Source: Mytilus edulis
Lineage: Eukaryota
Direction of reading: 5' to 3'
DNA length: 64,000 nt
NCBI RefSeq assembly: GCF_963676685.1
Contig: NC_092352.1
Coordinates: 10,292,001-10,356,000, forward strand
Shown here: in pieces, positions 1 through 64,000 of the stretch
Numbering within the stretch: the stretch's first letter is position 1
How the letters are laid out: every line of letters begins with the position of its first letter
Translations under genes and position numbers: made by a program
The notes under the pieces: generated by a model
What the model was told of the DNA's origin: nothing
Databases searched by the model: none
What the model saw: only the letters and a program-made list of their open reading frames with translations

Positions 1-398
1 ATATGACTGTAAAAGAACCATCCATACACTAGTTCTGCCAACAATAATGAAAATAAAATATGATCCCACGCTACAAATATTAAAGAGGATCTTACAATTA
101 AAAGAGGGCTGCTTCATGCTCAATTCACCATTTTCTACAGAAGGAACTGCCTGTACCAATTAAGGTATACAACAGCTGTTATGTATTCGTTTAATGTGTT
201 ATGAAGTTGGGTTTTTTTAATTGGATAAGGGAATTTTCCTCGGAGTTGGGAATTTTTGTTACTTTACTTTTTTATCAATCATCATTCCTTTCAAGATAGT
301 TTTATAAGGGTTTCAAATCATTTATAATGTACTTCAAGACTTTCGAACAAAATTGTATGTAATACAAACCATCAGATACCAGGTTTATAATTTGTAAC

Positions 399-550
399 GA
401 CAGGCAAGCAAGTCCGTCTACATCATACTCCTTAGTGATAGGCAAGCAAGTCCGTCTACATCATACTCCTTAGTGACAGGCAAGCAAGTCCGTCTACATC
501 ATACTCCTTAGTGACAGGCAAGCAAGTCCGTCTACATCATACTCCTTAGT
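399..550. repeat. 38-bp tandem repeat, ~4 copies, derived from a degenerate hammerhead-ribozyme-type repeat core
   Basis: Unit caggcaagcaagtccgtctacatcatactccttagtga starts at 401, 439, 477 and 515. Its reverse complement resembles a minimal hammerhead layout (CTGATGA-stem-GAAA) with mutated core bases. Confidence 0.85.
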
Positions 551-1004
551 AACACTCGAATCAAAATAGTCAAAAAACAATCATGTTATCTACACAAACA
601 ACATTTGCAATACTTATACTAATCTTTTTCATAATCATACAATGTAAAATCCTTGTATCATACTAAGACTTTCCATTAATACTCTACATGACATGTATGC
701 ACATTTAATAGCCCTGCTTGCTCATGACCAACGATAATCAGTATTCACAAGAAAACAGTAATTCTTATATATGACGGGTTACTTGAAATAGATTATAAAC
801 ACATTACTTGTAGAATACCATTACCGTGTGTGTTTTGTTTGAATGTGTTGGTTTGCTTACGCATTGACCAAAACCACAATCTAGTTTTATTCAAATAATT
901 AAATTATCATCTTTACACTTATAAAAATTATCTAATCTTATATATGGTCTAGGTAATTACTGATTAAAATTTGAAAAAAGACAGCTGCATATTTTATTTT
1001 AAAT

Positions 1005-2371
1005 ATGGCAATGTCCCTACCACAAGAACAATGTCCCATACTATGTCAGTTATGTGAAGGGGATCCTAAAGTAAAATGGAAATGTCTGGATTGTAGCTTA
1101 TTACTGTGTAGTAACTGTAAAGATAATGTACATTCTAAATTCAAGTCTGAAAAGGAACATATAATTCTTGGCATAAAGGACGTGGGCCAAAAAGACAAGG
1201 AAGTGAGCCAACAATACAAAGACGTGAGTCAACAAGGCACGGAAGTGGGTCAACAATACAAAAACGTGAGTTAACAATGCACGGAAGTGGGTCAAGGATA
1301 CAAGGACGCGAGTGAACAAGGTACGGGAGCGGGTCAACACTACAAATACAGGAGTCAACAAGGCGCGGAAGTGGATCAGCAATATAAATACAAAAAACTG
1401 GGTCAACAAGGCAAAAAAGTGGGTCAGCTAGGCAAAAAAGCAAACAAACAAGACACAGCAATGATTTCAATCTCTGTTCCTCACAAGGCTGGAATAAACA
1501 CGTTTCGAACTAATTTTAAACTGGTATACATAAAAGAATACCAGACCAAAATGCTGTATATTAGATTTTTGGCTGTATCCAGTCCTTGGATCGTTCCTTA
1601 TGGATTGGTAATGGAAATAAGGATGCAGATTGCCATCCCATTACATCCCATACAGCATTACAAAGTATCAAACTTGTAGGAGATAAATTGAGGATAATAT
1701 CAAGTTATAAAATGGATGTATGGGATATAGCTGTTACACTTACCAATGATATTCTACTGGCGACAAGCGAACCAGGATTGAAGCAGATCGAGGCTCGATC
1801 TAATAAAGTGACAGATTCTGTATACTGTGAGGACATAAATAATCTGTCGAGTGTGCATGAGACAAAAGATGGAAAAGTGGTTGTTGGTGGACAGAAATGG
1901 GTTACTGCTATGGATACAAGTGGAAACTATCTAACAATATATACAAATGATATGAACAATAAACGTTTGTTTGATGGAGCTATTCGGTCAATAACCAGTA
2001 CCCGGAATGGTGAAATTTTTGTGGTACAGAATTTCCCTTTTTCACGAGTATTTGTACTAAAGAATGAAGATGTCATCAGCATCTATACCGGACATCCTTC
2101 AGTCAACAAGTTTGATCCCACGTCAGTGGTAACCACACCTCTAGACAATGTTATTGTGGCTGAGCAATGCAATTATAAACTACACATACTGGACAACAAT
2201 GGTCATCTACTGACCATCTACAATACCAAGGTCATAGGTTCGGAATATCCATCATCCCCTCGCCATTTCCATGGAAGGACTTTCTGCAGTATTATATATA
2301 GGATGCCATTCACATGAAATTATTTCTAAAACTGGAAAGCTACATACAAAATGAAAATTTTGGGATGTTAA
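1005..2371 (+). pseudogene. Intronless TRIM-like B-box + NHL/beta-propeller gene, disrupted
   Basis: N-terminal B-box (CQLCE..WKCLDCSLLLCSNCKDNVH..H) and NHL-like repeats (PTSVVTTPLDNVIVAEQ..LHILDNNG). In-frame TAA at 1272-1274 (CAA>TAA inside a 21-bp repeat) and frameshifts near 1580, 2255 and 2343. The reconstructed C-terminus is LYKMKILGC* with the stop at 2369-2371. Confidence 0.75.
1176..1440 (+). repeat. Degenerate 21-bp (7-aa) tandem repeat inside the TRIM-like ORF
   Basis: Peptide repeats KDVGQKD/KEVSQQY/KDVSQQG/TEVGQQY..., about 12 units. Confidence 0.8.
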
Positions 2372-2899
2372 ACCAATTGCCTTTAATCCATTTTGAAATT
2401 AAAACATATAAAAATATGTGAACTGTAAATTTAACAAACAAAGGAAAATACAAAATCAATCTGATCTTGTTGTATAAAGTTCGCAGCTTATAGATGTAAC
2501 AAATTACATAGATATATATATAGTTATCAGTAAATGTATTAGAAAGTATTCTCTCATTCTTTTAATATTGTTTCTATATTTATTTATACTTTAAAGTACC
2601 CTCTACCTCTAGTTAATTAAAAAAATATGTAACATGAAAAACATGCCGGGCACAATTCATTAACAACATGTACAAGAAAAAAGAAAACAAAAAATACCGA
2701 GCTCCGAGGAAAATTCAAAACGGAAAGTCCCTAATAAAATGATAAAATCAAAAGCTCAAACACATTGTATAAACGAATGGATTGCAATTGTCATTTCCTG
2801 ACTTAATACAGGCATTAGTTGATTTACTAATATATAACGAATACAGCAACTATCTGAAGATATGAAGATGTGGTATCATTGCAAATGAGATAGCTCTAC

Positions 2900-2932
2900 C
2901 AGAGACATATAATACATAATTATATGTCTCTG
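2900..2932. mobile_element. 33-bp palindromic micro-insertion with 7-bp direct flanks
   Basis: cagagacatataat...attatatgtctctg flanked by gctctac at 2893-2899 and 2933-2939. Confidence 0.5.
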
Positions 2933-3389
2933 GCTCTACCAAAGACCAAATGATGAAAACTGAAACGCTACAACTCATCATATAAAATCGTTCCCTTCCG
3001 TGGAGGTCAAAAACACTTTGACGAATATTTTCCTTGAAATTGAAAATTTTTTAAATTTAAAAGCATCGGAAAACAGGAGGTGGCTGCACGATAGACGTAA
3101 AAATTTTACGCAGCATATTAAATTTGTAAATGACTCCATAATGGGAGATGTATAGCTTCGGCAGGTGCGCAAACTTTCTTGATCTGGATTGAAACCAGTA
3201 ACAGGAGCTGGTAACTCACAACAAAGGTTTCGTCTTCAACAAAATTTGTTCACTGGGACATTGAAACGAAATTTCTCAAACAACTTCTAAACTTCAATAT
3301 GTCTGCAAAACTTTTCTTAAGTTTTTAGGTCGAAAACTGAATAAGGAATTGATTGCACAAACGTGAATTGTCTTTTGCAATTCATTTGA

Positions 3390-3530
3390 CATTTCAAGTT
3401 TCAATAGATTGGTTCATCAAATAATGTATCGGTTTGGCCAGCGTTTTGGGCCATCTTTGATGAATCTGGTTTAAATGTGTTTTATACCTGTACTTGTATT
3501 CAAATTTAAACTATCAAGTTTAAAAAAAAG
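3390..3530 (-). mobile_element. Degenerate CR1/L2-type LINE ORF2 fragment
   Basis: Minus-strand conceptual translation across frameshifts (LNLNTSTG..TRFIKDG / KTLAKPIHYLMNQSIET) resembles the pre-RT region of CR1-group LINEs. Confidence 0.4.
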
Positions 3531-3959
3531 GGATTCTTGATCTACATGTGTTACATCAAACTGGCAATTGGTATTACGTAGTTACTTTATTGTAGAATTG
3601 AAGTCAAATAGTCTTTCTTTTCATTTATCAATCTTTCATAAATCCACTTATCTAAACATTAGGATGATATGTCGATGACCTAGATCGATATGAATTTTCA
3701 ACGGTTTTTACTACTATAGCTTTAGTCAAAATGCAAAATCATATCATCGTCGGTACTATGATGCAGCAAATTTTCAAGCTAGTTTTACATTTTTATGATC
3801 TTATGTTATATTTCATTTCATTTCTATCTGTATAACATTCAAGACAGTCCCTTAAACTTGGGATACGTGATTTTTTTAATTCAAATCTGTGTTCTTGCTC
3901 ATAATCAGATGTGGATACTTACAAAATTCCAAAGATCCTTTATTTATATATATACTAAT

Positions 3960-4635
3960 ACTCTTTCGTCGTACAAAAGTCTTAACACATCTGAATTTTC
4001 TACACTTTACAAAAATATTTCCCATTCCAGCCCCAAAGACAAATTGAAAGTGTTCGTCCTGCTTTGTTTCATAAAAAAAGAATTGCCATTGTACTAACAA
4101 GTATCGTTTCTTCATGAGTGATAAATCCTACTTTGTAAAATTAATTCCGATTCAAACAAAAATTCTCGGAAACCGACATTTTCAATATGCCAGATTTCTT
4201 AATTGACAACATTTTTGTTACGTTTAGATGGTAGTTTTTTTTAACAAACAATCGGCATTCTCACGAGAACTATCTCTTCATGCCGGATCGTTCCTTCATT
4301 CACATGAGACTTATTTCATACAGCTCTGAGAAACTTCTTAGGAATAAAGAAAAGAAGTTAGCAGTATCCTTTTAACTTCACATTTAGCTTTATATATGAT
4401 GTTCTCTCACTTTATGTTTAAAATTTGGTGACTGTTAAATGCATCCAATAATGCAAAACTAAAAAGTAAGATAATGCTAACTTCTTTCATTCTTTTTACG
4501 AAGCTCCTTAAGGAAGTCAGCCTAATATAAATAAAAGTACCAGTCTGCCAGAAGCGAAGTATATTTGACTCCAATAGGAATACCGATTGTTTGGTGAAGA
4601 AAAAATCCCCAACGTAACAAATATGTTGTCAATCA
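3960..4635 (+). mobile_element. Penelope-like element reverse-transcriptase relic, with an inverted partial copy at ~4470-4635
   Basis: Decayed PLE RT motifs: EFSTLYKNISHS..KDKLK..LCFIKK; FLIDNIFVTF; QTIGI; KKLAVSFNFTFSFIYDVLSL. 4470-4635 is a reverse-complement copy of part of this segment. Confidence 0.65.
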
Positions 4636-4636
4636 C

Positions 4637-7600
4637 AGCTTATCTTGAGGTTTTGTTCATTTGATTACAATTGTCTAGCTTATCTTGAGGTTTTGTACGT
4701 TTGATTACAATTGTCTAGCTTATCTTGAGGTTTTGTTCATTTGATTACAATTGTCCAGCTTATCCTGAGGTTTTGTTCATTTGATTACAATTGTCCAGCT
4801 TATCTTGAGGTTTTGTTCATTTGATTACAATTGTCCAGCTTATCTTGAGGTTTTGTACATTTGATTACAATTGTCTAGCTTATCTTGAGGTTTTGTGTAT
4901 TTGATTACAATTGTCCAGCTTGAGGTTTTGTACATTTGATTACAATTGTCCAGCTTATCTTGAGGTTTTGTTCATTTGATTACAATTGTCCAGCTTATCT
5001 TGAGGTTTTGTTCATTTGATTACAATTGTCCAGCTTATCTTGAGGTTTTGTTCATTTGATTACAATTGTCCAGCTTATCTTGAGGTTTTGTACATTTGAT
5101 TACAATTGTCTAGCTTATCTTGAGGTTTTGTTCATTTGATTACAATTGTCTAGCTTATCTTGAGGTTTTGTTCATTTGATTACAATTGTCTAGCTTATCT
5201 TGAGGTTTTGTACATTTGATTACAATTGTCCAGCTTATCTTGAGGTTTTGTACATTTGATTACAATTGTCCAGCTTATCTTGAGGTTTTGTTCATTTGAT
5301 TACAATTGTCCAGCTTATCTTGAAGTTTTGTTCATTTGATTACAATTGTCCAGCTTATCTTGATGTTTTGTTCATTTGATTACAATTGTCTAGCTTATCT
5401 TGAGGTTTTGTACATTTGATTACAATTGTCTATCTTATCTTGAGGTTTTGTTCATTTGATTACAATTGTCCAACTTATCTTGAGGTTTTGTACATTTGAT
5501 TACAATTGTCCAACTTATCTTGAGGTTTTGTTCATTTGATTACAATTGTTCAGCTTATCTTGAGGTTTTATACATTTGATTACAATTGTCCAGCTTATCT
5601 TGAGGTTTTGTTCATTTGATTACAATTGTCCAGCTTATCTTGAGGTTTTGTACATTTGATTACAATTGTCTAGCTTATCTTGAGGTTTTGTGTATTTGAT
5701 TACAATTGTCCAGCTTGAGGTTTTGTACATTTGATTACAATTGTCCAGCTTATCTTGAGGTTTTGTTCATTTGATTACAATTGTCCAGCTTATCTTGAGG
5801 TTTTGTTCATTTGATTACAATTGTCCAGCTTATCTTGAGGTTTTGTTCATTTGATTACAATTGTCCAGCTTATCTTGAGGTTTTGTACATTTGATTACAA
5901 TTGTCTAGCTTATCTTGAGGTTTTGTTCATTTGATTACAATTGTCTAGCTTATCTTGAGGTTTTGTTCATTTGATTACAATTGTCTAGCTTATCTTGAGG
6001 TTTTGTACATTTGATTACAATTGTCCAGCTTATCTTGAGGTTTTGTACATTTGATTACAATTGTCCAGCTTATCTTGAGGTTTTGTTCATTTGATTACAA
6101 TTGTCCAGCTTATCTTGAAGTTTTGTTCATTTGATTACAATTGTCCAGCTTATCTTGATGTTTTGTTCATTTGATTACAATTGTCCAGCTTATCTTGATG
6201 TTTTGTTCATTTGATTACAATTGTCTAGCTTATCTTGAGGTTTTGTACATTTGATTACAATTGTCTATCTTATCTTGAGGTTTTGTTCATTTGATTACAA
6301 TTGTCCAGCTTATCTTGAGGTTTTATACATTTGATTACAATTGTCCAGCTTATCTTGAGGTTTTGTTCATTTGATTACAATTGTCCAGCTTATCTTGAGG
6401 TTTTGTTCATTTGATTACAATTGTCCAGCTTATCTTGAGGTTTTGTTCATTTGATTACAATTGTCCAGCTTATCTTGAGGTTTTGTACATTTGATTACAA
6501 TTGTCCAGCTTATCTTGAGGTTTTGTACATTTGATTACAATTGTCTAGCTTATCTTGAGGTTTTGTTCATTTGATTACAATTGTCCAGCTTATCCTGAGG
6601 TTTTGTACATTTGATTACAATTGTCCAGCTTATCTTGAGGTTTTGTTCATTTGATTACAATTGTCCAGCTTATCTTGAGGTTTTGTTCATTTGATTACAA
6701 TTGTCCAGCTTATCTTGAGGTTTTGTTCATTTGATTACAATTGTCTAGCTTATCTTGAGGTTTTGTTCATTTGATTACAATTGTCTAGCTTATCTTGAGG
6801 TTTTGTTCATTTGATTACAATTGTCCACCTTATCTTGAGGTTTTGTTCATTTGATTACAATTGTCCACCTTATCTTGAGGTTTTGTACATCTGATTACAA
6901 TTGTCTAGCTTATCTTGAGGTTTTGTTCATCTGATTACAATTGTCTAGCTTATCTTGAGGTTTTGTTCATTTGATTACAATTGTCCAGCTTATCTTGAGG
7001 TTTTGTTCATTTGATTACAATTGTCCAGCTTATCTTGAGGTTTTGTTCATTTGATTACAATTGTCCAGCTTGTCTTGAGGTTTTGTTCATTTGATTACAA
7101 TTGTCTAGCTTATCTTGAGGTTTTGTACATTTGATTACAATTGTCTAGCTTATCTTGAGGTTTTGTTCATTTGATTACAATTGTCCAGCTTATCCTGAGG
7201 TTTTGTACATTTGATTACAATTGTCCAGCTTATCTTGAGGTTTTGTTCATTTGATTACAATTGTCCAGCTTATCTTGAGGTTTTGTTCATTTGATTACAA
7301 TTGTCCAGCTTATCTTGAGGTTTTGTTCATTTGATTACAATTGTCCAGCTTATCTTGAGGTTTTGTTCATTTGATTACAATTGTCTAGCTTATCTTGAGG
7401 TTTTGTTCATTTGATTACAATTGTCTAGCTTATCTTGAGGTTTTGTTCATTTGATTACAATTGTCCACCTTATCTTGAGGTTTTGTTCATTTGATTACAA
7501 TTGTCCACCTTATCTTGAGGTTTTGTACATCTGATTACAATTGTCTAGCTTATCTTGAGGTTTTGTTCATCTGATTACAATTGTCTAGCTTATCTTGAGG

Positions 7601-7934
7601 TTTTGTTCATTTGATTACAATTGTCCAGCTTATCTTGAGGTTTTGTTCATTTGATTACAATTGTCCAGCTTATCTTGAGGTTTTGTTCATTTGATTACAA
7701 TTGTCCAGATTGTCTTGAGGTTTTGTTCATTTGATTACAATTGTCTAGCTTATCTTGAGGTTTTGTACATTTGATTACAATTGTCTAGCTTATCTTGAGG
7801 TTTTGTTCATTTGATTACAATTGTCTAGCTTATCTTGAGGTTTTGTTCATTTGATTACAATTGTCTAGCTTATCTTGAGGTTTTGTTCATTTGATTTCAA
7901 TTGTCCAACTTATCTTGAGGTTTTGTACATTTGA
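4637..7934. repeat. 40-bp satellite array, ~82 copies
   Basis: Unit agcttatcttgaggttttgttcatttgattacaattgtcc repeats with few substitutions. A degenerate terminal copy follows at ~7935-7970. Confidence 0.97.
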
Positions 7935-8113
7935 GATCATTTGATATCAATTGACCAGCTAATCTTGAGAAGGTTTATTCAAAACAATGCAATCATATAT
8001 CTTTTATGTCACCACTTATTTCCAATCTGAACTGGTACTGTCCTTAATGTTGACTTCAGACGTTAATGTATAATCACAGATAAAATCACAATTTGTTACT
8101 ATATCTGTATAAT

Positions 8114-8119
8114 TTTATT
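8114..8119 (-). promoter_or_regulatory. Candidate polyadenylation signal of MOSMO
   Basis: AATAAA on the minus strand ~500 nt downstream of the stop codon. Position only; no transcript evidence. Confidence 0.3.
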
Positions 8120-8617
8120 ACTTCAATGCTATTCGTACACAACAAAATCAAATTTAATTGAATGATGTCTATTGCACATCTCCCGTAAAGTCAAGATTAT
8201 TTTCTCATTAATTTCATTTTTAAAAGTAGCATTTTTGATTATATAACTAGAGAATACATGTACATATATTAAATGCATTTCAATATTACAATTCTACTTG
8301 ATCTATATACAAAATAATTATACATTGTATTCAAACATGACAATCTGATTGTTCACATATATAGGGAATAGCATGTCGCTAATCTGTTCTGATGCTGATT
8401 GCCGTTCATAAACAGTTTAACTATAAACTTTAACTTCTGGATTTTTTTTCAACTGCTCATGTGCTCTACCAAGTGTATTCCAGTCCTGCTGATTGACACA
8501 CTCTTAAGAAGGGATCTTGGAAAATTACACCAATTATTATTTTTTTTAACCATGTACATGATGTAAAGATAGGCTTGCTTTTCTTTTGTTCATGCAACAA
8601 TGTTAGAAACATTAGTT

Positions 8618-10906
8618 CTAGAAATGTGGTAAGCAGACTTTACTGGCAAAAAGTTCTGATACAACAGTTATCCATAAAGCCAGAACAAAAAAGATATATG
8701 AGATTCCAACTTGGTAATTATTAGGCAACTGATACGGCTCTCCACCAATCTGATCCATATTAAATCCTATAGGAAATACTACTGCAGCTTTACAGAACAG
8801 AATCACTGAAAATATGAAGAAAAGCATATGTAAGGAACAGCATTTATGCAAGCTACTATATTGAAAATATGCATTCATAATAAAGCCTGACACATGGAAA
8901 AATAATAATAGAGCAGCTTTACCAAGAGACCTTGATTGTCAAAATGCTCATCTGGTACGGCAAAATTGGTACCATTCAATATGTATGTTATTTTTTTTAC
9001 AAAAAGTACTAATGACAAGAAGCCTAAGTCACTCACCTGATATATATTTATAATATCAACTAACGCCTAAAATTTTAGAATTTTAACTTTAATAAGAAGT
9101 ATTAAACTCTTTGACAAAGTTAGCTTCAGCCTTTGTTTTGCATTGATCTCTTAAAGTTTGAAATGTTTGTCCATACAGTTGTTTTCAAATCAAAATCAAA
9201 GATTGCCTCTGACAGCCATGTTTTTCATTTGATCAGAACCAAAATATTATTATTTGAAAGATTCCTGCTAAGTTTTGATATTACTGGTTAATTTTAACTA
9301 AGTCTAAACAAGAATGTGTCCCTAGTACATGGATGCCCCATCCACACTATCATTTTCTATGTTCAGTGGACTGTGAAAATAAGGTAAAATCTCTCATTTG
9401 GCATTAAAATTAGAAAGATTGGACTTCAACTTCATCAATAAATTCCTCGACCAAAAACTGTAACCTGAAGCAGGAGGAACGGACGAACAAACAGACACAC
9501 AGACCAGAAAAAATAATGCCCATAAATGGAGCATAAAAATTCAATCTAAAGACAATCACTAGTAAGGTTCCTGACTTAGGAAAGGCACATGAACATGTTA
9601 GTGTGCTGTATTCGCCAAGGAAACACTACTAGAATACTTACTGGCAGCAAATCCAAGCCATCTTGCATGTTTCATCACTCGATATTTCCAGTGAGATATA
9701 ATTAGTAATATTATGGTTGTTGTGACACACATTATACCAAGAATTATACAGATAAATGTCAGTATCCATTCAGCACGGATAGGGGAAGGTGTAAAACACA
9801 TCTCACTCTGCTGTTGTCCATACATTTCTAGACAGGATTTCAAAAGTCCAATATATGTTCGACCTACAATTAGAAAGATTACTACATTACCATTTTCATT
9901 ATTTACAAAAAGGATCTTTAACTACATTTTGTATCATAAAAGGTAAGTATTTTTTTCCTAACTAGTACTGATTTTAAGCCTACATGTACATGCCAAAGAA
10001 CATGCAAGTAACTTGCATGTGTGTCACAAATTGATATTTGGTTAAATCATACTTTTAAGTAAAATTTAACAAATATCTCTTGTTAATAGTAATATTAGTT
10101 CGGTTCCTATCTCGATAAATTTGAGCATACAGCTGATTGGTCATTTCTGACATCTCTCCTACAGGATACCAATCAAAATCCAGAATTCATGTACAGTTTT
10201 TAGTATAATAAGCATTCAGTCCCTCATAAGAAGGTGAGATCTATTACTTGGAGGGACTGAATTATTGAATGTAGGACAGAAAGTCACAGGACAAAAAGTC
10301 ACAATTCAGTTTTGTTTCGATGACATTTTTCTATTTTCTGAACCTATATATGGTATCTAACAGTTTAGATACCTAAAAGTACCTGTTGTGGTTTATTCGT
10401 TTAATAAACATAAGATAAGATAAGATAAGATAAGATAAGATAAGATAAGATAAGATAAGATAAGATAAGATAAGATAAGAAAACTTTATTTTGATTCGGC
10501 ATGAGTACAAATAAGCAACACAAGCTCTAAGGAGCTTTTGACCGAATATAAAAACATATAAATAACATAAAAACAGTGCATTTTGACATATAAAACAACC
10601 TGTAATACAAAGTTGAATCTCACATACATAGCATGCAATAAAAATAATCAACAAATTTAGAATGAAGTAAAAACATGCTTGACCAGAGCAACCAAAAGCA
10701 GCATAAATAATAAAACAGTTTAAGAATTATCTGCAAACACAACAGATAAACATTTGACATGCTATAATTTGACAGTTTCGAGTTGTGTTGTCATTATTTA
10801 TACCTCCGATATCTGAAACAATCCACCTTGGCATGGCCAAACTTGCCACTGCAAAGACATCAGCTGTAAAAAACAGTGCTCCAGATATTATACTTAATCG
10901 ATCCAT
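8618..10906 (-). CDS. MOSMO: Modulator of smoothened (MOSMO/C16orf52/Atthog), tetraspan membrane protein, 170 aa; exons 10906-10804, 9863-9642, 8805-8618
   Basis: Spliced protein MDRLSIISGALFFTADVFAVASLAMPRWIV..G|RTYIGLLKSC..EWILTFICIILG..SHWKYRVMKHARWLGFAA|MILFCKAAVVFPIGF..IGGEPYQLPNNYQVGISYIFFVL..FASKVCLPHF matches the MOSMO family. GT-AG introns, both phase 1; 513 nt in total. Confidence 0.93.
9306..9540. mobile_element. Internally deleted non-autonomous Helentron-like element in MOSMO intron 2
   Basis: aacaagaatgtgtcc start, gacggacg/acagac microsatellite-like tract, and short terminal hairpin (atgccc..ggagcat) before aaaa. Confidence 0.45.
10410..10480. repeat. (ATAAG)n microsatellite, ~14 copies, in MOSMO intron 1
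   Basis: Directly visible. Confidence 0.95.
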
Positions 10907-12515
10907 CGATTCTTGTAATAATTGTCACCAATTTAGTCATTCATTTCGGTTTATTTTGGAAAGTTTATTCATTATGGGATTAACTGGTCTCCTCATGAAT
11001 TTCTTATATAATCCAGTGGTTTTTACCTAAAACCGTAACTGATTGCCCCGATATTAAAATCTGACCGAAAACCAAATTTCTATATAAACCTGCTACGTAT
11101 TATCAGAAATAAATACAGCTCTTTTTTTCATCATCAAGTAAACAAAGTAAAAATCTTTATAAAAATGCCAATATTTTGATAAAGTTGATAAAAAAAATCA
11201 ATTGAATTTATCTTTTTAAAATAAAATAAAAGTATTCAAACTTGGAGTATTTCAAAAATTGAGACTATCACAGTTACCTATGAAATGAGTAAATATATAA
11301 AAACAATACTACACGTTATGAATAAATAGTTTGCAAATTATAATTTCATAAAAAGTGTCTTCTCCTTCGAAAAAAAATAAATCTATTCAATGTATGAGCT
11401 AGAAAAATGTTTATGTATTTACAATTCGTATAGCGCAATATATATATAGTCTCTGTGTTTATTCTGTCAAAGCCATCAATGATGAGTTCTATAGTGCTTT
11501 TTTTTTTTAAAGTTCGCATCGGATGTCTATATATAAACTACAAACATTAAAAATTGTATTTCGTGTGCTACAGAGTTTGTAATTACAAAATTAACAGTCT
11601 ATCATTTAATGGTACATGTATCTGCCGCTGTCTGGAATATCGCCCCGTCCCATATCAGCTTACGGTAGTTCCCCGCTCATAGATAATTCCCATTGTACGT
11701 CTAACAGTTCGTGGAAGGTGGTGTGTAATGTAGTGTTCGGTTTCTATCGTCAACTATATAATCGGTATGTTCTTAATTGATTGTCATTCGCTTTGTTTTT
11801 TTTTTGTTGTTTTGTTTTTTTTTTATCTTTGTTCAGATATTGCAAAAGATGGTTTTAATCTAGATTGAGTAATTTGTCGTAGATAATGCGTGTTGCTGTT
11901 TTCATACTCAAGCCAACGGTATTGCCCGTACCAGATACGTGATAGTTCGTCTATACATTTGATTAGTTGTGAATGTCAGCCCGGCTTTTCTACTACGCGA
12001 TGCCCAATTTGCCATTTTTTAAATCAGCCTAATATCATCTGTCCGGGCGAATTTGCATTTTAGTCGTATGCCGGCCATGCTAGTTTTTGCTAAGTATGAC
12101 AAGAAGTTAGTCCTAGATCGATACGCACAGACGAATTTGTTCTTTTTCTCCGTTACTGCATGGAAACATTTGGCTGCTTTAGTCGGAACAATGCTTATTA
12201 CATTTTTAAATTTGTAAGATTTTCAGTGTTCCCCAAATACCACTGCTTATAATATGAAATAGGTTTAGTTTAAACATATTTTATTTGTTAAAGTACAAAA
12301 TGGATAAGACACAAGTCAAACAGACTTATGAAGTCTTCTCCATTTAACATTTATAGCAATATAATACAAAAATGTATGTATGAGCATGCATGTATAGAAT
12401 GGTATATCTATTTAGTAAATATATATATAAATATGGATCAAAAGACGGAAAATTGAAGAAAAAGAAAACAATAATAATACAGAAAAAAAATCAAAAATAA
12501 AAATATATAAATCAT

Positions 12516-12649
12516 NNNNNNNNNNNNNNNNNNNNNNNNNNNNNNNNNNNNNNNNNNNNNNNNNNNNNNNNNNNNNNNNNNNNNNNNNNNNNNNNNNNNN
12601 NNNNNNNNNNNNNNNNNNNNNNNNNNNNNNNNNNNNNNNNNNNNNNNNN
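12516..12649. other. Assembly gap (134 N)
   Basis: Run of n. Confidence 0.99.
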
Positions 12650-12799
12650 AAAGGGGAGAAGAAATTTTACTTAGATGATGATGTGTGTGCGATCATGGTT
12701 TGCTACCTAGACAATTTGAAATCTTTCCGAACTTTTAATAAACTCAAAGACATTTTTGAAAATGGTTTGGTTTTGCTCTAGAGAAAGAAGACAAGATGA

Positions 12800-12950
12800 A
12801 ATAGGTTCCACCATCGATGTGTAAAGTTTATATTAAACTTTCCGAGTCATACCTCCCGCCGTTACGAATTTGCTGAATATGGCATTAAGAGCTTAGCATA
12901 CTAGCCGATTTCGCAAGTTCCCTTTCAGCTTGGTTTGAATCTGCATAGTC
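12800..12950 (-). mobile_element. Degenerate LINE ORF2 C-terminal fragment
   Basis: Minus strand reads ALNAIFSKFVTAGGMTRKV*YKLYTSMVEPI, resembling the post-RT 'KLYxSxVxP' region of LINEs. Confidence 0.35.
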
Positions 12951-15069
12951 AAGGTCTTGATTTCCACAAGAGAACGGAAAAATGGATTGCTGCACGGACG
13001 CATTACTAAAAAATGTTCTCATGTTGTTCTGTAACACCACTGTTCCCGATTAGGATAGGGCTGAACAGACATGTTTAACCACGCTACACTCTTTATGTGC
13101 CGGTCCCAAGTCAGAAACCTTTAGTTTGTTTTTCGTAAACTGTTTTGTTATAAATTAGATCGCTAGCTTTCTCAAATGATATTCTTTCATATTTTGCACG
13201 TCGAGGCCTTTTCTAATCAATTATACGGATTGGTTTTTTTTCTAATTTTTGAAGGCCATACGGTTGCATATATATATAGTTGCTTACATTTGTACATCAA
13301 TTTTATTGGAAATTTGGTGGATACACTTTCGTCTCAGGCGAGACAAAAGCCAGTAAAATGAAACACGGTTAACACTAAAATAATAATATAATAGATAACA
13401 AGCCGGATAAACTGCACACAATAAGCAATTATATATACCGTATAAATTTAAGAAATTCAATGCTCGCATGCAGTTACTAATAACAAACCTAACGGTACTT
13501 AACCGGTTGAGAAGAAATGCTGTACAAAAGCATACTATCATACTGAAGACACTGACTTTGTTTTGAAACTGTAATGCACTTAAGATAGATTCACATACAG
13601 TTTGAAATATAATGCTTAAAGCAAAGATTTCAATAGTTCAGTGTTATTAAACTTAATCACAACTAAATCCGTGTATGTAATATTACTAGGACCGTGGGTG
13701 ACTTTATTTTAATTACAAACTTGTAAGGGTAGGCCTTAAAGTCAAGCAGACGATTATTCCGGCCTATACTAGTCATCATGATGGTAGTAAACAACACGAT
13801 GCAATCGAACGTGTACTGATAATCCTTCTAGAGCACAAAAATGTCATCCAACATGTGCTTCTTGTAAGAATAAGTTCATATATAAACTTTTCTTCTTAAA
13901 ACGTTTAATCTCAAGAATATTTTTTAGCTTAATAAAACTTGTTGCCATGCAACCTCATGTAGAGTCTGTCAATTTCTGATTTACTGGAGATTAGCTGAAT
14001 TGGTTTTCATTCAAAATAAAAGTTCAAAAAAAGGGGAAAAGATACAAAAAGGCAAAGAATAAATCAATTAAAAAGAAAAACAAAGACCAAGACTAAAAAA
14101 CAAACTGACGGCAACTATCCAAATCACACCAAACCAAATATCTGAAGCCACGAGCAACCAAAATTTGGGTGTACTCGTTTTCTTCGGAAGGATAAGCAGG
14201 CGGTTTCTCTTCCACTAGCGGTCCTCCTCATGTTATATACACATTACCATTATTTATGATCAATGTAAATGATGTTATGGTCATCTTACAACCATTATTG
14301 ACTAAACTTTGATAGCTGTATCACTGTTGTAAAAGTTTTCGACAGCAGCTTGAAAATAAGAGCAAATACAATATGGCAGAAATGATGCCTTGCAAAAGCA
14401 ACAGGCAACAGTTCTGACTCGATTCTATTTGCCCTTTTTTTCAGTTGCAATTTAAGCTTTTGACTTTGACATTTCGTTTTCCCGTTTTGAATTTTCCTCG
14501 GAGTTCGGTGTTTTTGTTTTTTTTTAATTTTTATTCAAACTTTTGCTAAATATTACCACAATTTGTTTAGAGAAATACTATTACATCCGCAGAAATTTTA
14601 TGTTAACCAGATTTTTTTTACATTAAGCTGTTTGTGGTAATATTTCTTAAAGAACTAACATTTTCAGTTTTGCTGTCATGATGTTGTTTAACTTTGTGCG
14701 ACTTTGTGTTTGTTTTGGAGGATGCCATTCATTAGCGGTCTTTTGTTTGGAACACTATTAAAATGTTTGATATCATTTACTGCATGCATTGAAGCTCTGT
14801 GTATATCTGATCATTAAATAGCATTGCATTCGATTGCCTGTTCTTAAAATTCACGTAAGAAATCTGAGGTGAAGAAGAAATGTAGACCTCTGCATTCAAC
14901 GTCTTTTTAGTGTAGGACGCGTGATTTTATTATTTTTTAATATCATTGTTTTACTTTTGGTTGTATTTGTGATATAGGAAGACCGTCTTTAGAGAGGTAA
15001 GTGGGTTTTTCTGTTAGGTTATCACTTGATTTTAATTGTCTTTGGAGATTTAATGTTTATGGCAGATCT

Positions 15070-15330
15070 TTGAAAGAGGGACGAAAGATACCAGAGGGAC
15101 ATTCAAACTCATAGATCAAAAATAAACTGACGACGCCATGGCTAAAACAGAAAGACAAACAGACATATAATAGTACAATGACACACATAGAAAACTAAAG
15201 AACACGAACCCCCCCCAAAAATTGGGGGTTATCAACTAGGTGCTCCGGAAGGGTAACCATATCCTGCTCCACGTGTGGCACCCGTCGTGACGCTTACAAA
15301 CTCGGTAAATAGTGTATTTCGGTATTCCAC
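15070..15330 (-). mobile_element. SINE-like interspersed repeat (duplicate at 23166-23426; related fragments at ~14030-14230 and ~48140-48230)
   Basis: Shared core ..ttacccttc(c/t)ggagcacct.. occurs at several places in the window. Confidence 0.55.
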
Positions 15331-16257
15331 ATTTGAAAGGCTATGTTTTATTTATATACAAATTTTAAGGGCGATTTAGAACTTGTCTGTATGTTAACCA
15401 ATCTTTTATTAAAGATGTATAAGAAGAAGTGGTAAGAGTGCCAATAAGACAACTCTCCATCCAATTAACATTTAAAACGTCCTTTGTCTTATGTTCGTGT
15501 GTTTTGGATGTGTTGTCCTATTGACACATACCCATAAATATTTGTATTCAAATATAACTGTACTACTTAGTAGTATTAAAAGAATCGGACTGTTGAAGTA
15601 TCGATCTCACACTTTTATAATAAACTGTATTTGCATTGATAAATAGCATTGCATAATTTTCATCAATATAGCATACATTATATTTGTATGTTTCCTTTTC
15701 CAATAGGAGAAGAACATTACACTATAACAAAAAAGAGCAATTATCGCCATCAAAATATTTGCAACAATTCATGATATCATATAAAAGAAATCGATAAACG
15801 ACATAAAAAATAAAATAAAATTTATTCATGTAATAATGCCATAAAATTGTATAACAATGATAAAATCATAAATAAATAATAAATAAAAACTTTAAAAATA
15901 AAGTTATTGATGATAGTTCAATATGACAATACGATATGAATCCAATTTGCAAATATAAGCATTATTAAAGTTCAAATATTGTTCTGTGTAAAAATATAAC
16001 GGCAACTAAAATCTTTAAGTTTGTTGAATGTGCTTTCATATTTCGTTTTACTTTGTCAGTTCCTGTTTCTGACTTCATCAATATTATCAGATTTATATAA
16101 CTAAGCAACAAACGAAAACACACAAAACACTATTCACATTCTTTAAAACAATGACCCTAATGCCTTCACCACTTAATTTAAAATCAAACATAAGTGCTTC
16201 GCAAATTATACTACATGAACTAGGACAACATTAAATTAACTACAAGAATCGATAGAC

Positions 16258-16595
16258 ATACCGAAACGATATAGATGCATTGGTTTTGTGCTTTAGTCAA
16301 TACCGAAACGATATAGGTGCATTGGTTTTGTGCTTTAGTCAATACCGAAACGATATAGATGCATTGGTTTTGTGCTTAAGTCAATACCGAAACGATAAAG
16401 ATGCATTGGTTTCGTGCTTGAGTCAATACCGAAACGATATAGATGCATTGGTTTTGTGCTTTAGTCAATACCGAAACGATATAGATGCATTGGTTTTGTG
16501 CCGGAGTCCATACCGAAACGATATAGATGCATAGGTGTTGTGTCTGAGTCCATACCGATACGATATAGATGCATTGGTTGTGTGCTTGAGTCAAT
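16258..16595. repeat. 42-bp minisatellite, ~8 copies, just downstream of the SMS paralog stop codon (copy 1)
   Basis: Unit taccgaaacgatatagatgcattggttttgtgctttagtcaa. Confidence 0.95.
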
Positions 16596-16682
16596 GTATT
16601 TTCAAAGTAATTGAGAATTCAAAGCGATCAAAATATAACGATTTCATCTCGTTGTTTGAAAATACTAGATCAGCTGTTTATC

Positions 16683-19600
16683 TTATGACAGCAATGAAGA
16701 TATATAGTTCCTGAGTTTTGCACACCGTTGCATTGCTGATTCCAAAATACTTGATGGCCATTCGTATTCATTCGGAACTATTCCATCACAATTTGATTCG
16801 AAAAAATAAAAGACTGGGAACCATTTCTTAAGTCTGCTCTGGTCTCTTGTCATTAAAGTTTTATTGTTGGCTAGGATGTGGTGATATTGGAATAACCGTG
16901 ATGTAATATAAAAGGCTACTATCACATCTAAGGTATAGTGTCCGTGTCCTGCTAAAATGAAGATCATACCAGACAATCCCACAATCCACACCAGTATGTG
17001 TAGAAATATCCATCTTTTTGGTGTATCTAGAATAAACAAAAATAAAATTATGACGTTGTCAGCGTAAACATATTGGGTTGTGATACTGCAAATTTAAGTA
17101 AATAATGAAAGAATTTTGGAATATGGTTTTTGTTGAAAAATTAATTCATAGGAATTTGGCTCTATCTTGGACTTTTCATGTGAACAAAACAAATAGTTAA
17201 AACTATAGAAGTGTAGGAAAAAATTGTGATCATTTTCCATAATTATATGGAATACCCGACAGTTAGTATAATCTGCAGAAGGGACTCTATATTAAGAAAA
17301 TGTTTTCAACTGGTCATTTAGATACTGAAGATGTTCAAGTTCAGTATGGCTGATTATATAAGTCGTTGATTTCTGTTTCTTTCGCTTTTCATGTCGTTGG
17401 ATTTTTTTTCAAATTTAAATCATAATTTAATGAGTTCCATATGATATTACGAAGTAGCTGTAACGGAATATAAATAACATTTACTTACATTCATTAATGA
17501 GAAGAATAAGAGTTGTTATGGTAACTGTATGTCCACTGAACATGTAATCTCCACATGTTTTTAATCCGGAGACTTTCATTCCCATTCCGGAATAAATCTC
17601 TAGAGCTCTTGAAAATCGTTCCCAGCCGTTTTTAAATACCTAAAAATACAATTCAAAATTGCATTTGCAGTTACTAAATCTTTTTTAAATTGTTACATTT
17701 AAGTTCAACATTATGAAATATAAATAATGTTGAGTTGATGATCAAACTTTAACACAATGAATTTTTACAAACAATGTATTATGGTTGTAATTATTCTAAA
17801 TTCAAAGCTGTATACATATCTATATAAGAAAAAGTTTGTAGAAAGGTAAGCCAGTTGACGCTATACAGAGGTGGTTTCTGGGTGTTTGTAGAAAGGTAAG
17901 CCAGTTGAAGCTATACAGAGGTGGTTTCTGGGTGTTTGTAGAAAGGTAAGCCAGTTGACGCTATACAGAGGTGGTTTCTGGGTGTTTGCAGAAAGGTAAG
18001 CCAGTTGACGCTATACAGAGGTGGTTTCTGGGTGTTTGTAGAAAGGTAAGCCAGTTGACGCTATACAGAGGTGGTTTCTGGGTGTTTGTAGAAAGGTAAG
18101 CCAGTTGACGCTATACAGAGGTGGTTTCTGGGTGTTTGTAGAAAGGTAAGCCAGTTGACGCTATACAGAGATGGTTTCTGGGTGTTTGTAGAAAGGTAAG
18201 CCAGTTGACGCTATATAAAGGTGGTTTCTGGGTGTTTGTAGAAAGGTAAGCCCGTTGACGCTATACAGAGGTGGTTTGTGGGTGTTTGTAGAAAGGTAAG
18301 CCCGTTGACGCTATACAGAGGTGGTTTCTGGGTGTTTTCTTCCATTTGTTTGTGTCTTACAATGCAAAGAAAATAAATATGTATACCACAAATCTTATTG
18401 TAAACAATTTTTAATCTTGTCAAATCGTTTTGAGTGTTTCATAATTAAATTTGGCATCGTTTCGAGTACTACTTCGGGTTCTGTAATCCTGGCCACTGGG
18501 CGTTCGGCCTCCAACTCTAATCAATCGACAATGCGGTGCATATTCTCTGTGACGAAAATTTAATGTTGACTGGTTATATCTTGATAGCTGTTTTATTTTG
18601 AATAAATTGCGTTTAAAAATTGTGACATACCAGTTTCTCACAGTTGAAATTTTCTTGAGGCATAGGTAAGGAGGTAACGATAACACATATACTGCGAAAT
18701 AAAAATATGGAGGCAGCAATGACAAACATTCTTCTGAGTAATATAAACCTGAAAATATACAAATAGTTTTATTATCAAATTATACATTATGACTACATAT
18801 CCTAAGTACTATAGATTACATGAAATCTCCAAGCATGCAATAATTATCTTGCAGCTTAGGATTAGAACTCTTATTATTAGGTTTTGGAGATCAGTCTGAC
18901 TTTATTCTGACAATGTATGTTTGAAGATCGCGTGCCAAATCCAAATCCGAAAATGAACTTTTACTTTAATATAGACTTGAACATTTCAATAACGTGACTT
19001 TTAGATATCTAGAGAGAAAGCAGGTGAACACATACCAAAACTTCTCTGACTTTACTAAAAAAAAACAGCTTTGGTACTAATTCTAGGTGGTATTGTTTCG
19101 TCTTCTTTGTTCTTGCTTAATGTGACTCAAATGAAATTCATTACTATTACCATAATTACTTTCCAAGGGACGATTTATGTACAGCTACACGGAATAAGAC
19201 ACTTGGTTTTTTTCACTAGTTGTTGTTCTTGGTTTTTCCCTATAGCTGCCCGCTACTGTGGGTGGTCTCATGTCTTTACTTTGTGTCTTTTTGTTGTTGG
19301 GATGTACAAGTACCCATCCACTGTGTTTTTGTGAGATGTATTTCTAAGAGTGTTTATCTGAAGAGTTAAGCCTTTTTTCAACAGATTTTTAGTTTGTTCT
19401 TAAAGTTTTCAACCTTCTATATAGCTACGCCATTTGGTCTTAGGTTGAGAGTTACCTCATTGGTAATCCTACCATAGCTTCTTAATTTTATTTTTTACTT
19501 TGTTTTCCTTGTTGGTGACATAAACCATGCATAACGAAGCCGTAAATTGACTTCTAAATATTTTATTTTTATTAATTTTCTGCTTATAAATGAAAAGATA

Positions 19601-20255
19601 TTCTCTGCAAACTACTGGGTTTTGCTTGCTTTGTTCATCTGAACATATATATATATATATATACGTACCTATATTTGTGAAACACTAATATTATAAAATA
19701 TGTAATAAATCCAGCTAAAATAACTCCCTCCGTCACTTTGTATGCCCATGGTACATAATTTATGCTATCTAACATCACGTCGGGTAATGGGCGATATTGC
19801 TTTTTGTCAGGCATGCGCTCTTGTGCAACTATGATAGCAAAACTAGTAACAAAATGTACAAAAAATGTATAGACAATGCTGACACCGGTCTTCCATACTT
19901 CTTGATTTATTTTCCGTTTTGGCCTATAGTTATGTTTTTCGTCGTCAGAGGAATCTATAATATCTATCATGTAGGAACTTTCTGAGGAAGAGGATGAATG
20001 ACAGTCATTATGATAATTTGGAAATTGTAACCGTGAATTCTGTCCACTCTGAAGGTCTTGGATTGCAAACAGTAGTCTTTTGATATCACCTAAAGCTGAT
20101 ATTTTAAGCTGATATAAATCCTTTTCGGTCAATGTTAGAAGAACACGCCCGTCGATTCTATTCTCATCACATAGTAGTTTCTGGTATTCTTGCAATCCGT
20201 TCTCACATAAAAATTGTTTCACTCTTTCACAGTTCCATAATAAAGGGTCCGACAT
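16683..20255 (-). CDS. Divergent SAM-domain sphingomyelin synthase-related (SMSr/SAMD8-like) paralog, copy 1, 399 aa; exons 20255-19669, 18748-18631, 17639-17489, 17026-16683
   Basis: SAM domain ([31 protein letters not shown]), [28 protein letters not shown] and HGHYTLD. GT-AG introns in phases 2, 0, 1; open 1,200-nt spliced CDS. Confidence 0.9.
17834..18337. repeat. 50-bp minisatellite, ~10 copies, intronic (copy 1)
   Basis: Unit tttgtagaaaggtaagccagttgacgctatacagaggtggtttctgggtg. Confidence 0.95.
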
Positions 20256-23200
20256 TTTTTCTTATGAAATCTGAAATCAAATGACAAAATAAATGCAACG
20301 AAAAGATAATTATTATACCCATGACATGCTCGTATCAAGATATGGAATCAAATTAATTCACGTCAATATTTCATGTCAAAACAGAATCTGTATTTCAAAT
20401 TATAATGTTATAACATACATTATACAAATTATGTGATTACTTTGTCATTCACACGAAAAATGACTTCTATTTGAATTCTTCCTTTACAATTTTGAAAAAA
20501 AAGATCAGATAATGAAACCAGATTCGCTTAATGTATGATAAATATATATTTAATGAAATCTACGTTTTTCAAAAACGATCAATTGTTGACCGGTATGATT
20601 CTACTGGTCATGTTTGTTATATCCCTCAGCTTGTTTTACGCGAGTCCCGTGAGGTATATAAAAAAAAATATTTTCTGAGCTATTGGGGCATTTTAGGTCG
20701 AATTGCGAAGAAAAATTTCCTCCAGGGTTTCGAGGTTGAACGAAAATATTCATACCGGCATAGTGTTCCCAATTTTGAACTACAATATAATTATGCAACA
20801 CCAAATCGTTCCTTTAAAATCACTTGTAAATTTAAAAAAGAACAAAAAATGAATAAGAAAATAATGCCTTTTTAAAAAAGAATGAAAATAATATAGTGAT
20901 TTCGTTACCTGTTAACACTTCTGGACGATTATATCAACGTTCTCACTATTAAACTTAATGATAATTAGTCATTATATTATTTAAAAGTCCGTTCTGAAAT
21001 GTGACCTTCGTGTAACAGTGTAGTACTATAGTAACAAAACAAATAATCAGAGAAATCGCTATCGCTAATATAAAGGAAACGCTGAAATTGTTTCTTACTA
21101 TTGGATTTTTAAGTGATGAATCAATCTAAAAAAATGATTACAGATTGATGAAGTTATCGGTTTTTTTCCTTTATAAAAAATTTGAATGACAATATTTTAG
21201 TAACCGTTGAACCTTCAAAAAGAGTTTTTCGTAAACTGTTTTGTTATAAATTAGATCGCTAGCTTTCTCAAATGATATTCTTTCATATTTTGCACGTCGA
21301 GGCCTTTTCTAATCAATTATACGGATTGGTTTTTTTTCTAATTTTTGAAGGCCATACGGTTGCATATATATATAGTTGCTTACATTTGTACATCAATTTT
21401 ATTGGAAATTTGGTGGATACACTTTCGTCTCAGGCGAGACAAAAGCCAGTAAAATGAAACACGGTTAACACTAAAATAATAATATAATAGATAACAAGCC
21501 GGATAAACTGCACACAATAAGCAATTATATATACCGTATAAATTTAAGAAATTCAATGCTCGCATGCAGTTACTAATAACAAACCTAACGGTACTTAACC
21601 GGTTGAGAAGAAATGCTGTACAAAAGCATACTATCATACTGAAGACACTGACTTTGTTTTGAAACTGTAATGCACTTAAGATAGATTCACATACAGTTTG
21701 AAATATAATGCTTAAAGCAAAGATTTCAATAGTTCAGTGTTATTAAACTTAATCACAACTAAATCCGTGTATGTAATATTACTAGGACCGTGGGTGACTT
21801 TATTTTAATTACAAACTTGTAAGGGTAGGCCTTAAAGTCAAGCAGACGATTATTCCGGCCTATACTAGTCATCATGATGGTAGTAAACAACACGATGCAA
21901 TCGAACGTGTACTGATAATCCTTCTAGAGCACAAAAATGTCATCCAACATGTGCTTCTTGTAAGAATAAGTTCATATATAAACTTTTCTTCTTAAAACGT
22001 TTAATCTCAAGAATATTTTTTAGCTTAATAAAACTTGTTGCCATGCAACCTCATGTAGAGTCTGTCAATTTCTGATTTACTGGAGATTAGCTGAATTGGT
22101 TTTCATTCAAAATAAAAGTTCAAAAAAAGGGGAAAAGATACAAAAAGGCAAAGAATAAATCAATTAAAAAGAAAAACAAAGACCAAGACTAAAAAACAAA
22201 CTGACGGCAACTATCCAAATCACACCAAACCAAATATCTGAAGCCACGAGCAACCAAAATTTGGGTGTACTCGTTTTCTTCGGAAGGATAAGCAGGCGGT
22301 TTCTCTTCCACTAGCGGTCCTCCTCATGTTATATACACATTACCATTATTTATGATCAATGTAAATGATGTTATGGTCATCTTACAACCATTATTGACTA
22401 AACTTTGATAGCTGTATCACTGTTGTAAAAGTTTTCGACAGCAGCTTGAAAATAAGAGCAAATACAATATGGCAGAAATGATGCCTTGCAAAAGCAACAG
22501 GCAACAGTTCTGACTCGATTCTATTTGCCCTTTTTTTCAGTTGCAATTTAAGCTTTTGACTTTGACATTTCGTTTTCCCGTTTTGAATTTTCCTCGGAGT
22601 TCGGTGTTTTTGTTTTTTTTTAATTTTTATTCAAACTTTTGCTAAATATTACCACAATTTGTTTAGAGAAATACTATTACATCCGCAGAAATTTTATGTT
22701 AACCAGATTTTTTTTACATTAAGCTGTTTGTGGTAATATTTCTTAAAGAACTAACATTTTCAGTTTTGCTGTCATGATGTTGTTTAACTTTGTGCGACTT
22801 TGTGTTTGTTTTGGAGGATGCCATTCATTAGCGGTCTTTTGTTTGGAACACTATTAAAATGTTTGATATCATTTACTGCATGCATTGAAGCTCTGTGTAT
22901 ATCTGATCATTAAATAGCATTGCATTCGATTGCCTGTTCTTAAAATTCACGTAAGAAATCTGAGGTGAAGAAGAAATGTAGACCTCTGCATTCAACGTCT
23001 TTTTAGTGTAGGACGCGTGATTTTATTATTTTTTAATATCATTGTTTTACTTTTGGTTGTATTTGTGATATAGGAAGACCGTCTTTAGAGAGGTAAGTGG
23101 GTTTTTCTGTTAGGTTATCACTTGATTTTAATTGTCTTTGGAGATTTAATGTTTATGGCAGATCTTTGAAAGAGGGACGAAAGATACCAGAGGGACATTC

Positions 23201-24353
23201 AAACTCATAGATCAAAAATAAACTGACGACGCCATGGCTAAAACAGAAAGACAAACAGACATATAATAGTACAATGACACACATAGAAAACTAAAGAACA
23301 CGAACCCCCCCCAAAAATTGGGGGTTATCAACTAGGTGCTCCGGAAGGGTAACCATATCCTGCTCCACGTGTGGCACCCGTCGTGACGCTTACAAACTCG
23401 GTAAATAGTGTATTTCGGTATTCCACATTTGAAAGGCTATGTTTTATTTATATACAAATTTTAAGGGCGATTTAGAACTTGTCTGTATGTTAACCAATCT
23501 TTTATTAAAGATGTATAAGAAGAAGTGGTAAGAGTGCCAATAAGACAACTCTCCATCCAATTAACATTTAAAACGTCCTTTGTCTTATGTTCGTGTGTTT
23601 TGGATGTGTTGTCCTATTGACACATACCCATAAATATTTGTATTCAAATATAACTGTACTACTTAGTAGTATTAAAAGAATCGGACTGTTGAAGTATCGA
23701 TCTCACACTTTTATAATAAACTGTATTTGCATTGATAAATAGCATTGCATAATTTTCATCAATATAGCATACATTATATTTGTATGTTTCCTTTTCCAAT
23801 AGGAGAAGAACATTACACTATAACAAAAAAGAGCAATTATCGCCATCAAAATATTTGCAACAATTCATGATATCATATAAAAGAAATCGATAAACGACAT
23901 AAAAAATAAAATAAAATTTATTCATGTAATAATGCCATAAAATTGTATAACAATGATAAAATCATAAATAAATAATAAATAAAAACTTTAAAAATAAAGT
24001 TATTGATGATAGTTCAATATGACAATACGATATGAATCCAATTTGCAAATATAAGCATTATTAAAGTTCAAATATTGTTCTGTGTAAAAATATAACGGCA
24101 ACTAAAATCTTTAAGTTTGTTGAATGTGCTTTCATATTTCGTTTTACTTTGTCAGTTCCTGTTTCTGACTTCATCAATATTATCAGATTTATATAACTAA
24201 GCAACAAACGAAAACACACAAAACACTATTCACATTCTTTAAAACAATGACCCTAATGCCTTCACCACTTAATTTAAAATCAAACATAAGTGCTTCGCAA
24301 ATTATACTACATGAACTAGGACAACATTAAATTAACTACAAGAATCGATAGAC

Positions 24354-24691
24354 ATACCGAAACGATATAGATGCATTGGTTTTGTGCTTTAGTCAATACC
24401 GAAACGATATAGGTGCATTGGTTTTGTGCTTTAGTCAATACCGAAACGATATAGATGCATTGGTTTTGTGCTTAAGTCAATACCGAAACGATAAAGATGC
24501 ATTGGTTTCGTGCTTGAGTCAATACCGAAACGATATAGATGCATTGGTTTTGTGCTTTAGTCAATACCGAAACGATATAGATGCATTGGTTTTGTGCCGG
24601 AGTCCATACCGAAACGATATAGATGCATAGGTGTTGTGTCTGAGTCCATACCGATACGATATAGATGCATTGGTTGTGTGCTTGAGTCAAT
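24354..24691. repeat. 42-bp minisatellite (copy 2)
   Basis: Matches 16258-16595 at offset +8096. Confidence 0.95.
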
Positions 24692-24778
24692 GTATTTTCA
24701 AAGTAATTGAGAATTCAAAGCGATCAAAATATAACGATTTCATCTCGTTGTTTGAAAATACTAGATCAGCTGTTTATC

Positions 24779-27700
24779 TTATGACAGCAATGAAGATATA
24801 TAGTTCCTGAGTTTTGCACACCGTTGCATTGCTGATTCCAAAATACTTGATGGCCATTCGTATTCATTCGGAACTATTCCATCACAATTTGATTCGAAAA
24901 AATAAAAGACTGGGAACCATTTCTTAAGTCTGCTCTGGTCTCTTGTCATTAAAGTTTTATTGTTGGCTAGGATGTGGTGATATTGGAATAACCGTGATGT
25001 AATATAAAAGGCTACTATCACATCTAAGGTATAGTGTCCGTGTCCTGCTAAAATGAAGATCATACCAGACAATCCCACAATCCACACCAGTATGTGTAGA
25101 AATATCCATCTTTTTGGTGTATCTAGAATAAACAAAAATAAAATTATGACGTTGTCAGCGTAAACATATTGGGTTGTGATACTGCAAATTTAAGTAAATA
25201 ATGAAAGAATTTTGGAATATGGTTTTTGTTGAAAAATTAATTCATAGGAATTTGGCTCTATCTTGGACTTTTCATGTGAACAAAACAAATAGTTAAAACT
25301 ATAGAAGTGTAGGAAAAAATTGTGATCATTTTCCATAATTATATGGAATACCCGACAGTTAGTATAATCTGCAGAAGGGACTCTATATTAAGAAAATGTT
25401 TTCAACTGGTCATTTAGATACTGAAGATGTTCAAGTTCAGTATGGCTGATTATATAAGTCGTTGATTTCTGTTTCTTTCGCTTTTCATGTCGTTGGATTT
25501 TTTTTCAAATTTAAATCATAATTTAATGAGTTCCATATGATATTACGAAGTAGCTGTAACGGAATATAAATAACATTTACTTACATTCATTAATGAGAAG
25601 AATAAGAGTTGTTATGGTAACTGTATGTCCACTGAACATGTAATCTCCACATGTTTTTAATCCGGAGACTTTCATTCCCATTCCGGAATAAATCTCTAGA
25701 GCTCTTGAAAATCGTTCCCAGCCGTTTTTAAATACCTAAAAATACAATTCAAAATTGCATTTGCAGTTACTAAATCTTTTTTAAATTGTTACATTTAAGT
25801 TCAACATTATGAAATATAAATAATGTTGAGTTGATGATCAAACTTTAACACAATGAATTTTTACAAACAATGTATTATGGTTGTAATTATTCTAAATTCA
25901 AAGCTGTATACATATCTATATAAGAAAAAGTTTGTAGAAAGGTAAGCCAGTTGACGCTATACAGAGGTGGTTTCTGGGTGTTTGTAGAAAGGTAAGCCAG
26001 TTGAAGCTATACAGAGGTGGTTTCTGGGTGTTTGTAGAAAGGTAAGCCAGTTGACGCTATACAGAGGTGGTTTCTGGGTGTTTGCAGAAAGGTAAGCCAG
26101 TTGACGCTATACAGAGGTGGTTTCTGGGTGTTTGTAGAAAGGTAAGCCAGTTGACGCTATACAGAGGTGGTTTCTGGGTGTTTGTAGAAAGGTAAGCCAG
26201 TTGACGCTATACAGAGGTGGTTTCTGGGTGTTTGTAGAAAGGTAAGCCAGTTGACGCTATACAGAGATGGTTTCTGGGTGTTTGTAGAAAGGTAAGCCAG
26301 TTGACGCTATATAAAGGTGGTTTCTGGGTGTTTGTAGAAAGGTAAGCCCGTTGACGCTATACAGAGGTGGTTTGTGGGTGTTTGTAGAAAGGTAAGCCCG
26401 TTGACGCTATACAGAGGTGGTTTCTGGGTGTTTTCTTCCATTTGTTTGTGTCTTACAATGCAAAGAAAATAAATATGTATACCACAAATCTTATTGTAAA
26501 CAATTTTTAATCTTGTCAAATCGTTTTGAGTGTTTCATAATTAAATTTGGCATCGTTTCGAGTACTACTTCGGGTTCTGTAATCCTGGCCACTGGGCGTT
26601 CGGCCTCCAACTCTAATCAATCGACAATGCGGTGCATATTCTCTGTGACGAAAATTTAATGTTGACTGGTTATATCTTGATAGCTGTTTTATTTTGAATA
26701 AATTGCGTTTAAAAATTGTGACATACCAGTTTCTCACAGTTGAAATTTTCTTGAGGCATAGGTAAGGAGGTAACGATAACACATATACTGCGAAATAAAA
26801 ATATGGAGGCAGCAATGACAAACATTCTTCTGAGTAATATAAACCTGAAAATATACAAATAGTTTTATTATCAAATTATACATTATGACTACATATCCTA
26901 AGTACTATAGATTACATGAAATCTCCAAGCATGCAATAATTATCTTGCAGCTTAGGATTAGAACTCTTATTATTAGGTTTTGGAGATCAGTCTGACTTTA
27001 TTCTGACAATGTATGTTTGAAGATCGCGTGCCAAATCCAAATCCGAAAATGAACTTTTACTTTAATATAGACTTGAACATTTCAATAACGTGACTTTTAG
27101 ATATCTAGAGAGAAAGCAGGTGAACACATACCAAAACTTCTCTGACTTTACTAAAAAAAAACAGCTTTGGTACTAATTCTAGGTGGTATTGTTTCGTCTT
27201 CTTTGTTCTTGCTTAATGTGACTCAAATGAAATTCATTACTATTACCATAATTACTTTCCAAGGGACGATTTATGTACAGCTACACGGAATAAGACACTT
27301 GGTTTTTTTCACTAGTTGTTGTTCTTGGTTTTTCCCTATAGCTGCCCGCTACTGTGGGTGGTCTCATGTCTTTACTTTGTGTCTTTTTGTTGTTGGGATG
27401 TACAAGTACCCATCCACTGTGTTTTTGTGAGATGTATTTCTAAGAGTGTTTATCTGAAGAGTTAAGCCTTTTTTCAACAGATTTTTAGTTTGTTCTTAAA
27501 GTTTTCAACCTTCTATATAGCTACGCCATTTGGTCTTAGGTTGAGAGTTACCTCATTGGTAATCCTACCATAGCTTCTTAATTTTATTTTTTACTTTGTT
27601 TTCCTTGTTGGTGACATAAACCATGCATAACGAAGCCGTAAATTGACTTCTAAATATTTTATTTTTATTAATTTTCTGCTTATAAATGAAAAGATATTCT

Positions 27701-28351
27701 CTGCAAACTACTGGGTTTTGCTTGCTTTGTTCATCTGAACATATATATATATATATATACGTACCTATATTTGTGAAACACTAATATTATAAAATATGTA
27801 ATAAATCCAGCTAAAATAACTCCCTCCGTCACTTTGTATGCCCATGGTACATAATTTATGCTATCTAACATCACGTCGGGTAATGGGCGATATTGCTTTT
27901 TGTCAGGCATGCGCTCTTGTGCAACTATGATAGCAAAACTAGTAACAAAATGTACAAAAAATGTATAGACAATGCTGACACCGGTCTTCCATACTTCTTG
28001 ATTTATTTTCCGTTTTGGCCTATAGTTATGTTTTTCGTCGTCAGAGGAATCTATAATATCTATCATGTAGGAACTTTCTGAGGAAGAGGATGAATGACAG
28101 TCATTATGATAATTTGGAAATTGTAACCGTGAATTCTGTCCACTCTGAAGGTCTTGGATTGCAAACAGTAGTCTTTTGATATCACCTAAAGCTGATATTT
28201 TAAGCTGATATAAATCCTTTTCGGTCAATGTTAGAAGAACACGCCCGTCGATTCTATTCTCATCACATAGTAGTTTCTGGTATTCTTGCAATCCGTTCTC
28301 ACATAAAAATTGTTTCACTCTTTCACAGTTCCATAATAAAGGGTCCGACAT
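24779..28351 (-). CDS. Divergent SMSr/SAMD8-like paralog, copy 2, 399 aa; exons 28351-27765, 26844-26727, 25735-25585, 25122-24779
   Basis: Same sequence and splice sites as copy 1 at offset +8096. Confidence 0.9.
25930..26433. repeat. 50-bp minisatellite (copy 2)
   Basis: Matches 17834-18337 at offset +8096. Confidence 0.95.
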
Positions 28352-31300
28352 TTTTTCTTATGAAATCTGAAATCAAATGACAAAATAAATGCAACGAAAA
28401 GATAATTATTATACCCATGACATGCTCGTATCAAGATATGGAATCAAATTAATTCACGTCAATATTTCATGTCAAAACAGAATCTGTATTTCAAATTATA
28501 ATGTTATAACATACATTATACAAATTATGTGATTACTTTGTCATTCACACGAAAAATGACTTCTATTTGAATTCTTCCTTTACAATTTTGAAAAAAAAGA
28601 TCAGATAATGAAACCAGATTCGCTTAATGTATGATAAATATATATTTAATGAAATCTACGTTTTTCAAAAACGATCAATTGTTGACCGGTATGATTCTAC
28701 TGGTCATGTTTGTTATATCCCTCAGCTTGTTTTACGCGAGTCCCGTGAGGTATATAAAAAAAAATATTTTCTGAGCTATTGGGGCATTTTAGGTCGAATT
28801 GCGAAGAAAAATTTCCTCCAGGGTTTCGAGGTTGAACGAAAATATTCATACCGGCATAGTGTTCCCAATTTTGAACTACAATATAATTATGCAACACCAA
28901 ATCGTTCCTTTAAAATCACTTGTAAATTTAAAAAAGAACAAAAAATGAATAAGAAAATAATGCCTTTTTAAAAAAGAATGAAAATAATATAGTGATTTCG
29001 TTACCTGTTAACACTTCTGGACGATTATATCAACGTTCTCACTATTAAACTTAATGATAATTAGTCATTATATTATTTAAAAGTCCGTTCTGAAATGTGA
29101 CCTTCGTGTAACAGTGTAGTACTATAGTAACAAAACAAATAATCAGAGAAATCGCTATCGCTAATATAAAGGAAACGCTGAAATTGTTTCTTACTATTGG
29201 ATTTTTAAGTGATGAATCAATCTAAAAAAATGATTACAGATTGATGAAGTTATCGGTTTTTTTCCTTTATAAAAAATTTGAATGACAATATTTTAGTAAC
29301 CGTTGAACCTTCAAAAAGAGTATCCCAACTCGTTCAACGTACCAAGCGGTCATTGTTTAACAAATATATATTGCAGTTGTATATGATATGATAATGAAAA
29401 CTTAACGGAGAGAAAGAATACATATTACCGAATTCTGAAGTTCTCGTAGATCTTTTGGTCAAGTAATGAATTATTTTACATTGGGCTTGTCTGTTATCGC
29501 TACCGTTATAATATTTGTTTTCTATTGACCATAACTAAAGAAGGTTAGAATATGGGTTGATATAATGTATTCAAACTAAGTCACGTTTTAATTCAAACTA
29601 CCCGGTATATAAAAATAGAATAACTGCATGCATATATCGATCAAACCTTTAAATTTCGTTCTGTGAAAATATGACTTTGTTTACGGTATTACTTTTGAAA
29701 TGAGATTAATGCAATTTGCAGAAGAAAAAAAAATCATGCAGAGAAAATAAAAAGTCAATAAATTTCAACTGATTTAAAAGTGTAAAATGTTTTGGGGATA
29801 TTTCATGTTCATTTCACTTGAAAAGATCGATTACAAACAGTATAAACATGTATATGAGCGGTCAGTTATATTACTTATTAATTCCGGACTGTAACTTGTC
29901 ATTGACGCGATGGCAATGTATTTCATATCACAGTGTATGTATGTCTTTAAGGTTAATCAGAATATACAAGAAGGTCCGTTTGAACACCAAAAAGATCAAT
30001 AAAAAAAAAAAAGAAGGTCCGTCAGGAAGGCTGTTATAAGAATATCTTTACAAAAGAATCGCAAATTCAAGTTTATTATACATTTCTGTTATATTTAAAA
30101 ATTCGAATCTAAATTAAAAAAAAATCAGTATTAAAACTTACGTTTGAACTTTTCAATGTCAAGATGAACTACTATAACCTTTCTTTGAAAAGAATTAAAT
30201 ACCAGGACGCTACTGTTGGTCACAGATAACAATTGACAGTAATTAAATCTTAAGCCTTTAATTAGATTCTTGTCGTGTCCTGTTTTTTTTATAGTTATTT
30301 TAATCAGGATTAAGACAATACATACATAATCTCATAAAATTATATTTTTAATCAAGGAACAAAAACACAATAATATAAATAATAAAATATAAATGTGATT
30401 GTCACTCACCATCTGTCAACCAGTGAGTCTGGGAGGTCACTCAAGCGACCTTAGTGACGAGCATCACTACATTATGTAATGCCTTAATTTAGACCTTTTT
30501 ACCACAGTACTGTTGATGCAGACCTCATCTTTATAAATCTGATCAACTATTTATGAACAAAAATTAAATTACTGAAACAATATTCAAATTTATTAAAGTT
30601 ATAAATGTGAAAGTCAGTTATTTTGCCGTTCACACATGCATGAATCATATTGTACTTTATAGTCTGTAACTATGGAATTTTGGTTTTATGAAACATATAG
30701 TCACTTTCACTATGTAAGGAATTCTTTAAAAATCATTTTAAAACGTTTAGATAAATGGTATTTTTCAGGCAACATGTCAATTTCTAAAAGGTACAAACAT
30801 AAATGCGTATCTGTTCAATAAAACGTTCTACCATCAGAGAACTGTTTTTGGGTTTATTGCACCTCAATGCAAAACATGAATTCAGGTGGCCGAATTATTG
30901 GCATGGTAAACATGAATTATACGCAAAGCAGTTGTGTCTTTATAAAATTCACACGCAAATATCTTCAACTCAATCTCGAACTTGAAATATTAGTACAGAT
31001 GATTTTTGGATGTAACAGCCTTTATCTTAGGTTTGCTCTTCAGTAGATTTTTGATATTATTATTGTCATCTTAAAGAAATATTCCTCTTTCTTAATCAAT
31101 CAGTAAAATCAACAACAACAAAAAAAAAACCACTTTTTAAATCCTTTCAAAACACCTTATATGCATAATATTACTCACCGATTGCATCTAAAATTTCTCA
31201 ACTTCAAATACGTCTTCAACTTGCACTTTTAACATTAACAACATTCACTTCTTTTTATACGGAATGTAAAAGTCAAGGACCGAAATACGGTCAGACTTAA

Positions 31301-32185
31301 TCCATTATCCGGTAACACAATTCAAGTTAAAACAGTTAATGGAATTAACCGAGTATTATACCCACTAGTCGATGGACAATACAGAGAGATTTTTTTTATG
31401 AATGGAGCCCTTTGCCCTTTGATACAATTCGGAACTATAAAAAAAAACCATAATAGATCTTTGTCCACTCGTGTCCTATCTTGTTTGAACCCCCTGGCAA
31501 ATATGTTATTTCCCTGTAAAATGAAAATCCATACAAAATTGGATTAATGTTAAAAATCATAGACTCTTTAATAAAATAGGCACAAGAACCGAGGTACACT
31601 TAGTTTATTTAAATTGCATTATTTAAGTGCTCATACTTATGTCTACACCTATAGACCTCTGAGCTACATCAGCTATACGATACACTCTAACCACAGGAAC
31701 ACTTTTTATGGATGCATATGCACTCAGCTTACAAATAAATATGGTTCTAGTTGTGATGAAATTTTGATCTTCCCCTATATTTCAGTCACTAGAATACTCA
31801 TCTAATCACGGATGCAGGAATGCTAGTCCAGTTTAGTGGACAGTGCTTGTTTCAGTTTGCATTGTTTTAAATCGTCTGCCAGACAGCTGAATAAAAAACG
31901 CATTATCAAATACAAAACAAACCCCGCTTACTGTGATTTCGATGCCATGTAGTGTTTTTAAAATCAACAGCCTACTGAAGAAACCAAAGTAAAATGGTAA
32001 GTCATTTATGTATGTTACTATTTATGAGCTCACAGATTTTATCCTTGCTATACACGGAGATATCGGCTGGATCCCAATTCAGTATCGGCGTTTGATCAAT
32101 ATGGCGAGATACTGGAATACTCATTCAATAAGACAGCAGTCGCATCACCAAATTTGCATTCAATATGGACTACTTTTCTACAGTG

Positions 32186-32510
32186 GCTAGAGGTAAAGGG
32201 GCAGGGTTGAGATCTCATAAACATGTTTAACCCCGCCGCAATGTTGCGCCTGTCCCAAGTCAGGAGCTTCTGGCCTTTGTTAGTCTAGTATTTTTTTTTA
32301 ATTTCAGTTTCTTATGTACAATTTGGAGTTTAGTATTGCGTTCATTATCACTGAACTAGTATATATATTTGTTTAGGGGCCAGCTGAAGGACTCCTCCGG
32401 GTGCGGGAATTTCTCGCTGCATTGAAGACCTGTTGGTGACCTTCTGCTGTTGTCTGTTCTATGGTCGGGTTGTTGTCCCTTTGACACATTCCCCATTTCC
32501 ATTCTCAATG
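32186..32510 (+). mobile_element. Interspersed repeat, close copy of 60811-61125 (decayed copies at ~61740-62000 and ~13050-13130)
   Basis: ggctagaggta..gggttgagatctca..catgtttaaccccgccgca..tgtcccaagtcagg..gaagacctgttggtgaccttctgc is shared between the loci. Confidence 0.8.
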
Positions 32511-33139
32511 TTAATATGATCGCTGTAAAAGTAATTGGTGTTCTAAAGTTAAGGACATATTATACATGTACCAGTTTGAATAAAGATATTTATAGTGATT
32601 AAGATAATAACACAATGCTGACTACTGTATCCCAATTTTTGACATTTTTACCTATTATGTCTGTTTGCTTTGTTCACACATTGTTGTCAATAAAAGCTAG
32701 CTATTAAAACAGGTTTTATCCATCGTTTTCTACCTAAGAAAATGTCTGTACCAAGTCAGGAATATGGTTTGAACTTTTGGTTTTGCGATTTTTGCGTAGG
32801 GAATTTCCGTTTAGAATTTAACTCAGAAGTTGGTATTATTTATCTTCGCTACCCAAGGGTTACGAGAAGGGGAGTAGATCAAACCATTTGTTGTCGAAGA
32901 TGGGTATTTTTGTTAATTTATTTTTTTGCATATTAATTCAAAATATTTTACGAATGATCCTAAGATAGCCAAATACCATGTTTTACTGTTAATTTTTAGC
33001 TGCCAATCCAAAAAAAATCGAAGATAAAACACAATAATTGAACAAAGTTTAACACCAAACTATGAGTAATACATACACATAGCTTCTTTACAGAAATCCT
33101 TTTGGAACATTATATATAGCTGTCTTATAATTTAATTTT

Positions 33140-34080
33140 TTATTATGGTTAATATACAAATGTCCGGCGCCTCGTCCGTCTGTCCGTCCGTCCGCCCGTT
33201 CTTCTGTCTGTCCGGCGTCCACATGTCGCACCGTAACTTGAGAACTGCTTATCTAAATTTCATGAAACTTAAGATAATTATTTCTTATGATGGTCAAACG
33301 ATCTGTTTACTTTTTAGTGAAAATTAGATTTATGATTTTTGAGTTACGGGAATTTATAACTAAAACAGGGGTGTGTTTTTTTCACATGTCGAGCCGTATC
33401 TCAAAAACTATTTATGATTATTGCGTAAAACTTTACACAATTCTTAGTTATATTAATCTAAAGATCTGTATGATTTTTTGGTGATGATTCAAAATTATAT
33501 TTAAGATGTTATGAGTTTTGTTGTAAAAAGAAAAGGGGGTGTCATATGTCGCGCCGTATCTCAAAAACGATTTATGAATGATGCTAAAAACTTAACACAC
33601 TACTTAATTATATTAATCTAAAGATCTGTCTATTTTTCAGTGGTGATAATTCAAAATTTTATTGAGTTATTGTCAAAAACCATTAATGACTATTGCTTAA
33701 ACTTTACACACTTCTGAGTTATATTAATCTAAAGATCTGCATAATTTTTGGTGATGATTCTAGAGTTATTGAGTTTTTTTGTAAAAAAAAAAGGGGGGGG
33801 GGGGGGTTCACATGTCGCACCGTATCTCAGAAACGATGTATGATTATTGCTTTTTAAAAAACTTTACACACTTCTTAGTTATATTAATCTAAGCATCTGT
33901 ATACTTTTTGGTGATTATTTAACACTTTATTTGAGAGTTATTTTTTGGGTTAAAAATGGGGGGGGGGGGGGGGGGGGGGGTAACATGTCGATCCGTATCT
34001 CAGATACTATTTATGATTATTGATAAAATTTCATCCACAAGACGACGGGCGTATCACTCGCTCTCGGCGCAGCTGTTTAT
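33140..34080. mobile_element. Non-autonomous Helentron/pearl-like element with (GTCC)n tract and internal ~150-160-bp tandem repeats
   Basis: gtccgtctgtccgtccgtcc microsatellite, 4-5 repeats beginning acatgtcg..ccgtatctca, and a GC-rich terminal segment. Confidence 0.6.
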
Positions 34081-34409
34081 TTATATACTGATACTTTATC
34101 ATATTGATACTTTGTCTTTATATTGATACTTTATATGAGTGAATCAATATTAGTACCTAAATATGCCATTCTTAATGACCGGACAACAGTATCGTAACTA
34201 TGTCCCTTCTGAATAAGTCTGTTTAAAAGTTTTGTCTTTATATGCTGATACTATGGTATTATATGCATATACTATGTTATATATTGAAACTTTGTCATTA
34301 TATGCTGATACTTAAATACAACGATTCTTTGTTTGATATAAATAAATCAAATAAAGAAAAATAAATCTTATGTTTGTCTTACTTCTTTAATGTTGAAGTG
34401 AAAGGTTTT

Positions 34410-35596
34410 CTATGGCAAGCCGTTCTCTTCAAAACTATGTTTAAACCCTTTTTTCGAAAAAAAAATACACACTGAGATTAAAAAACCTAAAATAACACAC
34501 TGAGAAATCGAAATTACACACTGAGATTTCAAAAAATAAAAAAACACATTGAGAATTCAAAAGTACACACTGAGATTTTAAAAAGACACACTGAGATGAA
34601 ATAAATTGAAAAACACACACTGAGAATTGTTAATTACACACTGAGATTTCAAAAATACACACTGAGATTAATATGCAAATTACTAAGGAATATTCATGAG
34701 ATGAATAATTCAACAGATTAATATCTTGATCTCAAGAACTCTTGTCATTATAATGAAATGCGATTCCTTCAACCAACATTCGTAATAAATTTCAAGACTT
34801 AACATCGCTCATATTCATAAGTTTGTTGCCTATAATTCAGATCATTACTACCAGTAATTAAACAGGGGTCCCTTTTCAAAAGTCTTCCAACTGTTTCCCT
34901 GATTTCGCTAGTTAATCTTTTATATTTTTGTTACGTTTATATGCTATTTATAGACACTTGAGTAAAAATTTCACTTTCACTGCATTCTTTTGCAGATTGT
35001 TCCAATGTTTTCTTATAATTTTAATAAAGTTTTTCACCATTTTCAAAAATGGTTATATTTTGTAATAAGAGTAAGTGGGTATTTTTCTTGTTCTTGTATT
35101 TTTAAAGTTTTTTTTATTAATAATTTGGAACCAAATCGAAGGACTAACGAGTTCTGTCCCCTTGTTGTTTTAAGCTTGTAATAGATTCAGATTAAGTATG
35201 CTAATTAGATATGTGCGCATAGAAAGTGCGCACAAATCTCAGTGTGTAATTTTAAATTCGCAGTGTGTAATTTCAAATTCTCAGTGTGTGTTTTCAGTTT
35301 ATTTATTCTCAGTGCGTCTTTTTGAAATCTCAGTGTGTAATTTTCAATTCTCAGTGTGTAATTTTCAATTCTCAGTGTGCGTTTTTCATTTTTGTAATCT
35401 CAGTGCGTCTTTATGAAATCTCAGTGTGTAATTTTTAATTCTCAGTGTGTAATTTTCAATTCTCAGTGTGTAATTTTCAATTCTCAGTGTGCGTTTTGAA
35501 GTTTTTAAATCTCAGTGTGCTTTGTTGTAATTCTCAGTGTGTAAATTTTTCGAAAAATGGTTTAAACATAGTTTTGACGAGAACGGCTTGCCATAG
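34410..35596. mobile_element. Foldback-like non-autonomous DNA transposon (1,187 bp)
   Basis: ~50-bp TIRs (ctatggcaagccgttctc..aaaactatgtttaaacc), inverted subterminal arrays of ~21-bp acacactgaga repeats, TTTT on both flanks. Confidence 0.85.
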
Positions 35597-36269
35597 TTTT
35601 CCGTCTCTGTCAAATCAAAAATGATTAATTTTTTTTTGATCTGTGATATGCTATTCTACTATGTTTAACCACATTAATTCATAAACAAAAATGTATTTAA
35701 AAATGAAATTGATAATACTTACATTCTCAATTATAATGAGACCTTACATGTATGCCAATAATCGCATCAAATCACATCTGTGTACTGAATGTACACGCCT
35801 AGTACATATACTATGCTGCAAAACAAATGGTGATTAAGGTTATTGAAAATCAGTTTTTATGTTTTCTATGTTCCAATGAGCAATGAATTATAACTTACCA
35901 AACTAATGCAACTAAACATCAGATCAAACATTTTTTTTTTGCTGTTACGTTTTGATACCGATTCAACCTGTTGATCGTAAACCGGGAGACACAAACACAT
36001 AATTGCGATCCTTCATGACGACTGAAAAGGATATTACCTTTTTTTTTTGGCTCAGATCCTGCACAAGAAATCAACTTTAGATGAAATTGTATGAATTTCC
36101 AACCATGTTTAATAAAAAAGAATGGCCTATATTGAATCAAATAGTTCGTCAGAAGAGGCAAACCGGTAATAAAAATCATAGAAAAAGACAGCAGCAAGAT
36201 GATTGATGTTTTGTTTGAATGACAATATATATCAGTTCCGTTTGACGGGCATTTGTTGGAAAGTTAATA

Positions 36270-36410
36270 GTTATCAAAGGTACCAGCATTATAATTTTTA
36301 TATACGCCAGACGTGCGTTTCGTCTACAGTGACGCTCAGATCAAAATTGTTGTAAAGCCAACAAGTACAACGTTGAAGAGCATTGAGGACAGCAAATTCC
36401 CAAAAGTCTC
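36270..36410 (-). mobile_element. Hammerhead-type repeat family copy with deleted ribozyme core
   Basis: tacgccagacgtgcgtttcgtctac|agtgacgctc retains GAAAC, the palindromic stem III and the stem I flanks but lacks the CTGATGA segment. Confidence 0.5.
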
Positions 36411-38663
36411 CTCTTTTAGTATACTAATCTTGTTCTTTTATTCTTATTGTGCAATCTTCATATATGAGCTTCCTTCGAAGTAATAAATTTCGCAATTTTT
36501 GGGGACCTTTTTTTTTGCTAAAAAACATAAAATAAGTGTAAAATGCATTTTAGTTAAAGTGTAGGGGCTGGACATTTTTGGTGCCGTATTCTCTACATTG
36601 ATTGTCTATTATAAAATGATTGAATGGATCCAAAGCTATGTACTATTTAATATATTTGAAGTGGTATTTGTCAGTAAAAAATGGACATGGGAAATTCCCG
36701 TTTGTTGTATGGTTAGTTAGCATAACTTTACAGATTTCTTGTTGTGAACAAGATATACGGCTATTCAATGAAATTTACAATACGACCGACACGAAGAAAA
36801 ACAAACAAGAACTTGATTTTTATCATTTGAAATGTTTGGTTGAAATGTTTCACCCAACAATGGAAGGCTCAAGCGAGGGGTACAAATCAACCAAAAGGCT
36901 ACGAATGAATCAGAAACGAAAATGAAGTTGTGAATAACGTTCGACCCATGGAGTCATATAGGCCACACCCAGCAGGCCGGTTGCAGTCGGGCTTTGAAAA
37001 AAATATTCAGTATAATGAGTATATCAGTTCGGCGGAACAGACCTTCCGGTCAGATATAGGATTCATATGCAATCCTCCCCCCCCCCCCCAAAAAAAAATA
37101 CGCCCGTTTTTTTTTTTAGAGTGTAATAGAGTATAATATTCTGTTGGGTGGAATTGTGATAAAGAAGGCAATACGTCCTTGCTCAATACTTTGAAGGCGT
37201 CATCCTTAGCCTAAACATGTGTTACTGTAATCTGAATTTCAAAATGACTGAGTGACGGGTTTTTTTTCGACGTACTTGTCAACTCCACCGTAGCGAATCA
37301 CATAACTTTGACATAATCAATAATATATTACAGTGAATACGAGTAAAAAATATCTTTATAAGTGGAGAACTGTCGCATTAAAATTAAATACACAGCAAAA
37401 TTCATGAAGTCTAGTCTGATAATAAATCATTTTATAAAAATAAAAAAAAAGTGCCAGCAAAGGGGGACAGGGGCGTACACCCTCTACCCCCCTCTGAATC
37501 CGCCACTGTCAAGAAAAATTAAAAGAATATATATTCCAATGTGAAGATGAATAAATTAAAGTTTGCTAACTATATTGATCCAATATATAGTATATAATGT
37601 ATAGCCAGTCAAGGTCGTTAAAAAACTTCTATTTGTTGTTGTTGATCAAATCTTACTCATTGAATACATACACGAAACAATGTGAACCTGCTGAGACACG
37701 AACTGAACGGCACGAGATATTTCCGATTTTCTCAGAAGGAAAATCAAACTTTCCATTCCAGATTGCAATATCTCAACAACACATGAATATGGGATATATT
37801 CTGTTGACAGGTTTAACATGCATGGTGTAATCATAGTTTGCTTCACTGTTTGTGAATTAAGGATATGTTCCATTTGTTTTAGTCAATATCCAATGTTTGT
37901 TTATTTGTCATTAATGACATCACCAAATGAAACCAAGTTGTTGAAATATTGCTACATCAAAGTCGTAAATACTGATATCTTGTTAGAACCCAATAAGATT
38001 ACCATGTCTGGACAAAAAATTTAAAGTACTGATAGTACTGTATTTAGTGTTTACTTCATTATTTTCCTATCCTTTCTCCCCAAAGGCAAGTCTGTCAAGA
38101 TTCCCTAGGGATGTGTTCTCCATTGCTAAAGCCCTAAACCGTCTCATTGGTGGTTCCAGAAACTAGAAGATCTAAAGAGTATGTACACCTTCAACAATAG
38201 ACACTCTTTACATTTAAAACTAGCATATAATTCGTGTTAAAAAAGCTCTTCTTTGTTGATCTTGTATCACTGATTATTCAAAATTGCCATTTAAGCAATA
38301 ACATCTAAAACGAGTTACTAGTAACTAAAAATTAAAGAAAATTTTTACTTATTAATAGATCTTGTCTTGCGGATAAATATTTGCTATTTAAAATGTCTAT
38401 CTTTTATAGTTTTGGCTCTTCCTACAGGGGTTTCAAAGATAAAAGACAAAATGGCATTTTGACCTTTAATGTTTTACTTTTACAAACTATGACTTGGATG
38501 GAGAGTTTTCTCATTGGCACTCATACCATCTTCTTATATCTATACAAGATATCATTGTTATATATTGTGATACTCACCTAGACTGTGTATTTGCATTTAT
38601 AAAAGCTTCACAATAATTTATGAATTCACACTATTTCTTTATTGTTAAATGGACTTTAATTTG

Positions 38664-40551
38664 AAAACCAGATGCTCCGCAGGGCGCAGCTTTATACGAC
38701 CGCAGAGGTTGAACCCTGAACGGTTGGGGCAAGTATGGACACAACATTCAAGCTGGATTCAGCTCTAAATTTGGATTGTGATTAAAAAGTTGACACAGCA
38801 TAGGTTTCTGACACAGAATGAATGTGGTCTAATGAACTTAAAATGTTTTTTTTGCCTTTGAGCAATTCACTATGCTGTTGAATATTAATCCTCTCAAAAA
38901 AATGTTTGAAGAAATTTTCTTTTTATTTATGAAATCTGAAATGAGAAAAATCTAACCCCCCCCCCTTTTTTTCACATCCCCCTTTCCGTTTTTTCCAAAA
39001 ATGATCTTAATTCAAATTTCTAATGGAGTTTGCAACAATAACTACTCATTTAAATACATCATAAAATATCAAAATGTAAAATAAAGTGCTTGTTATCACT
39101 GAATGGTAAAGATTGTTTTAATTTATCAGTTAGTAGTAAAAGTGAATATACATTGTATATTGTATAAAACAATGATTTAAGTTGATTCATCTACTATTCT
39201 GGACAAAGAAAGATAACTCCAATTGAAAATTTCTTGCTATTGCACAATATTGTGCAATTAGATATTTCTTGCTATTGCGCATTACTGTGCAATTGAAAAT
39301 ATTTGCTATTGAACAATACTGTGCAATTGAAGATTTCTTGCTATTGCGCAATACTGTGCAATTGAAAATTTCTTGCTATTGCACAATACTGTGCAATTGA
39401 AGATTTCTTGCTATTACTGAATACTGTGCAATTGAAAATTTCTTGCTATTGCACATGTACAATACTTAATATAATAATTTTTGATCCTGATTTGAACCAA
39501 CTTGAAAACTGGGCCCATAATCAAAAATCTAAGTACATGTTTAGATTCAGCATATCAAAAAAGCCCAAGAATTCAATTTTTGTTAAAATCAAACTTAGTT
39601 TAATTTTGGACCCTTTGGACTTTAATGTAGACCAATTTGAAAACGGGACCAAAAATTAAGAATACACATACACAGTTAGATTTGGCATATCAAAGAACCC
39701 CAATTATTCAATTTTTGATGAAATCAAATAAAGTTTAATTTTGGACCCTGATTTGGACCAACTTGAAAACTGGGCAAATAATCAAAAAATCTAAGTACAT
39801 TTAGATTCAGCATATCAAAGAACCCCAAGGATTCAATTTTTGTTAAAATCAAACTAAGTTTAATTTTGGACCCTTTGGACCTTAATGTAGACCAATTTGA
39901 AAACGGGACCAAAAATTAAGAATCTACATACACAGTTAGATTGGGCATATCAAAGAACCCCAATTATTCAATTTTGATGAAATCAAACAAAGTTCAATTT
40001 TGGACCCTTTGCATGGGCCCCTTATTCCTAAACTGTTGGGACCAAAACTCCCAAAATCAAACCCAACCTTTCTTTTATGGTCATAAACGTTGTGTTTAAA
40101 TTTCATAGATTTCTTTTTACTTATACTAAAGTTATGGTGCTAAAACCAAGAATAATGTTTATTTGGGTCCCTTTTTGGCCCCTTATTCCTAAACTGTTGG
40201 GACCTCAACTCCCAAAATTAATCCCAACCTTGTGTCAAAATTTCATAGATTTCTATTCACTTAAACTAAAGTTATAGTGCGAAAACCAAGAAAATGCTAA
40301 TTTGGGCCCTTTTTGGACCCTAATTCCTAAAATGTTGGGACCAAAACTCCCAACATCAATCCCAACCTTCCTTTTGTGGTCATAAACCTTGTGTTAAAAA
40401 TTTCATAGATTTCTATTCACTTTTACTAAAGTTAGAGTGCGAAAACTAAAAGTATTCGGATGACGATGAAAACGGAGACGACGCAGACGACGATGCCAAC
40501 TTGATACCAATATACGACCAAAATTTTTTCAATTTTTGCTTTGTATAAAAA
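38664..40551. mobile_element. Non-autonomous Helentron-like element with nested tandem repeats (~35-bp caattgaa..gctattgc, plus ~245-bp and ~150-bp units)
   Basis: tatacgacc motif near both ends, a (gac)n-like tract near the right end, and visible internal duplications. Confidence 0.6.
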
Positions 40552-41754
40552 GTCAATTTAAAGAACACATTGATTTGAGACCTGAACTTGAGTTATATAA
40601 CTTTTAGAGATTATAAATATACAATATTCTTATCAAATGTTTTGTAGCAATTGGCAAATTACACATTTTTGAGATTATTTTTGTGCACATTTAAATTTTT
40701 GTTAGTATTCCAACCTTTAAACCATATATATAGAAGTGTGGTTAAAATCCACATTTCTTAAAGGAGGTGATAATGGCTTTATTTCCTCAAGGTTCATTGG
40801 CAACTGGCTCTTTACAGGATTTAACAGAAGTCTTTTAATGCAAATGTGTCCAGTTTTCAATATGAGCACCCCCAGTAACTGAAGAAGACAAATTACTAAT
40901 TCAGCTGCAACTGTTGCTCAAAGTAATTGTACCATTTCTACTGTTGTGAAAATTTCTGTTGGAAATGACATAAAAACTAGCAAGTCAGTATTAAGCGTTA
41001 TCTTTATTAGCTTTGATTGGCTGTCTTTCATACACACATTCCAAGATAAAATAAATATAATTTCAAAGTGCTTTTAAACCCATGTAAACTATTACACCTG
41101 TTTTTTAACAACAAATTGTATGGCACATAACGGTAAAACTGATTTAAAGAAAAAGAGTCCACAAACAAAACCTTGTAAATTAATTCCATGAGTATAACTA
41201 TGGTATACAAGCACTAATAACGAGTTTGTTGAAAATATGTTTGTCAAATACAGAAATGTATATTCTGATGTGAAACTGTGAACAGAACTCTTGATCTGCT
41301 AATTTCCAATTTCCCTTTTTATTTTTATGACAAATATTACCCATTTAATACATCATATTATAAAATACTATTGAATGAATTGAATTGATATAATTATATG
41401 ATCTAAGATCAACATGATCATTTAATTGTACTATTTGTCACATGATTGTATTTTTGGTCACATGATTGTATTGTTGGTCACATGATTGTATTGAGGATCA
41501 AATGACTGTACTCTTGATCACATGATAGTATTCTTGATCACTCTTTACAGCCAGACCCCCAAATTAATCTATTGCTCCTATTCAAAAAGTAATAGTTTAT
41601 GGAAATGTTCAATTGTCCATTATTCATTAACAAATTGAACCCGTCTATTCCAACCACAGCATTCAGTCAAAGTTGAGATGATTTGAAGATTTGGAAGTAT
41701 ATTCAAAAGTATATTCAAAAGCCAGATTAAATTTTTCTTTGTTATGACATTGAG

Positions 41755-43807
41755 CACTGGCGTCAACGTGATGATCGTAACTGCAGTTACGATCATCCCA
41801 ATACGGACACAAATATAGGGATATTTTAAAAGGCTGATTTCTCCACTTTAACAGCTTATTTTCAGATTTGTTTTATATCAAGAAACATCTTTAAAAGCAT
41901 TACCGTTGAATGTGTTTTTCATAAGTTACAGAAAAACAAACAGAAGAACGAAAATCGAGATTCAAAAAATCAAGATGATGATCGTAACTTCGTCTACAGA
42001 TGATCGTAACTTTGACTTGTTTTTATAAAAAGATGATTGTAACTCAAAATTTACGAATGTTTTTTCCAACTAAATGAATACCCTATTTAGCAGTAACGAT
42101 AAAAAAACATATTATTTTAAAATCAAACAAAGAATAAATGAAAACCGCTATTCTAAAAAGAAATGACATGAGGGGGATTAGCAGACTTATATGCAAATGT
42201 CCCCAACATTATGAGTAATTAAGTTAACATTCAAAATGGATTTACGTGGATATGAAGTTGATATAAATATCATTCTCATAATACAGTTTAAGAATACAGA
42301 CCAAAACTTTCACTAAATAAAGTAAAGGAGGGCATGAAGTTACATTATTTTGATGACTTTCTATCAGTTTTAAATTGTTGCCTGGTCTTGGTTTTTCTTA
42401 ATCAAACTATGACTATTAAAAATTGGAAGACTACAGAGGTGGACTTCGAAGGAGGGTCAAGGTGCTCGCATCACCTTTTTGTGCGGGAAATTTGGTTGAT
42501 TGTATAGGGAATCAATGAAGCATGACTGTAGCGGGCCTACTCTTAGGCAGCCAGTCCCCAATCCCTTTTAAAAATCTCTGATTACACCATCGAACTACTG
42601 TTGCCTATATTTACCATGGGTTGACTATCTATGTAAAGAAGGAAAAGTTGAAATAGATGGTATACACGTTCATATTAGATTTTTCAAGCTACAAATTATT
42701 ACATTTATACGGTATATGACATGTATTATTGAAGTTGGTCGAAGAAGTTGTGTTGAGCCAAACGTATCAATAAGGGATCTATGATAAGGGGAGATGTTTG
42801 GAAAAAGGCAGGACAGGAGATTTGAGTAAAAAAATAGGCCGGATGAACATCTTGGCCAAACAAAAAGGCAGGATGACAATTTATGTAAAAAAAATCAGGA
42901 TGAAAAAAAGGAGGACCGAATAGAGTAAAAATAAAAACACAGGATAGAGAGTTCAACAAAAAATTATTCATCCTAGCCCCTCCCCCAAAATAAAAATCAA
43001 ATAGTAGCTCACTTTATTGACGGTTTCATTGGTTTTTTTTTTTTTCAACAGATATGATTTCACTTCTTAATGCTTTATTTTTCCAACCTCTCCCTTAAAA
43101 ATCGTAAATCTGTTAAATAAAAGAAACTATAAAGTCTGAATTCCCCAAAAATACCAGATCCTCGAAAGGTACTATTGTCCCTAAAAGTGTATGGAAAAAA
43201 ATAAAATAAAAACTTCAATTTTAACAAACTGGTCATTAATATGAACTGTCCAATACCTTATTTATATAAAACATATGAAATCAATATAAAGTTGTGTTAA
43301 CCCCCAATGCATTTTAATATTGAACTAGATAAATAAGAAATACCAAATCTCGCGAAGTCATAACCATTTGTGCACTTATACCAATAGGACGTTATCCTCC
43401 CCTCTATGATCGTTCGTCATTATTATCACAATATCAGCTGATAACATACATTTTGTCGCATACTAGACAGCTTTATTTGTCCTTATTTATCAGAAAATGC
43501 TCCGTTGGAACAAACAGTTACGATCATCTTAAGTACAAGTTACGATCATCGTTTATAAAAATAAATAAAAGTTACGATCATCATCGTGATTTTTTGTATC
43601 TCGATTTTCATTCTTCTTGTTGCTTTTCCATCCAGTCCGAAAAAATATTTCATTGGCAATGCTTATAAAGATGTTTCTTGAAATAATACATATCTGAAAA
43701 TAACCTGTTAAAGTGGAGTAATCAGCCTTATAAAATTTCCCTATATTTGTGTCCACAATATTGGGATGATCGTAACTGCAGTTACGATCATCACGTTGAC
43801 GCCAGTG
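41755..43807. mobile_element. Non-autonomous DNA transposon, 2,053 bp, long (~300 bp) TIRs starting CACTGG, 6-bp TSD ATTGAG
   Basis: cactggcgtcaacgtgatgatcgtaactgcag.. at the left end and its reverse complement at the right end; attgag at 41749-41754 and 43808-43813. Confidence 0.88.
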
Positions 43808-46556
43808 ATTGAGTTGGGAAAAAGCTTTCTGTTGATTTTTTAAAAACATGTTTTCCTTGATTAGAATTAAGTTCCATTTGTGCCAAATTTCCTTCATTTT
43901 TACCTCAAATCTTATATAGTTCTATGGAATTCAAACAATAAAGGTTTTTATCTCTTCATAGTTTTTGCCTATATTTGTAGGTCACTTAGAAATAAAATTC
44001 ACATTAATATCAGATGGTAGCCAAAATAGAAATCATCATTTTCAGTAACACAGTGTACATTTCAGAGTATACATTCATATTATCTCCCTTGTGTTTGCAT
44101 AATTATCTCCCTTGTTCCAAAGGATTGCATGTTGTGTGTCAGAATCCTACCTTGAACATTCAATATACAATCTGAACACCGATTCACTGGGAATTTATAT
44201 CTCGATGTCGTGTTACAAATAATTGTATAGACAGAAACTATAAATCACATTTTTACATAAATCATACAAGTTTTCTATGGCAACAGAAAAATAGTAAGAA
44301 CCTAATTTCCTAATTTTTGTAAAACACTAACAGACGACAGACCGCTGGAACAGTCTAGTAAACAAGCTATCTTATTTACTTTACAAATATTACTTTTCAT
44401 AATCACATTTAGAAATAATTATAAGCAAAAATAATATATTAGCAATAGCACATCATGATGTTTTCATCAACTGCATGTAGCAAAAAACAAGAGTAAAAAA
44501 ATATAGTAATATAGATATAAAAAGTTATTAAGCATCTAGAAATGCATAGGTTAAAATAATATTTATATACATTGCATATGAATATAGCTAAGTGTTTTGT
44601 TCACTTTTTAACACCAATAACAACTTCTTAAACAGTCAATGTAGGGGAAAAAATAATTTTTATCATATATAGTCAAGAACAACACCAATTACAATATTAT
44701 AAATCATTATAGGTATATAAAATGAAAGAACCTTTGGTGTGAAAACTCACAAACAAAAAAATATGGAAATTCACCAAAAAATGGTTTTGGTTTACAAGAT
44801 AATACTTGCATTTTACCCGTATGTTCTATTTTCAGCCTTAGTGGCCATGTTGGTTGACAGTCTATGACGATGACGCCAAGTGATAATTATAGGGCCAGGT
44901 GGTCTTAAATACAGGTAGTATTCCAGCAAGAAGACATATCATTGAATATTTGTACAAATTAACCTTGCAAGTGATGGTCCCTCATATTAGATTTTTATTT
45001 TTATTTTGATAAGCTAAAACCTTCATCACAATTTGAGGAGATCTGAATGAACTATCCTGGAGTCTACAATTGTTTTTTTACCTTCCTCCTGTAAAAATGG
45101 TCCTGAATTCTATATTTTTCTTTTTTTAAAACTCATTCGAAAGGGTTTCGAAATAAATGAAGGTGGTTGGAAGGGATATGAGGTATAGCTCCCCCATAAA
45201 GTGTGGTGTAATATGTTTTCTTGCCTACCTGTTTATACATGGCAAAATCATGGGTCATGTTTCAAGTTAAAGTTTAGGTTTAAAGATTTGGCCACCAACT
45301 CATGGCCAAACCAAATCCCTGAGGCATCTATTGTTGAAATAATTTTCTATGACCTAAGGACCCAACTTTAGCAAAAATCATTCAATTAGAATGAAACCTA
45401 TACTTGATCTAAAACATTTTTGACTACATTGTATATATAAAAAAATCTATCAAGTGATTCAGGTTTTCTTATGGAAGGATATCTAATTAGTTGTAACAGG
45501 TCATGGTATAAAATACAATAGGATTGTTAAGGATTTACAGTATAATCATCCTGCTTCATGTGGAAAGGCGATACAATAGAGGCACAAATGGACATGGGCT
45601 TATATGTTATCCTCAGTCATATTCATATTAATACAAACATAGGAACTAGCAATTCCAATATATACAATGTATATACAATCTTTAACTTTTGTACTTTCCT
45701 TGGTAAATTTAGTTGGCTAAATTATATTTTTTTCAGTACTTGTATACTCTAGTGAAATAGGCCAGACATTATCTCTTAAGATATAATTAATATCACATAC
45801 AAAAAATTATCACAGATCTTGCAGTTGCAAGTGAACATGAGTAAATTAAAAAAAAAATATGTCCATTACTTATTCAGTCATGTACAATGTACAATTTTAC
45901 AGACTTTCATTTTATGTCTGTCACTTGAAACAAACATTTATTAAGATATGCCATTCTAAACAGTGTCTATAATTTCTGTCATGAAGTAAAACGTATGACT
46001 TCTCTGGATTCCATCTTGGTGTGAGAGACTGTAGATTTCATGGGTTAACATTAATCATGAATTCAAATATTTAGCGAAGTGTGAATATTCTAAATGTTTT
46101 GTAAACATATTATTACAAAACAACAAGAACACAAAAATTATAGATCCCCTTTACAAAAAAAAAGAACTAAGTCATCAGGCCAATGGTATAAGTTCACTGT
46201 AAAACACAGATGTCAGATTGTAAGAACAGTGTAAATAATATCACTAATATATATATCAAAATTCACGGAGAATAAAAAATGACCAAATTGTTATAAATAT
46301 TGACTGTACTATAGAGTTCTGAGAAATACCCAGGAAAATTCATGTTTAGCCCTTTTTTATTAATCTGACATTCAAAATCAACCTCAAATGAAATCAAATA
46401 CAAAAAAAATACAATACACAGACTCTTAAGATTAGTGGAGAAACATAATATGTCTGCATGTCAAAATTTCAGTATAACTTTACATATTAAACACTAGCTA
46501 ATATATAAATGAAATTGACAAACATTTCACTTATATCTAACATAAATTTTCTTTAT

Positions 46557-49500
46557 TCACAGCTTCTTTTTGTTCTTAGAACTAGCTGCAATGTCTGATT
46601 TCAATCCAATAAACATGTGTTTAACTTGTTCCCAACTAGGCAGCGGCCATTCAAACTCATTAGGTACAATACCATCACATCTAGACTCGAAGAACGTGAA
46701 TAAAGGAAACCAGATACGTGTTCTCTTCTTATCACGTAACATAAGTGAACGATTGTTGGCAAGAGTGTGGTAATAAAGAAACATACGGGAAGTGATGTAG
46801 AAAGCAACAAACACATCTATGGAGTAATGCTCATGGGCTGCTAGAATGAAGAATAGTGCAAACATATTGGCTACCCATGCTGAAGTATGGAGATAATACA
46901 TCTTTCTTGGCGTGTCTGAAAAAAACAGAAAAAATGATATCAAATATTTGACATACAAATGTATAGATAAACCTCATATGATAACTTATTGTTATTTTAC
47001 AAAATAATCAGTAGTATAAATAAGATAAGCACAAGGAAAACAATAACATAAATATATCAAAGCGTGATAGCACTAAAGCATTTGCTGTATATTTTACAGA
47101 AAATGTCAGAATCAATATCTAGATTGTTTCTTTTCAACTGTTCCAATAAGAAATATCTTGCATCGTAAACCAGTAATGTTATGTAACCTTTAGCAGAATA
47201 AAAATTCTCAATAAAAGGCCTAGGGTTAACTATTAAACTTCCATTTAAATGTTTTGTTTCAGGAAAGTTCAATCAAACTTACTTAATTTTCAATACATAA
47301 GTCAAGCAAACACATAATTTTACACGGTTTTGAAAGAACTGTAGAATAAAAACTGTGTGCACTCTATTTCACTTAAACAAAATGGCATTTACAAGATGAC
47401 TATAAAAGCAAATACTTTTAAAACAGCAGCTTTGCAGCAAAATTAATATAAACTAGAAGAGCTCTGGCTGCAAAATAAGACTGAAAAACTTAGTAAGAGT
47501 TAATAATTCAGTGAAAAGATTAAACCACAACAACACAAACTCAACCTGTAATTTTATCAATAAATCAAAAAAATAATAACTTACATTCAGTTATGAGAAA
47601 GTTGAGCATAGTAACAAAGACTGTATGTCCACTAAACATGTAATCTCCACAAGTCCTAACACCTGACAGTGTCATACCTAGTCCTGTCCAGATCTCAAAA
47701 GTTCTACGTAGTTTGGTCCATATATCTCCATACAGCTTAAATAAATGGAATAAAAATCATGAAATAATTATTTGGTAGCAGATTATTTGGTGAAATTTTC
47801 AAAAACCTTTAATACAAATACAAATATTTTTTTGGCACAAACACAATTACAATAATTGCCAAAAATCTAATATGCTTTATTCTATATATAATACAAAAAT
47901 ACACTCATAACCAGCATACTACCTCCATTCAGTTTACATGATAACTTACTTTTTTCATTATGTTTATAACCACACCACAAATATATTCCCAAAATTTAAT
48001 TATTATCTCAGATATTTTATAAAATTTACATTCCCCCAAAAATGCAAACAGAAGGTAATCTTCAGTGTTATGAATTTGTAATTGTTTACAAGAAAAAGAA
48101 TTCAAAACATTAATATTGGAACATAAAATGGTAAATTAGGAACTAATTACCCTTCTGGAGCACCTGAGTTCATCCCAGGTATTTGGTTAGGTTCTACATG
48201 TATTTACTCAGTCTACTTTTCTATGAAATGTTTTGTTTTCATTGGAGGATAAAATTTTGTCATCATTGCAGGATATTGCAGGATATAGTTTTGTTATCAT
48301 TGGAGGTATAGTTTTGTTACCATTGCAGGATATAGTTTTGTTATCATTGGATGATCTAGTTTTGTTATCATTGCAGGATCTAGTTTTGTTATCATTGGAG
48401 GATCTAGTTTTGTTATCATTGGATGATCTAGTTTTGTTATCATTGGATGATCTAGTTTTGTTATCATTGGAGGATATAGTTTTGTTATCATTGGAGGATA
48501 TAGTTTTGTTATCATTGGATGATCTAGTTTTGTTATCATTGGAGGATATAGTTTTGTTATCATTGGAGGATATAGTTTTGTTATCATTGGATGATCTAGT
48601 TTTGTTATCATTGGAGGATATAGTTTTGTTACCAATGCAGGATATAGTTTTGTTATCATTGGATGATCTAGTTTTGTTATCATTGGATGATCTAGTTTTG
48701 TTATCATTGGAGGATCTAGTTTTGTTATTATTGGAGGATCTAGTTTTGTTATCATTGGATGATCTAGTTTTGTTATCATTGGAGGATATAGTTTTGTTAT
48801 CATTCGATGATCTAGTTTTGTTATCATTGCAGGATATAGTTTTGTTATCATTGGAGGATATAGTTTTGTTATCATTGCAGGATATAGTTTTGTTATCATT
48901 GGAGGATATAGTTTTGTTATCATTGCAGGATATAGTTTTGTTATCATTGGAGGATATAGATTTGTTATCATTGGATGATCTAGTTTTGTTATCATTGGAG
49001 GATATAGTTTTGTTATCATTGGATGATCTAGTTATCTAGTTTTGTTATCATTGGATGATCTAGTTTTGTTATCATTGGAGGATCTAGTTTTGTTATCATT
49101 GGATGATCTAGTTTTGTTATCATTGGAGGATATAGTTTTGTTATCATTGGATGATCTAGTTTTGTTATCATTGCAGGATATAGTTTTTTTATCATTGGAG
49201 GATATAGTTTTGTTATCATTGCAGGATATAGTTTTGTTATCATTGGAGGATATAGTTTTGTTATAATTGGAGGATATAGTTTTGTTATCATTGGATGATC
49301 TAGTTTTGTTATCATTGGAGGATATAGTTTTGTTATCATTGGAGGATATAGTTTTGTTATCATTGGAGGATATAGTTTTGTTATCATTCGATGATCTAGT
49401 TTTGTTATCATTGCAGGATATAGTTTTGTTATCATTGGATGATCTAGTTTTGTTATCATTGGAGGATATAGTTTTGTTATCATTGGATGATCTAGTTTTG

Positions 49501-52500
49501 TTATCATTGGAGGATATAGTTTTGTTACCAATGCAGGATATAGTTTTGTTATCATTGGATGATCTAGTTTTGTTATCATTGGATGATCTAGTTTTGTTAT
49601 CATTGGATGATCTAGTTTTGTTATCATTGGAGGATCTAGTTTTGTTATTATTGGAGGATCTAGTTTTGTTATCATTGGAGGATATAGTTTTGTTATCATT
49701 CGATGATCTAGTTTTGTTATCATTGCAGGATATAGTTTTGTTATCATTGGAGGATATAGTTTTGTTATCATTGGAGGATATAGTTTTGTTATCATTGGAT
49801 GATCTAGTTTTGTTATCATTGGAGGATATAGTTTTGTTATCATTGGAGGATATAGTTTTGTTATCATTGGATGATCTAGTTTTGTTATCATTCGATGATC
49901 TAGTTTTGTTATCATTGCAGGATATAGTTTTGTTATCATTGGAGGATATAGTTTTGTTATCATTGCAGGATATAGTTTTGTTATCATTGGAGGATATAGT
50001 TTTGTTATCATTGCAGGATATAGTTTTGTTATCATTGGAGGATATAGATTTGTTATCATTGGATGATCTAGTTTTGTTATCATTGGAGGATATAGTTTTG
50101 TTATCATTGGATGATCTAGTTATCTAGTTTTGTTATCATTGGATGATCTAGTTTTGTTATCATTGGAGGATCTAGTTTTGTTATCATTGGATGATCTAGT
50201 TTTGTTATCATTGGAGGATATAGTTTTGTTATCATTGGATGATCTAGTTTTGTTATCATTGCAGGATATAGTTTTTTTATCATTGGAGGATATAGTTTTG
50301 TTATCATTGCAGGATATAGTTTTGTTATCATTGGAGGATATAGTTTTGTTATAATTGGAGGATATAGTTTTGTTATCATTGGATGATCTAGTTTTGTTAT
50401 CATTGGAGGATATAGTTTTGTTATCATTGGAGGATATAGTTTTGTTATCATTGGAGGATATAGTTTTGTTATCATTCGATGATCTAGTTTTGTTATCATT
50501 GCAGGATATAGTTTTGTTATCATTGGATGATCTAGTTTTGTTATCATTGGAGGATATAGTTTTGTTATCATTGGATGATCTAGTTTTGTTATCATTGGAG
50601 GATATAGTTTTGTTACCAATGCAGGATCTAGTTTTGTTATCATTGGATGATCTAGTTTTGTTATCATTGGATGATCTAGTTTTGTTATCATTGGAGGATA
50701 TAGTTTTGTTATCATTGGAGGATATAGTTTTGTTATCATTGGATGATCTAGTTTTGTTATCATTGGAGGATATAGTTTTGTTATCATTGGAGGATATAGT
50801 TTTGTTATCATTGGATGATCTAGTTTTGTTATCATTCGATGATCTAGTTTTGTTATCATTGCAGGATATAGTTTTGTTATCATTGGAGGATATAGTTTTG
50901 TTATCATTGCAGGATATAGTTTTGTTATCATTGGAGGATATAGTTTTGTTATCATTGCAGGATATAGTTTTGTTATCATTGGAGGATATAGATTTGTTAT
51001 CATTGGATGATCTAGTTTTGTTATCATTGGAGGATATAGTTTTGTTATCATTGGATGATCTAGTTATCTAGTTTTGTTATCATTGGATGATCTAGTTTTG
51101 TTATCATTGGAGGATCTAGTTTTGTTATCATTGGATGATCTAGTTTTGTTATCATTGGAGGATATAGTTTTGTTATCATTGGATGATCTAGTTTTGTTAT
51201 CATTGCAGGATATAGTTTTTTTATCATTGGAGGATATAGTTTTGTTATCATTGCAGGATATAGTTTTGTTATCATTGGAGGATATAGTTTTGTTATAATT
51301 GGAGGATATAGTTTTGTTATCATTGGATGATCTAGTTTTGTTATCATTGGAGGATATAGTTTTGTTATCATTGGAGGATATAGTTTTGTTATCATTGGAG
51401 GATATAGTTTTGTTATCATTCGATGATCTAGTTTTGTTATCATTGCAGGATATAGTTTTGTTATCATTGGATGATCTAGTTTTGTTATCATTGGAGGATA
51501 TAGTTTTGTTATCATTGGATGATCTAGTTTTGTTATCATTGGAGGATATAGTTTTGTTACCAATGCAGGATATAGTTTTGTTATCATTGGATGATCTAGT
51601 TTTGTTATCATTGGATGATCTAGTTTTGTTATCATTGGATGATCTAGTTTTGTTATCATTGGAGGATCTAGTTTTGTTATTATTGGAGGATCTAGTTTTG
51701 TTATCATTGGATGATCTAGTTTTGTTATCATTGGAGGATATAGTTTTGTTATCATTCGATGATCTAGTTTTGTTATCATTGCAGGATATAGTTTTGTTAT
51801 CATTGGAGGATATAGTTTTGTTATCATTGCAGGATATAGTTTTGTTATCATTGGAGGATATAGTTTTGTTATCATTGCAGGATATAGTTTTGTTATCATT
51901 GGAGGATATAGATTTGTTATCATTGGATGATCTAGTTTTGTTATCATTGGAGGATATAGTTTTGTTATCATTGGATGATCTAGTTATCTAGTTTTGTTAT
52001 CATTGGATGATCTAGTTTTGTTATCATTGGAGGATCTAGTTTTGTTATCATTGGATGATCTAGTTTTGTTATCATTGGAGGATATAGTTTTGTTATCATT
52101 GGATGATCTAGTTTTGTTATCATTGCAGGATATAGTTTTTTTATCATTGGAGGATATAGTTTTGTTATCATTGCAGGATATAGTTTTGTTATCATTGGAG
52201 GATATAGTTTTGTTATAATTGGAGGATATAGTTTTGTTATCATTGGATGATCTAGTTTTGTTATCATTGGAGGATATAGTTTTGTTATCATTGGAGGATA
52301 TAGTTTTGTTATCATTGGAGGATATAGTTTTGTTATCATTCGATGATCTAGTTTTGTTATCATTGCAGGATATAGTTTTGTTATCATTGGATGATCTAGT
52401 TTTGTTATCATTGGAGGATATAGTTTTGTTATCATTGGATGATCTAGTTTTGTTATCATTGGAGGATATAGTTTTGTTACCAATGCAGGATATAGTTTTG

Positions 52501-55213
52501 TTATCATTGGATGATCTAGTTTTGTTATCATTGGATGATCTAGTTTTGTTATCATTGGAGGATCTAGTTTTGTTATTATTGGAGGATCTAGTTTTGTTAT
52601 CATTGGATGATCTAGTTTTGTTATCATTGGAGGATATAGTTTTGTTATCATTCGATGATCTAGTTTTGTTATCATTGCAGGATATAGTTTTGTTATCATT
52701 GGAGGATATAGTTTTGTTATCATTGCAGGATATAGTTTTGTTATCATTGGAGGATATAGTTTTGTTATCATTGCAGGATATAGTTTTGTTATCATTGGAG
52801 GATATAGATTTGTTATCATTGGATGATCTAGTTTTGTTATCATTGGAGGATATAGATTTGTTATCATTGGATGATCTAGTTATCTAGTTTTGTTATCATT
52901 GGATGATCTAGTTTTGTTATCATTGGAGGATCTAGTTTTGTTATCATTGGATGATCTAGTTTTGTTATCATTGGAGGATATAGTTTTGTTATCATTCGAT
53001 GATCTAGTTTTGTTATCATTGCAGGATATAGTTTTTTTATCATTGGAGGATATAGTTTTGTTATCATTGCAGGATATAGTTTTGTTATCATTGGAGGATA
53101 TAGTTTTGTTATAATTGGAGGATATAGTTTTGTTATCATTGGATGATCTAGTTTTGTTATCATTGGAGGATATAGTTTTGTTATCATTGGAGGATATAGT
53201 TTTGTTATCATTGGAGGATATAGTTTTGTTATCATTCGATGATCTAGTTTTGTTATCATTGCAGGATATAGTTTTGTTATCATTGGATGATCTAGTTTTG
53301 TTATCATTGGAGGATATAGTTTTGTTATCATTGGATGATCTAGTTTTGTTATCATTGGAGGATATAGTTTTGTTACCATTGCAGGATATAGTTTTGTTAT
53401 CATTGGAGGATATAGTTTTGTTATCATTGGATGATGTAGTTTTGTTATCATTGGATGATATATCTCTTTTAGTCTATTTCCATAGTAACATACCTTTCCT
53501 TCACATTTCAGATATGCACCTCATACAGACAATTATGTTATTAACATACAAGGTTTTCTATGCTTTGATATCATTGGATGATATAAGTATATCTCTATTT
53601 CCATAGTAACATACCTTTCCTTCACATTTCAGATGTGCACCTGGTACAGACAATGATGTTATTAACATATAGTGACATACCTTTCCTTCACATTTCAGAT
53701 GTGCACCTGGTACAGACAATGATGTAATCAACATACAAATACAACGAAGTATAAAAATGGTTCCTATCATGGAAAACATTCTTCTCATTAATATAAATCT
53801 GTAAAACAACAATCTTCTTTTTTATATAAATTTTAAAAACACAAAACACATGTACTGATCCATTGAAAGTAATTTTTAAATTTGAGTGGAAAAAGGAAGT
53901 TTTTTTCAACATACTTTGGAGTTCTCATTCTGTAAATTCTTTGACACATTATTATTGATTGATATTTTTTTATTGCTGTATTGATTGAGACAACTTGTCT
54001 AACCCCACTAAAATGTACATGCTTATGTACCTGTCCAAAGTCAAGAATGTTTTCATTCTGTCCTTCTTTTTTTTTTCAAAATTAAGTGTATGTTTCAAAC
54101 AATAGATTGTATCAGCTGAATTTATCATGATTTTTGCAGACTGTCAGACAGAATGGGTAATTCTCATTGTTAAAGGCTGTATGAAAAGCTCTATATGTCT
54201 ACATCCCTATTACCCTCCACGTGGACAGCTCAGACCATCAATAAAAAGGTAACTTAGTTGATTTTTCTTTACTCAACTTCATATTATTTGATTTGGCTTT
54301 GGAACTTTTTTAATTTGCACAGCATTCATGAGTCTTTTGTAGACAAAAAGCTGATCTGGAGTACAAAATTGTATGTCTAGTATCTTTGATGTTTTTTTTC
54401 TAAAGATTTTAATTGATGAAATTTTGTTTGTGTTACATAACCATTTGTTCAGAAAGACTAACATACTATCTTCATTGATCTTAACTTATAATTATGGAAG
54501 AAATATATATGGTTTTGACTTAAACCAAAATATGTCATATTTTTAACAAACCTGTGTTTATGAAAGAATAATAAAACAATCCATGTTAATCCTAGTCCTA
54601 AGGCAATAAGTTCACATGCTTTAAATGCCCATGATATATAGGGTACATTATCTAAGAATATATCTGGCAATGGAGGGTATTTCTCTGTATCTGGTACCCT
54701 GTCATGGACTATAACCATTACAAAGGAAGTCATTAAAAAAACTGTAAATACATAAACGAAACTTAAAGCAGTCTTCCATAGCTCTGGGTCCAAATTTTTG
54801 GAGAAATGTCCCTGTCTCAATTGTTGCGAAATTTCATTTAAATCAGCATAATCATTGTCTTCCAAGGATTCACTGCTATCCAAGCGTTCATAGTTTTGTG
54901 GAGATGATGACTGTTGGTACGACCTTGAGAGAGGTGTTGATGTTTTCTGGAATGTTCTGGACCCATTTGGTTGAGGGCTTTGGTTACCATTACTCTGCAA
55001 TTGTACTTTTCTAATGATAAGCATTAACCGCTTAATATCTCCTAAAACCGTCAACTGTAATGGTGGCTGTTTCAAGTCATTTTCTGTCAGAACCAGTAAT
55101 GCTTCACCATTGATCTTATGCTCATCGCAGAGTAACTTCTTGTATTTTTCAAAACCATTTTCTTTCAACCACTGACCAACTTGTTTACAATTCCATGTAA
55201 CAGGATCAACCAT
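46557..55213 (-). CDS. SAMD8: Sphingomyelin synthase-related protein 1 / ceramide phosphoethanolamine synthase (SMSr), ~429 aa; exons 55213-54552, 53798-53681, 47735-47585, 46915-46557
   Basis: SAM domain ([21 protein letters not shown]), [60 protein letters not shown] and [14 protein letters not shown] are characteristic of SMSr. GT-AG introns; open 1,290-nt CDS. Confidence 0.93.
48240..53462. repeat. 24-bp minisatellite (~215 units) with higher-order blocks, in SAMD8 coding intron 2
   Basis: Unit tagttttgttatcattgga(g/t)gat(a/c). An 8-bp insertion marker recurs at ~49030, 50118, 51062, 51982 and 52878. Confidence 0.97.
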
Positions 55214-55240
55214 CACTACAACAGATATGTATACAGTAAG

Positions 55241-55397
55241 ATAACCTTCTTAGAAGTGGGTAATTAGAGAAGTTTAATGAGAAGCTGAATCATGTATAAA
55301 TAAACTACAGAGGAAAGTTGGCAAATAACCTTCTTAGAAGTTGGTAATTAGAGAAGTTTAATGATAGTAAGAAGCTGAATCATGTATAAATAAACTA
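55241..55397. repeat. Two-copy ~85-bp tandem duplication in the intron upstream of the SAMD8 start exon
   Basis: ataaccttcttagaagt..gaagctgaatcatgtataaataaacta occurs twice. Confidence 0.8.
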
Positions 55398-56511
55398 GTG
55401 GAGAGTTGGAATTCATACACCATCTTTTGATTCTTATATGTCCCCTTGAATTGATTTAAATAAAAATTAAAGACTTCATTAATTTTAAATAAAATAGGCA
55501 TACTGAAGCTAAGTTGCATTATCAAATAATATATAAAAGGTTAATGCATCTCAATAATCACATTATAATATAACAAGTATAATGTTCATGGTGTAAGAAT
55601 ATTAATTGAGAAGTAATAAGTATGCAGAATAGTTTCGATTAGTATGATTTACATCTGATTGGTTCTCTTGCATATATATGCATAAACTGAGAATGAGCCA
55701 AATCTAAAATCCCTCATGTGCCACTGCCTGCTCCATTCTTACAGATACCAGTACTTAACTCAACTTAACATTTATGCATTCTTTTTTGTCTTGCCTGTGA
55801 CACAAGTCACAGAATGTAATAGGGTAAGTATCCCGCATCTATTTGTATAAAGCTTTACATATCCGAAACAAGAAGACCTTGAATGCTGATATACCATGAA
55901 GTTTTTTGTCTGTCATATTTCGGTTGCCCTTCATCTCATTTTCATGGTTCTGTGGTGGTTGAAAAAGATAGTCTTCTTTTTAAAGCGAAATGCTATTATT
56001 ATAAGTAATAAAATGACTATATTTGATAAATATGTATCTTGCAATGTCTACATGTCTGTTAGTTAAGGTTCACCTGACTAAAACCTCATTTCATGGATCA
56101 GTAATGAAGGATAAAATCATGTGGTCAAGTACATTACTATTTCTAAATACACATTCTATATACTTAAAAATGCAGCAAACATTCTAAAAGATGTACATGT
56201 ATAGACCTAACCTGATTACTGAGATTTAGAAGTAACAAGACTATGTCCATGAAAACTTAAAAGTAAAGTAAAAAGACTCAATTAAGAAAAAGTTGCCACA
56301 ATATCAAATAATATTTCAATTGAAATGTTTCTCATTTAGGGAATACGTTGTAGCTCCCAATTTGGTAGGTTGTTCCTTATCTGTTTAAAGCTGATCTGAG
56401 CATCAGTGCTTAACCTTATGCAGCCTACACCTTAGGGGCGGATCCAGCCATTTTAAAAAAGGGGGGGGTGTGTTTCCAACCAAAGGTCCTCATTCAAATG
56501 CATTGATCGTT

Positions 56512-56844
56512 GATAACTGTATTGTATTTTAAGCTACGACGGCATCAATTGGGGATTTGATGGTCGCAAATTAAGTTTACTGGCGACGCGTTAGCGGAGA
56601 CAGTAAACGGGTATTTGCGACCATCAAATCCCCAATTGATGCCGTCGGAGCTTAAAATACAATATTGTTATCTCCATTCTAATGAAACTGACAGAAAACA
56701 ACGTTAAAACATGTATTTAAAATCTGTCATATGCCGACTGCGCTTGCGCGTACGTCCCATAGCATCAATTGTCAATTGATGCCATGTAAATAAGTGACGT
56801 TATCCAATCAAAATGAACGTTACAAACGTTGTTTCATTAGAATG
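56512..56844. mobile_element. Long-hairpin non-autonomous element (Crypton-like), adjoining a truncated GGCGGATCC MITE at 56434-56510
   Basis: ~160-bp near-perfect inverted repeat at 56512-56672, plus a second IR pair cattctaatgaaac (56676) / gtttcattagaatg (56831). Confidence 0.6.
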
Positions 56845-57279
56845 TTTATTGTTTCGCCAATAAGGAAAATGACTACACAAATGTACGACTTGAGATATTG
56901 TCTATTTATTGACTAACATAGTAAAACATGCCAAGTTATATAATCGTTAAACAGGAAGAGAGAGAGTTAATGTTAAATGTCAAACACACATCGGAAAACT
57001 GTTTCTGGAATATGAAACTACCTGGCATTATCGCTTTTTTTTCTTCTTTATTTTTATACAATTATAAACACCTTCAAAGGGTAGACTGCCCTCTGGTGTT
57101 GGGGATTATTCTGCCCCTTTAATACAATAATTAAACACAAATAAAAATGAACTGTTCTATATACATTTGGGAATCTCTCCATTTTACTCATTCAGTACAT
57201 ACATGTAACATAGTCATTGAATTTTTTTGGAAGTGAGCGCTGGCGCTCCAGTCGACTAATTGAATCGGATGATGAGAAA

Positions 57280-57655
57280 TTTAGTTTTGTTGAGGTCACA
57301 TCGTAGATATACTATGTCACCAATTTCTAGATACAGACACATGGGTAATTTGCCTGATGGACACTTTGTCTTCTCGCTGTGTGGATGATTCTTTAATCGT
57401 TGTTCGTGTTGAGCAATAATTAGGTTTTGATAAGTGAGTGGTATTTGGTTATTTGAAAACTGATCTCTCTGTGTCCACATTTCTCGTGTAGATAATCCTC
57501 GATTTCGAATACGTGTATTCAGTCGAGCTGTGACAGGTGAAAGCGTTAATGGTGTTAATACTGGGCTTGACGGGTTCGAATGAAGTATTTCATCTTCTAG
57601 TTCCTGAATAGCTTTCTCAGCAACAGGGTTTTTATTTACATTTTTGGGACGGCCC
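57280..57655 (-). mobile_element. LTR-retrotransposon (Gypsy-like) integrase C-terminal fragment
   Basis: Open frame GRPKNVNKNPVAEKAIQELE..LNTRIRNRGLSTREMW..IGDIVYL resembles the integrase NxxAE motif region and the downstream GDxV motif. Confidence 0.6.
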
Positions 57656-58220
57656 TTCCCGTTTAACGATTATATAACTTGGCATGTTTTACTATGTTAG
57701 TTAATAAATAAACAATATCTCAAGTTATATAATCGTTAAACAGGAAGAGAGAGAGTTAATGTTAAATGTCAAACACACAACGGAAAACCGTTTCCGGAAT
57801 ATGAAACTACCTGGCGTTTACAATAAGTTCTGAACAACCTTTAAATTCCAAAAAACCTGGTGTCGAGTCACTTAAGTCTAGCACACCCTAAAAGGTGTAC
57901 TTGATTTAGTCCATATTTATATTTGTTTCAACCAATAACTAAATTAATAAACTTGTTTCAAGGAAATCAATGCAATATTATATCTCTCAGTCACCGAATT
58001 GTCAAATATGAGAGCAAGGGGAAAGGAGGATTTCCTATAAAATTTCCATATGTTTAGCATTGAATGAATCAACACAAGGGTACATAATCCTTAACGGCTT
58101 ATGCCAAGTTATCATAACTGTTCTGCCTTATGCCAGTTATGGCTTATGCCAAGTTATCATAACTGTTCTGCCTTATGCCAGTTATACCAACTAAAGTTAT
58201 GCCTTTAAAATGGTCCTCTC

Positions 58221-58335
58221 TAGTCCAAATAATTATGACGTCTGGCAAGGCTATTTAAATTGTTTTACCTAAGAAGGCGTCCAAGAAAAATAATAAAATA
58301 GCCTTGCCATACGTCATAAATTATTATTTGGACTA
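58221..58335. mobile_element. Small palindromic MITE with TAG..CTA termini
   Basis: tagtccaaataattatgacg..ggcaaggctattt / aaatagccttgcc..cgtcataa..tatttggacta. Confidence 0.65.
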
Positions 58336-58884
58336 CTATAGGTCCTCTCCAACTCCCATTTGAGAAATTTTAATGCATGTAGTTCTCATGAGTCTCACCA
58401 TGTGAGGAGGGATGGTAATTATTTTTATACAGATGTTAACCTTTATCTTAAACTTCTTTGAAGTATTGTTTTTTTGCTATTTACTTGATACAAGCATTAG
58501 CAACCAGACATGGACCTCGAACCCAATTTCGATTTCTGGATTTTTGGAGTTATCTTCTCTTTCTTAAAATATAAATTAAATACTTCAAACCCCGTGCTAT
58601 GACCCAAATTGAGTTTGACTATCAATTTTACATCATTAAAACGGATATATATGTATTTTAAAACAACATATCACTATTTAAGAAAAATCCATGGATTTGT
58701 AATTGAAAATTTGATGACCTTAGTAAAAATTTAAGAATGCCAAGTTTCTCACCAATTTCATGTATTTTTTAAATACGACTATTAAATTGTGCATTTTTTA
58801 ATGCCATTTCATATGCACTTTCTACATGAATGTTCACATATTTAAAGAACTCGTACAAAAAAACCTGTGACAGCACATTTAATG

Positions 58885-58972
58885 CACAGGCACTTATCTC
58901 AAAAAAAAATTGCCTATATACCTTAATATAACAAGATTAAGGTATATAGGCAATTTGAGACAAGTGCCTGTG
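58885..58972. mobile_element. 88-bp hairpin MITE with CACAG..CTGTG termini
   Basis: cacaggcactt.tctcaaa..ttgcctatatacctta / taaggtatataggcaatttgaga.aagtgcctgtg. Confidence 0.65.
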
Positions 58973-59338
58973 ATTAATCATTTAATGCCTTGAAATAAAG
59001 TTATCATGGCAAACTGTGTTCTTCCACAGTCGCCTGAAGATTTCATAATTATAACGAAAAAATAGGGGAAATCAAATAAAAAAAACCCAAGGAAAACTAA
59101 GATTTTAACAATAATTATGTAGAAGATTACTGCACGACTTTCAATGGACTTTCGAAGTTTTTAACTGTTTCCAGGAATTCGTAACTCATTTTTAGTGCAA
59201 TCGTGAAACTGACTATACCGCACATTTATATTCAGGGATCTTCAGGAGCATCAGATTTCCCACAAAGTAAAAAAAATAAAACAAAAAATTAAATTGGAAC
59301 AATAATAGCAGGTCCTTCCACGAAAGAAGATGTGGTGT

Positions 59339-59469
59339 CAGTGGCGGATCCAGCCATTTAAAAAAAGGGGGGGGTTCCAACTATATGCTCCCATTCAAAT
59401 GCATTGATCGGCCAAAAAAAAAGGGGGGTTCCTACCCCCGGAACCCCCCCCCCCCCTGGATCCGCCACT
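59339..59469. mobile_element. MITE with (C)AGTGGCGGATCCAG TIRs, candidate TSD TGGTGT; relatives at 56434-56510, 61300-61397 and ~37460-37508
   Basis: Inverted termini agtggcggatccag / ctggatccgccact; tggtgt at 59333-59338 and 59470-59475. Confidence 0.75.
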
Positions 59470-60129
59470 TGGTGTAATGAAGTAAATGCGATAATTGCCG
59501 ATGAAACTACTCTAAATAAACTATTCCAGTGCAGGAATTCGTATGCGCATTTTTGATGCAATCGTGAAACGGACTATCCAACACTGAATGTTTATTAATT
59601 TCTCACAAACTTATATATATCAGAGAAGCATTGGATTTCCGATTTCCCGCGAATTTGTATACCATATTACCGAAAAATATGATAATAAGTAAAAGAGGCA
59701 TGCAAAATCAACTTCTTAAAATTACATTGAGATTCATCAAATGCACCTGCCTCGCATTAGTAATGAATAATTGTACTACTCTTATGTAGGCATCAAAATT
59801 TATATGTCTATAACCACAGGCTCTTGGGTATATGGTACAGATAAAAAAAAATTAAAAAAATTGTTGATTAAATCATTCAACTTTCTATATTTATAATGCA
59901 TATCTATCACTTCTGTACATGTCTCACCTAGTTTCGAGTGATTTAAACGACTCAGAGAAAATACCCAATTTTACTATCCATACTAAGAAACAAGCCCTTA
60001 GGCTTTTATAACTGACTATATGATATAGACTTTGCGTAATATTTTTTTTAGATATGTATAAATTGTAAAGATATAATATTCCCCATGTCCATCCTCTATT
60101 TTCATGACAATAGGCACAGTAAAAGTAAA

Positions 60130-61125
60130 CTTAAAAGAAGTCCGATGTCAGAATAGGTAACAAATTCAACTTTAAAAAAAAATGACAATGATACACAAAT
60201 TAATAAAAAAAATTACTACAAGTTACAGACATGCCAGCTCAATCCCTCTTTTAAACTTAACGAAAGGGTATGTCTTCATCATATGGATATCAGGCGTAAG
60301 AGGTCACATCCAATTTTTTATGGAAATATTCTTTATAAAGCACAAAGGTGTCAGTATTCACCTCAAAAACTAACAAAACCTTTGAATAGACTTATTAAGA
60401 AGGGATATAGTTACGATACTGTTGTCAGGTCATTAAAGATAGCATATTTTGGCGTTAATATTGATTCACTTATAGGGTCTTTGCATCGGAACTAAACACA
60501 TTTATTTAAAAAGCAGTTGTTGGCATGACACGGGTTATGTTCTTCTCATATATGTTATGATGGTATGCCAATACTAAACCCCTATCGGGAAGGATTGTGC
60601 CTGATGTTCATATGATGAAATCATAATCTTTCATTCAGTTTAATTGAAGTCTGGAGCTGGCATGTCAGTTAACTGCTAGTAGTCTGTTGTTATTTATGTA
60701 TTATTGTCATTTTGTTTATTTTCTTTGGTTACATCTTCTGACATCAGACTCGGACTTCTCTTGAACTGAATTTTAATGTACGTATTGTTATGCGTTTACT
60801 TTTCTACATTGGCTAGAGGTATAGGGGGAGGGTTGAGATCTCACAAACATGTTTAACCCCGCCGCATTTTTGCGCCTGTCCCAAGTCAGGATCCTCTGGC
60901 CTTTGTTAGTCTTGTATTATTTTAATTTTAGTTTCTTGTGTATACAATTTGGAAATTAGTATGGCGTTCATTATCACTGAACTAGTATATATTTGTTTAG
61001 GGGCCAGTTGAAGGACGCCTCCGGGTGCGGGAATTTCTCGCTACATTGAAGACCTGTTGGTGACCTTCTGCTGTTGGTTTTTTCTATGGTCGGGTTGTTG
61101 TCTCTTTGGCACATTCCCCATTTCC
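60130..61125 (+). mobile_element. 3' end of a retroelement (Penelope-like) with ORF tail and trailing repeat, preceded by an inverted decayed partial copy
   Basis: ORF tail SHPIFYGNILYKAQRCQYSPQKLTKPLNRLIKKGYSYDTVVRSL..HRN* ends at 60495. 60130-60240 is the reverse complement of ~60650-60760, and 60811-61125 matches 32186-32510. Confidence 0.55.
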
Positions 61126-64000
61126 CAACCTAATTAAAATATTGATCTCTGATTTTACGTTATACTACATATTTTAATTAGATTGCCCATTTCCATTCTT
61201 AATTTTATATCATACCATTATTAAATATATGAGAATAACATAAACCGTATCATGCAAACAGCTGGTTTTAGAATAAATGTGATTATTTCTGATGAAGGTC
61301 GGAATCCCCCTTTTTTTGGACGATCAATGCATTTGAATGGGAGCATGTAGTTGGAACCCCACCCCCTTTACTCAGGGTTGACAACCCCTCTTTTTAAAAT
61401 GACTGGATCCGCCCCTGTAGTGTAATAATTTTTCAGTAATACATAGATTTCTTTCACTAAAATATAATACGGTGTTACATCCATACACGAGCAAATCGAA
61501 CAAGTTGAGATATATAAACACCATAAGATGGTGACAAGGGAATGTCACCATCTAAAAATGATAATTAACAATAGGAAATGAAATTGATTGTATCACCAAT
61601 TTTGGTATTAAGCTTTCCGTTAATGGTACAGATATCAAGATCGAGGAAAGGGCAGTGTTCATTGTTAGTTCTAGCTTTATTTAAAATTAGTTCAACAGGA
61701 CAAATCTCTTTAATATACATTTCGTGTGGTTTTTTTTATTGGCTAGAGGGTTGAGATCTCACAAAACATGTTTAACCCCGTGGCATTTAGTCAGGAGCCT
61801 CTGGCGTTTGTTTGTCTTGCATGTATTTTTTTTTTTTTTTTTTTTTATAAAATTTAAGTTTGTTAAGCTAAAACCCGACTCCAGGTGAGGATTTTTTTCG
61901 TTGTGTTCAAAACCCATTAGTGGGCTTGGGCTGCTTTCTGCTTTGGTCGGGTTGTTGTAACTTTAACACTGACATTCCCGATTTCCATACTCACTTTTAT
62001 TGGTCTCCCAGTCGAACTTAAATAAATCTAAGTCTTTTTTCCAAGTGAATTTTTGCTTGTTAATTTTTATGACATTTGGTCTCTTGTGGAGATTTGTCTC
62101 ATTGGCAATCATATCACATCTTTTTATTTTTATATCATCAGATCACTTTTGGTGAACATTAAATTTATGGTTAACACATGCCTTTCGCCCTATCGCTTTT
62201 TCGCCTTCGTCTTCTTGTTTCCATTTTTTCATGATAGGAAATATCAAAGATTGAATGATTTAAGATAATGAAATAAAAGGAATATTGTATATACATTCCT
62301 GCTTTCAAAATCCATTCACTGATACTTGACAAACCAGATTCAAAAGAACACATGTTTGTCAGCTTTATCTCAAAATCACAGTATTGTCTTTAAGACAGAA
62401 TCCAAGCATAGTTTCTGTAGTCCTTGCAGTAAGTTCAACATCGGCCCCTTATTAGAATACCAATAGATTAGAATACGAATAACAAAAACCGAAAAAAGAT
62501 AGCATAACATAAGAGACTTAATAATTTTGTTAACAAAATTCTACATTGATAGAATCAAATTATCATTGGAACAAACCAATATGATAACACTAAAACAGTA
62601 TTTAAAAGAAAAGTTATTAATAGAAAACATAGTTTTTATAAGAACAAAATACTCAGTAGGGCAGAGAACTGCTGAAACATCTGGGCTCCTTTATTGTCAT
62701 AAAAACAATGATTATTAAACAACAGACGCCATATACATTGTATGTATTCTCTAACCAAGCAGCCTCAATTTGTCTTTCAATCATATTCTGCAATGTACCA
62801 AACTATTTTCAGTTATGTCTATTTGGTTTGTTGTTTATCTGCTGCTCATTTATTATGACTATTATGCATAAATTGTGTCAGTGTAACCAGGAACATATAT
62901 ATTGTTAGATATATACTGTCCCAAGGTGTAGCTTTACTGTTTATTCATGTGAAAATAAAAACGAAATTCATTATAAAAAAACTTTTTTTTTTAGCATAAT
63001 GTATGATTTGAAAATGTATTGGAATCAGTTTGATATTTGATGTCATTTCTGTTATCCTTTCAATTCTCATTGGCTGTTACGCTGGAGTCTTCGAAGTATG
63101 TAAGAGTTCAATTTCAAGTTTCAGTTCGATACTGTATTCGAGTCTAGTTACAGCCTACAGTAAAATCAAAGAAAAGAAACTTAAGTAAGCCTTGAATTAG
63201 GAATACAGGTATGTTTTTGAGCTATAAAACCAGGTTTATCCACCATTTTCTACATTAGAAAATGTATTACCAAGTCATGAATGTGACAGCCATCTTTATT
63301 CCGTTTAATGTGTTTGAACTGTTGATATGCCGTTTGATTAGGGATTTCAATTTTGAAATTTCATCGTTATTTTAAAAATTTTATTTTACCTTTTTTGTAT
63401 GAAAAGGAAATAATTGATACCCGAGAATAGTGTGAACAGGTTCTTTGTGGTATGTTTGCGGGATCAGTATACTTTTTGTGTGTGTAATTACTGGTTCCTT
63501 ATACAAAGTATTAAGCATGCATTATATGAACTCAAACAGGCTCCTAGTTTTTATACAATATTTAAGAGGTTATCAAAATAAAAACAAATTATGGTATAGC
63601 GGTTGAAGTTTTAAAACATAAGTTTACACATTTCGTGTGACATATAAAATGCAGTATATTAAAAAATATATAAAATAATCGGAACCGGAAACTGCGTTAA
63701 AGTGACCTTGATTACTCTCTTGTCCTCTCTGCAGAAACGGAAAGAAGCGAAAAAGCGTGTAAGCATAAAATATTTAGTAAGAGCATCAGTTGTATGCATG
63801 AAAAGGGGGTTGGTTAAAACATCAAGACAACAGCTCTTAAAATCAAGCAAAAACATTAACCAATTGATGCGAACAACGAAGGGTTAAACTAAAGAATGTC
63901 GCAGTGTCTGACCTCAACGAAGTCGAAGGGATATTTCGTCACGGAATAATTTATCACTAACAAATTAGTACGAGATTACTCTGACGTCCAACGGCTTTTT

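Follow-up and report, generated by a model that had tools for sequence, protein, structure and literature searches.

The closest described relatives of the gene reported here are the canonical SMSr/SAMD8 proteins, ER CPE synthases represented by the human structures 8IJQ, 8IJR and 8W9Y. The catalytic pentad of human SMSr is given as E205-H301 and D295-H344-D348 (PMC13133130), and CPE synthesis by the same enzyme is listed as abolished by the substitutions E205D, C293A, G294A, D295A, H301A, H344A and D348E (PMC11663969, Table 2). In SMS2, the Glu that precedes the His of motif D4 (E271) is required for CPE synthesis, and the E271D mutant has lowered or lost CPE synthase activity, keeps its PE-PLC activity and gains a PC-PLC activity (PMC11663969). 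A signature residue beside the catalytic His likewise predicts the product of the sphingolipid synthases (SLS) of T. brucei, Ser being associated with IPC and Phe with SM/EPC (PMC11796370). The premise of an earlier note on this locus, that the residue before the catalytic His governs the choice of head group, therefore holds for SMS2 and for the trypanosome enzymes. Mammalian SMSr has been described as acting mainly by hydrolysis or regulation, with no more than a trace of CPE synthase activity (PMC7988496), so that "transferase" may be a mistaken label for the subfamily as a whole.

The window analysed is a stretch of 64,000 nucleotides of Mytilus edulis (contig NC_092352.1, positions 10,292,001 to 10,356,000 of assembly GCF_963676685.1), and all coordinates given below are counted from its first letter. 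The earlier note had placed a single gene for a divergent SMSr paralog at 16683-28351. This span was found to hold two copies of the gene, 100% identical and offset by 8,096 bp, with a further exon (exon 0) lying upstream of it. We refer to the gene as G-type, having Gly where canonical (E-type) SMSr has Glu before the catalytic His. The features of the window are as follows.

31322-31179 (approximate), minus strand: non-coding exon 0 (5'UTR), at least 144 nt; GTGAGT donor after 31179; 5' end approximate
27765-28366, minus strand: copy 2, exon 1, encoding the SAM domain, TM1-TM2, AQERMPD, PLPD and the pentad Glu (KVTEG); acceptor ttcAG/ATTTC at 28366, ATG at 28351-28349, Q145 codon at 27917-27919, GTACGT donor after 27765; RNA contig pieces 27773-28367 and 27773-28045
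26727-26844, minus strand: copy 2, exon 2, with the D2 motif and TSLPMP (P224); RNA pieces 26723-26846
25585-25735, minus strand: copy 2, exon 3, with the D3 motif (pentad Asp and His); RNA joint to exon 2 at 25731>26723, which with the cut moved by +4 is 25735>26727; RNA joint to exon 4 at 25122>25585, with CT..AC ends
24779-25122, minus strand: copy 2, coding part of exon 4, from RNA contigs and sequence; HGHYTLD at 25022-25042, G314 codon at 25037-25039, TAA at 24779-24781; 3'UTR reaching at least 24705
19669-20255, minus strand: copy 1, coding part of exon 1, identical to copy 2; QERMPD at 19806-19823, Q145 codon at 19821-19823
18631-18748, minus strand: copy 1, exon 2; TSLPMP at 18658-18675, P224 codon at 18664-18666
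17489-17639, minus strand: copy 1, exon 3, read from sequence; D3 motif at 17526-17555
16683-17026, minus strand: copy 1, exon 4 with stop; HGHYTLD at 16926-16946, G314 codon at 16941-16943
13128-21223, no strand: tandem duplication unit 1, 8,096 bp, seen as an exact 8,098-bp self-match at an offset of 8,096
21224-29321, no strand: tandem duplication unit 2, 100% identical to unit 1
46560-55213, minus strand: canonical E-type SMSr neighbour, 97-100% identical to the M. trossulus protein P0271

As read from the sequence, the G-type gene comprises four coding exons with GT..AG splice sites throughout and encodes a product of 399 aa followed by a TAA stop. The exons were used singly as queries, with the proteins P0038 and P0156 serving as full-length stand-ins, and were joined by their coordinates for alignments and trees. 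In the Pfam searches, exon 1 gave a SAM_1 match at residues 7-68 (2.2e-15) and exons 3 and 4 matched PAP2_C above the curated cut-off; the SAM region of exon 1 also aligns to residues 12-96 of 8IJR. The D1 motif (YRPLPDV) and the basic, RRx8-type D2 motif preceding the TSL..P loop can be read in the translations of exons 1 and 2, and the protein carries D3 (C-G-D-x3-S-G-H-T) and D4 (HYTLDV) with the catalytic His/His/Asp. The spliced SAM and PAP2_C protein with the signature motifs AQERMPD, TSLPMP and HGHYTLD is thus as the earlier note had described it.

The G-type gene is a real, expressed and spliced mussel gene. A PacBio RNA contig, X18 (1,485 nt), and a second contig, X16 (736 nt), map onto all four coding exons. 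The joints at introns 2 and 3 were listed with CT..AC ends; at intron 1 the row was dropped at a repeat in the RNA contig comparison, and the letter counts agree with the gene model. Contig X18 has 144 additional letters past 28367, the first 30 of which correspond to 31180-31209 with 1 mismatch (0 such matches expected by chance) and define exon 0. In RefSeq, the gene is already annotated as "SMSr 1-like". The M. trossulus protein of this name (P0156, 399 aa) shares its exon junctions, with 7 differences in 399 residues, and all nine coding variants listed for the gene are synonymous (9/9), from which the gene appears to be under purifying selection.

The two copies belong to a head-to-tail duplication, perfect over 8,096 bp, which arose either in the assembly or, as a real event, extremely recently. 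The right boundary of unit 2 falls within intron 0 of the G-type gene, and the sole 5'UTR exon lies outside the duplicated unit, with only copy 2 sitting behind it. A DNA contig of run X1 spans 28835-29442 with 0 differences. We find it somewhat doubtful that the duplication is a true, very recent one and not an artefact of assembly. Speaking for it are a clean junction with 2-bp microhomology and, in run X1, a depth of about 20-25 inside the unit against about 9-10 for single contigs of the right flank, although these are depths of assembled contigs, not of raw reads, and do not equal copy number. Moreover, the flank has places where the depths of two overlapping contigs add up to about 19, as would be seen with split haplotypes and not with half the copy number, and in run X4 the depth inside the unit equals that outside. 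The identity of the units extends through two minisatellite arrays, the assembly has a gap 478 bp to the left of the duplication, and two copies share one 5' exon. A copy-to-copy junction was not seen among the listed loose ends of contigs, in a comparison whose stretch left out 21223/21224. So perfect a duplication of 8.1 kb is a caution against counting the locus as two genes.

The neighbouring canonical SMSr gene has the same layout of four coding exons (55213-54545, approximately 53803-53687, 47738-47586 and approximately 46913-46560), with the motifs HDRVPD at 54689-54706, TSLSVP at 53708-53725, SGHT at 47622-47633 and HEHYSID at 46815-46835. Three other origins of the G-type gene were considered and rejected: a pseudogene or unexpressed gene, a bacterial or contaminant sequence, and a retrocopy, the last because the introns are those of the neighbouring SMSr gene.

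Alignment of the G-type proteins with canonical SMSr revealed three columns that are fixed oppositely in the two groups, H>Q, S>P and E>G (Q145, P224 and G314 of the present protein), in 13/13 G-types as against 186/186 canonical sequences ranging from cnidarians to vertebrates. These are exactly the three substitutions that had been noticed in the single gene. Against human SMSr (8IJR) they include H174>Q and E343>G, while E205, H344 and D348 align. All three sites are presumably lumen-facing, following the known topology of the SMS family. The Gln in place of His in VH[DE]RVPD was seen only in the G-type clade. The Pro and Gly, together with the Thr of HYT in the present protein, are the states of SMS1/2-type enzymes and above all of arthropod SMS2-like proteins; LP and HYT occur in Ciona SMS2 and in the arthropod proteins, and the arthropod proteins carry the Gly as well. 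The suggestion that Gly is unusual at this site was not borne out, since it precedes the catalytic His in 111 of 117 arthropod SMS2-like proteins, and also in one protein from a nematode and one from an isopod.

In a careful LG+G4 tree in which the signature residues had been masked, the G-type proteins formed a clade with a support of 100/100, nested within pteriomorph SMSr at 99/99; the clade also appeared in a quick PMSF tree (SH-aLRT 99), and its stem branch was long in both trees. Derivation by duplication of SMSr, as first proposed, is in agreement with this placement. What had been taken for a lone divergent paralog is one of four G-type groups in this genome, which together make up five G-type loci beside a single E-type one, and oysters carry orthologues; the trees thus point to a clade and not to a lone variant. 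In the searches, G-type sequences were found only in mussels and oysters among the best 120 matches listed, whereas scallops, gastropods, a cephalopod, a chiton and corals were represented there by E-type sequences only, all of these being annotated or assembled proteins. We regard the G-type as an old and constrained subfamily of which one member is confirmed to be expressed; a paper describing it was not found in the literature. Part of the protein may, however, be under relaxed constraint, which could account for the long branches within the clade.

All five residues of the catalytic pentad are intact in the G-type protein, in keeping with the earlier reading that the catalytic residues are retained: the Glu of KVTEG aligns with E205, and the Asp of CGD corresponds to D295 by its position relative to H301. 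The positions listed as essential for CPE synthesis in human SMSr are likewise invariant across seven G-type proteins. The Glu of the E343 site, by contrast, is absent, and it is at this site, known to determine the choice of head group, that the G-type differences cluster. Intact catalytic machinery, a rebuilt pocket and a family confined to mussels and oysters suggest that the enzyme probably makes or cleaves a lipid other than that of the standard enzyme. Our main reading, to which we assign a probability of roughly 0.6, is that the G-type proteins constitute a catalytically competent, bivalve-specific SMSr subfamily with altered head-group specificity. On this point the earlier proposal of a neofunctionalised duplicate agrees with the sequence comparisons.

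Under this reading, a canonical SMSr gene would have been duplicated at the DNA level inside the pteriomorph bivalves, and the duplicate would then have given rise to the four paralog groups of Mytilus while keeping the N-terminal SAM, the six-helix core, D1-D4 and all residues listed for CPE synthesis in human SMSr. The enzyme would still cut a glycerophospholipid donor at its phospho(no)diester and release diacylglycerol, but it would have lost the carboxylate on which, in SMS2, the second and Glu-dependent step of making CPE relies. With its loss, either a head group other than the canonical phosphoethanolamine would be passed to ceramide, or the head group would be passed to water. Since our literature search found no characterised enzyme with Gly at this site, the expected effect of Gly is extrapolated from what the E>D change does in another paralog.

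A rival reading is that the G-type proteins would have given up head-group transfer to ceramide and would act as hydrolases or regulators, either as ER producers of diacylglycerol of the phospholipase-C or phosphatidate-phosphatase type or as ceramide sensors, roles that have been proposed for mammalian SMSr. We consider this unlikely. The behaviour of SMS2 E271D speaks for it, as does the retention of the SAM domain, which in SMSr mediates oligomerisation and ER residency (PMC5264588). However, with S>P and S>T the protein moves towards the states of SMS1/2-type synthases, and a single regulatory role would hardly call for as many as four conserved paralog groups. Alternatively, the G-types could be functionally equivalent to canonical SMSr, with substitutions that are tolerated or compensate each other and paralogs that differ only in the place or time of expression. 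The residue before the catalytic His does vary among SMSr-like proteins of other invertebrates (a rotifer has Q, an isopod A and G, Artemia K), yet E, H and S are invariant in all of the sampled canonical proteins and all three are switched in every G-type, as would be expected if a functional change had been followed by constraint. The stem branch is also long, and we judge equivalence to be very improbable.

The specific role put forward in the earlier note, that of a head-group transferase for ceramide aminoethylphosphonate (CAEP), fares less well. Molluscs and cnidarians have CAEP as a major lipid of their membranes, and in haemocytes of M. galloprovincialis it accounts for 29 mol% of the measured lipids (PMC9174665). 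As had been supposed, a CAEP synthase is not named anywhere in the searchable literature, which assigns no enzyme to the last step. The G-type paralogs might move AEP from a phosphono-glycerolipid to ceramide and so make CAEP or N-methyl-CAEP; in mussels and oysters, which lack SMS1/2-type genes, SMSr duplicates with a Q/P/G pocket may conceivably serve as the bulk, Golgi-type synthases of CAEP or its N-methylated form. In this Mytilus genome a PEP-mutase-family gene is present and an SMS1/2-type locus was not found, the G-type loci outnumber the E-type locus, and convergence has brought the G-type pocket close to that of the SMS1/2-type enzymes, the bulk sphingolipid synthases of the family.

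Nevertheless, we think a CAEP role quite unlikely, and none of the evidence points to CAEP in particular. In arthropods, which are not known for CAEP, the SMS2-like enzymes normally carry this Gly. The G-type arose inside Pteriomorphia, whereas the makers of CAEP include scallops, gastropods, cephalopods and cnidarians, among them sea anemones and hydrocorals (PMC9174665, PMC9537335), lineages for which only E-type SMSr appeared among the best 120 matches listed. CAEP synthesis would therefore predate the G-type clade and not require it. In T. brucei, AEP-ceramide arises simply on feeding of AEP, without any dedicated enzyme (PMC5648825). The aminoethyl group of AEP is also that of phosphoethanolamine, so that removal of a carboxylate would not be an obvious adaptation to AEP. 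Were the CAEP role nevertheless true, the G-type family would hold the first identified CAEP synthases, standing beside an older enzyme in the other molluscs and in cnidarians. In either case, the PAP2_C candidates for the last step of CAEP synthesis in Mytilus are narrowed to six loci, one canonical and five G-type. Gly is also normal in the large and biochemically uncharacterised arthropod SMS2-like group, and results with E, D and G at this site would thus inform both groups.

Among known systems, canonical SMSr/SAMD8 is the nearest: the G-type shares with it the SAM domain, the six-TM PAP2_C core, D1-D4, the H-H-D residues and the E/D of the pentad, has the four-coding-exon layout of the neighbouring gene and is nested phylogenetically inside bivalve SMSr. 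It differs in having Gln, Pro and Gly where canonical SMSr has His174, the Ser of TSLSVP and Glu343, and in its long stem branch and multi-copy state in mussels. The SMS1/SMS2-type enzymes share LP[VM]P (not LSVP) with the G-type and, in the case of the present paralog, HYT (not HYS), and the arthropod SMS2-like enzymes share the Gly before the catalytic His. Neither of these groups has SAM, both keep the His in VH[DE]RVPD, and the tree places both in its outgroup, which argues that the likeness is convergent and not a matter of membership. Membership in the arthropod SMS2-like group was rejected, as the G-type has a SAM domain and the arthropod proteins lie in the outgroup. The T. brucei enzymes TbSLS1-4 belong to a distant branch of the PAP2_C / lipid phosphate phosphatase-phosphotransferase superfamily, have no SAM and carry different residues; as recently amplified paralogs, like the G-types, they provide the best precedent for a switch of specificity by such a site.

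The window's SMSr-derived paralog with Gly before the second catalytic His (G1; such paralogs are here called G-type, and canonical SMSr with Glu at that site E-type) was read from the window sequence as four coding exons on the minus strand with GT..AG introns, giving a product of 399 aa and a stop codon. The length and motif positions reported in the earlier note match this reading. The span 16683-28351, which the note had taken as one gene, instead runs from the last exon of one copy to the first coding exon of a second copy of the same gene. Every ORF at 16-29 kb occurred twice in the ORF list at a spacing of 8,096 bp, and self-comparison gave an exact 8,098-bp match at an 8,096-bp offset, with flank identity at chance level.

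Features of the G1 region (window positions)
12516-12649: assembly gap of 134 N, 478 bp left of unit 1
13128-21223: unit 1 (exact self-match)
21224-29321: unit 2 (exact self-match), head to tail with unit 1, 2-bp microhomology
20255-19669, 18748-18631, 17639-17489, 17026-16683, minus strand: coding exons of G1 copy 1 (sequence reading)
copy 1 coordinates +8,096, minus strand: coding exons of G1 copy 2 (sequence reading)
3' end at 31179, minus strand: non-coding exon 0, GTGAGT donor, spliced to the ttcAG acceptor at 28366 (X18 contig and sequence reading)

Pfam searches with the G1 exons as single queries assigned SAM_1 to exon 1 and PAP2_C to exons 3 and 4; database proteins served as full-length stand-ins, and exons were joined by coordinates for alignments and trees. 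Tandem arrays of a 50-bp repeat (17684-18433, within intron 2) and a 42-bp repeat (16132-16721, overlapping the G1 3' end and extending just downstream) recur at +8096 and are identical across both units. Intron 1 contains a very high-copy interspersed repeat (27373-27417 in copy 2, 19277-19321 in copy 1), with a summed contig depth of ~20,000 in two DNA runs and many loose ends on either side.

Spliced G1 transcripts were present in two sequencing runs, a PacBio RNA library (X18) with a contig of 1,485 nt and X16 with one of 736 nt; the pieces lie at 24705-25122, 25585-25731(+4), 26723(+4)-26846 and 27773-28367. The transcript joints with CT..AC ends coincide exactly with the modelled boundaries of introns 2 and 3; the intron 1 joint is missing from the joint table (TA repeat), and the transcript letter counts agree with the model. 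The X18 contig has 144 extra letters upstream, the start of which matches 31180-31209. Exon 0 falls beyond the duplicated unit, whose right edge is crossed by intron 0; of the two G1 copies, only copy 2 is preceded by a promoter-bearing exon. The nine G1 coding differences listed between runs X4, X16 and X18 are without exception synonymous (9/9; a sample of the best-supported differences, not a dN/dS estimate), a strong departure from what neutrality would give. The G1 junctions recur in P0156, an M. trossulus RefSeq protein ('SMSr 1-like', 399 aa) with 7 differences, and the M. galloprovincialis model P0154 shares the window's [14 protein letters not shown] exactly, which identifies the genome as Mytilus, probably from the edulis/galloprovincialis group. 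P0154 (452 aa) is a chimeric public model comprising canonical SMSr exons 2-4, intergenic sequence and most of the G-type gene.

The two units may represent an assembly artefact or an extremely recent event, as suggested by their perfect identity even across the 50-bp and 42-bp minisatellite arrays, the nearby assembly gap, the single exon 0 serving two copies, the copy-to-copy junction not being found among the loose ends listed, and the equal depth of X4 contigs within and beyond the unit. Against this, unit contigs of run X1 have depths of ~20-25 versus ~9-10 for a flank contig taken singly; in places, though, a pair of overlapping flank contigs adds up to ~19, resembling haplotype splitting, and contig depth is not equivalent to copy number. 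We lean slightly towards doubting that the 8,096-bp duplication is real.

The canonical SMSr neighbour (55.2-46.6 kb) reads HDRVPD / TSLSVP / SGHT / HEHYSID, and the four-exon layout that it shares with G1 points to a DNA-level duplication relating both genes. Most of its intron 2 is occupied by a ~5.3-kb minisatellite (48200-53520), which accounts for the strong GC skew at 48-54 kb and translates into endless ...SSNDNKT... / ...PMITKL... repeats. The final 66 bp of exon 2 and its donor recur just downstream, with [17 protein letters not shown] at 53708-53725, again at 53642-53659 and in a third, partial copy near 53520; these ends offer predicted in-frame alternative donors.

Exon 4 and PF14360 searches of the 1.37-Gb Mytilus assembly returned only six SMS-type loci, namely the two identical G1 copies, the E-type neighbour and three on other chromosomes, and found no SMS1/2-type locus.

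Further G-type paralogs (assembly contig:positions)
C3:80026544-80026816: L004, HGHYSID
C14:21898247-21898522: L005, HGHYTLD
C10:16686857-16687141: L006, HGHYSID

These three match P0157, P0274-P0276 and P0177 (M. galloprovincialis, M. edulis, M. trossulus). Gly before the His is the majority state among the SMS-type loci of the Mytilus genome. An exhaustive exon 4 HMMER search gave, for the best 150 cluster representatives, E in 124, G in 17, Q in 4, A in 2 and single K, R, C and D, with one protein unmatched; the tally is approximate, one single match being an off-target second regex match. When a full-length oyster-type G protein (word search) and then a G-type profile were used as queries, the G-type proteins among the matches listed came from Mytilus (four groups, G1-G4) and oysters only. 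A drop of ~140 bits separated them from the next matches, all canonical SMSr with VH[DE]RVPD / TSLSVP / HEHY, from scallops, other bivalves, gastropods, octopus, chiton, annelids, nemerteans, corals, arthropods and vertebrates. The observation made in the earlier note is confirmed with three corrections: the gene occurs as two identical copies, it has an additional 5' exon, and it belongs to a clade in mussels and oysters instead of standing alone. Between 13 G-type and 186 E-type proteins, exactly three columns were fixed (100% vs 100%), H>Q (145), S>P (224) and E>G (314), the same three substitution sites that the note had singled out; T>C at position 217 was nearly fixed.

The 13 G-types formed one clade on a long stem in a quick PMSF tree (SH-aLRT 99) and again, with 100/100 support, in a careful LG+G4 tree built after masking the three signature residues. 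The masked tree also supported a pteriomorph group of scallop, mussel and oyster E-types plus G-types (99/99) and, within it, G-types with mussel and oyster E-types to the exclusion of scallops (86/81). Oyster G proteins are nested among mussel G paralogs, which indicates at least two G lineages older than the mussel-oyster split.

In human SMSr the catalytic residues are E205-H301 and D295-H344-D348 (PMC13133130), and CPE (ceramide phosphoethanolamine) synthesis is abolished by E205D, C293A, G294A, D295A, H301A, H344A and D348E (PMC11663969). Aligned with the human structure 8IJR, G1 keeps E205, H344 and D348 and carries H174>Q and E343>G; the C-G-D and S-G-H-T motifs do not vary across G-types. 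Catalysis is thus probably retained. The pre-His Glu lies outside this catalytic pentad. In purified SMS2, E271D only lowered CPE synthase, left SM synthase and PE-PLC unchanged and raised PC-PLC (PMC11663969), and in trypanosome SLS a residue beside a catalytic His predicts IPC versus SM/EPC (PMC11796370).

The G-type is a constrained SMSr-derived subfamily that differs at the head-group selectivity site, with expression confirmed for G1. The proposal of a neofunctionalised SMSr duplicate is thus partly supported; its link to ceramide aminoethylphosphonate (CAEP) gained no specific support. A CAEP synthase is possible. In its favour, CAEP makes up 29 mol% of measured lipids in M. galloprovincialis haemocytes (PMC9174665), a PEP-mutase-family gene is present in the Mytilus genome, G-type genes are numerous in mussels and SMS1/2 genes absent, and a CAEP synthase is not named anywhere in the searchable literature. 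CAEP is, however, made by bivalves generally, gastropods, cephalopods, sea anemones and hydrocorals (PMC9174665) and is the scallop sphingolipid (PMC9537335), whereas the G-type clade, restricted to mussels and oysters, postdates those lineages in the tree. Gly is moreover standard in arthropods, T. brucei simply fed aminoethylphosphonate (AEP) produces AEP-ceramide (PMC5648825), and as AEP and phosphoethanolamine carry the same aminoethyl group, deletion of the carboxylate would be no obvious fit. The idea holds only in a narrower form, as an added bulk synthase of mussels and oysters alone, which we consider improbable. The PEP-mutase family has two loci (C6:41860360-41861518 and C50:23197-24352) with equal exon spacing and near-equal scores. 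C50 is a small contig and may represent a haplotig of the locus on chromosome 6 that was left uncollapsed.

For the G-type subfamily we favour altered specificity over the other readings, at a probability of roughly 0.6. RefSeq already lists G1 under the name 'SMSr 1-like', and the searched literature yielded no account of the subfamily or of its signature.

A non-SAM SMS-like profile returned an almost wholly arthropod set (insects, spiders, Daphnia), with Gly before the His in 111/117 new proteins. These (P0372-P0488) are auto-annotated 'phosphatidylcholine:ceramide cholinephosphotransferase 2-like' and often read R-G-H or H-G-H, at the site that is Asp in vertebrate SMS1 and Glu in SMS2. 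Gly also occurred in one Trichuris and one isopod protein, and other residues were Q in a rotifer, A in an isopod and K in Artemia. The searched literature yielded no biochemical work on a Gly-type enzyme, and the product specificity of the arthropod proteins has seemingly never been assayed. The sphingolipids measured in a planthopper were mainly sphingomyelins, and the insect's 'SMS' transcript was closest to a Fopius enzyme (PMC5270407); the Fopius protein in our set reads HGHYTVD, a pairing that is no more than a hint that Gly-type enzymes can use choline.

The arthropod Gly-types fall beside Ciona SMS2 in the outgroup, which makes their Gly convergent. Ciona SMS2 reads TTLPVPG / HDHYTID, and the motif comparison places G-types at the SMS1/2 state for S>P (plus S>T in G1) and, by E>G, at an arthropod SMS2-like state. 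The arthropod proteins share the Pro in the TSL-loop but keep the His of VH[DE]RVPD where G-types have Gln; H>Q is the G-type's own change.
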